A DNA stretch of 64,000 bases from Acutalibacteraceae bacterium (GTDB taxonomy: Bacteria > Bacillota > Clostridia > Oscillospirales > Acutalibacteraceae): positions 3,705 through 67,704 of the forward strand of contig JAZNMK010000009.1 in the NCBI GenBank assembly GCA_045579585.1, given 5' to 3'. The notes under the pieces are model-generated. The model was given only the letters and a program-made list of their open reading frames with translations, was not told the origin of the DNA and made no database searches. This document shows, piece after piece, positions 1 to 64,000 of this stretch. The position numbers and the translations under genes are program-made. How positions within the stretch are numbered: position 1 is the stretch's first letter; each line of letters begins with the position of its first letter.

Positions 1-192
1 GCCATCTTCAAAGCCGTAATCAAAATCGTCGTAAGTGTTGTCGGATTGTGTGCGGCGGTTTTTGTTTTTGCTGATGTAGATATCTCCGTTTGAGTTTTCC
101 GGTGTTACGTATATATCGTCGTACTCATAGTCGGAGCTTGTCTGATTATTATCGCGGCGCGGTTTTTTACCGCTGACATAGATGTCGTCCAA
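1..192 (-). CDS. 5' part of an ORF running off the left edge; Asp/Tyr/Asn-rich repeat protein, function unknown
   Basis: Hand translation of the minus strand. TTG at 192-190 follows GGAAGGAAAG. It reads LDDIYVSGKKPRRDNNQTSSDYEYDDIYVTPENSNGDIYISKNKNRRTQSDNTYDDFDYGFEDG with no stop to position 1. Two DIY(V/I)S..K..RR...DY units are visible. Not in the ORF track because it is truncated by the window. Confidence 0.25.
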   Translation of the reverse strand, partial: MDDIYVSGKKPRRDNNQTSSDYEYDDIYVTPENSNGDIYISKNKNRRTQSDNTYDDFDYGFEDG

Positions 193-220
193 CGCTGTTC
201 TTTCCTTCCTTTTTAAAAAC

Positions 221-797
221 GCAAGCGGATCTGTAAGCCGGGTTCTGTCGTTTAAGGCAACTATCTTTCTAGGCCCTGCGTTGCCGCAGCGCTCAAGCCA
301 CCTGTTGAAGTATAGGCCGAGCAAGCCACTTCGGTCGGTGTTGCTTCGGATAGGGTTTACAGGGCCGTACAGTCTCCTGTACGCCGGTGAGCTCTTACCT
401 CGCCTTTCCACCCTTACCTGCCAGGGCAGCGAGAACAAATCCGAACACGCCCAAAAAACAAAATTTTCAAGCTTTTTCGGCGTTTCGGTCTTGAAAGGTG
501 TCACCTTCCTGCGACCTCAGCCACCCCAAAAGCAACAAAAATATTTGCATTTTGGGTCTGCGATTTTTTATTGAGTTAATCTGATGCAAATCTTAACGAT
601 AAGTTGATTCAAACAAACCAATAAAAAACGTATTCAGATTCATTCTCACTACCCTGAGCAGGCGGTATATCTCTGTTGCACTGTCCCTAAGGTCACCCTC
701 GGCGGCCGTTAGCCGTTATCCTGCTCTGTGAAGCCCGGACTTTCCTCGTCGGCAGGGGTGATAAATCCCTGACGCCGCAGCTGCCCAATCCGCTTGC
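221..797 (-). ncRNA. rnpB: RNase P RNA, bacterial type A, with a ~235-nt expansion at the P9 position
   Basis: Reverse complement contains GAGGAAAGTCCGGGC (733-747), CAGTGCAACAGAGA, GGTAAGGGTGGAAAGG (403-418), GGTAAGAGCTCACC and ACAGAACCCGGCTTAC (233-248). P1 pairs GCAAGCGGAT (797-788) with ATCCGCTTGC (230-221). Order and spacing match E. coli M1 RNA except for the insert at 422-656. Confidence 0.88.
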
Positions 798-805
798 AAA
801 TATAT

Positions 806-834
806 ATTTTATAACAAAACGCGTGTGATGTCAA
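806..834 (-). promoter_or_regulatory. sigma-70-type promoter for rnpB
   Basis: Minus strand: TTGACA (834-829), 17-nt spacer, TAAAAT (811-806). The predicted start lies a few nt before the P1 5' strand at 797. Confidence 0.5.
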
Positions 835-896
835 TTTAATAATGTCGTACTTCGTTGCATATATATCTAAAAAAAATAAAAAGAGGGATAGGGATT

Positions 897-3389
897 ATGG
901 ATTATTATGCAGTGAATGCGGGTGATGTTGTCGCTGAGCTTAAAACCGATGCGCACCTCGGTCTGACACGGTCGCAGGCAAAGCGACGGCTGAACGAGGA
1001 TGGGGAAAACAGACTTGCCGAAAAAAAGAAAAGCAACGTTTTGGTCATGTTCCTTATGCAGTTTCGCGATTTTATGGTAATTACGCTGTTGGTTGCTGCG
1101 GCAATTTCGTTTTTAACAGCTTACCTCGAGGGTGACGGCTCATATATTGACCCGATAATTATCCTTGTCATCGTTATTATAAACGCAATTGTCGGTGTGA
1201 TTCAGGAGAGCAGGGCAGAGCGTGCGCTCGATAAGCTGAAAGAGCTTTCAGCGCCGGAGGCGGCTGTTATCCGTGACGGTGAAGTGCAGAAACTGCCTGC
1301 AAGTCAGGTTGTCAGAGGCGATGTTCTCTTGCTCAGCACAGGTGACAGAGTTGCCGCGGATGCCAGGCTTATCGAAAGTGTGGGGCTTAAAATGAATGAA
1401 AGCTCGCTTACGGGAGAGGCCTTGCCTGTAGTGAAATCCGCCTCAGGCGGGCTTGATGCGTCAACCCCTCTCGCGGAGCGCAGCAACTGTGTTTTTGCGG
1501 CATCAACCGTACTTGCGGGGCACGGTAAGGCTATTGTAACGCACACGGCGATGGATACGCAGATAGGCAAAATTGCCGATATGCTCGGCAAGGAAAAGGT
1601 GCCGCTGACTCCGCTTCAGCTCAGGCTTGAAAAAATCAGCAGGGTGTTGGGCTTAGGTGCAATCGGCATCTGTGCCGTTGTGTTTTTGCTTGGTGTACTC
1701 AGGCGAGACGGTCTCCTCGACAGCTTTATGCTTGCCGTCAGCCTTGCCGTTGCGGCAATCCCGGAGGGTCTGCCGGCTGTCGTGACGATTGTGCTCAGCT
1801 CCGGTGTTTCCGTAATGGCAAAAAACAAGGCGATAATCCGCAGGCTCACAGCTGTTGAAGCACTCGGCAGTGCAACTTATATATGTTCGGATAAAACGGG
1901 CACGCTTACGCAGAACAGGATGACGGTTTCAAGGCTGTTTTCAGCTTATTCTGAGACGGCTGTAAGCAGTGACGAGGGCAAAAAAATCCTTGGCACGGCG
2001 GCGCTATGCTGCAACGCAACCGCTGCCCGGGGTGAGCCGACCGAGGTTGCTGTTGTAAGGGCGGCAGGAGGTGTTGACGGCAGTGCGGTAAGGCTTGATG
2101 AGGAGCCGTTCAGCAGTGAAAAAAAGATGATGAGCGTTACGGTGCGTGTGGGCGAAAAAACGCTGACCATTGTAAAAGGTGCGCCCGAAAAAGTGCTTGT
2201 AATGTGCCGTTTTGTCGGCAACGCATACGTTTTTAATGACCGTATGGCGGATGAGGGTTTGCGTGTGCTTGCGGTTGCTGTCAGGGAGAATGATGATTTT
2301 GAGTTTGTGGGGCTTATCGGTATTGAAGACCCGGAGCGTAAGGAGGCGGCGCAGGCGGTTGCACTTTGCAAACAGGCAGGCATAACCCCTGTGATGATAA
2401 CCGGTGATAACCCGCGCACTGCCTCGGTAATTGCAGCAAGGCTAGGTATAGCCGAAAAGGGCAGGCCTGCCGTGACGGGAGCAAAGCTGGATATGCTCAG
2501 TAACAGTGAGCTTTGCGAAACTGTGAAGAAGGAACGTGTTTTTGCCCGCGTCAGCCCCGAACATAAGGTGCGCATAGTCAAAGCATTGCGTGCTAACGGT
2601 GAGGTTACTGCAATGACCGGTGACGGAGTAAACGATGCTCCTGCGCTCAAGGCGGCGGATATCGGCTGTGCTATGGGGAAATGCGGCACTCAGGTAGCAA
2701 AGGGTGCGGCGGATATAGTGCTTGCCGACGATAATTTTGCAACAATTGTAAAGGCTGTTCGGGAGGGCAGAGGAATATACGACAACATAAGGAAGGTAAT
2801 ACGCTTTCTGCTGAGCAGTAACATCGGTGAGATAATACTTATATTTGTGGCAGGGATTATTGGTATGCCGGTGCCGATGTTGCCGATTCAGCTGCTGTGG
2901 ACCAATCTTGTCACGGATTCATTGCCTGCAATGGCACTCGGTACCGAAAAAACCGACAGCGACATTATGAAGCGACCGCCCGTTGATCCGAAAAAAGGAA
3001 TTTTCAGCAAGGGCGGTTGGCTGGATATTGTGCTGGAGGGCGTGTTTATCGGTGCATTGGCTCTGCTCGGCTTTGCGCTCGGTTGTCGGCTGTGGGGTGA
3101 GCAGGTAGGGCGAACTGTATGCTTTTGTACGATGAGCATAAGCGAGCTTGTGCACGCGCTTAATTCACGCAGTGAGCGCTCATTATTTAAAATAGGATGG
3201 TTTTCAAACCGCAGGATGAATCTTGCCTTTGCTGTGTGTCTGCTGCTTCAGGTAGGAGTGGTTATGTTTGAGGGTACAGCAAATCTTTTCGGTGTTGTTC
3301 CGCTTAGCGGTATGCAATGGCTTTTGGTTGCGGCGCTTTGTGCCGTATTGCCTGCGGCGGTTGAAATATCAAAGGCGGCAAAAGCTTGA
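897..3389 (+). CDS. P-type ATPase, P2A (Ca2+-transporting, SERCA/YloB-like)
   Basis: Motifs DKTGTLTQN, MITGDN, TGDGVNDAPALKAADIG; N-terminal cation-ATPase-N segment (GLTRSQAKRRLNEDGENRL); multiple TM helices. Start moved to ATG 897 (MDYYAV), which follows AGAGGGA; the track start 855 is TTG without an RBS. Confidence 0.88.
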   Translation: MDYYAVNAGDVVAELKTDAHLGLTRSQAKRRLNEDGENRLAEKKKSNVLVMFLMQFRDFMVITLLVAAAISFLTAYLEGDGSYIDPIIILVIVIINAIVGVIQESRAERALDKLKELSAPEAAVIRDGEVQKLPASQVVRGDVLLLSTGDRVAADARLIESVGLKMNESSLTGEALPVVKSASGGLDASTPLAERSNCVFAASTVLAGHGKAIVTHTAMDTQIGKIADMLGKEKVPLTPLQLRLEKISRVLGLGAIGICAVVFLLGVLRRDGLLDSFMLAVSLAVAAIPEGLPAVVTIVLSSGVSVMAKNKAIIRRLTAVEALGSATYICSDKTGTLTQNRMTVSRLFSAYSETAVSSDEGKKILGTAALCCNATAARGEPTEVAVVRAAGGVDGSAVRLDEEPFSSEKKMMSVTVRVGEKTLTIVKGAPEKVLVMCRFVGNAYVFNDRMADEGLRVLAVAVRENDDFEFVGLIGIEDPERKEAAQAVALCKQAGITPVMITGDNPRTASVIAARLGIAEKGRPAVTGAKLDMLSNSELCETVKKERVFARVSPEHKVRIVKALRANGEVTAMTGDGVNDAPALKAADIGCAMGKCGTQVAKGAADIVLADDNFATIVKAVREGRGIYDNIRKVIRFLLSSNIGEIILIFVAGIIGMPVPMLPIQLLWTNLVTDSLPAMALGTEKTDSDIMKRPPVDPKKGIFSKGGWLDIVLEGVFIGALALLGFALGCRLWGEQVGRTVCFCTMSISELVHALNSRSERSLFKIGWFSNRRMNLAFAVCLLLQVGVVMFEGTANLFGVVPLSGMQWLLVAALCAVLPAAVEISKAAKA

Positions 3390-3448
3390 CAAAATACGGG
3401 GCTTAAATATATACTTATCGATGAATTTGTGGAAAAAGGTAAAAAATT

Positions 3449-4120
3449 ATGGATAAGTATCTTGCTAAAAAGGAGCTTGTGCCGCTTCTGCTCAGGCTTT
3501 CGGTGTTGGCGGCAATATTTATAGCTGTTGCGCTTAATTACGATCGCCTTATCAATCTCGACGTGCGTGCTCTTGTCGATGCCGCACCGGGTGAGGCGGC
3601 AGCTATTGCTGTAGGAATTGCAATTTTCGGCCTTAAGGGTCTCACCTTTGTCATACCTGCAATGCTGGTTTACGTTTCTGTCGGCATGGCGTTTGATCTT
3701 GGTACGGCACTGTTCATCAGCCTTTGCGGAATTGCGCTTGAGGTTGCTGTTACATACTGGCTCGGCAGAGTACTCGGCGGCGATTACGTTGCAAAGCTTC
3801 TGGGCAAGGTCAAGGGCGGCGATAAGGTGCTCGGTATGAAAAACAAGAGCAAACTTTCAACCGTTTTTTTCGCTCGGCTTTTTGCGTTGCCAATTGATTT
3901 TTCCAGCCTTTTATTCGGCTCGATGAAAATTCCGTTTTTCAGATATTTAATTTTTTCGGTTGTGGCTATTGCACCGCGCGTAATACTTTTTACAACCCTG
4001 GGTGACGGCATTTATGATATTATTCCGATGCACCTTATCCTCAAAGCGGTGCTGATTGTACTGCCGGCAGTTGCAGTTGTTTTTGTCGTGCGTTGGCTCA
4101 TCAAACGCAAAAAGGCGTGA
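3449..4120 (+). CDS. TVP38/TMEM64 (DedA-related) family membrane protein
   Basis: 223-aa polytopic protein; the VTYWLGRVLGGDYVAKLL segment is typical of the SNARE-associated/TVP38 family. Confidence 0.6.
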   Translation: MDKYLAKKELVPLLLRLSVLAAIFIAVALNYDRLINLDVRALVDAAPGEAAAIAVGIAIFGLKGLTFVIPAMLVYVSVGMAFDLGTALFISLCGIALEVAVTYWLGRVLGGDYVAKLLGKVKGGDKVLGMKNKSKLSTVFFARLFALPIDFSSLLFGSMKIPFFRYLIFSVVAIAPRVILFTTLGDGIYDIIPMHLILKAVLIVLPAVAVVFVVRWLIKRKKA

Positions 4121-4236
4121 TTTTTAGGCTATTTTCCCATTAACTGTGTGCTTTTCGGTGCTATTTATTATTGAAAATACTATTGCTATTTTCGTTTTCT
4201 TGTGGTAAACTATGTATGTACGAATGATTTGACCGA

Positions 4237-4275
4237 AGAGTGGGCTCTGCCCGCTCTTTTGTTTATTCTTTTGGA
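4237..4275 (+). terminator. intrinsic terminator-like hairpin in the rimP-nusA-infB leader (candidate attenuator)
   Basis: AGAGTGGGC (4237-4245) / GCCCGCTCT (4249-4257) form a 9-bp stem with one G-U and a 3-nt loop. It is followed by TTTTGTTTATTCTTTT and lies 25 nt upstream of the rimP RBS. Confidence 0.55.
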
Positions 4276-4299
4276 AATTCTTATGTAAGGAGTGAGAAT

Positions 4300-4785
4300 A
4301 TGGCAGGTAAAGGTAAGGGTGGTAACACGGTTGCTGCTGTAACAGCGATTGCCGAGCCGATTGCTCAGCAGCTCGGACTTATGCTCTGGGATGTACGCTT
4401 TGTAAAAGAAGGTGCAAACTGGTACCTCCGCATTTTTATTGATAAGGAGGGCGGCGTAGGCATTGATGACTGTGTTGCGATGAGCCATGCGCTTGACAAA
4501 CCGCTTGACGATGCCGATCCTATCGACCGCAGCTACTGTCTTGAGGTAAGCTCACCCGGCACAGACCGCGAGCTTACGCGTCCGGCTCACTTCGATGCTT
4601 ATATCGGCGCTCCGGTTGTCGTAAGGCTTATCCGTCCACTCGAAACGGGTGAGCGTGAGCTGCACGGCAAACTCGACAGCCACGATGCGGGCAGCTTTAC
4701 CGTTACGCTTGATGGTGAGCGCACGCTTGTAATAGAACGCAAGGAAGCCTCATGGGTGCGCCTTGACGACATAAATGCAATTTAA
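4300..4785 (+). CDS. rimP: ribosome maturation factor RimP
   Basis: WDVRFVKEGANWYLRIFIDKEGGVGIDDC and LEVSSPG motifs; first gene of the nusA operon. Start set to ATG 4300 after TAAGGAGTGAG. Confidence 0.85.
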   Translation: MAGKGKGGNTVAAVTAIAEPIAQQLGLMLWDVRFVKEGANWYLRIFIDKEGGVGIDDCVAMSHALDKPLDDADPIDRSYCLEVSSPGTDRELTRPAHFDAYIGAPVVVRLIRPLETGERELHGKLDSHDAGSFTVTLDGERTLVIERKEASWVRLDDINAI

Positions 4786-4806
4786 CGAAAGGATTGATAT
4801 ATCAAA

Positions 4807-5874
4807 ATGACTAAGAAGGACACAAAGGAATTCTTTGAAGCTGTGAAGCTTCTTGAACAGGAAAAAGGAATCTCTTCAGCAGCTCTGTGTGAGAGAATAC
4901 AGGCTGCAATAGTATCCGCAATCAAAGGCGAGTACAACAGAGACATCGGATACTGTGAAATTGATATGGAAAAGGGCAAGATGTTTGTCTGCATCCGCAA
5001 AAACGTAGTTGATGAAATCGGCGATCCCGTAACAGATCTTCTCCCCGAAGAGGCTGTACGCTATAAGAAGACTGCAAAGGCAGGCGATGTTGTTGAAATT
5101 CCGCTTGATACAAAGCAGTTCAGCAGAATTATGGCAAGCACAGTTAAAAACGTTATCCGTCAGGGTATCCGCGAGGCTGAGGACGAAAGACGCAGCCGTG
5201 AGCTTCACAGCAAGCACAACGAGCTTGTAACGGTTAAGGTTATTTCGGTTGATGCCGAAACAGGCAATGCAACGGTTAACCTCGGCAAGGGCGAAGCAAT
5301 TCTCCTCAAGTCGGAGCAGGTTCCGGGCGAGGAGCTCGCAGCAGGCGACTTTATTAAGATTTATGTTGTTGATATCCGCAAGGGTGAGAAAAAAGGCGTT
5401 AAGGCTATGATCTCCCGCACACACCCCGGCCTTGTACGCAGACTGTTTGAGGAAGAAGTTCCCGAAATCAAGGACGGTACAGTTAAAATTCAGGCTATCT
5501 CACGTGAGGCAGGCTCCCGCACAAAGATTGCCGTATACAGCGAAGATGAGAACGTTGATGCCGTTGGTTCATGCATCGGTGCAAGAGGTGCACGTGTAGG
5601 CAACGTTGTAGATCTTCTCAACGGTGAAAAAATTGATATTGTTAAATACAGCGAAGACCCGGCACAGTTTATTGCTGCATCACTTGCCCCCGCTGATGTT
5701 ATAAGCGTTGAGGTTCTTGAGGATGCTCCGAAATCCTGCCGTGTTGTTGTTCCGGATAATCAGCTTTCACTTGCAATCGGCAACAAGGGCCAGAACGCTC
5801 GCCTTGCCGCAAAGCTTACCGGCTGGAAGATTGATATTAACCCCGAAAGCGGCTTTTACGAGATTAAAGAATAA
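4807..5874 (+). CDS. nusA: transcription termination/antitermination factor NusA
   Basis: 355 aa with N-terminal domain, S1 and two KH regions (LAIGNKGQNARLAAKLTGWKIDI); conserved operon context. Confidence 0.95.
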   Translation: MTKKDTKEFFEAVKLLEQEKGISSAALCERIQAAIVSAIKGEYNRDIGYCEIDMEKGKMFVCIRKNVVDEIGDPVTDLLPEEAVRYKKTAKAGDVVEIPLDTKQFSRIMASTVKNVIRQGIREAEDERRSRELHSKHNELVTVKVISVDAETGNATVNLGKGEAILLKSEQVPGEELAAGDFIKIYVVDIRKGEKKGVKAMISRTHPGLVRRLFEEEVPEIKDGTVKIQAISREAGSRTKIAVYSEDENVDAVGSCIGARGARVGNVVDLLNGEKIDIVKYSEDPAQFIAASLAPADVISVEVLEDAPKSCRVVVPDNQLSLAIGNKGQNARLAAKLTGWKIDINPESGFYEIKE

Positions 5875-5895
5875 TGTTGTTACGGCGGTGAGATT

Positions 5896-6165
5896 ATGAA
5901 CAAACCCAAAAAAATACCGATGCGTAAGTGTCTGGGCTGTGGCGAGATGAAGCCGAAGCAGGAGCTTATCCGTGCGGTGCGTTCGCCGGAGGGTGAGATT
6001 TCGCTCGACCTTACAGGCAAAAAGAACGGCAGAGGAGCATACATCTGCCGCGATAAGAAGTGTCTGGCCGCCGCAATCAAAGCCAAACGGTTTGAAAGAG
6101 CTTTCGGCTGTGCTGTTGATCAGCACGTTTATGATAAGCTGCTCACTGAGTTTGAGCAGGAATAA
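5896..6165 (+). CDS. ylxR: YlxR/DUF448 family RNA-binding protein
   Basis: MRKCLGCGEMKPKQELIRAV...GRGAYIC signature; located between nusA and infB. Confidence 0.85.
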   Translation: MNKPKKIPMRKCLGCGEMKPKQELIRAVRSPEGEISLDLTGKKNGRGAYICRDKKCLAAAIKAKRFERAFGCAVDQHVYDKLLTEFEQE

Positions 6166-6177
6166 GGAGGAAATCGC

Positions 6178-8565
6178 ATGGCAGTAATAAAATACAGAAT
6201 CCATGAAGTCGGTAAGGACTTCGGCAAGTCAAGCAAAGTAATTATGGAGCTGCTTGAAAAGTACGTTGATGTTTCAGCGAAAAACCACATGACAGCACTT
6301 GAAGACAACGAGCTTGATATTATATTCGAAACATTCACACAGCAGACGGCAGTGCCTAACTTTAACGAGTATTTTGCAACAGTTTCCGAGGCAAAGCCCA
6401 AGGCTAAGGCAGAAGAGCCAAAGGCAGAGGAAAAGCCCGCGAAGGCTGCAGATAAGCCGGCGCCCGCAAAGGCTGCAGATAAAAAGCCCGACGGTAAGGC
6501 TGCCGCTCCTGCTGAAAAGCAGCCCGAGCAGCCCAAGAAGAAGGAGAAAGACCGTTCAGGTCCTCTTCAGGCAAGAACAAAGGGCGAAAAGAGAACAATT
6601 GACACAAGAGCAGATAACGTTCAGCTTGAAAAATACAACGAGCATTACGAGAATATTGTGCCCGTAAACAAGTCACAGGGTATTCAGGATTCTTCCGTGC
6701 GTAAGCAGAAGCTTAACCAGAAATCCAAGCAGTACCGCAAGCAGGGCACAAGAACTCACCGCCGCGAAACCGAGCAGGAGAGAATTAAGAGAATCGAAGC
6801 AGAGCGCGCAAACAAGAAGATTACCGTTACTCTTCCTGAAGAGATCACTGTAGGTGACCTTGCGCTCAAGCTTAAGATGACAGCGGCAGAGGTTATCAAA
6901 AAGCTCTTCTTACTCGGACAGATGGCAACAATCAACGATATGCTCGATTACGACACAGCCGAAATCGTTGCTACCGAGCTCGGTGCAAAGGTTCAGAAAG
7001 AGGTTGTTGTTACAATTGAGGACAGAATCATCGACGCAACAGAGGACGATGATACAAACCTCGAGCCGAGAAACCCCGTTGTTGTTGTTATGGGTCACGT
7101 TGACCACGGTAAGACTTCACTTCTCGATGCTATCCGTCACACCTCCGTTACTTCAACCGAGGCAGGCGGCATCACACAGCACATCGGTGCTTACAGAGTA
7201 AAAGCAAACGGCGAGCTTATCACCTTCCTCGATACACCCGGTCACGCAGCGTTTACTTCAATGCGTGCACGTGGTGCTCAGGCTACGGATATCGCTGTTC
7301 TCGTTGTTGCCGCTGATGACGGTATCATGCCGCAGACGGTTGAAGCTATCAACCACGCCAAGGCAGCCGGCGTTCAGATTATTGTTGCAATCAACAAGAT
7401 GGATAAGCCCGATGTTAACCCCGAAAGAATCAAGCAGCAGCTCACAGAATACGAGCTTATTCCCGAAGAGTGGGGCGGCGACACAATCTGTGTGCCCGTT
7501 TCAGCTCATACTAAGATGGGTATCGACAGCCTTCTTGAGTCAATCCTTCTCGTTGCTGAGATGCAGGAGCTTAAGGCTAACCCGAACAGAGCGGCAAAGG
7601 GTAGCGTTATCGAGGCAAGACTTGATAAGGGTCGCGGCCCGATTGCAACTCTCCTTGTCCAGAACGGTACATTGCACGCAGGCGACATCATCGTTGCAGG
7701 TACTTCTGTCGGCCGTGTTCGTGCAATGGTTGATGAGCACGGCAGAAACGTTAAGGAAGCAGGCCCGTCCTGCCCTGTTGAGATAATGGGCCTTGACGAA
7801 GCACCTCAGGCAGGTGATATTTTCGACGCAGTATCAGACGAGCGCCTTGCAAGAGAGCTTGTTGAGCAGCGTAAGCAGAAGCTCAAGGATGAGCAGTTCA
7901 ACTCCGTACAGAAGGTTACACTTGATAACCTCTTCTCCTCACTCCAGGCAGGCGAGGTCAAGGACCTTAACGTTGTTGTCAAGGCTGACGTTCAGGGCTC
8001 AGCAGAGGCTGTTAAGCAGAACCTTGAGAAGCTTTCAAACGACGAGGTTCGTGTTCGTGTTATTCACAGCGGTGTCGGTGCAGTCAGCGAGAGCGACGTT
8101 ATGCTTGCTAACGCATCCAACGCTATTATCGTCGGCTTCAATGTCAGACCTGACCCCGCGGCTCAGGTTAACGCAGAGCGTGACGGTGTTGATATGAGAA
8201 TGTACAGAATCATCTACGACTGTATTGAGGAGATTGAGGCAGCTATCAAAGGTATGCTTGCTCCCAAAACACGTGAGGTTGTACAGGGCCGTGTCGAGGT
8301 TCGTAACATCATCAATATTTCTTCTGTCGGTAACGTTGCAGGTTGCTATGTTCTCGACGGTAAGGTTACACGTAACTCAAAGATTCGTGTTGTCCGTGAT
8401 GGTATTGTTATCACCGAGGACGAGATGGGCTCACTCAAGCGCTTTAAAGACGACGTAAAAGAAGTTGTTCAGGGCTACGAATGCGGTATCGTTCTCAACA
8501 AGTTCAACGATATCAAGCTCGGCGATATCTTCGAGTCATTCATCATTGAGGAATACCGAGACTAA
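6178..8565 (+). CDS. infB: translation initiation factor IF-2
   Basis: GTPase motifs [13 protein letters not shown] and NKMD; Lys/Ala/Pro-rich N-terminal linker; strong RBS AAGGAGG. Confidence 0.97.
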
Positions 8566-8620
8566 AAAGGGAGATGCAAGGGCTGGCGTTTTTTTCGTCA
8601 GCCTTTGTTGAAAGAAAATT

Positions 8621-8965
8621 ATGGCAGGTTATAAATCAGACAGAGTTGCGGAAGATATAAAGCGTGAAATAATCGCTATCATCCGTGACGAGATAAAGGA
8701 CCCCCGTGTTCAGGGCAAGCTTCTCACGGTTATACGTGTGGAGGTTTCGGGCGATCTTTCCTATGCAAAGGCTTATATCAGCGCAATGGAAGGTATCGAT
8801 GCTGCTAAAGAGGCTGTGGCAGGTCTTAAGAATGCTGCAGGCTATATCCGCCGTGAGGTCGGCCAGAGGCTCCGACTTCGCAAAACACCGGAGCTTCGCT
8901 TCGTTGCGGATGATTCTATTGAACACGGTATGAGCATTGCAAAAATGCTCAATGATTTAAAATAA
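8621..8965 (+). CDS. rbfA: ribosome-binding factor A
   Basis: 114 aa; IKDPRV...LRKTPELRF pattern; follows infB. Confidence 0.9.
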   Translation: MAGYKSDRVAEDIKREIIAIIRDEIKDPRVQGKLLTVIRVEVSGDLSYAKAYISAMEGIDAAKEAVAGLKNAAGYIRREVGQRLRLRKTPELRFVADDSIEHGMSIAKMLNDLK

Positions 8966-9175
8966 GCACTTCTTTAATCTTAAACACTCATCCTGACGGA
9001 TATCTTTTTGCCTTTACGCTTTCAAAATACCGGCAAAAACTATCACGCCAATCTGAGCACTACGATTAAATCAGTGCTTAAAAAATACTATTTAAATCTT
9101 GTATGAGTTACCCGATTCCGAAAATTACGGATTGTGTATTTACAAGGTTAAATTACAAACAAGGAGGGAAGAGCA

Positions 9176-10117
9176 ATGCTTATTGATCTTGGCAGAGCAG
9201 CTTCTTTCTTAAAAGAGAACGACAACTTCACAATCATTACCCACGCTCACCCGGACGGAGATACTCTCGGTTCGGGTATCGGTCTTTGTCTGGCGCTTCG
9301 TGCGCTCGGCAAAAAAGCAAACGTCGTCAACAATGAGGAAACTCCTCCCAAATTCCGCTACCTTGAAATCGAGCCTCAGGAGTTTGAGGAAGAGACGGTT
9401 GTTGCCGTTGACATTGCGGATGTTACGCTTATGGGTAACGATATCAGAGATAAATACGAAACAAAGGTTGACCTGAGTATTGATCACCACGGCTCAAACA
9501 GACTTTTTGCAAAAATGAACTGCGTCGATGCATCGGCTGCGGCTGCAGCTCAGATTATTTATGAGCTTATCGGCTTGCTCGGTGTTGAGATTACGCCACA
9601 GATGGCGGATTGCCTTTACACAGGTGTTTCAACCGATACCGGATGCTTCCGCTATGCAAACGTTACACCGGAGACACACCGTATTGCGGCAAAGCTTATG
9701 GAATTCGGTGCGGATGCTGCAAAGATAAACGTCAGGATGTTTGAGACAAAAACGAGAACCTATGCGGCACTTGAAAGGCTTGCCCTTGACGGTATGCAGT
9801 TCTTTTACGATGGCAAATGTGCGCTGATTACAATCACACGTGAGATGTTTGCTCAAAGCGGTTCGGACGAAAACGAATGTGACGGAATTGCCGCAATCTC
9901 ACGCCAGATTGAGGGCGTGCTTGTTGGTGTAACGATGCGTGAAAGACGTGACGGAACGTACAAGGCTTCCGTACGCACACATGATCCCGTTGATGCAAGC
10001 GCAATCTGCGGCAAGCTTGGCGGCGGCGGTCATCCTAATGCGGCAGGCTGTCAGCTTCCCGGCACAAGGGAGGAAGCTACAAAGCTTCTTATCGACACAA
10101 TCGGTGAGTTTATATGA
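9176..10117 (+). CDS. nrnA: DHH/DHHA1 phosphoesterase (NrnA-like oligoribonuclease/pAp phosphatase)
   Basis: HAHPDGDTLGS, DHH (SIDHHGSN) and GGGHPNAAG motifs. Confidence 0.85.
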   Translation: MLIDLGRAASFLKENDNFTIITHAHPDGDTLGSGIGLCLALRALGKKANVVNNEETPPKFRYLEIEPQEFEEETVVAVDIADVTLMGNDIRDKYETKVDLSIDHHGSNRLFAKMNCVDASAAAAAQIIYELIGLLGVEITPQMADCLYTGVSTDTGCFRYANVTPETHRIAAKLMEFGADAAKINVRMFETKTRTYAALERLALDGMQFFYDGKCALITITREMFAQSGSDENECDGIAAISRQIEGVLVGVTMRERRDGTYKASVRTHDPVDASAICGKLGGGGHPNAAGCQLPGTREEATKLLIDTIGEFI

Positions 10118-10983
10118 CAGGTGTTGTTTTTCTTGATAAGCCGCAGGGTATGACATCATTCGTTGCGGCAAACAGAGTCAAACGCATTCTCGGTGCCAAA
10201 AAATCCGGTCATACAGGCACATTGGACCCTATGGCAACAGGTGTGCTTGTTGTTATGCTCGGCAGTGCAACGAGGTTTATTGACTTTTTGCACACTCACG
10301 ACAAGGCTTATGAGGCAACCGTGCGGTTGGGCGTTACAACGGATACGCTCGATATTGAAGGCACCGTGCTTGACGAGCGTGAGGCACATTTCACAGCCAC
10401 GGAATTTGAGGCAGCAATGCTTTCCTTCCTCGGCGAAATTGATCAGGTGCCGCCTATGTATTCCGCAATTAAAAAGGACGGCAAAAAGCTTTATGAGCTT
10501 GCGCGTGAAGGTGTTGAGATTGAGCGCGAAAGCCGCAAGGTGAATATATATTCGCTCGAGATGACGGGTGCAGATGAAGCAAAGCAGGAGTTTTCGTTCA
10601 GGGTAAGCTGCTCGGCAGGTACTTATGTGCGCTCACTCAGCTCCGATATAGGCGAAAAACTTGGCTGTGGTGCTGTGCTGACCGCCCTTCGCAGGGTTGA
10701 AGCGCACGGTATTTGTATTGAAAAATGCAAAACGCTTGAAGAAATCGGTGAATGTGACGTGGTTGCGCTCGAAACACTGCTTGATTATCCTTGCGTTACC
10801 GTTACGGATGCTCAGGCACAACGCTTTTCAAACGGTGGCTCGCTTGACAGAAACAGAATCCGAACTCCGCTCACGACAGGGATTTATAAGGTCTTTTCAC
10901 CTGAAGAAAAGTTCCTCGGCCTGGGTGAGGTTGAAGAGGATTCCGACCAGCTTAAAATAAAGCGTATCTATTCCGAAACCTGA
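10114..10983 (+). CDS. truB: tRNA pseudouridine-55 synthase TruB
   Basis: GHTGTLDPMATGVL catalytic motif; ATGA overlap with nrnA. Confidence 0.93.
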   Translation: MTGVVFLDKPQGMTSFVAANRVKRILGAKKSGHTGTLDPMATGVLVVMLGSATRFIDFLHTHDKAYEATVRLGVTTDTLDIEGTVLDEREAHFTATEFEAAMLSFLGEIDQVPPMYSAIKKDGKKLYELAREGVEIERESRKVNIYSLEMTGADEAKQEFSFRVSCSAGTYVRSLSSDIGEKLGCGAVLTALRRVEAHGICIEKCKTLEEIGECDVVALETLLDYPCVTVTDAQAQRFSNGGSLDRNRIRTPLTTGIYKVFSPEEKFLGLGEVEEDSDQLKIKRIYSET

Positions 10984-10994
10984 GGGTAAACAGA

Positions 10995-11852
10995 ATGGAA
11001 AATAAAAAAAGAGCAATAGCTCTCGGTAATTTTGACGGATTACATATCGGTCATACGGCGGTTATCGGTGCGGTTGTCAGGGCGGCTCAGCTCGGCTTTG
11101 TGCCGTCGGTGCTGCTGCTTGATCCGCTGCCCTGCGTTGCGCTGAATAAGCGTGAGGGCAAATCGCTGATAACATCTGACGAAAAGGATAAGCTCCTGAC
11201 CGCTATGGGCGTTGAAGTTATCAAGGTTGATTTTGATAAAATTAAAAACTATGCTCCCGAGGAGTTTTTTGAAAAAATTTTACTGGATGAGCTTAATGCA
11301 GGTATGCTCAGCTGTGGCTTTAATTATCGCTTCGGCAAGGGCGGCAGCGGCGACAGCGCTCTGCTTTCTTCACTGTGCGCGTCGGCAGGCATAAGCCTGG
11401 AGGTTCAGCCCGCCGTAAGCCTTGAGGGTGAAGCCGTAAGCTCCACGCGAATCCGCTCGGCAATCGAGTGCGGCGATATAGAGCTTGCAAACCGTATGCT
11501 CGGCAGAGAGTTCGGATACACGCTTACGGTTGTACACGGCGATCACTTAGGCAGGAAGCTCGGCTGCCCCACGCTCAATCAGCTCTTTCCCGACGGATTT
11601 ATTGTGCCGAAATACGGTGTGTATTCTTCACGCACCTGTATTGATGGGGTGTGGTACCGCTCGGTTACTAATATCGGCATACGTCCCTCGTTTGAAAATG
11701 ATGAGCAGCGCAGCGAAACACACGTTATCGGTTACTGCGGTGACCTCTACGGCAGAGAGATTGAGGTAAGGCTTGTCAGCTACAGACGCGGCGAAATGAA
11801 ATTCAACTCGCTCGACGAGCTTAAGGCTCAGCTCGAAAAAGATAAAATGTAA
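10995..11852 (+). CDS. ribF: bifunctional riboflavin kinase / FMN adenylyltransferase
   Basis: GNFDGLHIGH N-terminal motif and C-terminal riboflavin kinase segment (PTLN...GVY...TNIG.RPSF). Confidence 0.9.
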   Translation: MENKKRAIALGNFDGLHIGHTAVIGAVVRAAQLGFVPSVLLLDPLPCVALNKREGKSLITSDEKDKLLTAMGVEVIKVDFDKIKNYAPEEFFEKILLDELNAGMLSCGFNYRFGKGGSGDSALLSSLCASAGISLEVQPAVSLEGEAVSSTRIRSAIECGDIELANRMLGREFGYTLTVVHGDHLGRKLGCPTLNQLFPDGFIVPKYGVYSSRTCIDGVWYRSVTNIGIRPSFENDEQRSETHVIGYCGDLYGREIEVRLVSYRRGEMKFNSLDELKAQLEKDKM

Positions 11853-11859
11853 TCAAAAA

Positions 11860-11883
11860 GTCCACCGATTCTGATCGGTGGAC
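11860..11883. terminator. bidirectional intrinsic terminator between ribF and the convergent secreted-protein gene
   Basis: GTCCACCGAT (11860-11869) / ATCGGTGGAC (11874-11883) form a perfect 10-bp stem with a 4-nt loop, an A-run upstream and a T-run (11887-11892) downstream. Confidence 0.8.
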
Positions 11884-11891
11884 TTAATTTT

Positions 11892-13832
11892 TTATTCTAC
11901 CGTGATTCTTGTTTCGCCGTTTGAGATGACCGAAATTGTGAGAGTTTTTGCATCTTCGTTCCATTCGGTTTTCATCGTTGCACCGTTTGTGCCGCTTGCC
12001 GTAACGGTCGGCTCATTTTCAAAGCCCGAAATTTCAATTACGGATTCTCTGAAATCGTTGGGGTTGCTGCGCTTGCCGCCTGCGGCGTACTCACGCATAA
12101 ACTGGTCTTCGCTTTCAAGTCCGTTGCATACGGCATCTGTATCGAGTCGCAGGTTACAAAGGTCAATGCTTATGCCGCCGTTATGCTCGTTGAGTATTGC
12201 GTAGGTGTGGGCGACAAAGGTTGTGCTGATTTTTTTGCCGCTTTCAAGTGTGTAGCTTACACTCTGCTCGCTGTTTACCGTTTTGTTTTCATTGCTGTTG
12301 AATATGTAGACATAATCATTGATATCAAACAGCACCCCATCGCCATCATAGGACTTTTCGTAGTGCTTGTTAAAGAAATTTGTTTTAATCGGGTTGATAA
12401 ACAGAAGGTTAAAAAAGTAAGAAAAATCGGTCAGAATTTTGCTTTCGGGTAAAACTTGCTCTGCATCGGAATAAATCGGCAGGATAGGCACGATGTAATA
12501 TCTTGCCGTAGAAGGTACCCAGGTTTTGGTGCAGTCAAAGTAAGTGTTTTCAAACTTCTCCTGGAAGAAGGTGAAGGTGTCGCAATAAAGACCCTGAAGA
12601 ATGTGTGCATCGTTACCGCTGAGCGCATATGCTCTGGGGTTGGTCATTTTATAAGCGACTCGGATGTTTGATTTGACCTCTTCCTTGTCGGGCACTGCGC
12701 CGTTGAGAATGAGCTGATATATCGGATAGAGGACCTCGTAGAATGTGGGGGTAAGCACAACTTCACCGTCGACAAAGTGGTAGAGTCCGCCTCTGCTGAA
12801 CATACCTTCAATCGCATAAACTGTTGCACCGCCGACCATATCAGCAATCATATCAATACCGAAAAGGGCGGGCGGATATTTGGCGGTTGTCAGCGGGTTT
12901 GGCTCATTCGGTGCAACGCCGGGGTCATCATACTCAATGAAGCCTTCCTCATACCAGAGGAAGTTTTCGAGGTTAACGCCCCAGTTGCCGCAAACATCGT
13001 CAAGCCAGCAGCCGAGAATGTTCGACTGGCTTGCAAAGTGTCTGCCGTGGCCGTTGTGCTTGTCCATAATAATTACGTTTTCACTGTTCGCCTTGAGCAG
13101 GTCGTAAAGCTCCCTGTCCTTGAGAATGTGATTGACGTAGTTTGCTTTTTTCCAGTAGATATATTCCATATCCTGCCAGATGAAAAGTCCGCCGTTTTCG
13201 GCGCAGGCCTTAATGCAGGATTTCATACGCGCAAGAATATTTTTGTTTACGCCTTGGTCATCCGTAACCTCATCGTAGGCGAGCTTTTCGTTAGTAACGC
13301 CGTTTGTTGAAAGCTCGACCTGTACAAAGCCCATCATAGAGGGATGCTCTTTGAATATAGCGGAAAGCTCCTCCTGGGTGAAGGGGTCGCGGGTCTTATT
13401 GGTGCAGAAGCATTCAGATTGGCAGACGATCGGTACGTTGGCCGCATCGGTTATGGTAAGCAGCTCATCCCAGAATTCAAGCTGTCTTGCAGGGGTCATA
13501 TCCGTTGTGCCCTCATCAATGTAGATCACAGCGAAGTTTCTTATATCCTCCGGCAGAGCGTAGTAGGTCTTTATTGCGTACTCTGCAAAGGCTTCGCCCG
13601 TCTGCGGTCCGCCCCATATCGGGCAGTTTCTTATCATAAACAGCGGGTTTTCCTCGTCAACATAAAGTCGAAGTCCCTCAACCTGCTTGCGTGTGCGTAC
13701 TTCGGTAAGGGAGGGGATAATTTCAGGTATAGGCTCGTACGCAGCATCGTCGGTTTCTGCCGAAAAAGCCGGCACAACTGCCGAAAAAGCCATAATAAAA
13801 CACAGCAATATGCTTAAAATTTTATTTTCCAT
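11892..13832 (-). CDS. secreted protein of unknown function (possible glycan-active enzyme)
   Basis: 646 aa with an N-terminal signal peptide (MENKILSILLCFIMAFSAVVPAFSA/ETDD). No motif I can assign with confidence. The C-terminal ~90 aa look like a beta-sandwich module. It lies next to the polysaccharide locus. Confidence 0.5.
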   Translation of the reverse strand: MENKILSILLCFIMAFSAVVPAFSAETDDAAYEPIPEIIPSLTEVRTRKQVEGLRLYVDEENPLFMIRNCPIWGGPQTGEAFAEYAIKTYYALPEDIRNFAVIYIDEGTTDMTPARQLEFWDELLTITDAANVPIVCQSECFCTNKTRDPFTQEELSAIFKEHPSMMGFVQVELSTNGVTNEKLAYDEVTDDQGVNKNILARMKSCIKACAENGGLFIWQDMEYIYWKKANYVNHILKDRELYDLLKANSENVIIMDKHNGHGRHFASQSNILGCWLDDVCGNWGVNLENFLWYEEGFIEYDDPGVAPNEPNPLTTAKYPPALFGIDMIADMVGGATVYAIEGMFSRGGLYHFVDGEVVLTPTFYEVLYPIYQLILNGAVPDKEEVKSNIRVAYKMTNPRAYALSGNDAHILQGLYCDTFTFFQEKFENTYFDCTKTWVPSTARYYIVPILPIYSDAEQVLPESKILTDFSYFFNLLFINPIKTNFFNKHYEKSYDGDGVLFDINDYVYIFNSNENKTVNSEQSVSYTLESGKKISTTFVAHTYAILNEHNGGISIDLCNLRLDTDAVCNGLESEDQFMREYAAGGKRSNPNDFRESVIEISGFENEPTVTASGTNGATMKTEWNEDAKTLTISVISNGETRITVE

Positions 13833-13838
13833 AAGGTG

Positions 13839-14738
13839 TCAACCCCCGTTATTAATTTTATTCATCAACCGTTGTGCTGCCTTGCGAACACGTTCATCAG
13901 CGTGGTTACTCATTTTTTGTGCAACGGGCAGATATTTTTCAGTATCTTTGCAGTTTGTCATAACCGTAAGCACGAGCGCTGTCAGCTTTGCCGGGCGAAG
14001 ATAGTTGCCGCCGAGAATATCGCGGTAGGGTTCACATCCCTTCTTGCCTGAAGAAAACGCGGCAAAGAGGTTTTCGATGCTGAAAAGCTCCCTTTCTTTT
14101 TCCGTCATCTCTCGCGATTTCAGGTGCTTGTTGAAAGGGCAGTGGCGCTGGCAGATATCACAGCCCCACAGCTGTATGCCGATGCTGTCTGCGCTCGCAT
14201 CATCGGGAAAATCGGATGCCTCCTGCAAGCTGCGGATGCATCGTTCTCCCACAAAAGAGCCTTCGCTGATACAGCCGTTGGGGCAGAGCTTTTCACATAT
14301 GCTGCAGCTGCGGCACATTTCGTTTATTTCAGGCTTTTTCATAACGTGAGACAAGCTTATTTCTTTTGCAAAAACGCCCTTTACGCCGATTATTTCTAGC
14401 GCCATACGCGTACCGAAGGCTTTGTTTGCAATCAGCGTGTTCTTCAGTGGTTCGCCAAGCCCGGCACAGTGTGCAATACTCTTATAAGGCAGGGTACATT
14501 CAGCTGTTTCAAAGCCTGCCTGTGTCAGTTCATCACACAGCATTTTGCGCAGAAAGTATGCTTTGTTCGAAGCAACGTAATAGCTGTCAACAAAAGCGTA
14601 ACCCTCAGGCGGAAAATCAAGCTGGGTGTAAGGCAGTGCGAATACGGTGTATGTAATGCCGTCAACACAAATGCTTTTCCACTGCGCCGCATAAGCTGTA
14701 AGCGCAGTGGAAATTATATTTTCGTATTTATTTTTCAT
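13839..14738 (-). CDS. queG: epoxyqueuosine reductase QueG-like (4Fe-4S dicluster plus HEAT-like C-terminus)
   Basis: LPYKSIAHCAGLGEPLKNTLIANKAFGTRMALEII, then CRSCSICEKLCPNGC and WGCDICQRHCPFN cluster motifs. ATG 14738 is preferred over TTG 14750. It overlaps the end of the upstream GT2 gene. Confidence 0.65.
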   Translation of the reverse strand: MKNKYENIISTALTAYAAQWKSICVDGITYTVFALPYTQLDFPPEGYAFVDSYYVASNKAYFLRKMLCDELTQAGFETAECTLPYKSIAHCAGLGEPLKNTLIANKAFGTRMALEIIGVKGVFAKEISLSHVMKKPEINEMCRSCSICEKLCPNGCISEGSFVGERCIRSLQEASDFPDDASADSIGIQLWGCDICQRHCPFNKHLKSREMTEKERELFSIENLFAAFSSGKKGCEPYRDILGGNYLRPAKLTALVLTVMTNCKDTEKYLPVAQKMSNHADERVRKAAQRLMNKINNGG

Positions 14739-15681
14739 TTTTCGGTTCAATTATTTCTTTGGCAATATATATCGGTCTGTCCTTGCTCTGCTCATATATC
14801 TTTGCAAGATATTTGCCGACAATTCCAATGCCTATCAGTTGTAATCCGCCGATTAACATAACGGCAAAAAGCACAAGCATACCTATTGAAAAGGCTGTAT
14901 AGTAGCTGACAGCACACCATATGGCCACCGCAAAAAGGTACACAAATGAAAGAGCACACAGCAGTATGCCCAGCACAAGCGGAATCGCCAGCGGTGCGGT
15001 TGAAAAAGCCATTATGCCGTCAACAGCGTACTTGAACAGCTTTTTGAATGACCACTTGCTCTCTCCTGCGGCACGCTCCTGCACCTCGTAGGGAATGTAC
15101 TCGGTGTTGAAGCCTACCCATGAGAGGATTCCCTTTGAGAAGCGGTGGTATTCGCCCATTGAAAGCACGGCTTCGGCTACGCTCCTGCGGAATGTGCGGA
15201 AATCGCTTGCACCCTGGGTGAAATTCGTATCTGATACAGAGTTTATGAGTTTGTAAAAGCTTTTTTTGAAGAAGGAGAGAGTGCCGCTCTCAATACGCTC
15301 CTGCTGGAATGCGGCAACGCAGTCAAGCTCAGGCGATTCGTCGAGCCTTTTCACCATATATGCGGCAACCTCGGGGCGTTGCTGAAGGTCAGCATCAATC
15401 AGGCATACGAGGTCGCCCTTGGCATGCTCGATACCTGCGTACATTGCCGCCTCTTTGCCGAAATTGCGCGAGAAGCTGACGATGCGGATATTGTGCTTTG
15501 CCTGTGCGTGCACTCTTTTAAGCTCGCTGAGTGTGTCGTCTTTTGAGCCGTCGTTTACGAAAACAAGCTCGTACTCGTAGCCCTCAGCATCAAAAACTTT
15601 TGTTGCCTCGTTGCAGAAAAGGGCAACGTTCTGTTCTTCGTTGTAGCACGGTACAACAAGGGATAATTTCATTTTGCTCAC
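14728..15681 (-). CDS. GT2 glycosyltransferase, polyprenyl-phosphate sugar transferase type (GtrB/DPM1-like)
   Basis: LSLVVPCYNEE, DGSKDDT and IDADLQ motifs plus two C-terminal TM helices. Confidence 0.75.
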   Translation of the reverse strand: MSKMKLSLVVPCYNEEQNVALFCNEATKVFDAEGYEYELVFVNDGSKDDTLSELKRVHAQAKHNIRIVSFSRNFGKEAAMYAGIEHAKGDLVCLIDADLQQRPEVAAYMVKRLDESPELDCVAAFQQERIESGTLSFFKKSFYKLINSVSDTNFTQGASDFRTFRRSVAEAVLSMGEYHRFSKGILSWVGFNTEYIPYEVQERAAGESKWSFKKLFKYAVDGIMAFSTAPLAIPLVLGILLCALSFVYLFAVAIWCAVSYYTAFSIGMLVLFAVMLIGGLQLIGIGIVGKYLAKIYEQSKDRPIYIAKEIIEPKNEK

Positions 15682-15691
15682 TGTCCTTATT

Positions 15692-16678
15692 TTATACGTC
15701 GAATCTGATTCCTGTCTGTTTTCTAATCTGTTCCATTATGGCGCTTACTGCCAGCGCCATACGGCTTGCCTCTTTGTACTTTTCGGCATTTTCCTCAGGG
15801 TTGGTTGCAAAGTCGTAAAAAGCCTGAGCCTCGTGCGACATTATTATATGTTTTTCTTCCTCGCTGATAACCTCCATCGGTTCACTGCCCTTGCGGCAGA
15901 AGGAGATGTGGTTGAGTTGGGATATCGAGCCGATTGTAACCGTTCCTTCATCGCCGAGAATTTCGCTGCCGCAAAAATCCTGGGCGACCTTTGACCAGGT
16001 CATCGTCAGCAGCATACCGTCGTACTCAAAAACGGTTGAGCCGCAGCTGTCAGCGCCACTTTCGAGAAAGCGTGCGGTGCTGATAATGTTTTTGGGCACA
16101 CCAAAAAGGTCAAGCGCCGGATATATGCAGTAAATGCCGAGATCCATCAGACAACCGGTTGCAAACTTCGGGTTGAAGATATTCGGATTTTCACCGTTTT
16201 TGTATGCGGGATATTTTGACGAAAGCTGCGAAAAATCGAAATGTGCCGATGTTATGTTGCCCAGAGCCTTAAGCGAGGCCTTGAGCTTTGGCCTGACAGG
16301 GCTGTGCATATACATTATAGCTTCCATATAAACTCTGCCCTTTTCTGCGGCAAGTGTCTGCAGTTCACTCAGCTGAGCAGGTGTAACGGTAATCGGCTTT
16401 TCGCATATTACGTGCTTATCGGCCTCAAGCAAAAGCTTGCACTGCTCATAGTGCAGCGAGTTGGGGCTTGCAACATAAACTGCCTCAACATCGGCACAGC
16501 GTGCAAGGTCGTGCAGGTCGATGAAAACACGGGGTGCACCGAATTTTTCAGCAAGCGCCTTGCCTTTAGAGTAGCTGCGTGAGCATACTCCGAAAAGCTC
16601 AAGCCCTTCCACCAGCGAAGCACCCATTATAAATTCTTCAGTTATCCAGCTTGTGCCGATAACGGCATATTTCATCAT
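15692..16678 (-). CDS. Gfo/Idh/MocA family NAD(P)-dependent oxidoreductase
   Basis: N-terminal Rossmann segment (MKYAVIGTSWI), EKP motif (VICEKPITV), 328 aa. Confidence 0.75.
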   Translation of the reverse strand: MMKYAVIGTSWITEEFIMGASLVEGLELFGVCSRSYSKGKALAEKFGAPRVFIDLHDLARCADVEAVYVASPNSLHYEQCKLLLEADKHVICEKPITVTPAQLSELQTLAAEKGRVYMEAIMYMHSPVRPKLKASLKALGNITSAHFDFSQLSSKYPAYKNGENPNIFNPKFATGCLMDLGIYCIYPALDLFGVPKNIISTARFLESGADSCGSTVFEYDGMLLTMTWSKVAQDFCGSEILGDEGTVTIGSISQLNHISFCRKGSEPMEVISEEEKHIIMSHEAQAFYDFATNPEENAEKYKEASRMALAVSAIMEQIRKQTGIRFDV

Positions 16679-16693
16679 TTTTCAGTCCTTTAT

Positions 16694-17584
16694 TCAGTCA
16701 ATACAATCGCGGTAAAACTCGTTGATATAATTTTTAACGTCTTCTCTTGTGCCATTGAAGGGGCCGGGTGTTTCCATTTTGAGTGAAACCGTTGCCGTTG
16801 CAAGAAGGAGAGCTTCGTCAATTTCAAAATCCTGTCTTTCGCAAACATAGGTTGCAAAGGTTGTGTCGCCTCGGCCTGTTCTGCCGCTGAGGTTGCGTGA
16901 GCGGATGGGGCAGGTGTAGAAATCGTCACCGTCAAAAACAAGTACCTCTGTGTTATGGGTTATCAGAATTTCATCTGCGCCCCACTCGTACATTATTTTT
17001 GCTGCCTCGTATCTGTCAGCTGTGCCGGTGATAACCTCAGCCTCTGCGGCGTCAGCTTTGAGGTAGGTGATGTAGGGAATAATTTCCTCTTTTTCATCCC
17101 AATCTCTCAGCTCCATCGTGCCGTCAGCCTTGACGTGGCGCAGAAATCCCTGCAGGTCAACAGCAACAGCCGCTTTTTCGGAAGCTTTAATTATCATATC
17201 GCTGTCAAAATCGCCGTAGACAAGGCCGGCAAAATGGATTATATCGGTTTCAGCATCGGGGATATCTTCTGCGGTGAAGGGTGTGCCGGCGCTTTGGCAA
17301 ACGCTGTTGCGGCGCTCTTTGTCGGGTGTGAGGTAGGTGTTTGCCATATCACATGCACTGTCACACACGGAGCAGAATATATTTTCCGGCTCAACATTCA
17401 GTTCAAGCACACGCGCCCTTTCGGAAAAAGGCAGCTTGGTTACGGCGGCAACCTCGTGTTCAAGTGCCGCAGCTGCGGCTGTACAGTAGAGTATTGCGCC
17501 GCCTGCCATTTCTTCGGTATTGCCCTCGCAGTCGGTGTTGACGTCGTTTGTGATGTGTCCGATTATGATTGATTTGCAGCTCAT
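16694..17584 (-). CDS. PfkB/ribokinase-family carbohydrate kinase
   Basis: GGAILYCTAAAAAL near the N-terminus and the C-terminal anion-hole motif GRTGRGDTTFATY. ATGA overlap with the upstream gene. Confidence 0.7.
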   Translation of the reverse strand: MSCKSIIIGHITNDVNTDCEGNTEEMAGGAILYCTAAAAALEHEVAAVTKLPFSERARVLELNVEPENIFCSVCDSACDMANTYLTPDKERRNSVCQSAGTPFTAEDIPDAETDIIHFAGLVYGDFDSDMIIKASEKAAVAVDLQGFLRHVKADGTMELRDWDEKEEIIPYITYLKADAAEAEVITGTADRYEAAKIMYEWGADEILITHNTEVLVFDGDDFYTCPIRSRNLSGRTGRGDTTFATYVCERQDFEIDEALLLATATVSLKMETPGPFNGTREDVKNYINEFYRDCID

Positions 17585-18477
17585 TTTTCATTCAGTTCCT
17601 TTTCAAATTTTTCGCGGTATTCTTCTTTGACTGTGCCCTTGAGAAGGTTGAGCTTGATTATCTCGCGGCACTTGGAATAGCTCCGGGTCATAAAGTCACC
17701 GGAGATAACGTTTGCGCTGTTAAGGTAAAATTTATTTGCAGCAATCGCATCGATTATACGCTGATAGTAGGGGAGGAGAGACTTTTCGAGTGAACGCGGC
17801 GTTTTCATTTTCACACCGAATACGGGTGTGAGCTGGGTCTGGAACCAGTATATTCCGTTCGTCTGTTCGTTGTTGAAATGCATGAGTACTTCCGATGCAA
17901 ATACCTCGGGTTTTTTGGCGTGCAGCTCAGCGCTCCACGGAAGAATATGCTCTACCTCACGGCACCAGGGCTGATAAGCGTTGCGGTAGTTGATTATGAG
18001 GTAACGCTTACCTGATTTGCGGATGTCACCGAAGGTTATATCGCTTACGTGCTCAAAATCGGTGTAAGCGTACTTTGCCGGGTCAAGATATTTTTCGATA
18101 AGGCGGATAACTTCAGCATCGTCGGCGGGGTAAGTTAAGCTGAACGGCCCGATTTTCTGGTTGTAATATTCGCGCATATCGAAGATGAAGAATTCACTGT
18201 CGTTTTCTTCTATCATTCTCCGCATGCTCTCCATACCCTCCGCAAGCGGAACGCCTTTTGCAAGGCCGTGGCTGAGAACGATGCCCTTTTTCTTATCGCC
18301 GCAGTAACGGATGCAGAAATGGCGGACACCGTAAGCGAACTGTGAGTAAAAAGTACCGTCCTGACAGCAGGCGATGGGAGTCATACCGTAGCTACCTGCA
18401 TTGTGTGTGCCGGGCATAACAACCTCTGTAAGCTTTACATCGTCCTTGATATATTTCATCCATTCCTTATATATCAT
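17581..18477 (-). CDS. PI-PLC X-domain-like (PLC-like phosphodiesterase TIM barrel) protein, cytoplasmic
   Basis: VMPGTHNAGS and GVRHFCIRY...VLSHG match the two catalytic-His segments of PI-PLC X-box proteins. No signal peptide. ATGA overlap with the upstream GT4. Confidence 0.5.
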   Translation of the reverse strand: MIYKEWMKYIKDDVKLTEVVMPGTHNAGSYGMTPIACCQDGTFYSQFAYGVRHFCIRYCGDKKKGIVLSHGLAKGVPLAEGMESMRRMIEENDSEFFIFDMREYYNQKIGPFSLTYPADDAEVIRLIEKYLDPAKYAYTDFEHVSDITFGDIRKSGKRYLIINYRNAYQPWCREVEHILPWSAELHAKKPEVFASEVLMHFNNEQTNGIYWFQTQLTPVFGVKMKTPRSLEKSLLPYYQRIIDAIAANKFYLNSANVISGDFMTRSYSKCREIIKLNLLKGTVKEEYREKFEKELNEK

Positions 18478-19655
18478 AGTTTACCCTCCATTAGTGCATA
18501 AAATTTGTCGATTTCTTCTTCGTTTCCTGTTTTTTCTTTTTTCAGGTTTTCGCTGAGTGTTTTGCACAGCTCTTCGCTGTTTAAGAGTGTCTCAATTTTT
18601 TCTGCTATAGATTCTGCATTTATTTCTGCAAGCAGTGCCGTCACGTTATCTTCAAGCTGGTCATAAACCGTCGGGAATTTTGTGCAGACAACAGGCTTGG
18701 CAAAAATCTTTGCTTCGTCAACTGCGATTGATTTACCTTCGAAATAAGAAGGCTGTACGTAGATATCGCAGTTTTTGATGTAGGGGTAGGGGTTTGCTTT
18801 TTCACCCAGGAGAATGAATCTTTCCTCAAGGTGAAGCTCTTTGATACGGTTTTCGATTTGCTCCTGCAGGTCACCCTTGCCGATGGCAAACCACCTGAAA
18901 TCAATGCCTTTGTCGCAGAGAATTTTTGCGGCTTCCACCGCCATATCGTATCCCTTCTGTGCAGAAAACCTGCCGACGGTGAGAAGCTTTCGGGTGGTTG
19001 CGCTTTCGTATTCGGCGGCAGTTTCTTTGCCGAGGGTTTCGAGTATGGAGGGTGACACAATATTGAGCATCAGCTTTATTTTGTTTTCAAGGTCGGGAAA
19101 AACTTTTTTAAGCACGTTTACACATTCATCGGAAACACTGACGAGGTAATCAAGCTTTTCGAAAAATGGGCGGTCAAAATCTTTGTTGAGTCCGAGCTTG
19201 ATGTAATCGTTGTGAACGTATCCTATTTTTATATCGGCATCAACACTGTCAACACAGTAATATACAGGGTTGCCCTCAAGATAGGCTACGGCAACGTCAT
19301 AGTGCTTGTCGGGTTTTGGTAACGCTTTTTTTATGCAGCTCCAAACAGCTTTTCTGTCGCCGCTTTTAAGCGCGTTTGCATATTTTATACGGTTAGCGGC
19401 AAAGGCGAAATCTAAGCTTTTGATGCTTGCTTTGATGCAGCCGGTGAGGCTGCCGTCAAACAGCATATATTTTTTGCCGGCATCGGTTATGTTTACCTGC
19501 GGCGGTACACTCGGCAGGAAAAGCCCTTGTTTGCGGAAAAGGAAAAGATCGACGTCATACCTGCTGTAGTCAAACAGATTCAGCAGGGTAATCAGTGCTT
19601 TTTCTGCGCCGCCGCTACCGAGATCAGGCATTACAAAAAGCAGTTTTTTCTTCAT
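18474..19655 (-). CDS. GT4 glycosyltransferase (paralog A)
   Basis: GSGGAEK N-terminus and EGKSIAVDEAKIFAKPVV (E-x7-E) C-terminal motif. Full-length similarity to the 30365-31561 product. Confidence 0.85.
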   Translation of the reverse strand: MKKKLLFVMPDLGSGGAEKALITLLNLFDYSRYDVDLFLFRKQGLFLPSVPPQVNITDAGKKYMLFDGSLTGCIKASIKSLDFAFAANRIKYANALKSGDRKAVWSCIKKALPKPDKHYDVAVAYLEGNPVYYCVDSVDADIKIGYVHNDYIKLGLNKDFDRPFFEKLDYLVSVSDECVNVLKKVFPDLENKIKLMLNIVSPSILETLGKETAAEYESATTRKLLTVGRFSAQKGYDMAVEAAKILCDKGIDFRWFAIGKGDLQEQIENRIKELHLEERFILLGEKANPYPYIKNCDIYVQPSYFEGKSIAVDEAKIFAKPVVCTKFPTVYDQLEDNVTALLAEINAESIAEKIETLLNSEELCKTLSENLKKEKTGNEEEIDKFYALMEGKL

Positions 19656-19667
19656 AAGAACGCCCTC

Positions 19668-20816
19668 TCATATTATTTCTTTCAGCGCTTCGCCTGCACT
19701 GAAAGCAAGCGCTTTCTTTTCGGGTATTACCTGGTTGAGAACTTCGCGCATTTTGGCTGCATTTCTTTCAATTCTGCGAAGGCAGATAAAGAGGTCATCT
19801 GCCGATTTGACGGATTTTATGCTTTCTACGCAAACTTCTTTGCCGAAAAGGTCTTTAGCAATGCCGCGCGCTTTTATGCTGTAGCTGAGTGCAAAAACGG
19901 GTACGCCGTTTGAGTAGGCGCCGATTGTTGCGTGAGTACGCGCGGCAATGAGCATCTCGCATTTGTTAATGTAACCCTTATACTGTGAGGCCGAAAGATT
20001 ATCCGGCACAATGATTGTGCGGCTTAAGTTTGCGTTATCGTAAATTTCTTTGAGAAAAGTGTAGTCGTTGTTGTCGCCCTCGTCAATTGTGACGTGGGGG
20101 ATGAGCACAGGTGTATAATGGGTTTCTGCCTCGACCTTTTCGAGAAAACGCGAGGCATATTCAGAAAGCTTGGGACAGTATTCTGCAACAAGCGGGCTGA
20201 GGTTTATGCCAAGCAGATGCTCGCCTTCAAGGTTTGCCTCTTTTGTTGCCAGTGTGAATGCGGGGTCAGCAAAAAGCCGAACCTTGTCAATGCCGGCGTT
20301 TTCAAGCACTTCTTTTGTGAGCGGTTCGCGTGCAAAAATTCCGTCGATGCTCCTGAGTGTTTCGATTTTTTCGGGCGAGAGGTCTTCCTTGCCTATTGAG
20401 CAGCCCCACAGCACAACTTTTTTGCCGAGCGCTTTGAACTGAGCGATAAGATTTCGGCACAGTTCATTGTTACCGTAGCAGAAAGTGTCTCCGCCGATGC
20501 AAAGGCATACATCACAGTCCTGCGCAAAACGCACGGAATCCTTGTATGCGGCGCGAAAATAGTAATCGGAGCGGTGAAGTACTTTGTAGTAAAAAGCGTT
20601 GATGTATTTTTCGGCAAATGAAAGCGGCTGGGCAGCAACCCCTTTTACTGTAAGCCCGTGTATATCGGATAAAACGATATCGGACTCCGGATCATATGAG
20701 AGAAGGGTATATCCGCTGCCGGGAAACGCGGCTTCAAGTATATTTACAGTTGAACGCACCAGTGCTTCACAACCTCTGTTGAGGCAGCCCGAGTGGTCAA
20801 AAAGTAAAAATTTCAT
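19668..20816 (-). CDS. polysaccharide pyruvyl transferase family protein
   Basis: N-terminal NRGCEAL motif and overall pattern of the CsaB/WcaK/EpsI-O type; 382 aa. Confidence 0.65.
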   Translation of the reverse strand: MKFLLFDHSGCLNRGCEALVRSTVNILEAAFPGSGYTLLSYDPESDIVLSDIHGLTVKGVAAQPLSFAEKYINAFYYKVLHRSDYYFRAAYKDSVRFAQDCDVCLCIGGDTFCYGNNELCRNLIAQFKALGKKVVLWGCSIGKEDLSPEKIETLRSIDGIFAREPLTKEVLENAGIDKVRLFADPAFTLATKEANLEGEHLLGINLSPLVAEYCPKLSEYASRFLEKVEAETHYTPVLIPHVTIDEGDNNDYTFLKEIYDNANLSRTIIVPDNLSASQYKGYINKCEMLIAARTHATIGAYSNGVPVFALSYSIKARGIAKDLFGKEVCVESIKSVKSADDLFICLRRIERNAAKMREVLNQVIPEKKALAFSAGEALKEII

Positions 20817-20819
20817 ATA

Positions 20820-21839
20820 TTACGAGTTCCTTTCGTTTATCAGTTTCTGAATGAAGAGAACGGTAAGTGTCATAAATACATTGCGCTTTGAAAAGGCTGT
20901 TGCGAGAGCAGAAAGAATTCTGCCGTTGTGTTGCTTTATGTAGTCGGTTGAACAGTCAATTTTTTCCATAAAGGCAGCATTGTCAAAATACTTTTTTGCT
21001 GATGCTTTGGCATCTTTTCGGCTGAGCGAATAGCGGCGCTGAAGAAAATCGGCAAAAGAATAGAAGAGAAAAGCAGCTTTTTCGGTTCTTACAACCTCTG
21101 CATCAAGCCCGAGAGACAGGAAAATCCGCACCTCATCGTCATATGTGCTGAGAAGCTCATCAAGCACCTTGTCGGAGTGCATTGCGCTTGACGGAACATC
21201 GAGATAAAAGTATCCGTTTGATTCGACATATACGGCACAGTTGCAATGCCTTAAAAATTCAAGCACAAAGCGCTTGTCTTCTCCGATTTTAATTCCGGTA
21301 GGGAATTCGATACAGTGTTCGTTTATGGTTGAGCGCCTGAATATTTTTGACCATACATTGTTGTACATTCCGTCAGATAACATTTTGCGTGCAACTGTGT
21401 TTATTAGCTCGGATTGAGAAAAGATTTTTCCGTTGTCAAACTCAGTTTCAGATGGTCTGTGTTCACCGTTATAAATCAGCGTAAAGCCATTGAAAGCCAT
21501 ATCGCAGTTGTTTTTTTTGGCAGCACTCAGCAGCTTCTCAAAATAATCGGGAGCAACCGTGTCATCTGCATCAATAAAACCGATGTATTCACCGTCGGCT
21601 TTCTTTATGCCTGCATTTCGTGCGGCACTTACACCCCCGTTTTTGCGGTGAATAACAACCGTATCGGAACGTTTTGAAGCAAAATCGTCACATATTGCAG
21701 GGCTTGAGTCCGAAGAGCCGTCGTCAACCAGAATAATCTGTATTGAGTCGGCAACTGTTTGGGCTGCAAGGCTTTCAAGTGCCTTAGGCAAGTGTTTTTC
21801 CGCGTTATATACGGGAACAATTACGGATAAGCTGTACAT
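20820..21839 (-). CDS. GT2 glycosyltransferase
   Basis: LSVIVPVYNAEKHL, DDGSSD and IDADD motifs. Confidence 0.85.
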   Translation of the reverse strand: MYSLSVIVPVYNAEKHLPKALESLAAQTVADSIQIILVDDGSSDSSPAICDDFASKRSDTVVIHRKNGGVSAARNAGIKKADGEYIGFIDADDTVAPDYFEKLLSAAKKNNCDMAFNGFTLIYNGEHRPSETEFDNGKIFSQSELINTVARKMLSDGMYNNVWSKIFRRSTINEHCIEFPTGIKIGEDKRFVLEFLRHCNCAVYVESNGYFYLDVPSSAMHSDKVLDELLSTYDDEVRIFLSLGLDAEVVRTEKAAFLFYSFADFLQRRYSLSRKDAKASAKKYFDNAAFMEKIDCSTDYIKQHNGRILSALATAFSKRNVFMTLTVLFIQKLINERNS

Positions 21840-21852
21840 CGTACGGTGCTCC

Positions 21853-23037
21853 TTAGTTTTCGATAAAATCGTAAAGCAACTGTATACTTTCGCTGTTGCT
21901 GAAGTCGCGGCTCAGGCAGTTCTTGCTCAGTCTTTTGCGCGTGGTTTCGTCGCTAAGCAGGGCGGTAAGTGCATCTGCCACAGCCTTAGTGCCCATAGGG
22001 CAGATAACGCCGTCAACTCCGTTTTCAACCTGGCTCGGGGCAGTTTCGTAGGCGGTTATAAGTACGGGCTTGCCGAGGGTCTGAGCCTCTCGTACCGTTA
22101 CCGCCTTGCCCTCGTAACGTGACGGCTGAGTGTAAACGTCACAGGCCGCCATATAAGGGTATGGGTTTGTTTTTTTGCCGAGGATTATCATAGTATCCTC
22201 AACACCGTTTTCCTTGATTTTTGAGCGAATAAGCTCTTCGTCGGGGCCGTAACCTATCAGGTACCACTTAAAGTCACATCCGTTTTCTTTCATAATTCTG
22301 CAGCTTTCTGCTGCCAGATCAAATGCTTTCGGATGGGCAAATCTGCCGACGGAAAGAACGGATTTTTTGGAAAAATCAAAACCCTCGGGGCGTTCTTTTT
22401 CTGCTTGTGATTTTACAAATTCTGCAGAGAGAATGTTTTCGATTGTGATTACTCTGTCAGAGAGTGAGGGGTAAACTTTTTTGAACGCTTCACCGACTTC
22501 ATCCGAAACGCCTGCAATTTTATCAAAGCGTTTCCATATCTTTTCGTCCTTTTCAAAGTCCATTTTTGCAACGGTGTAGTCGGTATGAATCCAGGCAATT
22601 TTTTTGTCAGCCGTTACTTTTTTTGCGGCATAATCGTGTGGCCACATAAAACTTATTGCAGCGTCATATTTTTTGCTTTGTGCGGGCATATGCTTAACGC
22701 AGCTTCTCCAGTAGGAGGAGAGCAGGGCAAAGGCTGCACCGTCGTCACTGCCGTATTTTTTCGGCACGGCAATACGGTTCAGAGCACGCCTTACACCTAT
22801 AGCGGGTACGGATCTGATTGCTGCAGATATCGGCAGAGTCATAGCAGCACAGGCTTTTATTTCGGGCAGAATGTTGCAGCGCTTATCAACGAGCGGCAGC
22901 AGCTCGCCTCCTACGCTGAAAAGCAGAAGGTCTACATCATATCTTTCGTAATCAAGCTCACCCAGCAGCCCGAGCAGACTGCGCTCAATTCCGCCTATTT
23001 CCATTCCGCCGCTGATTATCAGAAGCTGTTTTTTCAT
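21853..23037 (-). CDS. GT4 glycosyltransferase (paralog C)
   Basis: Start moved to ATG 23037 (MKKQLLIISGGMEIGGIERS), which makes an ATGA overlap with the upstream gene's stop. C-terminal EGKAVTVREAQTLGKPVL motif. Confidence 0.82.
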   Translation of the reverse strand: MKKQLLIISGGMEIGGIERSLLGLLGELDYERYDVDLLLFSVGGELLPLVDKRCNILPEIKACAAMTLPISAAIRSVPAIGVRRALNRIAVPKKYGSDDGAAFALLSSYWRSCVKHMPAQSKKYDAAISFMWPHDYAAKKVTADKKIAWIHTDYTVAKMDFEKDEKIWKRFDKIAGVSDEVGEAFKKVYPSLSDRVITIENILSAEFVKSQAEKERPEGFDFSKKSVLSVGRFAHPKAFDLAAESCRIMKENGCDFKWYLIGYGPDEELIRSKIKENGVEDTMIILGKKTNPYPYMAACDVYTQPSRYEGKAVTVREAQTLGKPVLITAYETAPSQVENGVDGVICPMGTKAVADALTALLSDETTRKRLSKNCLSRDFSNSESIQLLYDFIEN

Positions 23038-23750
23038 TTTTTGTTTCCTCTTCTGAAAAAGTTTACGCCGAGATATCTGTGAAGAATTCTTGTTATGCGG
23101 TTTCGGATGATATCTTTTTTGCTCATCCAGCTTTTGGCATACCAATGAATTGCGCAGGTGTTTTCCGTTTTTTTCATAACGCCCGTCAGGTCATTAAACG
23201 GGCAGAAGTATTCGCGCGGGAATACGGAGAATCCGTCACATTCCTGTACGGTGTCGTTATCGTTTTTTAAGCCGTGGTTTTTCAGCGTATCGGTGAAATA
23301 TTTGCAGATTGTAACAGTATTCAGGCTGCCGTCAGGCTTGATGAATTCAAGCCCTGCATAGGTTTCCAGAATTTCACCAAGCAAACCGTTGCCTGCTTCT
23401 TTTGACCACAGCACGAGGCCCGGGTTTACAAACTCATCTGTTTCAAATCCGACAAAAGCCTCTTTTTCGAGCAGGTTGTAAAATGGCTTTATAACCTCGA
23501 CGTCAGTGTCAAAATAAAGTCCGCCTTGTTCGTGCAGAATTTTGAATCGTGCAAAATCCGACACAAAGGCAAATTTTTTCTCATCGTATGCCTGAGAAAT
23601 ATATTTGTTCTGCCTTACGTCAAAGTTGGATTCATTCCACTCTTTTATCTCAAAATCGGGAAAGAATTCTTTCCATGATGCAATACATTTTTCGATTGTT
23701 TTACCTTTTTCGGCGCCGCCGAACCAAAAGTAGTGAATGGTTTTGTTCAT
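23034..23750 (-). CDS. GT32-type glycosyltransferase (DXD sugar-binding region protein)
   Basis: IHYFWFGG...W....P.FEIKEWNE...FVSDFARFKILHEQGGLYFDTDVEV is the classic Gly_transf_sug/OCH1-like signature. Confidence 0.8.
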   Translation of the reverse strand: MNKTIHYFWFGGAEKGKTIEKCIASWKEFFPDFEIKEWNESNFDVRQNKYISQAYDEKKFAFVSDFARFKILHEQGGLYFDTDVEVIKPFYNLLEKEAFVGFETDEFVNPGLVLWSKEAGNGLLGEILETYAGLEFIKPDGSLNTVTICKYFTDTLKNHGLKNDNDTVQECDGFSVFPREYFCPFNDLTGVMKKTENTCAIHWYAKSWMSKKDIIRNRITRILHRYLGVNFFRRGNKK

Positions 23751-23769
23751 CGTTTGTTTTCTCCCGGTT

Positions 23770-24909
23770 TTAGTTCAGATACAAGAATTTGAACCACATT
23801 TCGTTGTGCGGTGTAAAGAAATCAGTTGTATACCAGTTCATACGCTGTGAACGGGCATCCGTTATGAAGAAAACGGCATAAGCGGCAAAAATAACAATCG
23901 AGAAAAAGCGGTATTTGCCCGACCTGAGAACGGAAACGAAAACCATTGCCATAAGAAGAACGACGTATGCACAGGTGTAGAAAGAAAAACGTGCAAAAAT
24001 CCAGTTGTAAAGGGCGAGAATATAAATTGCTGTGTGAACGAGAGAAATGTTTATCAGAATATCCGAAATCGGGCCGAACCGCCGTATCTGTTTTGAAAAC
24101 AATGCGGCAAGGACCGTCGGCAAACAGTTGAAGAGAACTCGTATCAGGCCCGTGCCTGTTTCCTGGCCGTCGGTAAACCAACCGTCAGCATAACCTGAGT
24201 AGTTTGTATCCTCGAGTATGCCGAGAAATGACGGCAGGAACATACTGACAAGCAAAAGACCTCCTACACCGATTGCAAGAGAAACGAATGTGGGTGCGGA
24301 CCACGCTTTGCGTCGGCAGAGGAAATATACGGGAATCATAATAAGCGCCGAGTCGTGAATAAGTGACGCTACAATGACGAGAGCAAACAGCTTCCAGAAA
24401 TCGGATTTTTTGGGCGAGAAAAGGAATTTTGTGCCGAGCAGAACAACGCCTGTTGCTATGTACTGACGGATACCGTTCATAGTCGATACATAAATACCCA
24501 TAGTGAAAAAAAGGTACATAGCAAGGGAATAATCAACCGCATAGTTGTAAATGACAAACACGAACGGAACAATTGTTACGATAGAGCTCATCATAACAAA
24601 AGAAGAATATTCCGCGCCCGATTTGATGAAGAAATACTGAATCAGTTCAAACAAAAAGGCTTTTTGCCCCCATACAGGCATTGCTGCGCCTGACTCTTCC
24701 AGCAGGTGATAGGTGTGTACATAATAAATTGTATCGCCGATGTTGTTTCTCAATCCGGCATAGAGAATCATAATCAATGCTGGAACAACAAGGCCTATAA
24801 GGTTTGGTTTGCGCTTATCCAGAGCGTTGCGTGCCTTGCTCGGAACAGCCTGACCGAACCAGGTAAACAGCATGCTCAGGGTGAATACAACTACTAAATC
24901 GGTAGGCAT
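23770..24909 (-). CDS. EpsG-family polytopic membrane protein (Wzy-like polysaccharide polymerase)
   Basis: 379 aa with about 10 TM helices; the N-terminal third resembles EpsG-family polymerases; sits inside the glycosyltransferase operon. Confidence 0.6.
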   Translation of the reverse strand: MPTDLVVVFTLSMLFTWFGQAVPSKARNALDKRKPNLIGLVVPALIMILYAGLRNNIGDTIYYVHTYHLLEESGAAMPVWGQKAFLFELIQYFFIKSGAEYSSFVMMSSIVTIVPFVFVIYNYAVDYSLAMYLFFTMGIYVSTMNGIRQYIATGVVLLGTKFLFSPKKSDFWKLFALVIVASLIHDSALIMIPVYFLCRRKAWSAPTFVSLAIGVGGLLLVSMFLPSFLGILEDTNYSGYADGWFTDGQETGTGLIRVLFNCLPTVLAALFSKQIRRFGPISDILINISLVHTAIYILALYNWIFARFSFYTCAYVVLLMAMVFVSVLRSGKYRFFSIVIFAAYAVFFITDARSQRMNWYTTDFFTPHNEMWFKFLYLN

Positions 24910-24913
24910 CTGA

Positions 24914-25726
24914 TTAATCCTTTCGCTTATCTTTAACGTTGTGGTATTTTCTTACAAGAGCGTGAGGTGTAAATGCAACGAGAATCTGTCGGCCTGCAAG
25001 GATTTTGTATCTGAATCCAAGTCCGGCTTTTTTACAGGCGTTATACCTGTATTTTGCACAGTTTATGTCAAATTTTAATTTGCGGCGCTTGTAGGTGTCC
25101 AGGTCTTCGCGTACAAAGTAGAGCGGTTCAAGAATGTTTGCAGCCTTGTACCCTGCAAGGTAAAACCGCCAGAACATATCAACATCTTCAATGCGTTCTG
25201 TTTCGGGGCGCACATCATAGCCGCTGATTGAGCGCAGCGCCTCGATGCGCATCATCATTGTTGCGTGGCAGCAAGGGTTGCTTTTGGCCAGATACTCGAT
25301 TGTAGGATAAGGCGGTGCTTTTCGCACTCTGTCATTGTTGATGCCGTCAATAATCTGCATAAAGGTACCGACACAGGCGTAATCGAGGTTTTCATCCAGG
25401 AATCGCACCTGTTTTTCAAATCTGTCAGGTGCGCAGTAGTCGTCGCCGTCAAGCCGTGCGCAGTAGTCGCCGGTTGCAACCTCGAGGCAGTGGTTGAGCG
25501 TTCTGCCGAGTTTTATGTTGTGTTCGTTGCGTATCAGCTTGATTCTCGGGTCCTTGTCGGCATAACTTTTTGCCACGTCGTAAGTTGTGTCTGTTGAGCA
25601 ATCGTCACACAGTATCAGCTCAAAGTTGTCATATGTCTGACAAAGTACGGATTCTATGCACTGGCTCAGCGTATCGGCGCAGTTGTATATTCCGACAAGT
25701 ACGCTTACTTTTGAGCGGTTGCTCAT
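24914..25726 (-). CDS. GT2 glycosyltransferase
   Basis: VSVLVGIYNCADTL, CDDCSTD and LDGDD motifs. ATG 25726 is preferred (GAGGTG, 6 nt, ATG) over GTG 25735. Confidence 0.85.
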   Translation of the reverse strand: MSNRSKVSVLVGIYNCADTLSQCIESVLCQTYDNFELILCDDCSTDTTYDVAKSYADKDPRIKLIRNEHNIKLGRTLNHCLEVATGDYCARLDGDDYCAPDRFEKQVRFLDENLDYACVGTFMQIIDGINNDRVRKAPPYPTIEYLAKSNPCCHATMMMRIEALRSISGYDVRPETERIEDVDMFWRFYLAGYKAANILEPLYFVREDLDTYKRRKLKFDINCAKYRYNACKKAGLGFRYKILAGRQILVAFTPHALVRKYHNVKDKRKD

Positions 25727-25752
25727 ACGTTTCACCTCGAATTAAATGTTTG

Positions 25753-27666
25753 TCAATTGCTGAAATTGGGTACGAGCTCAAGCAGAAGCTCGCGTACGTT
25801 GTGCCTGTTGGCATTTTTGAGCTTTTCAAGCCCTTCTTCAAGCTTTTCACTGCTGAATTCTACGGGAGGCAGCACAAAAATTTTGTTGTTGGCTGTGAGC
25901 TGCATTTCGCTCTCTTCCTCTGCAAGCGTCAGTTCCTCGTAAAGCTTTTCGCCGGGACGAAGTCCTGTGAACTCGATTTTGATTTCTTCGTAAGGCTTGT
26001 AGCCTGAGAGGGTGATGAGCTTTTCGGCGAGCGATGTTATGCTGACCGGCTCTCCCATATCAAGCACAAATATCTCGCCGCCCTTTGATATGCCGCCTGC
26101 CTGCACAACGAGCTGTGCAGCTTCGGGAATGGTCATAAAATAGCGTGTAATGTCCTTGTGGGTAACGGTAACGGGACCGCCGTTTGCAATCTGCTCTTTA
26201 AAAATCGGAATAACGCTGCCGTTTGAACCAAGTACATTGCCGAAACGTACGGCAGCAAAATGTGTGCCCGTGTTCTTGCGTTCGAAATACTGAATTATAA
26301 GTTCAGTTACACGCTTCGTTGCACCCATAACATTAGTGGGGTTGACAGCCTTGTCCGTCGAGAGAATTACAAACTTGCTTACGTTGTGCTCGATAGCTGC
26401 CTTAGCCGTATTGTATGTACCGAATATGTTGTTTTTAACTGCTTCGCAGGGGCTGTCTTCCATCAACGGAACATGCTTGTGGGCAGCTGCATGGAACATA
26501 ACGGAAGGCTTGAACTCGCTGAGCACTTCGTCAAGTCGCTTCGGATCCTGGACAGAGCCGATACGGATGAAAAACTGCACTTTACCGCGGTACTTACGGT
26601 CAAGCTTGTTCTTGAGAATGAATGCGTTGTTTTCGTAGTTGTCGAAGATGACAACCTTTGCAGGGCTGTAGCGTGCAACCTGGGCGCAGATTTCGGAGCC
26701 GATTGAACCGCCGCCGCCGGTGACAACTATTGTTTGATCTTTCAGATATGAGCAAATATCGTTGTTTAAAAGCACCTCCGGCCTTGCGAGCAGGTCGGTA
26801 ATTTCTACGTTACGTATTGTGGGTTCGGAAACGCTTTTTTCCGTAATTTCCTGAAGGGAGAGCGAAGTTTTCAGTGAACAACCTGTTTGGATTGCAAGCT
26901 TGAGAATCTCGCTCCTGCGTTGCGGTGTTGCGGATGGAATTGCGTAAATGATTTCGTCAACCTTGTACTTTTCTGCAAGTTCGGGTATTTTTTCACAGTC
27001 GCCCTTGACGGGAATTCCGTCCACTCGTTTTCCTGATTTGAGAGGATTATCGTCAACAAAGACAACAGGCTTTCCGATTGAAAATGCCGTTGCTTCAAGC
27101 TCTTTGAGTATTGTAAGGCCCATATCGCCTGCGCCGATAATCATAACGCGTTTACCTGCACCTCTACGTGCGCCGACTGAATGTGCCTTCTTTGTGCGGC
27201 GTATTATTCTGTACAGAATACGCACACCGCCGCTTGAACCCACGGTGAGGAACAGAGAAATAAAATATACACTCCAGTTGAGACGAGGTACGGTCAAAAT
27301 GCCGGCTTGTCCGAGGATTACATCAGCTGCAATATTAAGAACGGTTGCAATAATGCCTGCCGTAACGCATCGTGCCATTTCGTGCAGGCCGGCATACTCC
27401 CACAGGCTGTTGTACAGACCGAAAAGGAAGTATATTAGAACGAACAGTACGGTTGTGTGAAGCGATCTGTCAACAAGTGCATCGATCCAGACTTTTGATA
27501 GCGGCTGAAACTCTCTCACGATGAATGATGAGATAAAAAAAGAGAGGTTAACTATAAGTATGTCAAGAAGAATGATTGCGGTTTTCCTGGTTGCTATTGT
27601 GAGAAAAGATGATGCTTCTTCACGCGACTTTCCGGAAGAAAATAGATTTTTCAAAGCAGTGTCCAC
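25753..27666 (-). CDS. membrane-anchored CapD/PglF/EpsC-like NDP-sugar 4,6-dehydratase/epimerase
   Basis: Four N-terminal TM helices, two Rossmann segments (IIGAGDMG; VTGGGGSIGSE) and the Polysacc_synt_2 pattern. The true start may be TTG 27654, which has a well-spaced GAAAGGTGG RBS. Confidence 0.85.
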   Translation of the reverse strand: MDTALKNLFSSGKSREEASSFLTIATRKTAIILLDILIVNLSFFISSFIVREFQPLSKVWIDALVDRSLHTTVLFVLIYFLFGLYNSLWEYAGLHEMARCVTAGIIATVLNIAADVILGQAGILTVPRLNWSVYFISLFLTVGSSGGVRILYRIIRRTKKAHSVGARRGAGKRVMIIGAGDMGLTILKELEATAFSIGKPVVFVDDNPLKSGKRVDGIPVKGDCEKIPELAEKYKVDEIIYAIPSATPQRRSEILKLAIQTGCSLKTSLSLQEITEKSVSEPTIRNVEITDLLARPEVLLNNDICSYLKDQTIVVTGGGGSIGSEICAQVARYSPAKVVIFDNYENNAFILKNKLDRKYRGKVQFFIRIGSVQDPKRLDEVLSEFKPSVMFHAAAHKHVPLMEDSPCEAVKNNIFGTYNTAKAAIEHNVSKFVILSTDKAVNPTNVMGATKRVTELIIQYFERKNTGTHFAAVRFGNVLGSNGSVIPIFKEQIANGGPVTVTHKDITRYFMTIPEAAQLVVQAGGISKGGEIFVLDMGEPVSITSLAEKLITLSGYKPYEEIKIEFTGLRPGEKLYEELTLAEEESEMQLTANNKIFVLPPVEFSSEKLEEGLEKLKNANRHNVRELLLELVPNFSN

Positions 27667-27714
27667 CTTTCAGCATTGGCTGCGTAATTTATCTAATTAC
27701 AATAAATCTATTTT

Positions 27715-27743
27715 ATTATATAGGTAAAAGAGACGCTTGTCAA
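27715..27743 (-). promoter_or_regulatory. consensus sigma-70 promoter for the leftward polysaccharide operon
   Basis: Minus strand: TTGACA (27743-27738), 17 nt, TATAAT (27720-27715); about 50 nt upstream of the CapD-like start. Confidence 0.65.
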
Positions 27744-27833
27744 CCGCTTAATTTTCTCATTAAGAACAAACATTGAAAATCAAGGCAATTGTTTTCGGGT
27801 GCGCGGTTGAGGTGAGATGCATACCTACGAAGG

Positions 27834-27862
27834 TTGACAAAACCTCAACTACTTGGTATTAT
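27834..27862 (+). promoter_or_regulatory. sigma-70 promoter for the small gene at 27899; flanked by an 8-bp inverted repeat
   Basis: TTGACA (27834-27839), 17 nt, TATTAT (27857-27862). GTTGAGGT (27806-27813) and ACCTCAAC (27842-27849) bracket the -35 element. Confidence 0.55.
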
Positions 27863-27898
27863 CGTATTTGATAAGAATAAATTTTGGAGGTACTTATT

Positions 27899-28204
27899 AT
27901 GGTAGGTCTCGGAAAATGGGTTTGCACGGTTGATTCGATGCTGTTTCGCGGTGAAGTGACGGTAAATATTCTTGAGAAGAACGGCGAGTACGATTTTGAA
28001 TTGGAGCTTCCCGGCGTTGATATTCCCGAATATACAATCAAGTCAATCGAAGTTACAGATGACAGCCTTTCCGCTGTTGTAAGCATTGCTATGCTTGGCA
28101 AGGATGCTCAGCTTGATATTGATTTTGACGAGGATTCATTCACGGGTATTCTCAAGCTTCCGCTCATCGGTAAAATCAGACTTAAGGACGGCCATAGAGT
28201 ATAA
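27899..28204 (+). CDS. small acidic hypothetical protein (101 aa)
   Basis: ATG 27899 lies 8 nt after GGAGG. The gene has its own promoter and terminator. No recognisable motif. Confidence 0.55.
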   Translation: MVGLGKWVCTVDSMLFRGEVTVNILEKNGEYDFELELPGVDIPEYTIKSIEVTDDSLSAVVSIAMLGKDAQLDIDFDEDSFTGILKLPLIGKIRLKDGHRV

Positions 28205-28220
28205 TTAATGTTGACTCCCT

Positions 28221-28255
28221 ATGCGGTATGCCTTGTTGTATACCGCATTATTTTT
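28221..28255 (+). terminator. intrinsic terminator after the small gene
   Basis: ATGCGGTAT (28221-28229) / ATACCGCAT (28240-28248) form a 9-bp stem followed by TATTTTT. Confidence 0.65.
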
Positions 28256-28280
28256 CATTTGTTGAAAAAACGATGGTAAT

Positions 28281-29204
28281 GTGATACAATTTCAAGGATA
28301 TGTTTACGACCCGGATTCAGAGGTGAGTGATTTGCGACCGATAAAAGAAATTTTGCGTGAAGAATACTGGAATATTGCCTACCGTTTTTGCAGCGACGGC
28401 GAAACTTTGCTTGACGGTAAGTGCGATGCGTTTTCTGTTTTGCCTGAAAGTAAACGCTATTGGTACGCGGATCCTTTTCTTTTTGAACACGGCGGCAAGG
28501 TGTATCTTTTTGTCGAGATGTTTGACAATGTTACCGAAAAAGGTCTTATCGGCGTTTCTGTGCTCTGCAAAGACGGTTTCAGCGTCCCGAAGGTTGTGAT
28601 TGAAGAGAGCTTTCACCTTTCATATCCTTTCGTGTTCGAAGAGAACGGAGAAATATATATGATGCCCGAAACAATGGATGATGGCTGTATTCAGCTTTAT
28701 AGGGCGGTGGATTTCCCCGAAAAATGGGAGAAAAAGTCAGTTCTTGTCAGGGAAAAAGGCATGGTGGATGCCGTCATTTGCGGCGAATGGCTTATCGCTT
28801 CACGGGTTACCGATACGGTGAGTAAGGAAACACAGCTTCAGCTTTTCAATAGACAAACAGGTGAAGCGCACCCGATAAATGAGTCGGTGCAGGGTAACCA
28901 GACAAGCCGCGGTGCAGGCAGAATTTTTAATTATGGTGACAAGCAGGTAAGACCTGCACAGAATTGCCTTAACGGAGTCTACGGTGCAGGACTTGTGTTT
29001 TATTCGGTTGATGAAATCAGCGACGTTTCCTACAGCGAAACAGAGATTTTCAGGCTTGAGCCGTCGCAGGTAAAATTGAAATCGGGCTCACCTGCCGAGG
29101 GTGTGCATACATATGCGCGCTGCGGTACGGTTGAAGTTGTCGATATCAAAAAGCACCGGTTGAACTTCAGGAGGGTTTTATGGATAGTGGCGAAAAAAAC
29201 ATGA
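28281..29204 (+). CDS. hypothetical protein resembling the GINT1-N / formyltransferase-associated beta-rich domain found in glycan loci
   Basis: WYADPFLFEHGGKVYLFVEMFD and SYPFVFEENGEIYMMPE segments recall that domain family (recollection only). GTG start has a weak RBS, so the start is uncertain. Confidence 0.4.
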   Translation: MIQFQGYVYDPDSEVSDLRPIKEILREEYWNIAYRFCSDGETLLDGKCDAFSVLPESKRYWYADPFLFEHGGKVYLFVEMFDNVTEKGLIGVSVLCKDGFSVPKVVIEESFHLSYPFVFEENGEIYMMPETMDDGCIQLYRAVDFPEKWEKKSVLVREKGMVDAVICGEWLIASRVTDTVSKETQLQLFNRQTGEAHPINESVQGNQTSRGAGRIFNYGDKQVRPAQNCLNGVYGAGLVFYSVDEISDVSYSETEIFRLEPSQVKLKSGSPAEGVHTYARCGTVEVVDIKKHRLNFRRVLWIVAKKT

Positions 29205-30352
29205 TGGAATATGCGATTGTTGTGGGCAACGCTCACTTTAATTCGTTGGGTATTGCCAGGAGCCTTGGCGAAAAAGGAATTCCGGTTGTGTTTATCAACT
29301 CTTCCGATTCGCATGGGGCAGAAACCAGCAAATATACTTTGAAAACATATCATAGAACCTCTTCGGACAATATTGAGGAGATAATCGACAGAGTTATAAG
29401 TGACTTTGGCGGGAAACCGGTACTTTATCCGTGTTCTGATGAGGATGCCGTTTTGATAGACGAAAAATACGAATACCTAAAAGATAAAGTTTATTGTCCC
29501 GGCTGCTGCGGTAAAATCAGCAGTTTTATGGATAAGGAAAAAATGTGTCGACTTGCACTTGAAGCAGGATTTAATGTACCGGATTTATGTGTAGTTTCTG
29601 TTGATGAAAAAGGGAAAAAACAAGCTGAAAGTTTCGGGTTGCCTTGCATATTCAAGCCATTAAAAAGCACGGACGGAGTAAAAGCTGATATAACAATATG
29701 CAGAACCAAGGAAGAGCGGATGACAGCTGTTGAAAAATTCTGGGGATCTGACAGTAAATACGGCAAGGTTTTGATTCAACAATTTGTCGAAGGACAAACT
29801 GATTTATCAGTAGATGTTTCAGGATACAAACTGAGGGGAAAGCGAGCCCGTTTTTTTGCACAGGTTGATAAAATCAGAGAATTTCCGAAGGATTGCGGCA
29901 GTGCAACTTTTTTCAAGGTAAAAGCTTATTCCGATGTTGTTGATAGGGAGGCCATTAATAACATTCTTGAAAGTATGGATTTTGAAGGTATTTTTGATTT
30001 AGACATAAAAGTAGTGGATTCAAAGCCCTACTTTATTGAAGTGAACCTCAGAAACGGAGCGGTTTCTTATGGCTATACAGTTGCGGGATTTAACATACCG
30101 TATATGTATTTTGAAGAAAAGTTAAGTGGCGAATTTAAGCACATAAGCGTAAAAGAAAAAATTGTTATGAGTGAAAGAGATGATCTTAGTTTTGTTCTGT
30201 CAAAACAGTTGTCACCTTTTTCATGGGTTAAAGATGTTATCAACACCGATGCTATGATGGTTCTGAATAAAAGAGATATGTTGCCATTCGAAAAAGCTTA
30301 TGGAAAATTGCCGTCAATCCTTTTCAGACTGTTGGCTAAAAAAACTGTTTAG
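29180..30352 (+). CDS. ATP-grasp domain enzyme (carboxylate-amine/thiol ligase type)
   Basis: The N-terminal pre-ATP-grasp segment (AIVVGNAHFNSLGIARSLGEKGIPVV), central KP.....G segment and E.N..... C-terminal pattern fit the ATP-grasp fold. AGGAGG RBS. Overlaps the upstream gene by 25 nt. Confidence 0.6.
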   Translation: MDSGEKNMMEYAIVVGNAHFNSLGIARSLGEKGIPVVFINSSDSHGAETSKYTLKTYHRTSSDNIEEIIDRVISDFGGKPVLYPCSDEDAVLIDEKYEYLKDKVYCPGCCGKISSFMDKEKMCRLALEAGFNVPDLCVVSVDEKGKKQAESFGLPCIFKPLKSTDGVKADITICRTKEERMTAVEKFWGSDSKYGKVLIQQFVEGQTDLSVDVSGYKLRGKRARFFAQVDKIREFPKDCGSATFFKVKAYSDVVDREAINNILESMDFEGIFDLDIKVVDSKPYFIEVNLRNGAVSYGYTVAGFNIPYMYFEEKLSGEFKHISVKEKIVMSERDDLSFVLSKQLSPFSWVKDVINTDAMMVLNKRDMLPFEKAYGKLPSILFRLLAKKTV

Positions 30353-30364
30353 GCAGGAGTTATT

Positions 30365-31561
30365 ATGAAAAAACTATTATTTGTTATAGATGATATGGGT
30401 AGCGGTGGCGGAGAAAAAAGCCTGTCTACACTTTTACAGCTGATAGACAAAAAAGAATACAGCATAGACTTGCTCGTTTTTTTCCCAAGGGGCTTGTTTA
30501 TGAAAGCAATTCCGCCGGAGGTTAATCTTATCGATCCCGGAGAAGAACATAAAATATTTTTTCAACCTCTTGCAAAAAGTCTATTTACTTTTCTTCGCTT
30601 ATTAAAATTTGATTTGATGTTTGCCAGGATATGTTATACTGCACTTTCTCTGGTGTCTCAAAAGCCCACAAGAGTGCAGAATCAGTTGAAATGGAAATAC
30701 TTAAAAAAATGCTTTGCTTCGTTTGAAAGAAAATATGATGCAGCAATAGGTTATCTGGAGGGCGATCCGAACTTTTTTGTTGCCGACTGTGTCAATGCAA
30801 AGGTTAAAATCGGATATATACATTGTGATTATGCGCAGCTCGGAGTTGACACGGAAATTGATAAAAAATTTTTTGAAAAGCTCGATAGAGTTGTCGGCGT
30901 CTCGGACGAATGTGTGGAGATACTCAAAAAAACTTTCTCTGATATGACGGAAAAGTTTATAAAAATTGAGAACATAACTTCGCCTAAAACTCTTGAAAAA
31001 ATGTCGCAGGAAATTCCAGCAGAATTTGAAGAAAAAACCAACACAAAAAACATACTGACTATCGGTAGAATTGCTGCGCCAAAAGGCTATGATATTGCGA
31101 TAGATGCAGCAGAAATTTTGAGTAAAAAAGGGTATGATTTCAAGTGGTTTTCAATCGGAAAAGGTGAGCTTTATGACGAGCTTTTGCAGAAAGTAAAAGA
31201 AAAAAATCTCGAAGAAAAATTTGTTTTTCTCGGCGAAAGAGCAAACCCGTATCCGTATCTCGCAAACTGTGATATATACGTACAACCCTCGTATTCTGAA
31301 GGAAAATCGATTGCCGTAGATGAGGCGAAGATACTTGCAAGACCGATTGTTGCAACAAAGTTTTCAACAGTTTACGATCAGCTGATTGACGGTGAAACGG
31401 CATTGCTTGCTGATATTGATGCGGCAAGTGTTGCGGAAAAAATAGAACAACTTTTTGATGAAAATCTTGCGAAAAAACTTTCGGAAAATCTGAAAAAAAT
31501 CAAGCTCGGAAATGAAGAAGAAATCGAGAAATTTTATGCGATTCTGGGTGAGAAAAAATGA
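30365..31561 (+). CDS. GT4 glycosyltransferase (paralog B)
   Basis: Full-length similarity to the 18474-19655 product, for example ERANPYPYLANCDIYVQPSYSEGKSIAVDEAKILARPIVATKFSTVYDQL versus EKANPYPYIKNCDIYVQPSYFEGKSIAVDEAKIFAKPVVCTKFPTVYDQL. Confidence 0.85.
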   Translation: MKKLLFVIDDMGSGGGEKSLSTLLQLIDKKEYSIDLLVFFPRGLFMKAIPPEVNLIDPGEEHKIFFQPLAKSLFTFLRLLKFDLMFARICYTALSLVSQKPTRVQNQLKWKYLKKCFASFERKYDAAIGYLEGDPNFFVADCVNAKVKIGYIHCDYAQLGVDTEIDKKFFEKLDRVVGVSDECVEILKKTFSDMTEKFIKIENITSPKTLEKMSQEIPAEFEEKTNTKNILTIGRIAAPKGYDIAIDAAEILSKKGYDFKWFSIGKGELYDELLQKVKEKNLEEKFVFLGERANPYPYLANCDIYVQPSYSEGKSIAVDEAKILARPIVATKFSTVYDQLIDGETALLADIDAASVAEKIEQLFDENLAKKLSENLKKIKLGNEEEIEKFYAILGEKK

Positions 31562-32676
31562 TTGAAATTCTGTTGGTTTTTGTGAGTGTTTTGTTGCTTG
31601 TTTGTCTGTGCTTTTTTGCGGCTGATATCGTTCCGATTTTTTCAGCCTGGCTCAAGCGCATTCATATCGGCAGATACACCGACAAAAACGTGTGGCGTGA
31701 TTCGGCAAAAAGAATTGCTGAAAAATATATCCGAAAAATGCCTCCCGTTCCTGTTACGGACAAAACACATTACACGTTAATTCCCAAGCTTAAAGGCGAG
31801 TATTATAACTTTGATTTCAACACTTGGCAGGTTGCCGCGCTGCTTATGGCATTGAGCGATAGTGACCAGGCTCGTGCCGATGCCAGCCGCTTTTTTGCCA
31901 AGGAGGATTGGAAGAACATTGGCTACAAACCCGGAACAGCAATGCTCTTTTACGCAATGCTCGTTGCCGGTTTCGATAATGATGAAAAGTTAAAAGCTGC
32001 AATGTCCGATTATGTTGCCAAAGTTGTTGCGGCGGCAGATGAAAAAACATTGCCCTACAATGTCGAACGTAAAGAGCGTTTTGTGGATACGCTCGGTATG
32101 GTTTGCCCGTTTCTGATTAAGTATCATCAGGTTTACGGTGCGCCTGAGCTGCTGGAGCTTGCAAAGCGTCAGTTCGATGAATTCTATAAATTCGGAATAA
32201 GCGAAATAACGAAGCTGCCCATTCACTGTTTCAATCCGGATAGCGGAATGCCGCTTGGTGTTTACGGTTGGGGCAGAGGCTGCGGTTGGCTTGCGCTTGC
32301 GCTGGATGAATGTATCGGTCTGCTTGAAGGCAAGGATGAATATGCGGCTGTTTTGAAAGAAAGAGCAAAACAGCTGATAGAGGCGCTGCTTAAGTATCAG
32401 AATGATGACGGTAGTTTTAATGCTTTGATTGGCTCTGATACTTCACGACGCGAATCCTCATCAACTGCAATGATAGGTGGCCTTCTCAGCCGAATTGGCT
32501 ACCGTAAAGAGGCTGAAAAATGCCTGGGCTACGTGATGAGCGTTACACGCCGTAACGGTGAGGTAGATTTTGCCCAGGGCGATACAATGGGTATCGGCAA
32601 CTATTCGCGCAGGTTTGAGCCGATGCCTGCGGCGCAGGGCTTCGCAGTTCTTTTAGCAAACAAACTTGATAAATGA
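31558..32676 (+). CDS. GH88/GH105-like (unsaturated glucuronyl/rhamnogalacturonyl hydrolase fold) protein with an N-terminal TM anchor
   Basis: The YGWGRGCGWLALAL motif resembles the W.RGNGW signature of GH88/GH105 (alpha/alpha)6 enzymes. ATGA overlap with the upstream GT4. Confidence 0.5.
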   Translation: MIEILLVFVSVLLLVCLCFFAADIVPIFSAWLKRIHIGRYTDKNVWRDSAKRIAEKYIRKMPPVPVTDKTHYTLIPKLKGEYYNFDFNTWQVAALLMALSDSDQARADASRFFAKEDWKNIGYKPGTAMLFYAMLVAGFDNDEKLKAAMSDYVAKVVAAADEKTLPYNVERKERFVDTLGMVCPFLIKYHQVYGAPELLELAKRQFDEFYKFGISEITKLPIHCFNPDSGMPLGVYGWGRGCGWLALALDECIGLLEGKDEYAAVLKERAKQLIEALLKYQNDDGSFNALIGSDTSRRESSSTAMIGGLLSRIGYRKEAEKCLGYVMSVTRRNGEVDFAQGDTMGIGNYSRRFEPMPAAQGFAVLLANKLDK

Positions 32677-32785
32677 CATAAAAAATCAGCAGGGCGGAGA
32701 ACGTGAACAGGTCCAGTAAAAACGGACAATGAAAAAAGGAGCCTCCTATGGTAGAATTAAAGAAACTACCATAGGAGGTTTTGTT

Positions 32786-33121
32786 ATGCCCCGAAGCTAT
32801 CGGCACATAAAAGATTATGAGAAAGAAATTCTTGAATTAAGAAAGCAAGGAAAAACAAAACGGGAAATTTGTGAAAAATATGGATTTTCAATGAAACAAT
32901 TAACCAACTTCATTACTCGACATAATACAAACCAAAAGAAAGTTGCAGCAGGTATAGCTTTAAAGAAGAAAGGCAGGCCACCGAAAGATTATGTGGTGCG
33001 AGAAGAAGATAAGATTGCTGAACTGAAATATATCCTTGCCCGAAAAGAAGCAAAGATAAAATCGTTGGAAATGGAAAATGAGTTGATGCGGGATTTTCTC
33101 TCGCTCACAGAAAGGAAGTGA
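32786..33121 (+). CDS. IS3-family transposase OrfA (HTH)
   Basis: MPRSYRHIKDYEKEILELRKQGKTKREICEKYG HTH segment followed by a leucine-zipper-like C-terminus. AGGAGG RBS before ATG 32786. Confidence 0.85.
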   Translation: MPRSYRHIKDYEKEILELRKQGKTKREICEKYGFSMKQLTNFITRHNTNQKKVAAGIALKKKGRPPKDYVVREEDKIAELKYILARKEAKIKSLEMENELMRDFLSLTERK

Positions 33122-33972
33122 GAACAAGTGTAAAGTTTATGGTAATCTACCGTCACAAAGACAAATATTCAATAAGTGAAATGTGCCGATTCTTCAATGT
33201 GTCAAGAAGCGGTTACTATGACTATGTCAAAAGAATAGATATACCTGCAAAGGATTTACCGTTAGCTGAAAAGATAAAAGAATGTCAGGACAAATGCGGT
33301 AAAACATACGGTTATCGCAGAGTACATATGTGGCTTGAAAGAGAAAACATACATCATAATCCCAAAACAATATTAAGAGTTATGCAGAAATACAACCTGT
33401 TATCGGTAGTCAGAAGAAAGAAATACCGCAATTACGGTGATTATCTTCACCGTTATCCCAATCTGCTTAACAGAGATTTCGCCGCTGACAGACCGAACCA
33501 AAAGTGGGTTACGGATATATCATACATCAAAACACAGCAGGGAACACTTTATCTTTCTGTAATCAGAGATTTGTATGATAACAGTATTGTTGCATACAAA
33601 ACCGGTACAGAACAAAATATCAATCTTGTCCTAAGCACAATCAGAGCAGCCAAAAGAAAAGAGAAGGTCACTGCAGAGCTGCAACTCCACAGTGACCAAG
33701 GCTTTCAATACACATCTCATCCGTATTTTAAGCTAACTCAATCATACGGCATAACGCCTTCAATGTCAAGACGCGGAAATCCATATGATAATGCAATGGC
33801 TGAAAATTTCTTTTCTATTCTTAAAACAGAATGTATTTACAGGGTTAAACTGAAAACTTATGAGGATGCTCGCATACTCATAAGCGAATACATACATTTT
33901 TACAACAACGAACGAATCCAATTAAAAACAAAACTGACTCCGCTTGAAAAACGAAGTCAGTATGTCGCTTAA
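33118..33972 (+). CDS. IS3-family transposase OrfB (DDE/rve integrase core)
   Basis: DDE triad context WVTDISYI, HSDQGFQYTS and NPYDNAMAENFF. It is in the -1 frame relative to orfA; GTG 33118 overlaps the orfA stop (GTGA). Confidence 0.88.
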   Translation: MRTSVKFMVIYRHKDKYSISEMCRFFNVSRSGYYDYVKRIDIPAKDLPLAEKIKECQDKCGKTYGYRRVHMWLERENIHHNPKTILRVMQKYNLLSVVRRKKYRNYGDYLHRYPNLLNRDFAADRPNQKWVTDISYIKTQQGTLYLSVIRDLYDNSIVAYKTGTEQNINLVLSTIRAAKRKEKVTAELQLHSDQGFQYTSHPYFKLTQSYGITPSMSRRGNPYDNAMAENFFSILKTECIYRVKLKTYEDARILISEYIHFYNNERIQLKTKLTPLEKRSQYVA

Positions 33973-34063
33973 TTTAAATATTTCTGCCATAGAGCCTTTT
34001 TTTGTACTGTCCGCACAATTTGGGGCAGTTCAACGAATCTCTTGCCCTGCTTTTTTTGTCTGT

Positions 34064-34612
34064 TTATCTGTCGAATTCGTCACGGTTGATGTAATAGCCT
34101 ACAATGAAGCTTTTGGGGTCTGCTACTGCGCTTACCGAGTGGTATTCGTACCTGCGTGCAGTGCGAGGGATGCGGTTGTAAACGTAGATTTTTCCTTTAT
34201 AGTTTTCGACTGCATAAGCATGGATAGGGGAGAAAAAGCGTTTGCCTGTCCATCGGAAAACAATACCGCAGAATCCCGGTTCAAATCTGTCGCAGAAGGT
34301 GCGTGAATTACGGTCCAGATTAACCGGCAGATAGTGTGATGAAAAATAGCGGAAAGCGTGCAGAGGATGCACGCCTAAAATTCCGAGCGGGGTTTTAGCC
34401 TTTATATACAGTTCCCGTGCGGTATCGGCCAGCAGTGCAGGTCTGTTAAGCAGAATCATAAGGTTGTATACCGCTACAATACCGCTGCCTGCTGAGGCAA
34501 AATTCTTAAGACCGAATCGCATTTTTGAGACTTTTGAGCGCAGGTGACCGTTTACAATGGCGTTTGGTTCACCTACGGCTTTGTTGTGTTTGTAGTTGAT
34601 TTTTTCGAGCAT
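34064..34612 (-). CDS. hypothetical protein (182 aa)
   Basis: ORF with coding-like composition. Its start (ATG 34612-34610) overlaps the dCMP deaminase stop codon by 1 nt. No motif I can assign. Confidence 0.5.
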   Translation of the reverse strand: MLEKINYKHNKAVGEPNAIVNGHLRSKVSKMRFGLKNFASAGSGIVAVYNLMILLNRPALLADTARELYIKAKTPLGILGVHPLHAFRYFSSHYLPVNLDRNSRTFCDRFEPGFCGIVFRWTGKRFFSPIHAYAVENYKGKIYVYNRIPRTARRYEYHSVSAVADPKSFIVGYYINRDEFDR

Positions 34613-35109
34613 CAGACAAGCTCTTCCTTAAAGTTAATGATGACCTCATCGTGGTCAAGCTTAATTTTTGTCAGCTTAACTCCGGCGGCTGTGAGCATAC
34701 GCTTTGAGGCGCGAGTGCCCCAGGTATCTGCGTACTTATCGGAGAGGTAGATAACCTCGCTGATGCCGCACTGGATGATAGCTTTTGCGCACTCGTTGCA
34801 GGGGAAGAGAGCAACGTAAATTTTGCAGCCCTTGAGGTTGCCGCCTGCGTTGTTGAGGATTGCGTTGAGCTCAGCGTGGCAGACGTAGGGATATTTTGTG
34901 TCGTAGTTGTCGCCCGAGCGCTCCCAGGGGAAATCCTCATCGCTGCAGCCGAGAGGGAAGCCGTTGTAGCCGACTGACATAATTTTGTTGTTTTGGTTTA
35001 CGATGCAGGCGCCTACCTGTGTGTTGGGGTCCTTGCTGCGCTTTGCAGAAAGCATGGCAATACCCATAAAATATTCGTCCCAAGAAATATAGTCACTGCG
35101 TTTAGGCAT
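34612..35109 (-). CDS. comEB: dCMP (deoxycytidylate) deaminase, ComEB-type
   Basis: CHAELNAI and PCNECAK zinc-binding motifs. Start set to ATG 35109 (MPKRSDYISWDEYF), 7 nt after GGAGG. Confidence 0.88.
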   Translation of the reverse strand: MPKRSDYISWDEYFMGIAMLSAKRSKDPNTQVGACIVNQNNKIMSVGYNGFPLGCSDEDFPWERSGDNYDTKYPYVCHAELNAILNNAGGNLKGCKIYVALFPCNECAKAIIQCGISEVIYLSDKYADTWGTRASKRMLTAAGVKLTKIKLDHDEVIINFKEELV

Positions 35110-35147
35110 GAAAAAACCTCCGTAATCAATGTTATTCAATCCTGTCC

Positions 35148-35175
35148 ATTATACAGTATCGTGTGTGCGTTGTAA
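35148..35175 (-). promoter_or_regulatory. extended -10 promoter for comEB
   Basis: Minus strand: TTACAA (35175-35170), 16 nt, TG-TATAAT (35155-35148). Confidence 0.45.
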
Positions 35176-35696
35176 ATAAAAACGGTATATTTTTTGAGGT
35201 GAATCGGATTAAAAATGTGATATAATGCAGCGAAATATCGAAAACAATATGGTAAATTAGAATTAAATTGTAAACATTCTGTAAACTTTTTCGATTTTTC
35301 GGAAGAAAAACAGCAGAAAAAATGCATTTTTTGAGGAGAAAAAAGCATAAAAACGGGGTGGAATCGTGGCGTTTTTTTGGGTGAGTGGAGAGACGTGTGA
35401 CCAAAGTGAAGGAGAGTAAAAAAGCGGTGTGAAAGGTAAATTTTTCTGCAGAAAAAACATTGTGATGAATGTGGAAAATTTCAACGGAAAAACAGCAACG
35501 TTTTTTGCAAAGAAATGGTTGTAAATGGCTTAAAATCAACGCTTATCGGCATTTAGGAGAGTAGCGGAATCGGTGGCGAAAAGAGCGAAAAAAAGTGAAA
35601 AGCGCCTGTTTGTGCATTGCATACAGTTGAGGGGCTGTTTATTTCGTCAAGATGCACAAAGTTATGACTGAGCAGAGTGATTTTATGCGGAAAATG

Positions 35697-35725
35697 TTGA
35701 CACAAAAACAAAAAATTGCTATAGT
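35697..35725 (+). promoter_or_regulatory. near-consensus sigma-70 promoter driving the giant gene
   Basis: TTGACA (35697-35702), 17-nt spacer, TATAGT (35720-35725). It is the only strong plus-strand promoter match upstream of 36287. Confidence 0.6.
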
Positions 35726-35731
35726 AAATGC

Positions 35732-36286
35732 GTATCAGTATATATATTACTAAGTCTTGTATGCTGTCAAGCCCCGATACACAATATGTTGATTTTGCCG
35801 AATTTCGTACGAGCTGCGAATTACGGTACGGTCGGCAGATTGAGGGCTGCGGCAGTGCAAAAAGCAACCCGACGAGGGTCAGGCGGAGGGTTGTGGGAGC
35901 AAATGCAAGGCAAAAAGCTTCGCTGCACAAGGTGCGGTTGCCGGCGGTCAGGCCGGCAAAGGCGCTGCGGCTGTTTTTCCGGTGGCGGCAGCGGCGAAGT
36001 TTCTCGTAGGGGATGGGTCTCCCGTCCCGAGCGGACGATATTTTCAATCGGAGCGGGGGACGTGTCCCCTACTCGCAACCGGTTAGGTTGCAGCACCCTT
36101 GCGGTGCGTTGAGCAAAAACACTTTTGCGGTTTATGCCGCATTTACCGTCCCTGCGAAATTCAACCGGAGTTTTATCGCAACCCTTTTGTCGGGCTTTAT
36201 GCCCGGCAGCCCATTCGGTCAGAGTGGGTTCGCAGTCCCTTGCGGATTGCAAAAGTCCAAACTATTCTCAAGGAGGAAATTCGATT
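35732..36286 (+). promoter_or_regulatory. ~555-nt structured 5' leader of the giant gene (unclassified RNA element)
   Basis: GC-rich block 35800-36260 in an otherwise AT-rich spacer. Nested hairpin 36006-36072: GTAGGGGA/TCCCCTAC, then GTCTCCCG/CGGGGGAC with a G-U pair. Further hairpins at 36075-36091, 36093-36107, 36126-36141, 36189-36207 and 36232-36250. No credible ORF. Confidence 0.5.
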
Positions 36287-39200
36287 ATGAGAATAACGAA
36301 GAAAATCATCTCATTGCTTCTCGTAGTTTCGATGATGGCATCGTTCTTTGCTATGACCGGCTTTGTGGCGAGTGCAAGTCTGCAGAATCAGCAAGTGACA
36401 GACTTTGGCATTCATTTTGACGACACAACGCGTAAGCTCAAAGTGCTTCAGCTGCCCGATATTCAGACATCGGTCAGCGGCGGCTCTATCACCGAGCGTA
36501 CGAGAGAGACTATCCGCTTGCTGATGCAGCGCTACAACCCCGACGTTATCCTGCTTACAGGTGACCAGACTCAGGGCGGCAGCAGCTCTACAAAGTCACA
36601 GTGGGAGAGTGCAATTAACAGAGTTTACAACACATTTTCTCCGTACATGAAATCCACCTGTAAGGTTATCGCAATGCCCGGTAACCATGAGTACGATTTC
36701 GGCTCACTCAACCACCAGTGGGAGTACCAGATGGACAGATATGCATACTTTGTCGACTGGGATAACAACTTCAGCACCATCGACCTTGACGGTGCACCCG
36801 GTGCAGGTAACGTTACAGTCAGCGCAAGCTCAACAAACAAAGCTGTTGCGCTCAACTTTGCCATCTTCAACTCAAAGGGTGACGATGACGAAGGCTATCT
36901 CCGTCCCGGTGGAGACAACGAGACTGCATACCAGCAGATCGTCAACTGGTATACCAACATGAACAACACCCTTGCAGGCAGCCAGTACAGCTATAAGGCA
37001 CAGAAGACGGGCGCAGCTTCGGCTTACGTTCCCACCTTTGCTGCACAGCACGTTATCCTGCAGGAAATCTACACCACAGGTGCAATTATTGCAGGTGACG
37101 CATCAAACGGTGTTCCCGCAATTGAAAAGTACAGTTCGCTTAACCAGGGTAAGGCTTATCTCCGCCTTGATCCTGACAACAATCCCGGCGGTGCGATGAA
37201 CGAGGCTCCCTGTCCGTCAACACTCGGTGCAGGCAGCACGGCTGCGCTCTACAATGCGCTCCTCACTCCCGGTAACCTTCTCGGTATGACCTTTGGTCAT
37301 GACCATAACAACTATTTCGACGTTGTTGACGATAACGGCTTCCACTTCTATATGGGTGGTGCTCTTACACAGGAGAACTACAACGACGACCAGAACCCCA
37401 AGGGTCGTTATTTTGAGTTCACACTTAACGACACAACAGGTGACGTTGACGTTACTTCAGAGGTTAGGAGCTACACTCAGCTCTCTGTTACAAGCTCCGC
37501 AGACGTTACATCCGACCGTGTTGAGGTCATCAACGGTGACGGTGCTCAGCTTGTCAACACACTCTCTGTTCCCAAGACTGTTTACATCGGTGCAGCGGAG
37601 AACCTTGCAGACGTTCGTGCAAAGCAGGAATTCGGTAATGTTGTACAGACCCAGCTTCTTGACTATAAGACCAAAACGCCATACGACCAAGACCTTTCGG
37701 TCAACTACTGTCTGCCCGCAGACGCAACGGATATCGTGTTCAGCGCTCACAGAACAATCGGTAACGCTCAGGCAACGCTCACAAACCTCGGCACCGAAAC
37801 AACAAGCGAGGGCGTGCTCTATAAGTACGCCATCAAGGGCGAGAGCGTGCTTACTGCAGGCGAGTACATCAACTACAGCGTAAGATATAAATACAACGGT
37901 GTTCAGTACGAAATCCGTAACAGCACAGTTGTTGAGAATATCAAGCAGCCCGCAGGTTACAACGATTGGTTCCGCGGCTTCCGTGAAAGCAACAACTCCA
38001 AGCACTATGTTGACCTTGCTTATATTGCTACGCTTTCCGGCCCCGGTGCATACAGCGTATCGCGTGAAACATCGCAGAACAGCGGTGAGTTCAACTCCAA
38101 CACCTACTTTAACTACTCTCTTATGATTGCCGACGTTGACCAGTCATGGTACAACAAGGCGGGCGACACACGCTTCAGCATGTTCCGCTTCAGCCCCAGC
38201 CGTAGAGAAGTTACGGAGGGTTTGGTTTCACAGCGTGCAATCTACGCTCCTCCCAGAACAGATATCTACCTTGACGCTTCAGCAATGCCGAAGGTTTCCG
38301 CAACTGATACCAGACTTGACACAGGCGTCAGCATCGATTTCTGGATTCAGAAGGACCTTGACCGTGGCTTTTCAGAGACCATTGCCGGTATCGGCTTCTA
38401 TCCCGGCGATCAGGACTTTAATCCCTCCGGCGCAACCATCGACTGGGACAGAAACGTCAGATACAGCAGCTACAATGCAGCTGTTACCGCAGAAAACAAC
38501 TCAACCGGTAGCGGCGGTACAATCGACGAAGCAAAAATCTTCTTCTATGAGACGTTTGCTCACGAGGAGAGCCTTTACGGCCTCGGCACAACACACGTCA
38601 ACGGCAACTACCTGCCCGACAATAAGCTCGGTAATATGGCAGGTCAGTACAAGGGTTATCCCCTTGTTGTTGACAGCAAGGATGCAGTTCTTGCCCTCAA
38701 CGGCAAGGATATGACAATGTTCACAGGTGTGCGTAATAAGGGTAGCTCCGACGGCGGTTACCGAATCCTTCTCTATGCGGTAGCTCCGTACTACCTCAAC
38801 TTCCACACCTACGATAAGGGCGCGCTCCGTGAGCTCACAATGGCTGAACTCATGAACCCCCGTAAACAGAGCGATTACCCCAATGCTACACAGCAGATGT
38901 GGGACGCTTATATGTCTGCTTACCAGAATGCTCTTACCTGCTACGTACAGAATCAGACAACGCAGACAGATGTTGACAACTTCAATACAGCCCTTAATAG
39001 CGCTATTGCAGCCCTGCTTAACTCCAACAAGGGTAAGCCCGACGAGAGCAACCTCCTTAAGGGCACAAGCCAGTTTGAATCAATTGATATTCCGCCTATC
39101 ATTTATGTAAGCAGCGACTCAAAAATCCAGACTGCTGCTCCCTACACAGACCGTGTTATCAAGTTTGACGTTCCCTCGGGCGCAACAAACGTAAGCTGTG

Positions 39201-42200
39201 TAGTTGTTAACGCAGGCAACGATAACGTTAACTCTGCTGTTACGCTTTCACCCGCTTCGGGCAACGGCAACAGCACGCATTATGAGTATACTGTTTCCGA
39301 CGGCACTGTATCAGCAGGCGGCAGCATTTATTATAAACTTTCATATACTCTTCCGCAGGACCTTAACAAGGACGGCAAGAACGATACATACACTCAGTAT
39401 GCCGCATCCTATGTAAAGGGTGTTCCGAATACGGAAGGTGTATGGATTAACCAAACCAGACGAAGCAGATCCGTTCTTTCTAGAGACACGAGAGTCAGTG
39501 CAAGAGTTACTTTGAGCATGGATAGCAATATTTTTAGTTCAAGAGGCGTATCGGGCATTATGGCTCTTTACGGCGGTGTTCAGGGTACATCCTTCCACAC
39601 AACCGTTGTAAACGGCTCAACCAACGATTATACAAGACATAGTGGTAGTGCTGTTAACTGGGCTGTAGGAACTAACGAATGGAAAGGTGATGGTAACGGA
39701 TCCGGTTATACAGCTGCTGGTAGAGTTTTGTTCTACAACAGAAGAGGTCACGTTAAGTTTAATTCCGGACAACCGTACTTTAACGGTCTATATAATTATT
39801 CGACCGACAGTACAATTAATACCGGTGGTAATAATTCAGATGAATATGTTGTTGCCCATCTTTATTTTGATCCGCAGGCTACAGGTGCAAGTGTAGCCCC
39901 AAGGTTTAAGCTTTCGATTACAACCCATAATGCCGGTGAATCAGATACACCGACAATCTATAAATATTGGGATGCTAATGCTTATTCCGGTGTTAACTAC
40001 AGCGGTGACTATGTAAGTAAATCGCCGAATGTTTCTTCGTCCGGTATGTTTACTCAATCGGCAACAGGTAGTAATAGCTCGTGGGCATCTGACGGCACTA
40101 TCTCTCTTGGAGACAATGCGGTATATGAAACATATCTAAATACTAACAAGTCTCTGTCAGGATTTACAAATTCAGCTACATATTCCAGACTTATTATTCA
40201 TGCCGAAAAGAAAGATAGTAATGAATACAATAATGCGCTTATGGGTTTTGGCTTTGTAATCAACCGAGTTGACAGAAGCCAGGCTCACCAGGCAATCAAA
40301 TGGGCTACAGGTCAGGAGCTTGTTGAGCCCTCCGCACTCTTTAATGAGGACGAGATGGACCCCGAATGGTGGTCACAGTGGCGTGGCGAGATAATGAAGG
40401 CTTACACAAAGTGCGGTAACCTTTGGGAAACTACCGACTTTGATACGTCGCTACTTATCAACCTCTGGCAGAACCCTGTTTACAAGGATGCTGACTACTC
40501 ACAGCTTGTAAGCACACTTAAGGATATCGCGGGCGATGCAGTTGAAAACGAAAGCATCCCCGATTTCGATGCGATTACGTTTGCTATTTCACAGTTTGAT
40601 GACCAGCGTTATCAGGGACAGAGATACGCAAGGGATATGTTCGTTAACAACGCAACAGACCTTATCAACGTAATCAAAAACAGAACTACTGTTTACGGTG
40701 AAGTAGACTCAAACGGTATTGCTGCAAGCGACTCTGCAGGCAACCTTCACGATTCTCACCTTGACGTTCGCTTCCAGAAGTATATCGACGATTATGCTAC
40801 TGATCTTCAGGAGGCTTGGGAAAGACTCCGTCTTGCTCCGGCAGATTATACTGCTTTTAATAAGTATGCAAATTATTATAATGAAACAGACGATACCATT
40901 CTCTTTATGCGTGACGAATATGCAGGCTACAACAACGACGGCACTGCAAAGAACTACGCAAATGAGAAGGCTCTTGCAAGCGGTGTATACACCTATACTA
41001 CATATATTGCTTTCAAGAATTCACTCAACATTGACCCAACCCTCAAAAAGCCCAGTGAGACTGCGGTTATCGGCTCACTGCCCAGGCTCTATCCGCAGAC
41101 ATTCACTTATAAGAACGTAGCATTACCCGATGTTCCGGACACTACAGTTTGTCTCTACAACACAGCCCGTGATGCATACGAGGCACTTGAATTCAGACGT
41201 GCAGGTGAGTATTACTCTGCTGACGGTTCATACACCGAGGGCGGCATAACCTACTATGCTGATTACAACAAGCAGGACCGTGGCGCAAACTATGTTTACA
41301 CACCTGTATTCAGAACAAGCTACAATTCGCTTACAGCTGATATTAAAGATGCAGGTTTCGTTGTTACAGATAATAAGGTAAAAGTAACCTATAATAACGG
41401 CAACAACGGCGATATCGACGGAGACGGTCAGCCGGATGCTAACGAAATCTGGGTGCTCAAAGGTGACCGCAGCCCCTTAAAGCCTATCAACCCCTGGACT
41501 GATGCTTCATGGGGCGGCGCAAGCTATGGCTTCAGTGATGCTTATAAGGAGCACATCCTCAACGAAACAAGCACCTATAAGTCAACAAATGAAAGCTCCA
41601 AGTGGGTTCTTGCCCTCTTTGTAGAGGCTGAGATTCTTACTGACATCGCTACTGTTGACTATTACTATGACAAGCTCGTTCCCTCATCATACGATCTTGG
41701 ACAGTACAACTATCAGAAGGACGAGGTTTTCGCACCTTACGAGTTGGGAGGCGGAAGCTATAATGCTGCTATGGCTCTGCTCGCAAACAACGGTTACGTT
41801 CCTTGCGATGCACAGGGCAACCCGATTACAGGCGGTGCAGTATGGTACGAAGCTGCCTCATGGAGCGAGTACCAGGCTTCAAAGGAGATACTGCCCAACA
41901 TTATCGACGGTGCAACCCTTAAGGAAAACCAGGATGCTATCAACTATGCTACCGGTGTTATCTATCAGAAGAGAGAAGAGCTCCAGCATAAACTTATAAC
42001 AGAGTTTATGGTTAAAGATAGTGAGGGTAACATTAAGACGTTTGATTCCATCCTCGCAGACCTGAATGCAAAACGCGCAGAAATTCAGGGCGTACAGGTT
42101 GACGTATTCGGTCTCAGAGGTAACGAAGATAACGTTGTAACACCCAAAACATATGCCGATGCTACACAGAACGGCGCAACCCAGGGCCCGCTCTTTGTTA

Positions 42201-45200
42201 AGCATAACTATTATAACGACGACTATATAGATAATCTCATCGGCAAAATAACAGTTGTCAACTCATTTGCAGATAAAGATGCTGAAGGTAAAGATAAGAC
42301 ACTTGCTGGTTATCTTGAACAGTATCTCACTGCTGTAAATGATTTCACAAAACTTTATAATGATCGTGCTAATCCGGCATATGTTAACAAGGCTAATACT
42401 TATTACCTTGAAATACTCCTTAACAAAGATTGGATTCCGCCTTACGATAAGTACGGCACAGAGAACGCAAAGCCCACCGGCGGTTGGTTCCTCGGTGAGG
42501 AATTCGACGGTTCAAGCTGGTACACAGAGGAAAGCTGGGAAGAGTACGTTACAGCAAGAAACAACGCAGTCAGCTTCTTCGGCGAACCCGGTGCAACTCA
42601 GGGCGCAACGGCCTTCGACGGCTACAAAGTTTTCACCGGCACCTATTACGGCACAGCCAGCCAGCCCGTGCTTGGTCAGTACACCGTTCTTAATCAGGGC
42701 GCTAAGTTCAACATTGACCTTGATCCCGCATCACCGACATACGGTAAGCCTATTGCTGTGGACGGTTCCGATCTTACAGGCTCTGTAAATAAGGCTACTT
42801 ACGATCTCGTTGTTGCTTACTATAAGCTCACCTTTAAGAAGGTTAGCGATTTCGACGGCACAATCGAAGGCGTACCGGGTACAGGCTACAACGGTATCAT
42901 CACAGAACTTAACGGATTGATCAGTGAAAAGGAAAATGCAAAGGTTGACGTTGTTATCCTCAACGCTAACGGTGAACTTGAAATTGTTCAGAGGTCTATC
43001 TACGGTGATGAAGCTATCGCTGCTGTAAAGGATCTGGCAGCTAAGATTGCAGCTCTTGCAAATGAAGACCTCGGTCCTAAGTATCTGGAATACGTTGAAA
43101 AAGTAAACGCTTGCAAGAAGGCTATTGATGAGCTTAAAGAGGTTCCCGTTTACCTTGACGGTTGGAACGCTATCTTCGCTCACCTCAATGAAAACGCAGG
43201 TGATGTAGCTACAATCTCTGAGTCCGGTAATATGACAGCTTACTTCAATGCTGTTTATGACGGCTTCAACCCCGATGGTATTTATGCTGAGGGTGGTACT
43301 CAGTCCATCAATAATATTTTCACAATGAAGGCATTTGCTGACTCTATGAGCCCCACGGCAAAGTCAGCTCAGGCACAGTATAATGGCTTCGTTACAAACC
43401 TTTATAACGAGCTTAACGCACTTGCTCTCACACCCAAGCAGGTTACGAGTGCAGCTCAGGCTGCTATGGTTAAGCTTTCACAGGCTTCACAGCCTGCTTA
43501 CGACCCGATTCAGCTTAACGGCAGAGCTAAGGTACAGGGTATTTCCAAATTCTCACCCGCATCGGTTACTGCGGCTACAAACCTCGTTACAACAGTAAAC
43601 TCCACAAAGGTAACACTCTGGGATACAAAACCGGCAGTTACAGGTTATAACAACGGTGCAGGCGTAATTGTTGACGGTTCACTCGCTGACGAAATCTGGG
43701 CAGCAGTAGGTCTCGCCAATGCGTCCGGCACGAAGGATTACAACGGTGCAGACCGCGACAACAGATATCTCCTTGTTGAAGGCGGCCAGTTTGTTGATGC
43801 TCTTAACGATGCTATCGCTTATGCTAAGGACGAACTCTATGAGGCAGATGGCGTAACAGTTAAGCAGTTTGAGGTTGTTACAGGCGAAGGCGAAATAATT
43901 TCGGCACCTGTCTTTACTGATGAATCTGTTACGGATCTTGTTAACGCTCTTGCAGCAGCAGTTGTTACAGATACAACAACTCAGGCACAGATTGACCAGT
44001 GGGTATTCGATATCCTCGAAAACACCGATATCGATAACAAAATCCCCCTTCTTGCTGAGGATGGCACGTTCTACGGCACGCTCAACAATACAGCGGAAGA
44101 TGAGGGTCTTAAGTATAAGCCCGCTGACTATACATACCTCGATAAAGAGCTTGGTACCGCATTTACAAGTGAATCTGAAGGTGCTCAGGCAATTATCGAT
44201 ATGATATGGCTTGACAACGGCGACGGTACTTACACACTCGATCCCCAATACGGTAACACAAACGGTGCCAAGTATTTCACATCAGAAACATGGACACCTT
44301 ACTACACCAATTATTCAAATGCTCTTAACACGAACATTGTTCCCAGAGATCTTACAGCTAATGATCAGGATAAGATCAATGCGTATACAACAGGCATTTA
44401 TACCACAAGAAATGAGCTTAAATGGAACGGTGTTGAAGAAAGCGTATGGACACAGATTGATAATGTTGGTAATAAGATCGGTAAACTTGAATCTCAAACC
44501 TTTACTGTATTTACATTCACAAACAGTGAAGTTCAGATTCTTGAAGACGGTACACGTGTTCTTACAGCGCCCACTATAGGTGAAAAGAGTGTTTCCGCTT
44601 ACGGTGACGTTTCTCACATCCTCTCACTTTGGGCTACATTCAATGCCAACTACCTTAAGTCACAGCTTGATATCACAAAGCAGGCAGAGATGCTTGAGAA
44701 GCTGCAGGAAATCAATGATATATACAATTCTCTCGAAACAAAGAGATTTGATACAGATGAGAACAATGAGTTCACAGAAGGTGTAAGAAACCTTGTTGAC
44801 AGCTTTATCGCAGGTACTTACACATTCAACGGATTCTCCTCCAGCGACGGTATCGGCACATATGTTCCCGATTACCAGGCAGTTGCTCAGGGCACAAACG
44901 TTAATGCATATGAACAGCGTGTCCGTGACGAGCAGCGTATCTTTATCCAGAGCAAGCTCAACGCTCTTTACACAATCATCGGCTCCGGTATGGAGGCCGG
45001 CGACGTTTACCTGGATAATGCCAGCGGCGATCGTTATGATACAGCTATGGATGCTGTTAATACAATCGCAACCGAGCTTTATGAGTACCTTACAACAACT
45101 CCCGCTCAGTACGCAGGCTTCGGTCTTGATATGAGACAGGGTATGTACGATTATCTCTCAACCGAGATCGTCGTTGCAGTTGATTACAGATTCGCTGCAA

Positions 45201-48200
45201 CAAAACCGCTCTACACAAAGAGTGTACCGATGTTCACTCCGGAAGCACTCAGCGGTGTAAAGGAAGTACTTGACGGTACAGGTGAAGACGGTAACTTCGG
45301 TGAATTCGGTAATGTTGATAACTGGCCGATGATCAGCCAGCTTGACAGTTCTGTAGGTATCGAGCTCACAGAAAACACAGCGGTTGAACAGCTTACATTC
45401 CAGCGACCCATAGGTTATGATGAGGAGACAGGCGAGACAAGTTACGAAGAAGTATATGTCAACAGCGGCATCCTTTCATTCGTAAACGGCTACTCTTACA
45501 TTTACGGTGATGTTCACGGCGCTGTCAATGGGCACGATACAGTAGCACTTGATTGGCTCGTAAATACAGCAGTTGTCTATGATGATACAGACGTTTACTT
45601 CCTTGCAGATACAAACGGTCCTGTAGACATAAACGGAGACGGTGTGCTCTTCCACTACACAATGGATGCTGGTGTCAATAGAGACGGTGAATGGTACAAC
45701 GAGGGTTACGGTACTGATCTCAACCAGGACGGAACAAGATACTATCTTGCATCAGATCCCGAAAATAGAGTAACAGGCAGTGAATATGGCGGTTGGTTCA
45801 CAAACGCAACATATGAAGCTGTTATGCAGCAGAAGGATGATTCAGCAGCATATATCGATTATGCAGGCTATACCTTCGGTGGCGGTCCTGTTGCAATTCC
45901 CGTCAGAGAGCAAATTGAAAACGAACCCACAGAGTACGGTGTATGCTGGAACGCTGAAAACAGAAATGCATACATCAACGCTATCCAGCAAGACCAGTCT
46001 GATGTTGACGGTGCAGCAGCAGATCTGTATGAAAAGCTCTGCTTGCTCGAACTTCTTCCCGCAACAGATGCGTACAGATATGTTGCAGGCCTCATCTACG
46101 ATGCTCTCGGTCTGGTTCCGCTCTATGAGGATGATGATATTACCGGTATCATTATTGAAGACGGTGACGGTGAACTTGTAGAACATAAAGATGATGAAGG
46201 CAATAAGTTGGGTGGTTATCTGTATAACCTCTCACTTATGGATGACCTTACATCTTACACACCTGTTTATGATGAAGAAGGAAATTATGTTATCGGCTGC
46301 TACTCACAGCAGCTTCCCGATAGCTATTATGATGCTAAGAACGGAAAGAGCGGAGCAGATGCAGTATACGCTATCCGTGATCTGCTTCGTGAAAAGATTA
46401 GTGATGGTGTTGTAACAATAGATCAAGCAGATGCTCTCGTTCTTGCCGATGAAAACAGCGTCAAGTCAGAGATTCTCACAGCGCTTAAGGGCCTCGGCCT
46501 CGGCAAGGCAGATCTCAGCCTCATCACATCTCTTGTAGCGGCATTCCTCTTCAATAGCCCGGGTAATGAAAATGCACTCGGCTCATACGATATTAACGAT
46601 AAGGGCATAGGCAAACAGTTCTTTGATACACACTTTACACTCGGTAAGGGTGGTAATGCAGCTGTATACATAGATGACCCATTAATGAAGCTGGCAACAG
46701 ATAAATATCATGCAAGCGGTTTCTATGATTACACAAATTATACAGATGATTCTATCTTACCTATCATTCAATTCCTTGAAAACAAAGATATCGTCAGTGA
46801 TAAAGTTTCCGCACAAGCATATGACTATGTTGCAATGGGCTTCAATATTGTATTCAATCCTGAAATCGATTCAACGGTTTGCGGCTCTCTTTACGATACA
46901 CCCGCAACACAGCAGGATATGATTGACGGTATCTACAGAGAACTTGTAACGCTTATCAATGCTCTTGAGCTTGATAAGGCCTATACAGTTGATCTCATAA
47001 AACAGATTGATGCTGCTGACGGTATTATGCTTAATGAGGATATTTACGATCACGAGGCGGTAGATACCGGCGGAAATAACATCTGGAACGAGTTCGTTGA
47101 GGCTCGCAAGAACGCTGAAAACTATAAGAATGCTACAGTTATCAACGAGTATCAGGTTGGTCAGGCTAAGGAAAGACTTGAGGTTGCAATAAGAGCACTC
47201 GTGCTTTATGTAGATACTTTTGCTCCCATTGTAACTATTCACAATACACAGACTGATCTGAGCAAGTTCTATGCAGAACATGCAACAGAGCTCAGCAATA
47301 CAATTCATTCTGCCTCCCAGATGGTAACAGCGTCCTATATGGAGCCCGGTCTTGGCGGCTATACACTCTACGTATACACCAACCAGCTCAACCCGCACAT
47401 TGTTGTTTCTCTTAAGGATACAACAAGCGTTCTCAACGGTGACGGTTCTGCAAGAACGGTTACAGCCTCCAAGCCTGAGAAGCTTTCGGTTTCCGCACAG
47501 GCTATGAACGGTGTATCCGCAAACGTCATCACTCCTGTTCTCGATGCAACAACAGGTAGACCCCTCAGCTCTGTTTCTACAAAGCTTACGGGTGCAACAA
47601 CTGTTTCTGCTCAGACAGCAAAAAATGCAGAGGGCACATACGATGCAGATTCATCTGCATATATCATCCTCAATCCCCAGTTCAGTGACGCAGACGGTAC
47701 ACAGCAGGCAGCAGCTTACACAATCGGTGCAACAGACTCTGCTGTTACCAAGGATGCTGCAACAAACGAGATTACCGAAAAAGCAAACGGTGTTGAGAGC
47801 TTCAACTATGCAAACAACCCCGAGCTTATCGAAACAACGTCAAAAGGCAAGATTACAGTATTCGTTTACTATATGAATTCTATGCCTGCTGACGGTTCCG
47901 ACGATGGATTTGCAGCTGACGGTTCAGTTAACGGTTCCGCAATTCTTACATATGCTGAGAACGACGGCCTTGCTGCTGATGAGTGGAACTCAAGATACGG
48001 CCTGCTCAGAAAGTTCAACGGTTCTGTTAAAAATTGGGAATTCAGCGATATCAATAAGGATCTCAACGAAGGTGCTGTTTATGTTGATCCCACATTCGGT
48101 GAGAATAACTTCGGCAGCTTTATCTACAAGCTCGATCCCACTGCGACAAAGGGTCTGGATTACGATATAGCAAAGATTTACTTTGAGCAGGGTGCAGACG

Positions 48201-50239
48201 CTGCAAAGGAAGCTTTCATAAGAGCACTCAACTCAAATGTTGATTACATCACTGCATTCGATGCAGAAAGCCAGAATTCGGCATCAACCAAGTATATTCC
48301 GTTCGGTGCAGGTGAGAACTACAATCAGCATCTCGCATTCATCGACAACGGCACACTCCTGTTTGCTCACGTTGCAGACCGTTTTGGTAACGTATGTAAC
48401 AGAATCATCGAGGTTAAGAATTACGATCAGCTCGCTCCTGAACTCACAGCAGAGGGCACAGGTGCTGTTGCAGTTACAGAGCCCGGCGGTTCAGGCGTAG
48501 CAAAGGTTGACCTGTTCGAGTATATGGGTACTCAGGGTAGCTCGCTCTACATTGATTATCTGTTTGCTAACCTCCACGTTAAGGATTTCACATACGTATC
48601 GCAGGATAACACCTTCACAATCAAGGCAGGCGCTGCAAGCGCAGGCAAGCTCTTTACGGTTGCTGTTACAGATAAGGCAGGCAATGTCGGTTCTGTACCG
48701 GTATACGCTGATGAGAACGGTGATATCGTTGTTACGGTAGTTGAAACATTCGATAACGTTGTTAAGTATGCAGCTGATGATACTAATATCGACGTCAACA
48801 CAGGTGAAGATCTTGATATCATTGAGTTTACGTTCAACAGCAACGAGAGAATTATCCTCAACTACGTTGAACCTTCATCAATCATTAAGGCAGGTCCCGA
48901 CGGTAACGTCTTTGCAGACAAGAAGAACGTACCGCTCAATATCACAACCAAGTCTGAGGTCGAAGCTGTTAAGCTTTACAATGTTGGCACAGGCACAGAG
49001 GAAATCTGGACTGTTGATAATGCAACCGTTAAAGACAACGGCGACGGCACAAAGACATGGACAGTTAAGTATAAGTTCACAGAGGGTGAACACAACTATA
49101 TCGCAACCGCAAAGGTAAACGGCGACTGGGAGACATTCGGTGTTGACTTCAGCTTCACAGCTACAACAAAGAGCATCACAGTCAAGCTTATGGTTTCCGG
49201 TATAGGTAAGATCAGATTCGGTTACAACGAAGGCAACTACTCCAACGTTCCTGTTATGTCTCAGAAGACTGTTCCCTATGGTTCAGTTGTTACTCTTGAG
49301 GCTACTCAGACTGAGGAAGGCTCTGACTTCTACTACTGGATCAATAACAGCTCCAACAGAATCATCAGTGCAGCAACGACTTATGAATTCACAGCTGTTA
49401 CAAATATGGATCTTACAACTCAGTTCACTACTAACGAATGCTTCACAAACGATAAGAGACTTGTAGTTTATGTAAATAACGCTGAAAACGTTGTCGAAAA
49501 CTTTGAGCTTGCTGAAGGCGAGGATTATATGGTTCCCGCTGCTCCTTCACTTCCTGACCATGTCTTCAAGAGCTGGAGCATGACCAAGGAAGAGATCCTT
49601 GCAAGCGATGAAATGATGATAGTCGTAAGACCCGTTTACTCACTTGTTGTTAAAAACACAGTTACCCTCACTGAGGGTAACTGGACAACAACAGGCGCAG
49701 GCGTATATGAGTCTGTTGATAACGAGAGAGCTGTTGTTACCGTAAGCGCTTCTGCTGCAGATGACGCAGGTGCAAGCTTCCTCTACTGGTTTGATGCCGA
49801 AACAGGCGATATCGCTTCATATAACAGAACTTATAGCTTCCACGCTATTAAAGATACTGAGCTTACACCCGTTTACGGTGATGCTTCAGCTGTTACTCCC
49901 GCTCCTGTTGCCAGAATTTCAACAATCAAGTATGACTCAAGCTCAAAGAAGGTTAACTTCTATGCAGAACGTTCGATTCCTGCCGATTATGATCTTATCC
50001 AGACCGGCGTTATCGTAACAAAGACAGCTTCTGTCGGCAATGATGCACAGGCATTCATCCTCGATGCAGCAGGTGTTGGCAAGGGCGTGTCAAAGAGCAC
50101 TGCAGCTAACGGTTTCTATACAGGTGCTGTTGCAGCAACTGCAGGTACAACCGTTTATGCAAGAGCATATGTCATTTACATGAACGCAGACGGTGATATA
50201 ATCACCTCCTACAGCCCGATCTCTTCATACACTGTATAA
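36287..50239 (+). CDS. giant secreted multidomain protein (4650 aa): signal peptide, metallophosphoesterase domain, FIVAR-like helical modules, Ig/InlB-B-repeat-like C-terminal modules
   Basis: Uninterrupted 13,953-nt ORF. ATG 36287 follows AGGAGG (36271-36276) and gives the signal peptide MRITKKIISLLLVVSMMASFFAMTGFVASA/S. MPP motifs: LPDIQ, LLTGDQTQGG, MPGNHEYD, FGHDHNN. Recurrent W..Y.....A......Q.D.D.....L modules. No LPXTG, SLH or choline-binding anchor seen. Confidence 0.9.
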   Translation: MRITKKIISLLLVVSMMASFFAMTGFVASASLQNQQVTDFGIHFDDTTRKLKVLQLPDIQTSVSGGSITERTRETIRLLMQRYNPDVILLTGDQTQGGSSSTKSQWESAINRVYNTFSPYMKSTCKVIAMPGNHEYDFGSLNHQWEYQMDRYAYFVDWDNNFSTIDLDGAPGAGNVTVSASSTNKAVALNFAIFNSKGDDDEGYLRPGGDNETAYQQIVNWYTNMNNTLAGSQYSYKAQKTGAASAYVPTFAAQHVILQEIYTTGAIIAGDASNGVPAIEKYSSLNQGKAYLRLDPDNNPGGAMNEAPCPSTLGAGSTAALYNALLTPGNLLGMTFGHDHNNYFDVVDDNGFHFYMGGALTQENYNDDQNPKGRYFEFTLNDTTGDVDVTSEVRSYTQLSVTSSADVTSDRVEVINGDGAQLVNTLSVPKTVYIGAAENLADVRAKQEFGNVVQTQLLDYKTKTPYDQDLSVNYCLPADATDIVFSAHRTIGNAQATLTNLGTETTSEGVLYKYAIKGESVLTAGEYINYSVRYKYNGVQYEIRNSTVVENIKQPAGYNDWFRGFRESNNSKHYVDLAYIATLSGPGAYSVSRETSQNSGEFNSNTYFNYSLMIADVDQSWYNKAGDTRFSMFRFSPSRREVTEGLVSQRAIYAPPRTDIYLDASAMPKVSATDTRLDTGVSIDFWIQKDLDRGFSETIAGIGFYPGDQDFNPSGATIDWDRNVRYSSYNAAVTAENNSTGSGGTIDEAKIFFYETFAHEESLYGLGTTHVNGNYLPDNKLGNMAGQYKGYPLVVDSKDAVLALNGKDMTMFTGVRNKGSSDGGYRILLYAVAPYYLNFHTYDKGALRELTMAELMNPRKQSDYPNATQQMWDAYMSAYQNALTCYVQNQTTQTDVDNFNTALNSAIAALLNSNKGKPDESNLLKGTSQFESIDIPPIIYVSSDSKIQTAAPYTDRVIKFDVPSGATNVSCVVVNAGNDNVNSAVTLSPASGNGNSTHYEYTVSDGTVSAGGSIYYKLSYTLPQDLNKDGKNDTYTQYAASYVKGVPNTEGVWINQTRRSRSVLSRDTRVSARVTLSMDSNIFSSRGVSGIMALYGGVQGTSFHTTVVNGSTNDYTRHSGSAVNWAVGTNEWKGDGNGSGYTAAGRVLFYNRRGHVKFNSGQPYFNGLYNYSTDSTINTGGNNSDEYVVAHLYFDPQATGASVAPRFKLSITTHNAGESDTPTIYKYWDANAYSGVNYSGDYVSKSPNVSSSGMFTQSATGSNSSWASDGTISLGDNAVYETYLNTNKSLSGFTNSATYSRLIIHAEKKDSNEYNNALMGFGFVINRVDRSQAHQAIKWATGQELVEPSALFNEDEMDPEWWSQWRGEIMKAYTKCGNLWETTDFDTSLLINLWQNPVYKDADYSQLVSTLKDIAGDAVENESIPDFDAITFAISQFDDQRYQGQRYARDMFVNNATDLINVIKNRTTVYGEVDSNGIAASDSAGNLHDSHLDVRFQKYIDDYATDLQEAWERLRLAPADYTAFNKYANYYNETDDTILFMRDEYAGYNNDGTAKNYANEKALASGVYTYTTYIAFKNSLNIDPTLKKPSETAVIGSLPRLYPQTFTYKNVALPDVPDTTVCLYNTARDAYEALEFRRAGEYYSADGSYTEGGITYYADYNKQDRGANYVYTPVFRTSYNSLTADIKDAGFVVTDNKVKVTYNNGNNGDIDGDGQPDANEIWVLKGDRSPLKPINPWTDASWGGASYGFSDAYKEHILNETSTYKSTNESSKWVLALFVEAEILTDIATVDYYYDKLVPSSYDLGQYNYQKDEVFAPYELGGGSYNAAMALLANNGYVPCDAQGNPITGGAVWYEAASWSEYQASKEILPNIIDGATLKENQDAINYATGVIYQKREELQHKLITEFMVKDSEGNIKTFDSILADLNAKRAEIQGVQVDVFGLRGNEDNVVTPKTYADATQNGATQGPLFVKHNYYNDDYIDNLIGKITVVNSFADKDAEGKDKTLAGYLEQYLTAVNDFTKLYNDRANPAYVNKANTYYLEILLNKDWIPPYDKYGTENAKPTGGWFLGEEFDGSSWYTEESWEEYVTARNNAVSFFGEPGATQGATAFDGYKVFTGTYYGTASQPVLGQYTVLNQGAKFNIDLDPASPTYGKPIAVDGSDLTGSVNKATYDLVVAYYKLTFKKVSDFDGTIEGVPGTGYNGIITELNGLISEKENAKVDVVILNANGELEIVQRSIYGDEAIAAVKDLAAKIAALANEDLGPKYLEYVEKVNACKKAIDELKEVPVYLDGWNAIFAHLNENAGDVATISESGNMTAYFNAVYDGFNPDGIYAEGGTQSINNIFTMKAFADSMSPTAKSAQAQYNGFVTNLYNELNALALTPKQVTSAAQAAMVKLSQASQPAYDPIQLNGRAKVQGISKFSPASVTAATNLVTTVNSTKVTLWDTKPAVTGYNNGAGVIVDGSLADEIWAAVGLANASGTKDYNGADRDNRYLLVEGGQFVDALNDAIAYAKDELYEADGVTVKQFEVVTGEGEIISAPVFTDESVTDLVNALAAAVVTDTTTQAQIDQWVFDILENTDIDNKIPLLAEDGTFYGTLNNTAEDEGLKYKPADYTYLDKELGTAFTSESEGAQAIIDMIWLDNGDGTYTLDPQYGNTNGAKYFTSETWTPYYTNYSNALNTNIVPRDLTANDQDKINAYTTGIYTTRNELKWNGVEESVWTQIDNVGNKIGKLESQTFTVFTFTNSEVQILEDGTRVLTAPTIGEKSVSAYGDVSHILSLWATFNANYLKSQLDITKQAEMLEKLQEINDIYNSLETKRFDTDENNEFTEGVRNLVDSFIAGTYTFNGFSSSDGIGTYVPDYQAVAQGTNVNAYEQRVRDEQRIFIQSKLNALYTIIGSGMEAGDVYLDNASGDRYDTAMDAVNTIATELYEYLTTTPAQYAGFGLDMRQGMYDYLSTEIVVAVDYRFAATKPLYTKSVPMFTPEALSGVKEVLDGTGEDGNFGEFGNVDNWPMISQLDSSVGIELTENTAVEQLTFQRPIGYDEETGETSYEEVYVNSGILSFVNGYSYIYGDVHGAVNGHDTVALDWLVNTAVVYDDTDVYFLADTNGPVDINGDGVLFHYTMDAGVNRDGEWYNEGYGTDLNQDGTRYYLASDPENRVTGSEYGGWFTNATYEAVMQQKDDSAAYIDYAGYTFGGGPVAIPVREQIENEPTEYGVCWNAENRNAYINAIQQDQSDVDGAAADLYEKLCLLELLPATDAYRYVAGLIYDALGLVPLYEDDDITGIIIEDGDGELVEHKDDEGNKLGGYLYNLSLMDDLTSYTPVYDEEGNYVIGCYSQQLPDSYYDAKNGKSGADAVYAIRDLLREKISDGVVTIDQADALVLADENSVKSEILTALKGLGLGKADLSLITSLVAAFLFNSPGNENALGSYDINDKGIGKQFFDTHFTLGKGGNAAVYIDDPLMKLATDKYHASGFYDYTNYTDDSILPIIQFLENKDIVSDKVSAQAYDYVAMGFNIVFNPEIDSTVCGSLYDTPATQQDMIDGIYRELVTLINALELDKAYTVDLIKQIDAADGIMLNEDIYDHEAVDTGGNNIWNEFVEARKNAENYKNATVINEYQVGQAKERLEVAIRALVLYVDTFAPIVTIHNTQTDLSKFYAEHATELSNTIHSASQMVTASYMEPGLGGYTLYVYTNQLNPHIVVSLKDTTSVLNGDGSARTVTASKPEKLSVSAQAMNGVSANVITPVLDATTGRPLSSVSTKLTGATTVSAQTAKNAEGTYDADSSAYIILNPQFSDADGTQQAAAYTIGATDSAVTKDAATNEITEKANGVESFNYANNPELIETTSKGKITVFVYYMNSMPADGSDDGFAADGSVNGSAILTYAENDGLAADEWNSRYGLLRKFNGSVKNWEFSDINKDLNEGAVYVDPTFGENNFGSFIYKLDPTATKGLDYDIAKIYFEQGADAAKEAFIRALNSNVDYITAFDAESQNSASTKYIPFGAGENYNQHLAFIDNGTLLFAHVADRFGNVCNRIIEVKNYDQLAPELTAEGTGAVAVTEPGGSGVAKVDLFEYMGTQGSSLYIDYLFANLHVKDFTYVSQDNTFTIKAGAASAGKLFTVAVTDKAGNVGSVPVYADENGDIVVTVVETFDNVVKYAADDTNIDVNTGEDLDIIEFTFNSNERIILNYVEPSSIIKAGPDGNVFADKKNVPLNITTKSEVEAVKLYNVGTGTEEIWTVDNATVKDNGDGTKTWTVKYKFTEGEHNYIATAKVNGDWETFGVDFSFTATTKSITVKLMVSGIGKIRFGYNEGNYSNVPVMSQKTVPYGSVVTLEATQTEEGSDFYYWINNSSNRIISAATTYEFTAVTNMDLTTQFTTNECFTNDKRLVVYVNNAENVVENFELAEGEDYMVPAAPSLPDHVFKSWSMTKEEILASDEMMIVVRPVYSLVVKNTVTLTEGNWTTTGAGVYESVDNERAVVTVSASAADDAGASFLYWFDAETGDIASYNRTYSFHAIKDTELTPVYGDASAVTPAPVARISTIKYDSSSKKVNFYAERSIPADYDLIQTGVIVTKTASVGNDAQAFILDAAGVGKGVSKSTAANGFYTGAVAATAGTTVYARAYVIYMNADGDIITSYSPISSYTV

Positions 50240-50263
50240 GCGATAAGGCATAAAACAAAAAAA

Positions 50264-50292
50264 CAGCTCACCCGAAAGGGTGGGCTGTTTTT
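50264..50292 (+). terminator. intrinsic terminator of the giant gene
   Basis: CAGCTCACCC / GGGTGGGCTG stem with a GAAA loop (50264-50287), followed by TTTTT. Confidence 0.8.
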
Positions 50293-50309
50293 GAGAGAGG
50301 AGAATTTCT

Positions 50310-51971
50310 TTGTACGAATTATCATTCTGGGTTAAAATGTTTTACGGTTTTTTCAGGTGGCTTATTTCGTTAATTCTCGGTATTTCTATCGCAACTCCCT
50401 TGCCGGCTTACAATATTGAAGAGCCTGTGGGCGACGTAATGGAAGTTACCGTTATGAGCTTCAACGTTTATATTGCAGGTGCAGGCAAGCAGTCACCGAA
50501 AAACAGAGCCCCCCTTGTTGTTAAAACAATCCGCGGTGAAATGCCCGATTCGTTCGGCCTTCAGGAGGCAGATAAGGCATGGGTTGACCGTATCAGTGAA
50601 GCTATGCCTGAGTACGCCTGGGTAGGCGTCGGCAGGGATGACGGCGCTGAGGGTGGCGAGTTTTCACCCGTATTCTACCTTAAGGATAAATACACTCTTG
50701 TTGACAACGGCACCTTCTGGCTTTCCGAAACACCTGACGTGCCCTCAAAAGGCTGGGATGCTATGTATAAGCGCATCTGCACCTGGGCAATTCTTGAGGA
50801 TAAGGTGAGCGGTGAGCAGTATGCCCACTTCAATGCACATATGGATCATCTCGGCGCCGAGTCACGTGCAAACAGTGCAAAGCTTATAGCGGAAAAAACT
50901 GCCGCACTCAATATTCCTGTTGTTGTAACGGGCGATTTCAATACGGACGAGGGTACTGCACCCTATAACACAATGGTTGCAAACGGATTTATGGATACCA
51001 AGTATGCCGCTGACGATACAATGTCTATGGGCACTTACCATAATTTCGGTATAAATAACGTTACCAAGAAGGGTGCATCTCCTATAGACTTTATTTTCAC
51101 AACCTACGGTTATACGAAGGTAGACAGTTATAAGGTGCTTGGTGATAAGGTGGACGGTCAGTATTCCTCCGACCATTATCCCGTTGTTGCAAAGCTCAGA
51201 TTCAGCAAGGAGCCTGTTGGCGAAGCAGGGCTGAGAATTATGTCTTTCAATCTTCGTTTCAAAGAGCCTCTTAAGCGCCTTCAGGATTTGACAGACGTTA
51301 TCGCTGATGCACATCCCGATATAATCGGCACTCAAGAGGGTACACCCGATTGGATGCATATACTCACAACTGAGTACGCAGGTATATACGGCTACATAGG
51401 TGTTGGCAGAGATGACGGCAAAAACGAAGGTGAGCATTCGGCAATCTTCTACCGCCTTGATAAATATAGTGTAATTGACAGCGGTACTTTCTGGCTTTCA
51501 ACTACTCCCGACGTGCCTTCGCTCGATTGGGATTCGGCATGTAACCGTATTTGTACGTGGGCTGTTTTTGAGTGTAAGGCGGATGGCAAGCAGTTCGCGG
51601 TGCTCAACACTCACCTCGACCACGTAAGCTCACTTGCTCGTGTTAACCAGGTTAAACTTGTAAAAGAGAAGGCGGACAGCTTTGATATTCCCGTTGTTAT
51701 CACGGGCGACTTCAATGCTACCGAAGAAGATCCGGCAATCACAACACTGACGCAGAGTGGATATACGGATAGTCGCTATGCTGCTCCGATTACTGATGAT
51801 TCGGGCACCTACAACGGCTATGAAAAGGGCCGTGACGATTATGAGCGCATCGATTATATCTTCTTCAACTCAGGCTTTGAGGTAACAAAGTACGATGTTG
51901 TTGACGGTATCTTTGCCTCTGACCATTTTGCTATCTATTCTGACCTTCTGTTCCAGGGGGAAGTTAATTGA
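50310..51971 (+). CDS. tandem-domain endonuclease/exonuclease/phosphatase (EEP) family protein with an N-terminal membrane anchor/signal
   Basis: Two homologous halves (about nt 50472-51210 and 51231-51954). Each has SFN, Q/LQE, GRDDG..GE, TFWLS.TPDVPS, H.DH, TGDFN and SDH(Y/F) motifs. TTG start lies 7 nt after GAGGAG. Confidence 0.85.
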   Translation: MYELSFWVKMFYGFFRWLISLILGISIATPLPAYNIEEPVGDVMEVTVMSFNVYIAGAGKQSPKNRAPLVVKTIRGEMPDSFGLQEADKAWVDRISEAMPEYAWVGVGRDDGAEGGEFSPVFYLKDKYTLVDNGTFWLSETPDVPSKGWDAMYKRICTWAILEDKVSGEQYAHFNAHMDHLGAESRANSAKLIAEKTAALNIPVVVTGDFNTDEGTAPYNTMVANGFMDTKYAADDTMSMGTYHNFGINNVTKKGASPIDFIFTTYGYTKVDSYKVLGDKVDGQYSSDHYPVVAKLRFSKEPVGEAGLRIMSFNLRFKEPLKRLQDLTDVIADAHPDIIGTQEGTPDWMHILTTEYAGIYGYIGVGRDDGKNEGEHSAIFYRLDKYSVIDSGTFWLSTTPDVPSLDWDSACNRICTWAVFECKADGKQFAVLNTHLDHVSSLARVNQVKLVKEKADSFDIPVVITGDFNATEEDPAITTLTQSGYTDSRYAAPITDDSGTYNGYEKGRDDYERIDYIFFNSGFEVTKYDVVDGIFASDHFAIYSDLLFQGEVN

Positions 51972-52525
51972 GTAATCTGATTTTAGCTTCAGCTTCACCC
52001 AGGCGAAAGGAGTTGCTTTCGCTGGCGGGTTTTAGTTTTGACGTGATCACGGCTGACGTGGATGAGGTGCTTGATGCTTCACTTGCGCCGTCGCAGCTCG
52101 TTATGTCGCTGGCTTATCAGAAAGCTTTTGTTGTTGCCGCAGGGCATAGGCAGAGCACTGTAATCGGTGCTGATACCGTGGTTGTGCTTGACGGCAAGGT
52201 GCTCGGCAAGCCGCACAGCGACGGTGAGGCAAAAGAGATGCTGCGCAGCCTTTCCGGCAGAACTCACGAGGTGTATACCGGTGTCAGTCTGATAAAGGGC
52301 GATAAAGTGCACAGCTTTTTTGAGTGCACCAAAGTCAGTTTCTGGCCGCTTGAAGATAAACTGATTGACAGCTACGTTGCAAGCGGTGATTGCAATGACA
52401 AGGCAGGTGCGTATGGCATCCAGGGCAAGGGATGCGTGCTCGTCAAGGGTATTGAGGGCGATTACTTCAATGTTGTCGGTTTCCCCGTTGCTCGCTTCTG
52501 CCGCGAAATTGAAGCTTTTGCTTGA
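51968..52525 (+). CDS. maf: Maf-like nucleoside triphosphate pyrophosphatase
   Basis: LILASASPRRKELL N-terminus, GADTVV and KAGAYGIQG motifs. TTG start overlaps the EEP stop codon. Confidence 0.88.
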   Translation: MSNLILASASPRRKELLSLAGFSFDVITADVDEVLDASLAPSQLVMSLAYQKAFVVAAGHRQSTVIGADTVVVLDGKVLGKPHSDGEAKEMLRSLSGRTHEVYTGVSLIKGDKVHSFFECTKVSFWPLEDKLIDSYVASGDCNDKAGAYGIQGKGCVLVKGIEGDYFNVVGFPVARFCREIEAFA

Positions 52526-52550
52526 CAAACCGCACAAAAGTATATATAAT
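52522..52550 (+). promoter_or_regulatory. consensus sigma-70 promoter upstream of zur
   Basis: TTGACA (52522-52527), 17 nt, TATAAT (52545-52550). Confidence 0.6.
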
Positions 52551-52552
52551 TC

Positions 52553-52603
52553 AATCCGTAATTTGAAATTGAGTTTCAGTTTCAGATTGCGGATTATTTT
52601 TTT
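52553..52603 (+). promoter_or_regulatory. 10-bp inverted repeat with Zur-box-like half sites plus a U7 tract (operator and/or terminator)
   Basis: AATCCGTAAT (52553-52562) and ATTGCGGATT (52586-52595) are complementary, with one G-U at the RNA level. An inner TGAAA-N5-TTTCA palindrome sits between them. Followed by A-TTTTTTT (52596-52603). Confidence 0.4.
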
Positions 52604-52615
52604 GGAGCTAACGTA

Positions 52616-53017
52616 ATGTCGGAGTATAACACAAAACAGCGTGAAATGCTGTTGCGATTTTTTAACGATAATAAGCACCGCCATTTCACAGCGGCTCAGA
52701 TTGAGCAGGAGCTTACTGCCGGCGGCGAGAAGCTCGGTAAGGCAACACTTTACCGCAGGCTTGAAAGGCTTGTGGATGATGGGTTTGTGCGTCGATTTGT
52801 TGCGGATGATGCAAGGGTGAGCTGTTACCAGTATGCAGGCGGTGATGAGTGCAAAAACCACTACCATCTCAAGTGCCTCAGGTGTGGTGATCTGCTCCAT
52901 GTTGAGTGCGATTTTCTTGATGAAATGGGCAGCCACGTACTCGAACACCACGGATTTGTTGTCGATACACAAAAAATAACTATTTGCGGAGTGTGTGAAA
53001 AATGCGCAAAGTCATAA
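52616..53017 (+). CDS. zur: Fur-family metalloregulator, probably Zur
   Basis: Winged-helix segment (ATLYRRLERLVDDGFV), HYHLKCLRCG and CGVCEKC zinc-site motifs. Immediately upstream of the Zn-type ABC transporter genes. Confidence 0.75.
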   Translation: MSEYNTKQREMLLRFFNDNKHRHFTAAQIEQELTAGGEKLGKATLYRRLERLVDDGFVRRFVADDARVSCYQYAGGDECKNHYHLKCLRCGDLLHVECDFLDEMGSHVLEHHGFVVDTQKITICGVCEKCAKS

Positions 53018-53949
53018 AATATTTGTCGCTTTTTCTGTGTGCGGTGTTGCTTTTCTGTTTTGCTGCCTGCGGTCAGGGCGATACGGATACAAACGAAAAT
53101 AGCAAAATAAGCGTTGTCTGTACACTGTTTCCGCAGTATGATTTTGTGCGTGAAATAGCAGGGGATAAGGCTGAGATAACTCTGCTGCTCACTCCCGGCA
53201 CGGACAGCCATAGCTACGATCCCAGCCCGACCGATATGGTAAAAATCAATAAGTGCGACCTGTTTATCTATACGGGCGAAACGATGGAAGCCTGGGCAGG
53301 CAACATAGTCAGCTCACTTGGTGAGAGCGTAAGAGTACTCAGTCTGCCGGAGCCGGGTCTGCTTGCCGAGCATAATAATAATTACTCGTCTCATGTTGAA
53401 GAGTCACACGACCATTCGGCTGACCCGCATATATGGACTTCTCCTGTAAATGCGATGGAGATAGTACGTCTGATCAGCACAAAGCTTTGCGAAATTGACC
53501 CCGGGAACAAATCTTTTTACAAAACAAACGAACAGATATATATTACAAAGCTGGAGACTCTTGACGGCAAATTAAGAGCTGCGGTAAACTCTGCAGAGCA
53601 CAAAACCGTTGTTATGTGCGACCGTTTTGCGATGCTTTATTTCTGCGAGGAATACGGACTTGATTACATTGCCGCCTTCGATTCCTGCACGTCGAATACC
53701 GAGCCGAGCCCTGCTGTAATTGTGAAAATTGTCAACGAAGTAAAGAACAAAAATATTCCTGCCGTTTTCTGTGCAGAGCTGTCAAACCGCAAAGTTGCAA
53801 ATACGGTTGCAGAGCAGACGGGTGTTAAAGTGCTTGAGCTCCACTCTTGCCACAATCTTTCGGCGGATGATTTTAACGCTGGCGAAACTTATTTGTCGCT
53901 TATGGAGAGAAACCTTACTAACCTCAAAATTGCATTTGGTATTGAATGA
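53002..53949 (+). CDS. znuA: metal (zinc) ABC transporter substrate-binding lipoprotein, ZnuA/AdcA-like
   Basis: Lipobox CFAAC, TroA-like fold motifs (DSHSYDPSP, DPHIW) and a His-rich loop HNNNYSSHVEESHDHSADPH. Confidence 0.82.
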   Translation: MRKVIKYLSLFLCAVLLFCFAACGQGDTDTNENSKISVVCTLFPQYDFVREIAGDKAEITLLLTPGTDSHSYDPSPTDMVKINKCDLFIYTGETMEAWAGNIVSSLGESVRVLSLPEPGLLAEHNNNYSSHVEESHDHSADPHIWTSPVNAMEIVRLISTKLCEIDPGNKSFYKTNEQIYITKLETLDGKLRAAVNSAEHKTVVMCDRFAMLYFCEEYGLDYIAAFDSCTSNTEPSPAVIVKIVNEVKNKNIPAVFCAELSNRKVANTVAEQTGVKVLELHSCHNLSADDFNAGETYLSLMERNLTNLKIAFGIE

Positions 53950-54650
53950 TGGGAAAAATTATTGAAGTAAAAAACTTAACAATGAGCTATGAGCGCGAAG
54001 ATGTGCTTTGCGATGTCAGCTTTTCGCTTGATGAGGGTGAGTGGCTGAGCATTGTCGGCGAAAACGGCTCGGGCAAAACAACCTTGCTCAAGGGCATTGC
54101 AGGTCTGCTCCCGCATAAGGGCGGTCGCATTGATTTCGGCGGCGGTATGACACGCAAGGAGATCGGCTACCTGCCTCAGCAAACGGCTGTACAGCGCGAT
54201 TTTCCTGCCTGTGTCCACGAGGTTGTGCTTTCAGGCTGTACAGGCGGTGCGCGCCTTTTGGGTATGCGATCTCGCTCAGACAGGCAGCGTGCTCACGATG
54301 CTATTCACGAGCTTGGAATAGAGCATATCCACCATAAACCTTATTGTGATTTGTCGGGTGGACAGCAGCAACGTGTGCTGCTTGCCCGTGCGCTTTGCGC
54401 TACGGAAAAGCTTCTCCTTCTCGATGAGCCTGTAACGGGCCTTGATCCGATTGTTTCGGCGGAGCTTTACGAATCAATTGCAAAGCTTAACCGTAACCGC
54501 AAAGTTGCGGTTATAATAGTTTCTCACGATATTGCAGGTGCCGTAAAATATTCCGATAAAATTCTTCACATCGGAAGGGGTGTTGAGTTTTTCGGCACAA
54601 CTGATGAATATCTTGCATCTGACCTGGGCAAACGTTTTGCAGGTAAATAA
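53946..54650 (+). CDS. znuC: metal ABC transporter ATP-binding protein, ZnuC-like
   Basis: Walker A GENGSGKTT, signature LSGGQQQR, Walker B LLLLDEP. Confidence 0.88.
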   Translation: MMGKIIEVKNLTMSYEREDVLCDVSFSLDEGEWLSIVGENGSGKTTLLKGIAGLLPHKGGRIDFGGGMTRKEIGYLPQQTAVQRDFPACVHEVVLSGCTGGARLLGMRSRSDRQRAHDAIHELGIEHIHHKPYCDLSGGQQQRVLLARALCATEKLLLLDEPVTGLDPIVSAELYESIAKLNRNRKVAVIIVSHDIAGAVKYSDKILHIGRGVEFFGTTDEYLASDLGKRFAGK

Positions 54651-54659
54651 AAATTTGCT

Positions 54660-54696
54660 TACCGTTGGTTGATTTCTTCCCATTCAACCAACGGTA
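54660..54696 (+). terminator. 13-bp perfect hairpin after znuC (probable terminator)
   Basis: TACCGTTGGTTGA (54660-54672) / TCAACCAACGGTA (54684-54696) with an 11-nt loop. The downstream T tract is weak (TGTGTATTTTAT). Confidence 0.45.
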
Positions 54697-54748
54697 TGTG
54701 TATTTTATCTTTGAAATAACTTATAATGAAACCGTAAGGGGGTCGATT

Positions 54749-55360
54749 ATGGATCAGCTCAAAATCGGAAGATTCATTGCCGAGTGCAGAAAAAATCAGA
54801 ACCTGACACAAATGCAGCTGGCTGAAAAACTGAACATTACTGACAGAGCGGTGTCAAAATGGGAAACCGGTAGAGCGATGCCCGATTCGTCGATTATGCT
54901 TGAGCTTTGCAGCATTTTGAAAATCAGCGTGAACGATTTATTATGTGGGGAGGTAGTTGCAGTGGATAATTACAGCAAGGAATCGGAAAAAATACTGCTT
55001 GAAATGGTAAAACAGAAGGAGCATAATGACAAAATTCTTCTTGCTCTGGAATGGGTTATAGGCGGTTTGTCTGTTGCTGTGTTGCTTGTGCCGAGTATTA
55101 TCGGTTCGCTTCTTGATATTGAGGAGTGGAAGAGAGTGGCTATTGTTATTGCAGGCTTTATTCCTGCGATAATCGGCTTTGCTTTTGCGCTTAAAATAGA
55201 GCAGGTGGCAGGTTATTACGAGTGTAAGCATTGCTCTCACAAATACGTGCCTACCTATAAGGCGGTAAATTTTGCTATGCATATGGGCAGAACAAGATAT
55301 ATGAAATGCCCGAAGTGCGGCAAAAAATCGTGGCAGAAAAAGGTAATCAGCAAGAACTGA
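54749..55360 (+). CDS. membrane-anchored XRE-family HTH regulator with a C-terminal zinc-ribbon
   Basis: HTH_3 motif (LTQMQLAEKLNITDRAVSKWETG), two predicted TM helices, then CKHCSHKY...CPKCGKKSW. ATG 54749 follows AAGGGGG. Confidence 0.75.
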   Translation: MDQLKIGRFIAECRKNQNLTQMQLAEKLNITDRAVSKWETGRAMPDSSIMLELCSILKISVNDLLCGEVVAVDNYSKESEKILLEMVKQKEHNDKILLALEWVIGGLSVAVLLVPSIIGSLLDIEEWKRVAIVIAGFIPAIIGFAFALKIEQVAGYYECKHCSHKYVPTYKAVNFAMHMGRTRYMKCPKCGKKSWQKKVISKN

Positions 55361-55375
55361 TAAAATGTGAGAAAA

Positions 55376-55407
55376 GCCAACACAGAAAACTCTGTGTTGG
55401 CTTTTTT
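55376..55407. terminator. bidirectional intrinsic terminator
   Basis: GCCAACACAG (55376-55385) / CTGTGTTGGC (55392-55401) form a stem flanked by AAAA upstream and TTTTTT downstream. It lies between convergent genes. Confidence 0.8.
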
Positions 55408-55417
55408 ACCACGTTTT

Positions 55418-55585
55418 TTATTTCTTAACAAAAGAGTTGCAGTCAACACATTCGGGCATTGTGGGGTTAGCCTCGTGTGTGCCGATTGAAACTGTGTCGA
55501 GTGTGCAGTAGTCGGAGCTTGTGCAATGGTATTTGCACTGTGAAACGCTGCAACGGATGCACTTGTTTTCGTTATTACATGTCAT
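55418..55585 (-). CDS. DUF1540-type cysteine-rich small protein (55 aa), absent from the ORF track
   Basis: Hand translation: MTCNNENKCIRCSVSQCKYHCTSSDYCTLDTVSIGTHEANPTMPECVDCNSFVKK. GGAGGTG RBS lies 6 nt upstream. The C..C...C...C / C..C spacing is typical of DUF1540. Confidence 0.7.
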   Translation of the reverse strand: MTCNNENKCIRCSVSQCKYHCTSSDYCTLDTVSIGTHEANPTMPECVDCNSFVKK

Positions 55586-55632
55586 TATTATCACCTCCGC
55601 AACGTTAGTTTTGCCGCTGCGAGGTGATATAT

Positions 55633-57078
55633 TCAGTTTTTTTGTGAGCTGATTGAATTTGTCAGCGCTTCAAAGGAAATCTTATCCTTGAAAAATCCGA
55701 GCGTGCCGGAAAGCCTCTGTAACAGTGACGGATTCCAGTGTGACGGTGGTGCAGATTTTATTCCGAGTTTTTCAAGCAGAGGTGTTATTGCTTTGTAGCG
55801 CCTTTCAAAGCTGCGGCAGTTGAGTTTGCTTTTTTCGCTCCAGCCGACCTCTGCAACAGCCGCAAAGCGCGGAAAAAACATATAGCAAAGCTTGTCAAAA
55901 TCGCATATGTATTCCGTCCAGATCGGTGCTTCAACACCGATTACGTTGCTTTGTGCTTCAGGCTTTATGCCATTTAAAACAGGGTCGTAGGTGTAGGTCT
56001 TTTTAAGCGGTGTCATATGGTAAGGATAATCGCAGTAGTAGTGGTAAAAATCACTTATGATAACGTCACCGCCGCGGTTAGCGTGGCTGATGCTGTGCTT
56101 TTTGCCGTCCATCCACATCTGTACCGTTGTGCCCTCAGGCAGTTTGCCGCCGGCAAGGCTTTCGTTCCATACCGTCGCCCTTTTGCCGTGCTTTTTCAGG
56201 TGAGCAATCAGTTTAGCGGTGAAGTCTGCCTGCAGTGCGGCAAAGTTATCCGTGCCGAGTGAGCGGAGTTTTTCCTTGCATTTCGGGCATTCCTTCCAAC
56301 GGTTGAGTTTAACTTCGTCGCCGCCTATGTGGAATCTTTCACACGGAAAAAGCGGAATCACTTCGTCCAGCAGTGCGCATACAAATTCAAGCGTTCTGCT
56401 GTCACCCATACAAAGCACGTCATCAAAAATTCCCTGCTTTGTCTGCACCGGAATCTGTTCTTTGCGGCATGAGATGTAAGGGTAGGCGCTGATGATTGCC
56501 GTTGTGTGGCCGGGCAGGTCTATTTCGGGCACGACCTCGATGAACCGCTCACTGCAGTAGCGTACGATTTCGCTTATTTCCTCGTGTGTGTAATATCCGC
56601 CGTAGCGTATGCCTGTATGCATCGGGCCGAAATCATCACTCTCACGCCACGAACCTTTCATATTGAGCAGCGGAAACCTTTTGCTCTCAATTCTGTAGCC
56701 CTGGTCATCGCTCAGGTGCCAGTGCATAGTGTTGAGTTTAAGCAAGGCAGCGGCATCAATAAGCTTTTTTATTTCGTCTAAAGTCTGCATATGTCTTGCG
56801 CTGTCGAGCATAAATCCGCGGTAGGCGAATGCAGGCTTGTCCTCAATAACCATACAGGGGATTGAGGAATTGAGCTTTAACTGTTCAAGCGTTTTTTCTG
56901 CGTAAAAAAGGCCTGCCTCTGTTTGTGCGCTGAGCGTTACGGTGTTAAGTGTAGCTCGTATTATGTAGCCCTCGTTACCGAGTGCGGCATCGGCAATTTT
57001 TTCTTTTTTTATCTGTGCGTGAGGCTGTACGTTTCCGTCGTAGTACGTTATGCGGCCGGGATTCGGTACAATATGCAT
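55633..57078 (-). CDS. GH20 beta-N-acetylhexosaminidase (no signal peptide)
   Basis: RGFMLDSARH, HWHLSDDQGYRIE and HIGGDE catalytic-region motifs. Start set to ATG 57078, 8 nt after AAGGAG. Confidence 0.88.
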   Translation of the reverse strand: MHIVPNPGRITYYDGNVQPHAQIKKEKIADAALGNEGYIIRATLNTVTLSAQTEAGLFYAEKTLEQLKLNSSIPCMVIEDKPAFAYRGFMLDSARHMQTLDEIKKLIDAAALLKLNTMHWHLSDDQGYRIESKRFPLLNMKGSWRESDDFGPMHTGIRYGGYYTHEEISEIVRYCSERFIEVVPEIDLPGHTTAIISAYPYISCRKEQIPVQTKQGIFDDVLCMGDSRTLEFVCALLDEVIPLFPCERFHIGGDEVKLNRWKECPKCKEKLRSLGTDNFAALQADFTAKLIAHLKKHGKRATVWNESLAGGKLPEGTTVQMWMDGKKHSISHANRGGDVIISDFYHYYCDYPYHMTPLKKTYTYDPVLNGIKPEAQSNVIGVEAPIWTEYICDFDKLCYMFFPRFAAVAEVGWSEKSKLNCRSFERRYKAITPLLEKLGIKSAPPSHWNPSLLQRLSGTLGFFKDKISFEALTNSISSQKN

Positions 57079-57129
57079 AGTTAACACTCCTTATGTATGG
57101 GGATTTTCAATCCCCGTTTGCAAGTCGGG

Positions 57130-57375
57130 TCAGTCAACAGTGTGGCTGTTATCTGTTGTTACAACCGTTGCTCCCTCTGACTGTGTGCGGAAGAGCAACG
57201 AGATGCACCAGATACCTGCGAGAGCAACAAGCGTGTAGATAATGCGGCTGGCAATCGCTGCCTGACCGCCGAAAATCCACGCGACGATGTCAAACTTGAA
57301 AAGTCCGATGCTGCCCCAGTTAAGTGCACCGATAATTACAAGTGCAAGTGATGCTTTATCCAACATTTTACTCAC
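57130..57375 (-). CDS. DUF378 family small membrane protein
   Basis: LALVIIGALNWGSIGLFKFDIVAWIFGG is the DUF378 signature; two TM helices. Confidence 0.8.
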   Translation of the reverse strand: MSKMLDKASLALVIIGALNWGSIGLFKFDIVAWIFGGQAAIASRIIYTLVALAGIWCISLLFRTQSEGATVVTTDNSHTVD

Positions 57376-57439
57376 CCCTTTTCACCGTTTGAGCGGTTGA
57401 TGTTAGCATAACCGCGGATGAGTAAAATATTCAAAAAAT

Positions 57440-60400
57440 TTATGCGTTAGTCATTATTGCAACTGCTTTTCTCAGCAGATTGACCGGATCTTCGCCCGGC
57501 ATAACTTTGATTGCAATATGCGGCTTTGCGGTTTTTGCAACAATCGAAACACGTTTGCCCATTTTTGCGATAAGTGCGGCAACCTTGCTCATGTTGAGCT
57601 GCTTGGGGTGGAGAGTGAGCGTGTTTGCATTCTGGGCAATTTCTTCAATTCCGAGCTCTGAGGCGCAGTTGCGCAGCAGTGAAACGTTGATAAGTCCCGT
57701 AACACTCTGGGGCGGATTGCCGAAGCGGTCGATGAATTCGTCAAGTACGTCATCTGCATCTGCCTCACTTCTGATATCTGCAATTCTGCGGTACATAGCG
57801 AGCTTCTGCGGTACGCTGGAAATATATTCTTCCGGTATGTGGGCATCAATACGCAGGTTGATAAGGCACTGGTTTTCCGGTTCTTTCTGCTCTGCCGGTG
57901 GTTCGCCTTTTTCTTCGCGGATTGCTTCGTTAAGGAGCTTCACGTACATTTCGTAACCGACAGCTTCCATATAGCCGTGCTGCTCGGCACCGAGCACGTT
58001 GCCGGCGCCTCTGAGTTCAAGGTCACGCATTGCAATTTTGAAGCCGCTGCCGAATTCGGTGAATTCACGTATTGCTTCGAGCCTGTGTGTAGCGATTTCG
58101 GTAAGCTCCTTGCCGAGTTTGAAGGTGAAGTATGCGCTCGCTCTGCGTGAGCTTCGGCCTACTCTGCCTCGGAGCTGGTGCAGCTGTGCCAGACCCATAC
58201 GGTCAGCATCCTCGATTATCAGTGTGTTTGCGTTGGGCACGTCAACACCCGTTTCAATTATCGTTGTGCATACGAGCACGTCTGCTTCGCCCTCAATCAT
58301 CTGCTGCCATACGTTGCTGAGCTCATCTTCATTCATCTTGCCGTGGCCTACTACGATTTTTGCATCGGGCAAAGCTTCCTGCAGTTTGGCGGCACAGCTC
58401 GAGATATCGTCAACTCTGTTATGCAGATAGTAAACCTGGCCACCTCTGCGTATTTCACGCTCAATCGCCTGGGTTATGATATCCATATCGTACTCAATAA
58501 CGTAGGTCTGTACGGGATGTCTGTCTACGGGTGCTTCTTCGAGCGTTGACATATCTCTGATACCGGACATTGCCATGTTGAGCGTTCTGGGAATCGGCGT
58601 TGCGGAGAGGGTGAGTACGTCAACGTCAGGGTATAACTCCTTGAGCTTTTCCTTTTGCTCAACTCCGAATCGCTGCTCCTCGTCAATAATTACAAGGCCG
58701 AGATCCTTGAACTGTATATCCTTTGAAATGAGTCTGTGTGTGCCGACGATGATTTCAAGTGAGCCTCTGCGAAGGGCTTTGAGGATTTTATCCTGCTCTT
58801 TGGGTGTGCGAAAGCGTGAAAGCATCTCGCAATCAATCGGAAAAGCGTCAAAGCGTTTTTTGATTGTTTGGTAGTGCTGCATTGCAAGCAGGGTTGTAGG
58901 CACAAGGATTGCACATTGCTTACCGTCGGCAACGCATTTGAAAGCCGCGCGCAGTGCAACCTCCGTTTTGCCGAAGCCTACGTCACCGCACAGAAGTCTG
59001 TCCATCGGGTACGGTTTTTCCATATCGCTTTTGATTTCATCAATGCAGCGAAGCTGGTCCTCCGTTTCGTCAAACTCAAACCTGCGCTCAAAATCGTTCT
59101 GCATATCTATATCCGGCGAGAACTGATGGCCCTTGATGTGCAGACGTTTTGAGTAAAGGCTTATCAGTTCCGAAGCCATATTTTTTACGCTTGAGCGGAC
59201 TCTTGAACGTGTTTTGTTCCACTCGTCGCCACCGAGCTTGTTGAGCTTAACGGTTTTGGTTTCGCTGCCGGGGCCGATGTATTTGGTGACAAGATCAAGC
59301 TGAGCTACGGGCACATAAAGCGCACCGTCTTTGGCATATTTGATTTTAATGTAGTCGTTTGTTGTGCCGTTGCATTTTACGTTGTGTATGCCGTCAAAAA
59401 CGCCGATGCCGTGTGTTGCGTGAACTACGTAGTCGCCTCTGTGAAGGTCGTCAAGGCTGGTGAAGGCGTTTGCTTTGTTTCTGCTTGTTTTCCTTTTTGT
59501 TGAGCTGATTTTTGCCTGACGTATGCCATAGGTGATTGCAAGCGCTTTCACCTGATTGTACTCAAAGCCGAATGAAAGGCTGCCGCTGACCACACTTACT
59601 ATGCCTTCCGGATATTCCTTCGGCTCAACGGGGAAGTACAGTGCGTTTATTTCTTCGTCCTTAAGCTCCTGTGTGAGCGATTTTGCCGCCTTTTCGGTGC
59701 CTGCAAAAACTACGGTGCGGAATCCTTTGGAAAGTGCGGGGCGCACATCTTCGATAAGGTCAGCAAGCTGACCGGTCCAGGGCGGAAGCTGACGTGCCGA
59801 AACGGTTAAAAGGTCTCTGACGGGTGTATCAAAGCTGCCGCGCGGCAGGTTGTCAAAATAAATCGCGTGCTTTTTTTCATATATTGAAGTCAGTTCATCA
59901 AAGCTGATTGCGAACTTATCCATACCTTTTGAAAGCACGCCCTCTTCGAACATCGCTTTGATGTCTTCTTGGAGCATTTTTTCGCAGGCCTGCGCGTGGT
60001 TTTTAACAGCCGATGTTTCGCAAACGATGAGCATATAACCCTCAGCGTGCTCAAAAACGGTTGAGCCGCCGTTGCCCAGAATCGGTATATACCTGTCGAG
60101 CGATTCAATTCGTATGCCGTTGCGCAGTTTTTCGATATCCTCATCAAGTGAGGCTTTTGCCTTGGCTGCACCCTTTCCCCTGAGGCTTGCTTTATGTGCT
60201 TCGATAACACCGATGAATGATTCTGCACTTTCGTAAAGTATACCTGTTGCAGGTGTTATGAGCACCTGACCGATCTGCTCTGTGCGGCGCTGTGTGTCAG
60301 TTTCAAAGTAGGCTATGCTGTCAACCTCTTCGTCCCACAGCTCTATTCTTACGGGATACTCAAGTGAAGGCGGAAAAACATCTATAAGTCCGCCTCTTAT

Positions 60401-60919
60401 CGCAAACTGACCTCTGCCCTCAACAATTGTGCTTCTTGTGTAGCCTGCGGCAATAAGGTCGTCGGCAATCATATCCAGCGGAATTTCACTGCCTACCTCT
60501 ATTGTCATGGTGTTGCGGCGGAGAATATGCGGCTCGATGGTGAGCTGAAGTGCGGCCTCAACGCTCATTACAACGGCATCGAGAGTCTCCTTTGCCATTG
60601 ATGAAAGCACGCCGAGCCTTTGCTGCTCGTAATCGTGCGAGTGTGCCTGAGTGGGACGGAAGCTGAAATCGCCCGCAGGATACAAAGCAGCGGCTGTGCC
60701 CAGCATTACAAGGTCTTCTTTCAGCTTTGTTGCCGTGCTTTCATCCGGTGTTATGATCAGTGCGCGGCGTTTTTTTTCGGCGCAAAGCGAGTGGATAAAA
60801 TGCGCCTTGTGAATATGCGAAAGTCCGAGCACACCCATTGGCAGTCTGTTGCTGTCAACTGCACGGGATAGCTCTTCGTACTCATATAATCCTTTTGCAA
60901 ACTGTGTAATGCCTGACAT
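57440..60919 (-). CDS. mfd: transcription-repair coupling factor Mfd
   Basis: 1159 aa with a UvrB-homology N-terminus, CarD/RID segment, superfamily-2 helicase motifs (GDVGFGKTEVA, DEEQRFG) and the TRG motif region. Confidence 0.95.
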   Translation of the reverse strand: MSGITQFAKGLYEYEELSRAVDSNRLPMGVLGLSHIHKAHFIHSLCAEKKRRALIITPDESTATKLKEDLVMLGTAAALYPAGDFSFRPTQAHSHDYEQQRLGVLSSMAKETLDAVVMSVEAALQLTIEPHILRRNTMTIEVGSEIPLDMIADDLIAAGYTRSTIVEGRGQFAIRGGLIDVFPPSLEYPVRIELWDEEVDSIAYFETDTQRRTEQIGQVLITPATGILYESAESFIGVIEAHKASLRGKGAAKAKASLDEDIEKLRNGIRIESLDRYIPILGNGGSTVFEHAEGYMLIVCETSAVKNHAQACEKMLQEDIKAMFEEGVLSKGMDKFAISFDELTSIYEKKHAIYFDNLPRGSFDTPVRDLLTVSARQLPPWTGQLADLIEDVRPALSKGFRTVVFAGTEKAAKSLTQELKDEEINALYFPVEPKEYPEGIVSVVSGSLSFGFEYNQVKALAITYGIRQAKISSTKRKTSRNKANAFTSLDDLHRGDYVVHATHGIGVFDGIHNVKCNGTTNDYIKIKYAKDGALYVPVAQLDLVTKYIGPGSETKTVKLNKLGGDEWNKTRSRVRSSVKNMASELISLYSKRLHIKGHQFSPDIDMQNDFERRFEFDETEDQLRCIDEIKSDMEKPYPMDRLLCGDVGFGKTEVALRAAFKCVADGKQCAILVPTTLLAMQHYQTIKKRFDAFPIDCEMLSRFRTPKEQDKILKALRRGSLEIIVGTHRLISKDIQFKDLGLVIIDEEQRFGVEQKEKLKELYPDVDVLTLSATPIPRTLNMAMSGIRDMSTLEEAPVDRHPVQTYVIEYDMDIITQAIEREIRRGGQVYYLHNRVDDISSCAAKLQEALPDAKIVVGHGKMNEDELSNVWQQMIEGEADVLVCTTIIETGVDVPNANTLIIEDADRMGLAQLHQLRGRVGRSSRRASAYFTFKLGKELTEIATHRLEAIREFTEFGSGFKIAMRDLELRGAGNVLGAEQHGYMEAVGYEMYVKLLNEAIREEKGEPPAEQKEPENQCLINLRIDAHIPEEYISSVPQKLAMYRRIADIRSEADADDVLDEFIDRFGNPPQSVTGLINVSLLRNCASELGIEEIAQNANTLTLHPKQLNMSKVAALIAKMGKRVSIVAKTAKPHIAIKVMPGEDPVNLLRKAVAIMTNA

Positions 60920-60999
60920 TTTTCCTCCTTGCCGCCCTAAACGGCGAAAGGCAGGGAATAGTGTTACCTACCCCCTGCAGATGTTTTGTTTTTTACGGT

Positions 61000-61599
61000 T
61001 TAGTGACTGAATTTGCTCATCGCCTGGTCGATTTTGCCGTCGGTCAGGTAATCCAGAGCGTCGCAGGCTTTTTCCATCGCCTGCTTCATCAGCGGAATTT
61101 CATCCTTTGAGAAGTTTGAGAGCACGTAATCTGCCAGATCAAAGTCAGAGTGAGGTTTGTCACCTACACCGAGCTTGATTCGGGGAAAATTATCGCTCCC
61201 CAGATGCTGGATAATGCTTTTGATTCCGTTGTGTCCGCCTGCACTGCCCTTGCGTCTGATTCGCAGAGCGCCGCAGGGGAGAGATATATCATCAAAAATC
61301 ACAATGACGTTTTCGGGTGGAATCTTGTAGAATTTGCAGGCTTCGCCGACTGCTTCACCGCTCAGATTCATAAACGTTTGCGGCTTCATCAGCAAGCAAC
61401 GGTGGCTGCCTATATCGGCTTCGCCTACGGTGGATTTGAACTTTATTTTGTTTATCTTAACCTTTAGCTTGTCAGATAGCAGGTCCATACACAGCCAGCC
61501 TGCGTTGTGGCGTGTGGTTTCATACTGTCTGCCGGGGTTGCCCAGGCCTACTATGAGGTACTCGGGGCCGCCGGAGTAAGCTTTTTTCTTGAATATCAT
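61000..61599 (-). CDS. pth: peptidyl-tRNA hydrolase
   Basis: LIVGLGNPG...TRHNAG and GGHNG motifs; upstream of mfd as in many Firmicutes. Confidence 0.93.
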   Translation of the reverse strand: MIFKKKAYSGGPEYLIVGLGNPGRQYETTRHNAGWLCMDLLSDKLKVKINKIKFKSTVGEADIGSHRCLLMKPQTFMNLSGEAVGEACKFYKIPPENVIVIFDDISLPCGALRIRRKGSAGGHNGIKSIIQHLGSDNFPRIKLGVGDKPHSDFDLADYVLSNFSKDEIPLMKQAMEKACDALDYLTDGKIDQAMSKFSH

Positions 61600-61603
61600 A
61601 GCT

Positions 61604-62143
61604 TTATTTTTCCTCGTTTACCTTTTTCTCAAGCGCGGCAAGCCATTTCTGAGCTGCTTTGAGAGAATAGAAGGTGTGCATTTCTTTTTTTGGGAACCTC
61701 GTCATATAGCTGAGCACTCTGTTGCGCTCTGCTTTCGGATAGTTCCACGTTCTTATAAGCTCGTCACGTCGGATGATTTCGGGACAATCCTCTGGCATAT
61801 CGGGTCTCGGCTTTGTGTGGTATTTCACACGTCTTTTTACAAGGTTCATAAAGCAGGTCGGGCGTGAAATGTCCATAAATATCACGCAGTCCGCCGCAAG
61901 AAAACGCTCTTTGAGGGTTGAACCGTAGTTTCCGTCGAGAATCCATTCATCACGTGCTGCCATTGCTTTAACTTTTTCGAGCCACTGCTCGCGCGGTGTT
62001 GTGCCCCATCCCGGCTGCCAGAATTCCGAATCAAGATGTGTGAGTGGCAGGTTAAGTATTTCGGCAAGCTTTGTTGCAAAAGTGGTTTTGCCGCTTCCGC
62101 AGTTGCCGATTACAATAATTTTTTTGCAGTCTCTTACGCCCAT
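61604..62143 (-). CDS. P-loop NTPase, adenylate-kinase-like / topology-modulation-protein-like
   Basis: Walker A GNCGSGKTT near the N-terminus; 179 aa. Confidence 0.6.
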   Translation of the reverse strand: MGVRDCKKIIVIGNCGSGKTTFATKLAEILNLPLTHLDSEFWQPGWGTTPREQWLEKVKAMAARDEWILDGNYGSTLKERFLAADCVIFMDISRPTCFMNLVKRRVKYHTKPRPDMPEDCPEIIRRDELIRTWNYPKAERNRVLSYMTRFPKKEMHTFYSLKAAQKWLAALEKKVNEEK

Positions 62144-62195
62144 TTGATTAACCTCTGTTCCCTTTTTGTTTTGTGAAGCAGGGGATTTTGCCGTG

Positions 62196-63290
62196 TTATA
62201 CGTTGAATCTGAACAGAACTATATCGCCGTCCTGCATAACGTACTCTTTGCCTTCGCTTCTTACAAGGCCTTTTTCTTTGGCGGCTACCATAGTTCCGCA
62301 TGCCATAAGATCATCGTATGCAACAACCTCCGCACGGATGAAGCCTCTTTCAAAGTCGCTGTGGATTTTGCCTGCAGCCTGCGGTGCCTTTGTGCCGCGT
62401 TTGATTGTCCAGGCTCTTACCTCAGGCTTGCCTGCCGTGAGGTAGGAGATGAGGCCGAGCAGGTTATAGCTGCGCTGAATGAGAAGATCAAGTCCGCCCT
62501 GTTCAATGCCGAGGTCAGAGAGGAACATTTCTTTTTCTTCCTTGTCGAGTGAGGCGATTTCAGCCTCAAGCTCTGCGCAGATGGGGAGCACCTCGGAGCC
62601 TTCAGCCTTTGCAATTTCGCAAACCTGAACATAGCCTTCGTTCTTATCGAGGCCGTCAACAAAGTCTTCCTCGCTCATATTGCAGGCGTAAATAACGGGC
62701 TTTGCCGTGAGGAGAGTGGACTGAGAAAGAATTTCTCTTTCGTTGTCATCGCACTCGATGTTGCGTGCGGCTGTTCCTTCTTCAAGCTCCGCCTTGACAC
62801 GCTTGAGGAATTCAAGCTCGCCTGCAAGGGTTTTGTCGCCCTTCATTGCCTTGGCTGTGCGGTCGATACGGCGCTCAATCATCTCAATATCGGAGAAGAT
62901 AAGCTCAAGGTTTATTGTTTCAATATCGCGCAGGGGGTTTATGCTGCCGTCAACGTGAATAATATCGTCGTTTACAAAGCAACGTACAACATGAACGATT
63001 GCGTCGACCTCGCGGATGTTTGCAAGAAATTTATTGCCAAGGCCCTCGCCCTTTGATGCACCCTTTACAAGACCTGCGATATCGACAAATTCGATAACTG
63101 CGGGTGTGTATTTGTCGGGGTTGTACATTTCAGCAAGCTTATCGAGTCTGCTGTCGGGCACGTTAACTACGCCGACGTTGGGCTCGATTGTGCAGAAGGC
63201 ATAGTTTGCCGACTGTGCGCCTGCGTTTGTGATTGCGTTGAAAAGTGTGCTCTTGCCTACGTTAGGCAAGCCTACGATTCCGAGTTTCAT
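62196..63290 (-). CDS. ychF: ribosome-binding ATPase YchF
   Basis: [29 protein letters not shown] and a C-terminal TGS-like YchF domain ([11 protein letters not shown]). Start moved to ATG 63290; the track's 77-aa N-terminal extension overlaps the upstream gene. Confidence 0.93.
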
Positions 63291-64000
63291 ATTGTTTCCA
63301 CCAAGCTGTCTTTTTCGACAATCCTTTCTCTGTTGAGTATTATAACTGATACAACTATAAACGAAATTACCATTATACAGAATGTTCTGTAGCCCGAAGC
63401 CCATACCGTAGGTGAAAAGCCCATAAGCATTCTTGATGCCATGCCTGCTGCAAGTACGGTGTATGAGGTGAGAATGAGCGGTCTGCTCTTTATGATTTGC
63501 GCAACCGTGTACAGTACGCATACCAGCACGGCTGCAAAAAGAATATCAAACAAAGGCGAGAAGAGATACATCGCCTTGGTCATACGGAAATTTTTTATGC
63601 TTTCAAACGGCTTTACGATGTTATATACCGCGCAGATTGCCGAGAAAACTATCGGCACAAGTGAGGTAATACGCGCCGAAAGGTGTGCTTTTTTTCTGAA
63701 AGCGACAACGGCAAGAAATACCGTAAATGCAAGGAACACTGCCAGCGGTACTCCCAGCGATATTGTGAGACCGTGCATTGTTGAAGAAAAACCAAGCTCA
63801 ATTTTTTGCAGTATATTGAGCTTGTTGAATCCGGGGAAGTAGCGCGCTGTTTCGCGTATCATACGAGAATTTTCTTGCGAGGTGTTACCGAAATAGGCAT
63901 ACAGCACGCCGAAAATGCTGATTGCAAGCTGGATGAAAGGGTAGATATGGAACCTTTTCTTTACAAAAAGCAGGTAAGCACAGCCTATGAGAAACGATGC
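63287..64000 (-). CDS. polytopic membrane protein, 5' end outside the window
   Basis: The reading frame stays open from 63907 to 64000 (…ASFLIGCAYLLFVKKRFHIYPFIQLAISIFG-VLYAYF…). Several TM helices. Its stop overlaps the ychF start. Confidence 0.55.
   Translation of the reverse strand, partial: ASFLIGCAYLLFVKKRFHIYPFIQLAISIFGVLYAYFGNTSQENSRMIRETARYFPGFNKLNILQKIELGFSSTMHGLTISLGVPLAVFLAFTVFLAVVAFRKKAHLSARITSLVPIVFSAICAVYNIVKPFESIKNFRMTKAMYLFSPLFDILFAAVLVCVLYTVAQIIKSRPLILTSYTVLAAGMASRMLMGFSPTVWASGYRTFCIMVISFIVVSVIILNRERIVEKDSLVETI

Follow-up and report, generated by a model that had tools for sequence, protein, structure and literature searches.

A structured 5' leader RNA preceding a giant gene in uncultured ruminant-gut Acutalibacteraceae

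The locus and its leader

The window, i.e., the whole 64-kb stretch of DNA that was analyzed, contains a giant ORF (Table 1) whose product carries a signal peptide, a metallophosphoesterase domain (aa 52-169) and one FIVAR domain, the remainder being unannotated. No C-terminal anchor motif was found in the 4650-aa protein, nor any sequence relative of its aa 1-500 among solved structures. An Exo_endo_phos gene is located downstream of the giant metallophosphoesterase gene. The giant ORF ends at 50239 and begins with the in-frame ATG at 36287. This start codon lies 561 nt 3' of a sigma-70-type promoter on the plus strand (TTGACA-17-TATAGT), which agrees with the consensus at 11 of 12 positions and has a TG-extended -10 element; the -35 and -10 hexamers are identical in all 14 orthologous leaders. 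Transcription is predicted to start at approximately 35732, and the transcript is predicted to be continuous from the leader into the giant ORF. In a 10-species alignment sequence conservation begins approximately 90 nt 5' of the -35 box, and we infer that the inverted repeat found there is a candidate regulator-binding site for the leader promoter.

The approximately 555 nt preceding the ORF are a plus-sense, non-coding, structured 5' leader RNA, which is cis-encoded, single-copy and unclassified. An earlier note, made from the sequence alone, had described a GC-rich block in AT-rich surroundings, and the GC content is indeed 0.48-0.64 over 35750-36250 versus 0.24-0.45 in the 600 nt upstream; all the coordinates that it gives match the sequence as well. 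The plus strand folds with an MFE of -247.9 kcal/mol versus -197 +/- 6.8 in 100 dinucleotide shuffles (z = -7.5), better by 46 kcal/mol than the minus strand (-202, z = -4.6), and the orthologous leaders L003 and L007 gave z = -6.7 and -6.3, respectively. At least 10 invariant G-U pairs were found within the supported helices, in line with the observation of the same note that several stems use G-U pairs existing only in the plus sense. In the leader alignment 94% of the cells are paired versus 37-49% when the partners are slid, and double changes in helices number 19 versus 8.5 +/- 2.5 in shuffles (0/500). Four ORFs of 93-164 aa overlap the leader, but they are not kept in relatives, being broken by stops and by length differences that are not multiples of 3; a coding reading was thus rejected, which agrees with the earlier view that the block holds no credible ORF.

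The leader belongs to no described RNA family. Searching Rfam 15 over the whole window at the gathering score returned RNase P only (218-796), while a search of 35500-36400 at E <= 10 with permissive filters yielded two chance fragments, snoR12 and SorX, of 16-20 bits. The same database gave no matches over the 13 further orthologous loci, so that the designation as an unclassified RNA element was upheld. Its families include ribozymes, T-box, EAR, riboswitches such as c-di-GMP-I/II, and the large RNAs OLE, GOLLD, ROOL, HEARO and raiA.

Table 1. Positions of the leader elements and adjoining features in the window.
Feature	Position	Strand	Basis or remark
Inverted repeat TTTGTGCA (35609-35616)...TGCACAAA (35653-35660), 5' of the -35 box	35609..35660	.	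Conserved block, 10-species alignment
Sigma-70-type promoter	35697..35725	+	Consensus score and invariance
AU-rich 5' end GUAUCAnUAUAUAUAnnACUAnG	35732..35752	+	Fold prediction; weak 5'-proximal hairpin possible
Domain I, multi-branch fold	35753..35912	+	Per-species MFE folds and partner-swap test
P1	35753-35762 with 35903-35912	+	Partner-swap; few events
P2	35763-35775 with about 35838-35856	+	Partner-swap
Conserved asymmetric internal loop GAUACACAAUAUG	35776-35788	+	Domain I
P3 and variable tip	35787-35800 with 35824-35837	+	Partner-swap not significant
P4 hairpin	35864-35894	+	Partner-swap
GGUCAGR motif no. 1, P4 apical loop	35877..35883	+	14/14 local folds
Core three-way junction, 82 nt	35918..35999	+	53/86 columns invariant
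Junction closing helix CUUCGCUGC with GCGGCGAAG	35918-35926 with 35991-35999	+	Fold
Junction arm 1	35938-35959	+	Fold
GGUCAG hexaloop, motif no. 2, junction arm 1	35946-35951	+	Fold
Junction arm 2	35964-35989	+	Fold
Three-tier 67-nt hairpin, GUAG...CUAC ends	36006..36072	+	65/75 block columns invariant
H5a, H5b	36075-36091, 36093-36107	+	One or two per species
H6 hairpin	36126-36141	+	14/14 species; 100% paired, one-sided G-U changes
Invariant single-stranded segment ACCGUCCCUGCGA	36145-36157	+	14/14 species
H7 hairpin, ACCGG-containing loop	36154-36179	+	14/14 species
Optional hairpins H8, H9, H10	36189-36207, 36210-36228, 36232-36250	+	In 9/14 species
GGUCAGA, motif no. 3, H9	36217-36223	+	Optional hairpin
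Shine-Dalgarno AAGGAGG (36270-36276) and ATG (36287)	36270..36289	+	Invariant in orthologues
Giant ORF, 4650 aa, 13.95 kb	36287..50239	+	ORF and domain search

Conservation and architecture of the leader

Thirteen further orthologous leaders were recovered, all from Acutalibacteraceae/Clostridia MAGs of ruminant guts (n = 14 with the window). Conservation upstream of orthologous giant genes had been set beforehand as the refuting test of the RNA element, and both sequence and structure were found to be kept at every such gene recovered. Invariant columns amount to 87% (65/75) in the three-tier hairpin block, 62% (53/86) in the junction and 3% in the variable region; for the adjacent ORF the corresponding values are 28% at four-fold codon sites and 50% over all coding columns. 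Because the best-conserved parts show no variation, they neither support nor contradict the pairing drawn for them. The leader-bearing clade is shallow, with approximately two main sub-clades and a neighboring deaminase that is 94-98% identical across it, so that single-pair covariation, e.g., that of P1, rests on few independent events. Since RNAalifold on MAFFT alignments mis-registers the variable region, per-species folds and a partner-swap test were used instead. In an all-against-all covariation scan for pseudoknots the two-clade phylogenetic signal dominated. The long-range pairing suggested previously between GAAUUUCG at 35800 and CGAAAUUC at 36155 is possible in the window, but its 5' partner is not conserved and CGAAAUUC pairs locally.

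Judged from the genomes compared, the leader is confined to one genus-level clade of uncultured ruminant-gut Acutalibacteraceae. In the genomes examined it invariably accompanies the giant gene, and those without the gene have no leader either; more distant genomes, found via the neighboring orf181 (55-60% identity), have neither the giant gene nor the leader at the locus. Using nhmmer with four leader blocks, no second copy was detected in the window or in any of the orthologous loci. Viral contigs, scanned with four patterns and then with nhmmer, gave seed matches only, and blastn of the three-tier hairpin against plasmids gave no match. No RNA-binding or NusG-like gene was seen among the scanned ORFs near the leader in the 64-kb window.

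The leader was shown to consist of four parts, namely a covariation-supported multi-branch 5' domain, a near-invariant three-way junction, a near-invariant 67-nt hairpin and an exchangeable hairpin tail. Within its first 68 columns 43 are invariant. At the 5' terminus a weak AU hairpin is predicted, which covers nt 1-19 in three relatives (L003, L005 and L014) and is shifted in the window, the register differing between the two sub-clades. When 11 species were folded individually, the MFE structures of 9-10 showed the architecture of domain I. Pairing in the partner-swap test was stronger for cognate than for non-cognate strands in P1 (-11.5 vs -9.1 kcal/mol), P2 (-13.0 vs -9.5) and P4 (-17.4 vs -10.9), the cognate mean being reached by none of 20000 permutations (n = 14), while the result for P3 was not significant (n = 14). 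P2 and P4 stay paired through many different sequences, P1 on the basis of few events. A helix GUAUCA/UGAUAC between the 5' end and the internal loop was also considered; it is unsupported, as L023 changes one side with no compensation.

The junction helices are 98-100% paired, and a loop-adjacent pair switches among G-C, G-U and A-U. No part of the leader is better conserved than the three-tier hairpin (GTAGGGGA...TCCCCTAC), an imperfect palindrome flanked by GTAG (CTAC), which varies at the tip only. Its 5' arm (36006-36028) can by itself form GUAG plus GGGAUGGG-UCU-CCCGUCCC, a REP-like unit with an 8-bp hairpin, and exact 23-26-mers of this arm occur as an isolated hairpin in four unrelated metagenome contigs, in a scan that was non-exhaustive, as two JGI contigs carrying the 23-mer (L023 and L024) were missed. 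Within the 64 kb no other copy of the three-tier hairpin was found with up to 3 mismatches allowed, GTAGGGG is not enriched in the window, and no RAYT gene was seen among the scanned window ORFs. A weak terminator-like plus-strand site lies inside the hairpin and is not conserved. An alternative helix of UCGUAGGG (36004-36011) with CCCUGCGA (36151-36158) would be possible; it was set aside, as chance alone would produce many 8-bp matches over 558 nt and neither side varies.

The stems of H5 differ among species (GCACC/GGUGC, GCAACC/GGUUGC, GCAGCC/GGCUGC, GUACC/GGUAC), as do the loops, and H5a is present in 3 of 14 species only. The site right after H5a/H5b is an insertion hot spot, with inserts of 186-190 nt in L006, L014 and L026. 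The inner stem of H7 alternates between AAUUC/GAAUU and UUUC/GAAA. H8-H10 are deleted or replaced in L006, L007, L014, L020 and L026, REP-like units substituting for them in L006 and L020; their loops are not conserved, GGUCAGA excepted, and the 3' half (36176-36250) consists of generic hairpins. Repeat elements have been inserted or swapped only between conserved leader modules. The six hairpins listed in the earlier note (the three-tier hairpin, H5a, H5b, H6, H8 and H10) were all located exactly, and the CUUGC and UUUAU loops that it saw shared in mirror order are present in the window, but loop identities vary freely in relatives.

A short motif recurs in loops across these parts. GGUCAGR occurs in three plus-strand copies within 555 nt, versus approximately 0.07 expected from the window-wide count, two of them in universal hairpins and one in an optional hairpin that is missing in 5 of 14 species. 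The P4 copy was placed in the loop in all 14 local folds, although the stem strands around it come in 13 versions and the closing stems in at least 7. Pairing of the GGUCAG loops with UUGAU of the internal loop or with UGACC of the early ORF was rejected, being broken in some species by inspection. A literature search for a binder of GGUCAG loops returned nothing relevant.

Possible function of the leader and alternative explanations

No conserved plus-strand intrinsic terminator was found in the leader and no conserved helix sequestering the Shine-Dalgarno (SD) sequence, whose partners differ in every species (mean unpaired probability 0.1-0.56). As regards the earlier proposal of a ligand- or protein-responsive riboregulator, a riboswitch with a standard platform is thereby disfavored. 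We tentatively prefer, at somewhat below even confidence, a factor-binding, stabilizing or licensing leader over a classical attenuator. The leader would be an RNA-level recognition platform; certain elements are fixed while the surrounding stems drift, and a trans-acting factor, most probably a protein, is likely to bind them. The putative bound elements are the GGUCAGR apical loops, the internal loop GAUACACAAUAUG, the strand ACCGUCCCUGCGA and the junction with the long hairpin. Together with these, the G-rich and almost fully paired fold may protect or license the very long transcript by shielding the 5' end from RNase, by denying Rho access to the 555 untranslated nt, or by tuning message lifetime or elongation, and no on/off switching of a terminator or ribosome-binding site would be involved. 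Against this explanation, 5 of 14 species do without the third GGUCAGR hairpin, and the 5'-terminal hairpin of a classical stabilizer is weak. A more far-reaching version, which we regard as possible yet doubtful, holds that a core of approximately 345 nt, made up of the multi-branch domain, the three-way junction and the long hairpin, represents a new large cis-acting RNA class for giant-gene expression. Its GGUCAGR loops, together with the invariant strands, would serve either to recruit a dedicated partner or to contact a ligand or RNA polymerase directly, so that the 14-kb message is made or kept. If true, either the recognition motif and the mechanism would be new, or the leader would represent a riboswitch or antitermination class not described before.

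An alternative is a passive structural leader, i.e., a pile of hairpins derived in part from REP-like or other mobile palindromes, which would simply insulate the long untranslated stretch. Its conservation would then stem from the shallow, genus-level clade and from the penalty of disrupting stems rather than from a specific regulatory function. Isolated GTAG palindromes of unrelated metagenomes have the same sequence as the 5' arm of the big hairpin, additional REP-like units and other repeats have entered the leader in relatives, and the 3' hairpins are dispensable with free loops. We nevertheless consider it unlikely, since the unpaired GGUCAGR loops, GAUACACAAUAUG and ACCGUCCCUGCGA are also invariant when only 28% of the adjacent four-fold sites are, the core occupies the same position in all 14 species whereas true REP insertions differ among species, and the window holds neither another copy of the hairpin nor an excess of GTAGGGG. 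A new riboswitch class, in which domain I and/or the junction would serve as the aptamer and control translation or mRNA decay, appears rather unlikely. Covarying stems around invariant internal loops and junction nucleotides are aptamer-like, although the invariant core itself lacks covariation in this shallow clade. The position before a secreted metallophosphoesterase gene, followed by the Exo_endo_phos nuclease gene, would suggest a small molecule such as a nucleotide-related signal as the ligand, and long riboswitch-bearing leaders are known before clostridial adhesin genes. On the other hand, no Rfam riboswitch was matched even at E <= 10, the lack of a terminator and of a conserved anti-SD helix leaves no recognizable expression platform, the distribution is very narrow, and a conserved structure of approximately 345 nt far exceeds the usual aptamers.

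By analogy with EAR and put, the leader might stay with RNA polymerase through 14 kb as a processive antitermination or elongation RNA. It is cis-encoded and single-copy, stands at the 5' end of an exceptionally long unit (555-nt leader, 13.95-kb ORF) and, as EAR does, combines strong conservation with the lack of an expression platform. For this part of the earlier note there was no positive evidence, and we hold it to be improbable: neither EAR nor any other Rfam model matched, no LoaP-type UNCG hairpin is conserved, no NusG paralogue was seen in the window, and terminator-like sites in 36287-52600 on both strands (12, with 3 weak ones on the plus strand) are not in excess of the shuffle expectation of 13.3 +/- 3.8, a count that covers intrinsic sites only. 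Moreover, protection from termination is less necessary for one translated ORF than for an operon of several genes. Very improbable, in our view, is a trans-acting RNA, either separate or processed, that simply happens to be encoded ahead of the giant gene, e.g., a protein sponge presenting GGUCAGR loops. The repetition of a loop motif on hairpins resembles CsrB/RsmZ, and the long imperfect hairpin might be an RNase III-type processing site; but there is no terminator between leader and ORF, only two motif copies are universal, and the leader is always linked to the giant gene and missing where the gene is missing.

Structured bacterial RNAs with several hundred conserved nucleotides are rare, and most of the known ones have proved biochemically unusual. 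How a 14-kb bacterial message is completed and kept intact is poorly understood, especially in Bacillota, where transcription can run ahead of translation. Being more conserved than its protein, the leader offers a direct experimental handle on this question. If the GGUCAGR loops bind a factor, as the preferred explanation of a factor-binding leader would have it, a new RNA-binding regulator would be present in an uncultured, abundant ruminant-gut group. If the leader is instead a passive insulator, REP-like palindromes can become fixed parts of mRNA leaders, and leaders tolerate repeat insertions between modules.

Comparison with known systems

Both EAR and the put RNA of phage HK022 resemble the leader in being structured, conserved 5' RNAs of unusually long transcription units with no terminator or SD platform of their own. 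EAR in particular is strongly conserved without an expression platform. The leader differs in lacking similarity to the Rfam EAR model, in being approximately 4-5 times larger, in preceding a single ORF rather than an operon, and in the absence of a terminator excess downstream. The LoaP-dependent leaders of long gene clusters in Bacillota share with it the lineage, one or more leader hairpins before a very long transcript and a proposed factor-binding hairpin. LoaP recognizes a hairpin with a UNCG tetraloop, followed by the leader terminator (PMC12691694). No conserved UNCG hairpin is present here, a UUCG loop occurring only in H5b of L023, there is no leader terminator, and no NusG/KOW protein was found among the scanned ORFs in the 64 kb; as the leader departs from the published hairpin definition (PMC12691694), a LoaP-type leader was rejected.

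The large 'ornate' RNAs OLE, GOLLD, ROOL, HEARO and raiA are, like the leader, several hundred nt long and multi-domain with invariant unpaired nucleotides, and they share with it a source in uncultured gut or rumen Bacillota. They are stand-alone genes, whereas the leader is fused to an ORF, has no covariance-model match and is far narrower in distribution, with approximately 40% of its length made up of exchangeable simple hairpins. The three-tier hairpin recalls the REP/REPIN elements, i.e., GTAG-flanked palindromes mobilized by RAYT transposases, in its GTAG/CTAC ends and in the self-contained unit of GTAG and palindrome in the 5' arm, and genuine REP-like units occur within the leaders of L006 and L020. 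REP elements are dispersed in many copies per genome at positions that vary between species, whereas a single copy of the hairpin was found in the 64 kb, its site is shared by all 14 species, and it is embedded in a larger conserved fold. CsrB and RsmZ likewise present the same short motif in the loops of several hairpins, but the motif here is GGUCAGR and not the GGA bound by CsrA/RsmA, is found in only 2-3 copies, is cis-linked to an ORF and has only a hypothetical partner protein.

Finally, 5' mRNA stabilizers of Bacillota and S-layer gene leaders, e.g., the aprE leader, the cry3A STAB-SD and the slpA 5' UTRs, resemble the leader in combining a strong promoter with a long, structured 5' UTR before the gene of a secreted or surface protein, with the protection of a long or long-lived message as the proposed role. 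Such stabilizers are short (tens to approximately 350 nt) and use a 5'-terminal hairpin or an SD-like site, whereas in the leader the 5'-terminal hairpin is weak with a varying register and the SD-like GGAGGG at 35886 is not conserved. The invariant loops of the leader call for something more specific than a 5' stabilizer.

Distribution and genomic setting

The leader, a non-coding stretch of about 555 nt ahead of the giant ORF, is conserved and highly paired in the plus sense and carries invariant loops and strands; its co-transcription with the ORF is predicted. A query with the first 500 aa of the giant ORF returned nine loci from species-representative genomes, all Acutalibacteraceae/Clostridia MAGs and one from dairy-cattle colon. 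A protein database search added one locus, and a query with the neighbouring 181-aa ORF (orf181) three more distinct leaders, some of them from JGI and Logan contigs. The leader lies upstream of orthologous giant genes in all 14 cases compared, is 524-953 nt long and is flanked by an invariant promoter and a start region common to all. Where orf181 shows only 55-60% identity, the genome keeps the operon, with both the giant gene and the leader missing at the locus. Neither the window nor any fetched locus contained a second copy, and the viral contigs and plasmids searched gave no real match. Given this linkage, the absence from distant genomes and the lack of further copies, the family occurs as a single copy, in constant linkage with the giant gene, and is limited to about one genus. 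The metagenome pattern scan with the core 23-mer was not exhaustive, as JGI contigs L023 and L024 carry the 23-mer yet were not returned. The leader promoter is where ENA contig L021 (1-33) breaks off, and L022 stops some 0.5 kb upstream of the deaminase gene, which points to the leader as a common breakpoint in assemblies.

The promoter, found where the earlier note had placed it, is the sole strong plus-strand match within 34500-37000, and the inverted repeat upstream of it may serve as an operator or as an activator site. A signal peptide, a metallophosphoesterase domain and a single FIVAR domain were recognised in the giant ORF product (4650 aa); no C-terminal anchor motif was detected in it. 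On the leader's other side, all leader-bearing loci carry the divergent operon, in which the deaminase is 94-98% identical across the clade and orf181, without Pfam or NCBIfam match, 75-87%. The IS3-family element is absent from L001, where GH88 adjoins orf181 directly, and is therefore a recent insertion in this genome. The Exo_endo_phos gene may have its own promoter, since a near-consensus site lies ahead of it.

Features of the leader, its surroundings and related loci (window positions unless a locus is named)
Feature	Position	Strand	Remarks
RNase P RNA, class A	218-796	-	579 nt vs 367-position model; ~230 nt AT-rich insert in apical loop of P12
Polysaccharide-biosynthesis cluster	11892-32676		large, upstream of locus; Polysacc_synt_2, glycosyltransferase, ATP-grasp, GINT1_N-like, GH88 genes
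IS3-family element	32729-33972	+	between GH88 gene and orf181; orfA 32729-33121, orfB 33118-33972 (rve/HTH_21)
Divergent two-gene operon	34064-35139	-	dCMP/ComEB-like deaminase, orf181
Inverted repeat TTTGTGCA ... TGCACAAA	35609-35660		~120 and 75 nt upstream of predicted start; kept in 10 aligned species
Promoter TTGACA-17-TATAGT	35697-35725	+	11/12 with TG extension
Leader's first 68 nt			invariant columns 43/68
P1	35753-35762 with 35903-35912		separate MFE folds; cognate -11.5 vs non-cognate -9.1 kcal/mol
P2	35763-35775 with about 35838-35856		separate MFE folds; cognate -13.0 vs non-cognate -9.5 kcal/mol
Asymmetric internal loop GAUACACAAUAUG	35776-35788		13 nt, conserved
Variable region	35800-35910		invariant columns 3/112
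P3			free tip; separate MFE folds
P4	35864-35894		separate MFE folds; cognate -17.4 vs non-cognate -10.9 kcal/mol
Three-way junction	35918-35999		block invariant columns 53/86
67-nt hairpin	36006-36072		block invariant columns 65/75 (87%)
SD AAGGAGG	36270-36276		precedes ATG of giant ORF
Likely start ATG, giant ORF	36287	+	in frame with ORF to 50239
Promoter-like TTTACA-16-TATAAT	50175-50202	+	with TG; within last 65 nt of giant ORF
553-aa Exo_endo_phos protein gene	50310-51971	+	downstream of promoter-like site
Hairpin-repeat insertion	L006 3422-3607; L014 4381-4570		same in L025 and L026
REP-like units (GGACGGCCRATGRCCGCCC then CTAC)	L006 3518-3923; L020 2482-2597		3 units; 2 units
Isolated 23-26-mer hairpins	L010 2171-2196; L011 6409-6431; L012 6502-6531; L013 3225-3247

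Conservation and secondary structure

At four-fold degenerate sites of the first 500 codons, mean pairwise identity is 0.67 (range 0.53-0.86); across 11 species, invariant columns make up only 28% of the four-fold sites and 50% of the coding columns as a whole. The leader is better conserved than the protein encoded downstream, and its mosaic of conserved and variable blocks is a signature of selection on RNA, not of recent common descent alone. GC content is 0.48-0.64 across 35750-36250 vs 0.24-0.45 upstream. A coding reading of the overlapping ORFs on both strands was ruled out by stop codons and by indels in relatives that are not multiples of three, in agreement with the earlier note, which saw no credible ORF.

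The plus strand of 35732-36290 has an MFE of -247.9 kcal/mol vs -197 +/- 6.8 in shuffles (z = -7.5), and the minus strand only -202 kcal/mol (z = -4.6). When the 5' part was folded species by species, the same architecture of helices P1-P4 appeared in 9-10 of 11. Because MAFFT mis-registers the variable strands, a partner-swap test was applied in 14 species, comparing the pairing of each 5' strand with its own and with another species' 3' strand. The cognate mean was reached in 0/20000 permutations for P1, P2 and P4 each, and P3 was not significant. P4 is the robust case: its strands come in 13 different versions and its closing stems in seven or more. Support for P1 comprises two covarying pairs, which rest on few events since the clade splits into about two main branches, and phylogenetic signal dominates an all-against-all covariation scan. 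On the leader alignment A3 with a hand-drawn structure, limited to well-aligned helices, 94.1% of cells pair vs 37-49% with slid partners, and double changes occur in 19 cells vs 8.5 +/- 2.5 in shuffles (0/500). Ten or more G-U pairs never change, which makes the fold specific to the plus strand, as the G-U pairs of the earlier note had implied. The pairing drawn for the junction and the long hairpin is predicted only, because both hardly vary.

GGUCAGR occupies the P4 apical loop and the junction-arm hexaloop (35946-35951) in 14/14 species, and the H9 loop (36217-36223) in nine of the 14. These three plus-strand copies in 555 nt compare with about 0.07 predicted from the window-wide count (18 copies, both strands, 64 kb). 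The GAUACACAAUAUG loop and ACCGUCCCUGCGA (36145-36157) are invariant and predicted unpaired. The earlier reading as an unclassified RNA element stands, the feature being real and all six proposed hairpins being found in place, but several details fail: the shared CUUGC and UUUAU loops vary freely among relatives, and the long-range 35800/36155 helix has a 5' partner that is not conserved, while CGAAAUUC pairs locally in H7.

Insertions and REP-like palindromes

L006, L007, L014, L020 and L026 lack the 3' hairpins H8-H10 or have other sequence in their place. L006, L014 and L026 share an insertion of 186-190 nt at an identical point after H5, composed of the hairpin repeats AATCC(C)TCGGTCA...GACAGCTCC(C)TTT...AAGG(G)AGC. 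The species sharing it are not each other's closest relatives; either the site is a hot spot for insertion, or an old insertion has been lost repeatedly. Among the 56 fetched loci, REP-like units occur inside the L006 and L020 leaders only.

The 5' arm of the 67-nt hairpin consists of GTAG and GGGATGGG-TCT-CCCGTCCC. Its exact 23-26-mer, (C)GTAGGGGATGGGTCTCCCGTCCCG, recurs as a stand-alone hairpin in four GC-rich, unrelated metagenome contigs. In L012 it apparently falls within a coding region; in L011 and L013 its surroundings are rich in repeats and lie upstream of a gene for a secreted protein. These hairpins look like a cross-phylum GTAG-palindrome family, and owing to this recurrence the 67-nt hairpin may descend from a REP-type palindrome.

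Possible functions and comparison with known leaders

A trans-acting partner, in all likelihood a protein, would make contact with the invariant loops and strands. The fold, G-rich and paired almost throughout, would shield both the 555 untranslated nucleotides and the 5' end of a message whose synthesis takes minutes, and in this way the leader would determine how much full-length mRNA is produced. We tentatively regard such a partner-binding, protective leader as the most likely mechanism. A passive hairpin insulator, partly REP-derived, would fit the possible origin of the 67-nt hairpin and is nevertheless unlikely; unlike mobile REPs, this hairpin is single-copy and sits at one fixed site in 14 species.

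A new riboswitch seems rather improbable. The leader matches no Rfam family, in keeping with its unclassified status in the earlier note, and neither a leader terminator nor, among relatives, a conserved helix over the SD or start codon was found; the one weak plus-strand terminator-like site (36023-36037) falls inside the 67-nt hairpin, with a U-tract that relatives do not conserve. We consider an EAR/put-like elongation RNA quite improbable; terminator-like sites within and after the giant ORF show no excess over chance, and no NusG-like gene occurs among the window ORFs scanned. A processed trans-acting RNA, to be set beside the constant linkage to the giant gene, is very improbable.

The leader stands out for its size and for conservation exceeding that of the downstream protein; its very restricted occurrence, among uncultured organisms, limits its significance. 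LoaP-type leaders depend on a hairpin with a UNCG tetraloop together with a leader terminator (PMC12691694), neither of which is conserved in the giant-gene leader. The latter is a new family of a familiar kind, the orphan structured mRNA leader.

Follow-up and report, generated by a model that had tools for sequence, protein, structure and literature searches.

A 14-kb gene of Acutalibacteraceae predicted to encode a giant secreted protein with a metallophosphoesterase head and a conserved structured leader

Gene content of the locus

The window analyzed here, a 64,000-nucleotide stretch of an Acutalibacteraceae contig, contains one uninterrupted open reading frame of 4650 codons plus a stop (TAA at 50237-50239), about 14 kb in length, together with its expression signals and a downstream neighbor gene (Table 1). 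The ATG start, spaced 8 nt from an upstream AGGAGG, is invariant in all orthologues; the longest-ORF listing of the gene begins at TTG 36125. The best explanation of the predicted product is a Sec-exported extracellular protein of approximately 500 kDa, called the giant protein below. Its signal peptide, claimed earlier and read directly from the sequence, consists of MRITKK, a hydrophobic core of about 21 residues and ASA-S, with cleavage after ASA. It belongs to the most conserved 40-aa windows of the protein (68% invariant columns), its amino acids being kept despite variation at synonymous sites, and the A-x-A cleavage site is kept in all orthologues. The open frame, the signal peptide and the conserved metallophosphoesterase (MPE) motifs described below bear out the original prediction of a single gene for a 4650-aa secreted protein with an N-terminal MPE head.

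Table 1. Features of the giant gene and its surroundings, in window positions unless given as amino acids (aa) of the giant protein
Feature	Position	Strand	Basis
Sigma-70-type promoter, TTGACA-17-TG-n-TATAGT	35697..35725	+	11/12 consensus matches, extended -10
5′ leader, ~555 nt (start placed from the promoter)	35733..36286	+	alignment of 11 loci
Leader multi-stem domain, 9-bp closing helix around two hairpins	35918..35999	+	RNAalifold consensus
Leader hairpin element, 67 nt, 23-bp stem, almost invariant	36006..36072	+	cross-species alignment
RBS, start codon and first six codons	36268..36304	+	identical in all species, except the stretch after AGGAGGAA
Giant gene	36287..50239	+	
Sec-type signal peptide (aa 1-30, A-x-A cleavage site)	36287..36376	+	read from sequence
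MPE head, aa ~45-400	36419..37486	+	Pfam PF00149, motifs and AF2 model
Post-head beta module A, aa ~405-725	37499..38461	+	common to 2000-3200-aa dockerin-type paralogues
FIVAR module 1, aa 845-912	38819..39022	+	Pfam FIVAR and family HMM
Variable non-repetitive spacer, aa ~925-3640, with scattered FIVAR-like modules	39059..47206	+	conservation, HMM, alignment
FIVAR-like modules in spacer	aa 1475-1516, 1848-1906, 2071-2119, 2535-2580, 2653-2718, 3219-3254, 3569-3640	+	
Conserved C-terminal beta-rich region, aa ~3641-4650	47207..50236	+	conservation profile
Intrinsic terminator, 10-bp stem, GAAA loop, T-run, flanking A-run	50256..50291	+	read from sequence
Neighbor gene, exported protein with two EEP domains	50310..51971	+	Pfam Exo_endo_phos x2

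Approximately 85% of the giant protein has no match in Pfam, NCBIfam, PADLOC, PHROGs or PDB sequences. An exact look-up in the sequence collection returned no record of the giant protein and none of the nearby Maf protein, and neither a whole-protein sequence search nor a full-length profile of four orthologues gave a meaningful match in the PDB. The search of this DNA yielded no PADLOC families and nothing from PHROGs, thus giving no sign of a defense system or phage; among anti-phage phosphoesterases, the NCBIfam DS8 model scored only 24 bits against a cutoff of 790.

Orthologues in independent assemblies

Homologue searches of the giant protein were run by segment and complemented by an exhaustive HMMER search. 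The survey of relatives that had been proposed with the original prediction showed that 13 or more Acutalibacteraceae/Clostridia assemblies have a colinear orthologue, each in the same chromosomal neighborhood. Three are complete (4619, 4782 and 4730 aa), and in every fetched orthologous locus the giant ORF extends past the locus end, with up to about 3870 aa open. The orthologues are 45-60% identical overall, and their alignment is colinear along the protein. Counted as invariant columns per 100 aa, conservation amounts to 40-58% for the last 450 aa, 32-51% for the head and 5-39% for the middle, where identity to the orthologues is mosaic.

That the ends are conserved while the middle varies implies that the protein is under selection; together with the occurrence of the same colinear ORF in independent assemblies from different studies, it argues against an assembly artefact or pseudogene, whether a chimera or an ORF free of frameshifts by chance. 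No support was found for such an origin, which we regard as practically negligible; the sole oddity is a metagenome contig of low coverage (2.2x; L012), in which the C-terminal region is split between two called genes. The giant gene is real and conserved in rumen and gut Acutalibacteraceae, and the earlier concern that frameshifts or stops might expose it as an artefact is settled, for practical purposes, by the colinear orthologues.

Expression signals and a conserved leader

A promoter, an ornate leader and a terminator of its own had been attributed to the gene, and all three are present and conserved in orthologues. Both promoter hexamers are kept in every orthologous locus that reaches that far, while the terminator is kept in five loci and shows a T.G to T-A change in its stem. 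In the 11-locus alignment, the leader is conserved better than much of the coding sequence. In the multi-stem domain of the leader, the hairpin at 35938-35959 carries G-C/A-U compensatory changes, and the stem arms of the 67-nt hairpin element are identical in nearly all of 13 species (L007 has one base change and a 1-nt deletion), with variation in the apical loop. Five G.U pairs in the stem of this element indicate that the sense RNA is the structured strand, and the minimum free energy is -123 kcal/mol for the sense strand (z -6.3) versus -97 for the antisense strand. At the start of the coding sequence, the first six codons are invariant with synonymous positions included; directly after AGGAGGAA lies a variable A/T stretch with a 1-nt indel between species.

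At the Rfam 15 gathering score, the whole window gave RNase P only, and the leader region (35100-36400) produced nothing beyond chance-level Rfam matches (E~1-4) at a limit of E<=5. The leader was not found in the upstream regions of the paralogues described below, and no metagenome match was obtained for a 23-mer of the hairpin element. We rejected a small ORF, as the conserved core contains single-base indels between species that disrupt the frame, and a multicopy repeat, given one copy in the window and one per orthologous locus. A need for antitermination was likewise rejected, the coding sequence holding 12 internal terminator-like sites against 11.5 expected, with no excess.

The conserved leader of about 560 nt with its 67-nt hairpin is the most unusual item of the locus. 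The hairpin and the multi-stem domain could form a cis-regulatory RNA class dedicated to the 14-kb gene, for which a protein- or ligand-binding switch, or an aid to processive transcription or mRNA stability, are possible roles.

The metallophosphoesterase head

A calcineurin-like MPE domain had been placed at nt 36434-37390, and the assignment stands: Pfam Metallophos (PF00149) matches aa 52-169 (43.8 bits, cutoff 21.5, E 5e-11) and the orthologues as well, and motifs II-V are found by alignment as far as the GHDH at aa 337-340. The motifs D58-I-Q60, G92-D93, G132-N-H-E135, H255 and G337-H-D-H340 are invariant in 12 species, as are six of the seven canonical metal-ligand positions, and D58, D93, N133, H134, H255, H338 and H340 do not vary across species that are 45-60% identical overall. 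Motif blocks II-V are intact, while block I reads D-x-Q, with Gln for the canonical His, throughout the 12 orthologues and in the majority of the wider clade. The D-x-Q variant also occurs in stand-alone secreted homologues of about 390 aa, presumably enzymes, which consist of a signal peptide and an MPE domain with little else and are the nearest small homologues.

An AF2 model of the head (pTM 0.72) has the alpha/beta sandwich MPE fold and matches 33 PDB MPE structures at E<=1e-3, the top folds being purple acid phosphatases (PAPs), Mre11, Lmo2642 and acid sphingomyelinase. PAPs are also the first match of the sequence profile (E 5e-4), and those of the mammalian type 5 (PDB 1UTE, 1QFC, 7OV8) are the best fold match, with Foldseek E-values of about 5e-8 to 3e-7 at an identity of merely 12-14%. 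PAPs lack the motif I His, a trait common to the head of the giant protein. They differ in that the Tyr ligand of their GDxxY is missing from the head, which reads GDQTQGG, and in being small single-domain enzymes.

Wall-anchored MPE nucleotidases and phosphodiesterases include Staphylococcus aureus AdsA, streptococcal CdnP/NudP/S5nA and Bacillus subtilis YfkN. Like the giant protein, these carry a secreted calcineurin-like MPE, which in their case is surface-displayed and acts on extracellular phosphoesters. In contrast to the giant protein, AdsA-type enzymes have a 5′-nucleotidase C-terminal substrate-binding domain and an LPXTG anchor; the former (PF02872) is absent from all 600-aa tiles of the giant protein (E<=0.1) and from the orthologues. 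By sequence the head is far from AdsA-type enzymes, and NCBIfam gave weak matches, far below cutoff, to unrelated MPE models (anti-phage phosphoesterases, YaeI).

Inactive-site substitutions had been named in advance as an objection to an enzymatic head, and here the result is divided, since the His-to-Gln change at motif I is present whereas all other ligand positions are invariant. Because of that change, the head is likely but not assured to be active, and we know of no characterized MPE with Gln in place of the motif I His. The head could alternatively be a non-catalytic scaffold or binding domain of a purely structural or adhesive protein, an option favored by the change extending throughout the clade, by a D-M-E at motif I in one family member (P0021) and by the existence of inactive MPE folds such as Vps29 and DNA polymerase B-subunits. 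Pseudo-enzymes, however, usually lose several ligand or catalytic positions, and those remaining here are all invariant; nor do the stand-alone 390-aa homologues have an obvious role but catalysis. We therefore consider a non-catalytic head improbable.

The stalk

Post-head module A is partly repeated at aa ~930-1020, and a family profile of 10 sequences found no PDB sequence relative of this module. Pfam FIVAR gave a single match above threshold, at aa ~844-910 (30.8 bits, cutoff 29.2). A family HMM trained on 106 FIVAR-type repeats of the paralogues matched aa 845-912 (6e-13), 2653-2713 (4e-10) and 3569-3640 (3e-6), with further matches at aa 2071-2107, 2535-2580, 1475-1516 and 3219-3254; the best match in a reversed-sequence control was 0.28. 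FIVAR-like modules do recur, as proposed earlier with three examples: 6-8 modules are recognized by Pfam, HMM or hhalign, while the second example (aa ~1857-1901) is weak with the family HMM (0.017), although it aligns to aa 2660-2718 with an hhalign probability of 95%. The spacer as a whole (aa ~925-3640) has no Pfam, NCBIfam or PDB match.

The claim that long exact repeats are lacking was consistent with all three approaches used: Tandem Repeats Finder found no tandem repeats in the gene, DNA direct repeats were limited to 24-28-nt matches at chance level, and self-BLASTP of the protein returned one weak pair. The FIVAR modules are not in tandem, with one above the Pfam cutoff and about six divergent ones scattered over 2800 residues. 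Giant FIVAR surface proteins of Firmicutes such as Staphylococcus aureus Ebh are similarly very large and Sec-exported, with FIVAR helices within an extended rod. Ebh has tens of FIVAR-GA units, is highly repetitive, is anchored in the membrane at its C-terminus and lacks an MPE domain, whereas the giant protein combines an MPE head with a single FIVAR above threshold and about six divergent ones, and has neither repeats nor an anchor.

The C-terminal region

Conservation of the giant protein is highest, above that of the head, in the last ~450 aa, which end in a beta domain of about 115 aa (...YARAYVIYxNADGDI..YS.ISSYT). This domain is common to all orthologues, and a homologue search with its profile found nothing. 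Within the C-terminal region, aa 4334-4380 resemble aa 4483-4530. Ig-like and InlB-B-repeat modules had been suggested here, for which we found weak support: Flg_new matches at aa ~4309-4358 with 24.0 bits (E 4e-5), under the cutoff of 27, and is faint in an orthologue (P0006), while a profile-profile comparison (hhalign) of the C-terminal modules with canonical Flg_new repeats was negative. Canonical Flg_new identity was also not confirmed by a local Flg_new HMM (iE 0.76). An AF2 model of the C-terminal 821 aa, built from a three-sequence alignment, was too poor to use (pLDDT 36).

The predicted lack of an LPXTG, SLH, cell-wall-binding or transmembrane anchor was confirmed by motif, hydrophobicity and Pfam/NCBIfam searches, and a dockerin is likewise absent. 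No LPXTG-like motif is present (the C-terminus reads ...SPISSYTV), the signal peptide is the only hydrophobic segment, which leaves no transmembrane anchor, and Pfam/NCBIfam tiles at E<=0.1 contain no SLH, CW_binding_1/2, GW or LysM repeats. Pfam Dockerin_1 gave no match, and an HMM of 12 paralogue dockerins reached a best iE of 0.17 on the giant protein and three full-length orthologues; this value also ruled out a hidden mid-protein dockerin at aa ~3115-3145 (DINGDG...DLNQDG).

Dockerin-bearing relatives

The exhaustive HMMER search and Pfam scans revealed relatives of 800-3200 aa in Oscillospiraceae and other Clostridia MAGs, with a homologous signal peptide and D-x-Q head, repeats of the Flg_new or FIVAR type, and at the C-terminus a type-I dockerin, for which the criterion was two Ca-binding D-x-[DN]-x-[DN]-G loops. 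Paralogues of 2000-3200 aa (P0011, P0012, P0014-P0017, P0020, P0027) have the head and post-head module in common with the giant protein, to which they are about 30% identical over aa 1-720 only, followed by FIVAR-type repeats; a two-loop dockerin signature was identified by pattern at the C-terminus of P0011, P0012, P0015, P0016, P0020 and P0027. Members of 740-1040 aa (P0021, P0034, P0036, P0040) carry Flg_new repeats and a Pfam-confirmed Dockerin_1, another family member (P0028) has Big_2 and a transmembrane segment, and one cluster member of the family is named 'dockerin type I domain-containing protein'. A 4022-aa candidate with 26 matched stretches (P0019) proved to be an unrelated tandem-repeat protein with a score inflated by copy number.

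These proteins, like the giant protein, have the enzyme N-terminal to a long extracellular body, and their layout is the usual one for cellulosome-type or surface-displayed enzymes. They differ in that their stalks are canonical repetitive FIVAR-type or Flg_new units, whereas the 4200-residue body of the giant protein is non-repetitive and mostly unrecognizable, and in ending in a type-I dockerin, which the giant protein lacks. Their gene neighbors are other FIVAR proteins, not EEP genes. No papers on MPE+FIVAR or MPE+dockerin proteins were found in the literature; a paper on protozoal-symbiont Acutalibacteraceae was set aside, as the clade that it deals with is another one, whose genomes are small and low in GC. 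Judged by sequence comparison, the giant protein is an unusually long, dockerin-less relative of a displayed-enzyme family rather than a wholly new kind of system, and the original prediction overstated the case in calling it not a described system.

The EEP gene and the chromosomal neighborhood

The start codon of the EEP gene lies about 20 nt past the terminator T-run and is confirmed by an ATG in an orthologous locus (L015), while its stop overlaps the maf start. Because there is no room for a promoter after the terminator, the EEP and maf genes probably depend in part on read-through. An internal EEP promoter at 50175-50202, matching 11/12 positions in the window, was rejected as its hexamers are not conserved in orthologues.

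The conserved order is CapD...GT4-GH88...dCMP deaminase-giant-EEP-Maf-Fur-ZnuA, in which the giant locus closes a conserved cluster of polysaccharide genes. The EEP gene follows in every orthologue with a visible downstream gene, as the suggested linkage would have it; this linkage is nevertheless inseparable from the synteny of the whole neighborhood and is absent from the dockerin-type paralogues examined. The first EEP domain matches BT3783 (PDB 4C1R/3MPR) over about 215 residues with an E-value of 2e-48. BT3783 and BT2630 are mannose-6-phosphatases of Bacteroides thetaiotaomicron yeast-mannan PULs, a comparison that concerns the neighbor gene and not the giant, and BT3783 acts on phosphorylated sugars and mannan, freeing the phosphate (PMC4978465). 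The neighbor differs from BT3783 in its two tandem EEP domains, its Gram-positive host and its location outside a PUL. In view of its BT3783 homology, a sugar-phosphatase-like assignment was preferred to a role as nuclease partner, which was rejected, and an earlier link to extracellular DNA is not upheld, the first domain being close to BT3783 and not to a DNase.

Proposed function and topology

In the reading that we prefer, with a probability of about one half, the giant protein is a phosphoesterase borne on a spacer and displayed or tethered, with the C-terminal module as its attachment end. Expression would be driven by the conserved sigma-70-type promoter through the long structured leader. 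The N-terminal binuclear MPE, PAP-like in fold, would probably hydrolyze a phosphate ester on an extracellular substrate, and the spacer of about 2700 residues, made of beta and FIVAR-like helical modules and evolving fast as a recombination mosaic, would serve as the stalk. The conserved C-terminal beta block, in place of the type-I dockerin of the paralogues, may hold the protein, through non-covalent contacts, on a surface component of the producing cell or on a particle of substrate. We infer catalytic activity of the head, tethering to a surface or particle and, by analogy, a distal head with a proximal C-terminus. The C-terminus of the giant protein has no recognizable anchor or binding domain, which counts against tethering, and the analogy behind the head-distal orientation draws on paralogues that are about 30% identical in the first ~720 aa only, which counts against that orientation. 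As to substrate class, the BT3783-like neighbor and the adjacent polysaccharide locus lead us to slightly favor a phosphorylated glycan or wall polymer over DNA.

The opposite orientation would make the protein an adhesin, held at the cell by its N-terminus, either because the signal peptide stays uncleaved as an anchor or because the head associates with the wall. The MPE would then act on the cell's own envelope phosphopolymers, and the C-terminal beta modules would be a distal adhesive tip for plant fiber, another microbe, or a host or protozoal surface. The protein-level conservation of the signal peptide, unusual for a cleaved signal, and the length of its hydrophobic core are both compatible with this arrangement, as are the synteny with a cell-envelope polysaccharide cluster and the highest conservation in the C-terminal modules, as for a specific binding tip. 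We nonetheless consider it unlikely, since the A-x-A site is canonical in all orthologues, the C-terminal dockerin of paralogues with a homologous head puts the head distal, and the C-terminus has no recognizable adhesin domain.

Similarly unlikely, in our estimate, is a freely released exoenzyme or exoprotein without a tether, for example one scavenging phosphate from particulate material, whose body would provide solubility, protease resistance or multivalent substrate binding. Both the lack of any known anchor type and the fact that the nearest small homologues are stand-alone secreted MPEs would fit such a protein, but a colinear 4200-residue appendage kept in at least 13 assemblies and most constrained at its far end suggests a second binding function, and readable family members carry anchors (a dockerin, or Big_2 plus a transmembrane segment in P0028).

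We tentatively propose, as a joint and rather doubtful suggestion, that the C-terminal ~450 residues could form a new kind of module for non-covalent surface attachment or partner binding, taking over from the dockerin in this lineage, and that the leader could be a new cis-regulatory RNA class.

Significance

Rumen and hindgut communities commonly contain Acutalibacteraceae, which are almost entirely uncultured. Because keeping a ~500-kDa protein colinear is an expensive commitment, the giant protein probably mediates an important extracellular interaction, candidates being the harvest of phosphate or phosphoglycan and contact with particles or partner cells. With more than 85% of its length invisible to domain and structure libraries, it offers a test case for 'dark' giant proteins. 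If the suggested leader RNA and C-terminal module are indeed new, the locus, with about 3500 residues lacking detectable relatives, would define a new long-reach displayed-enzyme family in rumen Firmicutes, and the leader, as a new regulatory RNA, may interest more widely than the protein itself. More broadly, the MPE on a long stalk represents a recurrent family in Oscillospirales with swappable attachment ends.

A single conserved frame on the core chromosome

The giant gene reads as one open frame from its ATG to a TAA at 50237–50239 (4650 codons), just as the original prediction had it. An AGGAGG lies 8 nt upstream of the ATG, and a mechanical ORF listing runs further upstream, to a TTG at 36125; we placed the start at 36287 because the ATG, ribosome-binding site and first six codons are the same in every orthologue. 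Within 36268–36304 the identity of these elements (codons AGA ATA ACG AAG AAA) extends to synonymous sites, the only exception being a variable A/T stretch that follows AGGAGGAA directly and includes a 1-nt indel. Later codons vary synonymously, a pattern suggesting that the translation initiation region is constrained at the RNA level.

Scanning one genome per GTDB species, we found ten orthologous loci, all in metagenome-assembled genomes (MAGs) that bear the name Acutalibacteraceae, Ruminococcus sp. or Clostridia bacterium; a source is given for one of them, dairy-cattle colon. Their N-terminal metallophosphoesterase (MPE) domains, or heads, are 56–89% identical to that of the window, and no stop codon interrupts the frame anywhere in the DNA retrieved for each locus, which covers as many as about 3870 codons. 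An exhaustive HMMER search of 1.84 billion representatives yielded three complete orthologues (4619, 4782 and 4730 aa), colinear with the window protein along its whole length. Gene order is likewise conserved, upstream as CapD (−) ... GT4, GH88, a variable site, a 182-aa unknown (−), dCMP deaminase (−) and the leader, the approximately 555 nt 5′ of the giant gene, and downstream as giant gene, EEP, Maf, Fur, ZnuA and ABC. Given colinear full-length orthologues, open frames and a conserved neighbourhood, an assembly artefact, which had been raised as a possibility, is excluded by these sequence comparisons. The remaining window genes are housekeeping genes (rimP-nusA-infB, truB, ribF, mfd, pth, ychF and RNase P RNA), so the giant gene lies on the core chromosome.

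Several features of the surroundings deserve mention. The variable site between GH88 and the 182-aa gene holds a two-component system in some relatives and, in the window, an IS3-family element with orfA/orfB and an rve integrase core. At this position two orthologous loci, L015 and L001, encode all or part of a response regulator–histidine kinase pair; by this comparison, a two-component system beside the giant gene may have been lost or displaced in the strain of the window. The 182-aa gene is co-oriented with dCMP deaminase and always adjoins the upstream region of the giant gene, and its product matched no Pfam or NCBIfam family. A minus-strand ORF run (~13.8–27.7 kb) ends in CapD (25753–27666) and is followed on the plus strand by GINT1_N-like, ATP-grasp and GT4 genes; together with the glycoside hydrolases, these suggest a polysaccharide biosynthesis locus. 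The RNase P RNA spans 579 nt, compared with a 367-position model, with sizeable insertions apparent.

Features of the window and, where a locus is named, of orthologous loci
Feature	Position	Strand	Remarks
RNase P RNA, bacterial class A	218–796	−	250 bits
GH98 glycoside hydrolase	11892–13832	−	flanks region
GH88	31558–32676		
IS3-family element	32729–33972		between GH88 and 182-aa gene
182-aa protein gene	34064–34612	−	70–87% identical in all loci
Promoter TTGACA-17-TGnTATAGT	35697–35725		conserved in all loci reaching that far
Leader multi-stem domain	35918–35999	+	compensatory G-C/A-U changes
Leader 67-nt hairpin element	36006–36072	+	sequence almost invariant, 13 species
Further conserved leader hairpin	36126–36141	+	
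Giant gene	36287–50239	+	single open frame, 4650 codons
Stalk segment, mosaic identity	~39284–40486		aa 1000–1400
Stalk segment, mosaic identity	~41684–42886		aa 1800–2200
Stalk segment, mosaic identity	~45284–47086		aa 3000–3600
EEP gene	50310–51971	+	553 aa, N-terminal hydrophobic segment, two EEP domains in tandem
GH20 glycoside hydrolase	55633–57087	−	flanks region
GC-rich palindromic insertion	L001 ~4366–4690		
GC-rich palindromic insertion	L006 ~9431–9965		
GC-rich palindromic insertion	L009 ~9764–9975		

A distant purple acid phosphatase-like head

Read from the sequence, the N-terminus (MRITKKIISLLLVVSMMASFFAMTGFVASA/S) has the basic n-region, hydrophobic core and A-x-A site of the Sec signal peptide proposed for it. 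A Pfam calcineurin-like metallophosphoesterase match follows at aa 52–169 (E 5e-11), and the alignment carries the domain on to a GHDH motif at aa 337–340, in agreement with the extent first assigned to the MPE. G92-D93, G132-N-H-E135, H255 and G337-H-D-H340 are invariant across 12 species. In motif I, D58-I-Q60, Gln stands in place of the canonical metal-binding His, and D-x-Q is the norm across the whole clade, including stand-alone secreted homologues of ~390 aa. An AF2 model of the head from a 5-sequence alignment (pTM 0.72) had a well-predicted core, for which the top Foldseek matches in the PDB were purple acid phosphatases, Mre11, Lmo2642 and acid sphingomyelinase (E ~4e-8 to 1e-5); a purple acid phosphatase was also the first match of the sequence profile (E 5e-4), and a 5′-nucleotidase C-terminal domain is absent from the giant protein. 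The head is thus a distant, PAP-like MPE, and it is probably catalytically active, although the sequence does not name a substrate; a non-catalytic head is a less likely alternative.

A variable stalk and a conserved C-terminal block

Scans against Pfam and NCBIfam (tiled) and against PADLOC, PHROGs and PDB sequences (whole protein) recognised just three things: the Metallophos domain, one FIVAR at aa ~844–910 (30.8 bits against a Pfam cutoff of 29.2) and a sub-threshold Flg_new at aa ~4309–4358 (24 bits against 27). Scans of divergent orthologues gave no further domains, and a 4-sequence full-length profile found no relative in the PDB. The reported absence of long exact repeats was borne out, with no repeats from Tandem Repeats Finder, only chance-level direct DNA matches of 24–28 nt and one weak pair in self-BLASTP. 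When 140-aa tiles of the orthologue alignment were compared all against all with hhalign, only weak internal similarity emerged, FIVAR-like modules among it: a post-head beta module is repeated once (aa 469–535 with 955–1021), aa 1898–2026 weakly resemble 2180–2282, and two C-terminal modules are similar (aa 4334–4380 with 4483–4530). The recurring FIVAR-like helical module of the original prediction is real, because an HMM built from 106 paralogue FIVAR-type repeats detects 6–8 modules while its best reversed-sequence control was 0.28; the modules are nonetheless divergent and scattered.

Conservation, taken as invariant columns per 100 aa in the four-way full-length alignment, is 32–51% in the head, 5–39% in the middle and 40–58% in the last 450 aa, the best conserved part of the protein. 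At aa ~1600–2800 the closest relative changes from L003/L008 to L010, which is 83–92% identical there, the others being 32–80% identical and falling to 32–55% at aa ~1800–2200; the pattern suggests that the stalk evolves fast and has undergone recombination. An almost invariant block, IDNGTLLF.HVADRFGNVCNR (aa 4019–4039, nt ~48341–48403), is present in all full-length orthologues. The protein has only 15 Cys, one of them in this block; no domain is recognised in the region around it, and the block may mark a functional site.

As first described, the giant protein showed no LPXTG-like motif, no C-terminal TM anchor, nothing hydrophobic beyond its signal peptide, and no match to SLH, CWB or, in addition, dockerin. 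A freely released exoprotein is a less likely reading.

Membership in a recurrent family

Only 126 of the 1.84 billion representatives match aa 1–1200 at E<=1e-3. Besides the giants, these comprise about 100 secreted MPEs that stand alone and, as a third group, more than 12 proteins of 740–3200 aa. Paralogues of 2000–3200 aa have the head and post-head module in common with the giant (~30% identity over aa 1–720), stalks of FIVAR-type repeats (Pfam FIVAR 95 bits in the paralogue P0012; repeats collected with the family HMM) and, by pattern match, a C-terminal two-loop dockerin signature. Four shorter proteins (P0021, P0034, P0036 and P0040) match the head only and carry Flg_new repeats with a Pfam-confirmed Dockerin_1; one related protein has a C-terminal Big_2 and TM segment, another a Y_phosphatase3 domain and fn3. 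By sequence, an N-terminal MPE, a long extracellular body and a C-terminal attachment module is a recurrent Oscillospirales layout, and its logic is the familiar one of cellulosomal and other surface-displayed enzymes.

The claim that this is not a described system therefore did not hold in its original form: the giant is, by architecture, a variant within a recurrent family of displayed MPE proteins, itself uncharacterised, for which we found no describing paper. Unlike the paralogues, the giant orthologues are without a dockerin and have a non-repetitive body of twice the length. Conserved beta modules of their own form the C-terminal end, including a terminal ~115-aa domain (...YARAYVIYxNADGDI..YS.ISSYT) that we found in no other protein. 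The giant is set apart by its size, lack of repeats, near-complete invisibility to domain libraries, unrecognised C-terminal module and conserved leader RNA.

In two paralogue loci (L016 1–20962, L017 721–11580), dockerin-type MPE paralogues lie within runs of consecutive genes for large proteins (1092–3193 aa), most with at least faint FIVAR matches, an arrangement suggesting that other Oscillospirales have loci devoted to long surface proteins.

Promoter, leader RNA and terminator

The proposed promoter, ornate leader and terminator of the gene's own were all recovered, the promoter being conserved, the leader both structured and conserved, and a hairpin with T-run following the stop codon. 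The 67-nt hairpin is better conserved than the surrounding coding sequence; its exceptions are a base change and 1-nt deletion in the orthologous locus L007 and a variable apical loop. The long stem contains five G.U pairs, and the predicted fold of the sense strand (z = -6.3) is more stable than the antisense one by 26 kcal/mol; both features favour a structured RNA over a DNA site. A conserved peptide is ruled out by single-base indels between species, and a need for antitermination was rejected, terminator-like sites in the giant coding sequence not being in excess. The element is single-copy, matched no Rfam family and is absent upstream of the paralogues, and we consider the leader with its 67-nt hairpin a candidate new cis-regulatory RNA. 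In three species, GC-rich palindromic elements (e.g. CTCCCTCAGGGAGGGAG, CCTTTCAAAAGGAGG) that look like small mobile or REP-like elements are inserted just 3′ of the conserved hairpin.

The EEP neighbour

The first EEP domain matches PDB 4C1R/3MPR (BT3783; E 2e-48). BT3783 was shown to release phosphate from phosphorylated sugars in yeast-mannan breakdown by Bacteroides thetaiotaomicron (PMC4978465). Scores against nuclease models were far under cutoffs. By sequence, it is a close homologue of the Bacteroides BT3783 mannose-6-phosphatase and not of DNases. Linkage to the giant gene does not stand apart from general synteny: the EEP gene directly follows in 3 of 3 loci with a visible downstream gene, but the rest of the neighbourhood is conserved in those three as well. 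In the dockerin-type paralogues that we examined, the neighbouring genes encode further FIVAR proteins and not EEP. Transcription of EEP-maf by terminator read-through is plausible, since about 20 nt separate the terminator T-run from the start codon of EEP, a TTG in the window and an ATG in L015, the EEP stop overlaps the maf start, and a promoter-like site within the giant-gene 3′ end is not conserved in orthologues, for which reason we rejected an internal promoter. As speculation, head and neighbour may form a phosphoglycan-directed pair of diesterase and monoesterase, which would fit the adjacent polysaccharide locus.

A proposed long-reach phosphoesterase

The giant protein is most likely a long-reach displayed or tethered phosphoesterase, as far as sequence can indicate. 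Once the signal peptide is cleaved off, the conserved C-terminal block would hold the protein by non-covalent contacts on a substrate particle or on some component of the producer surface, with the variable stalk as a spacer and the MPE acting at the distal end. We infer this orientation from the dockerin paralogues and the conservation pattern; the inverse topology, with the C-terminus as an adhesive tip, is less likely but has the unusually conserved signal peptide in its favour. New findings would most likely come from the leader and the C-terminal module.
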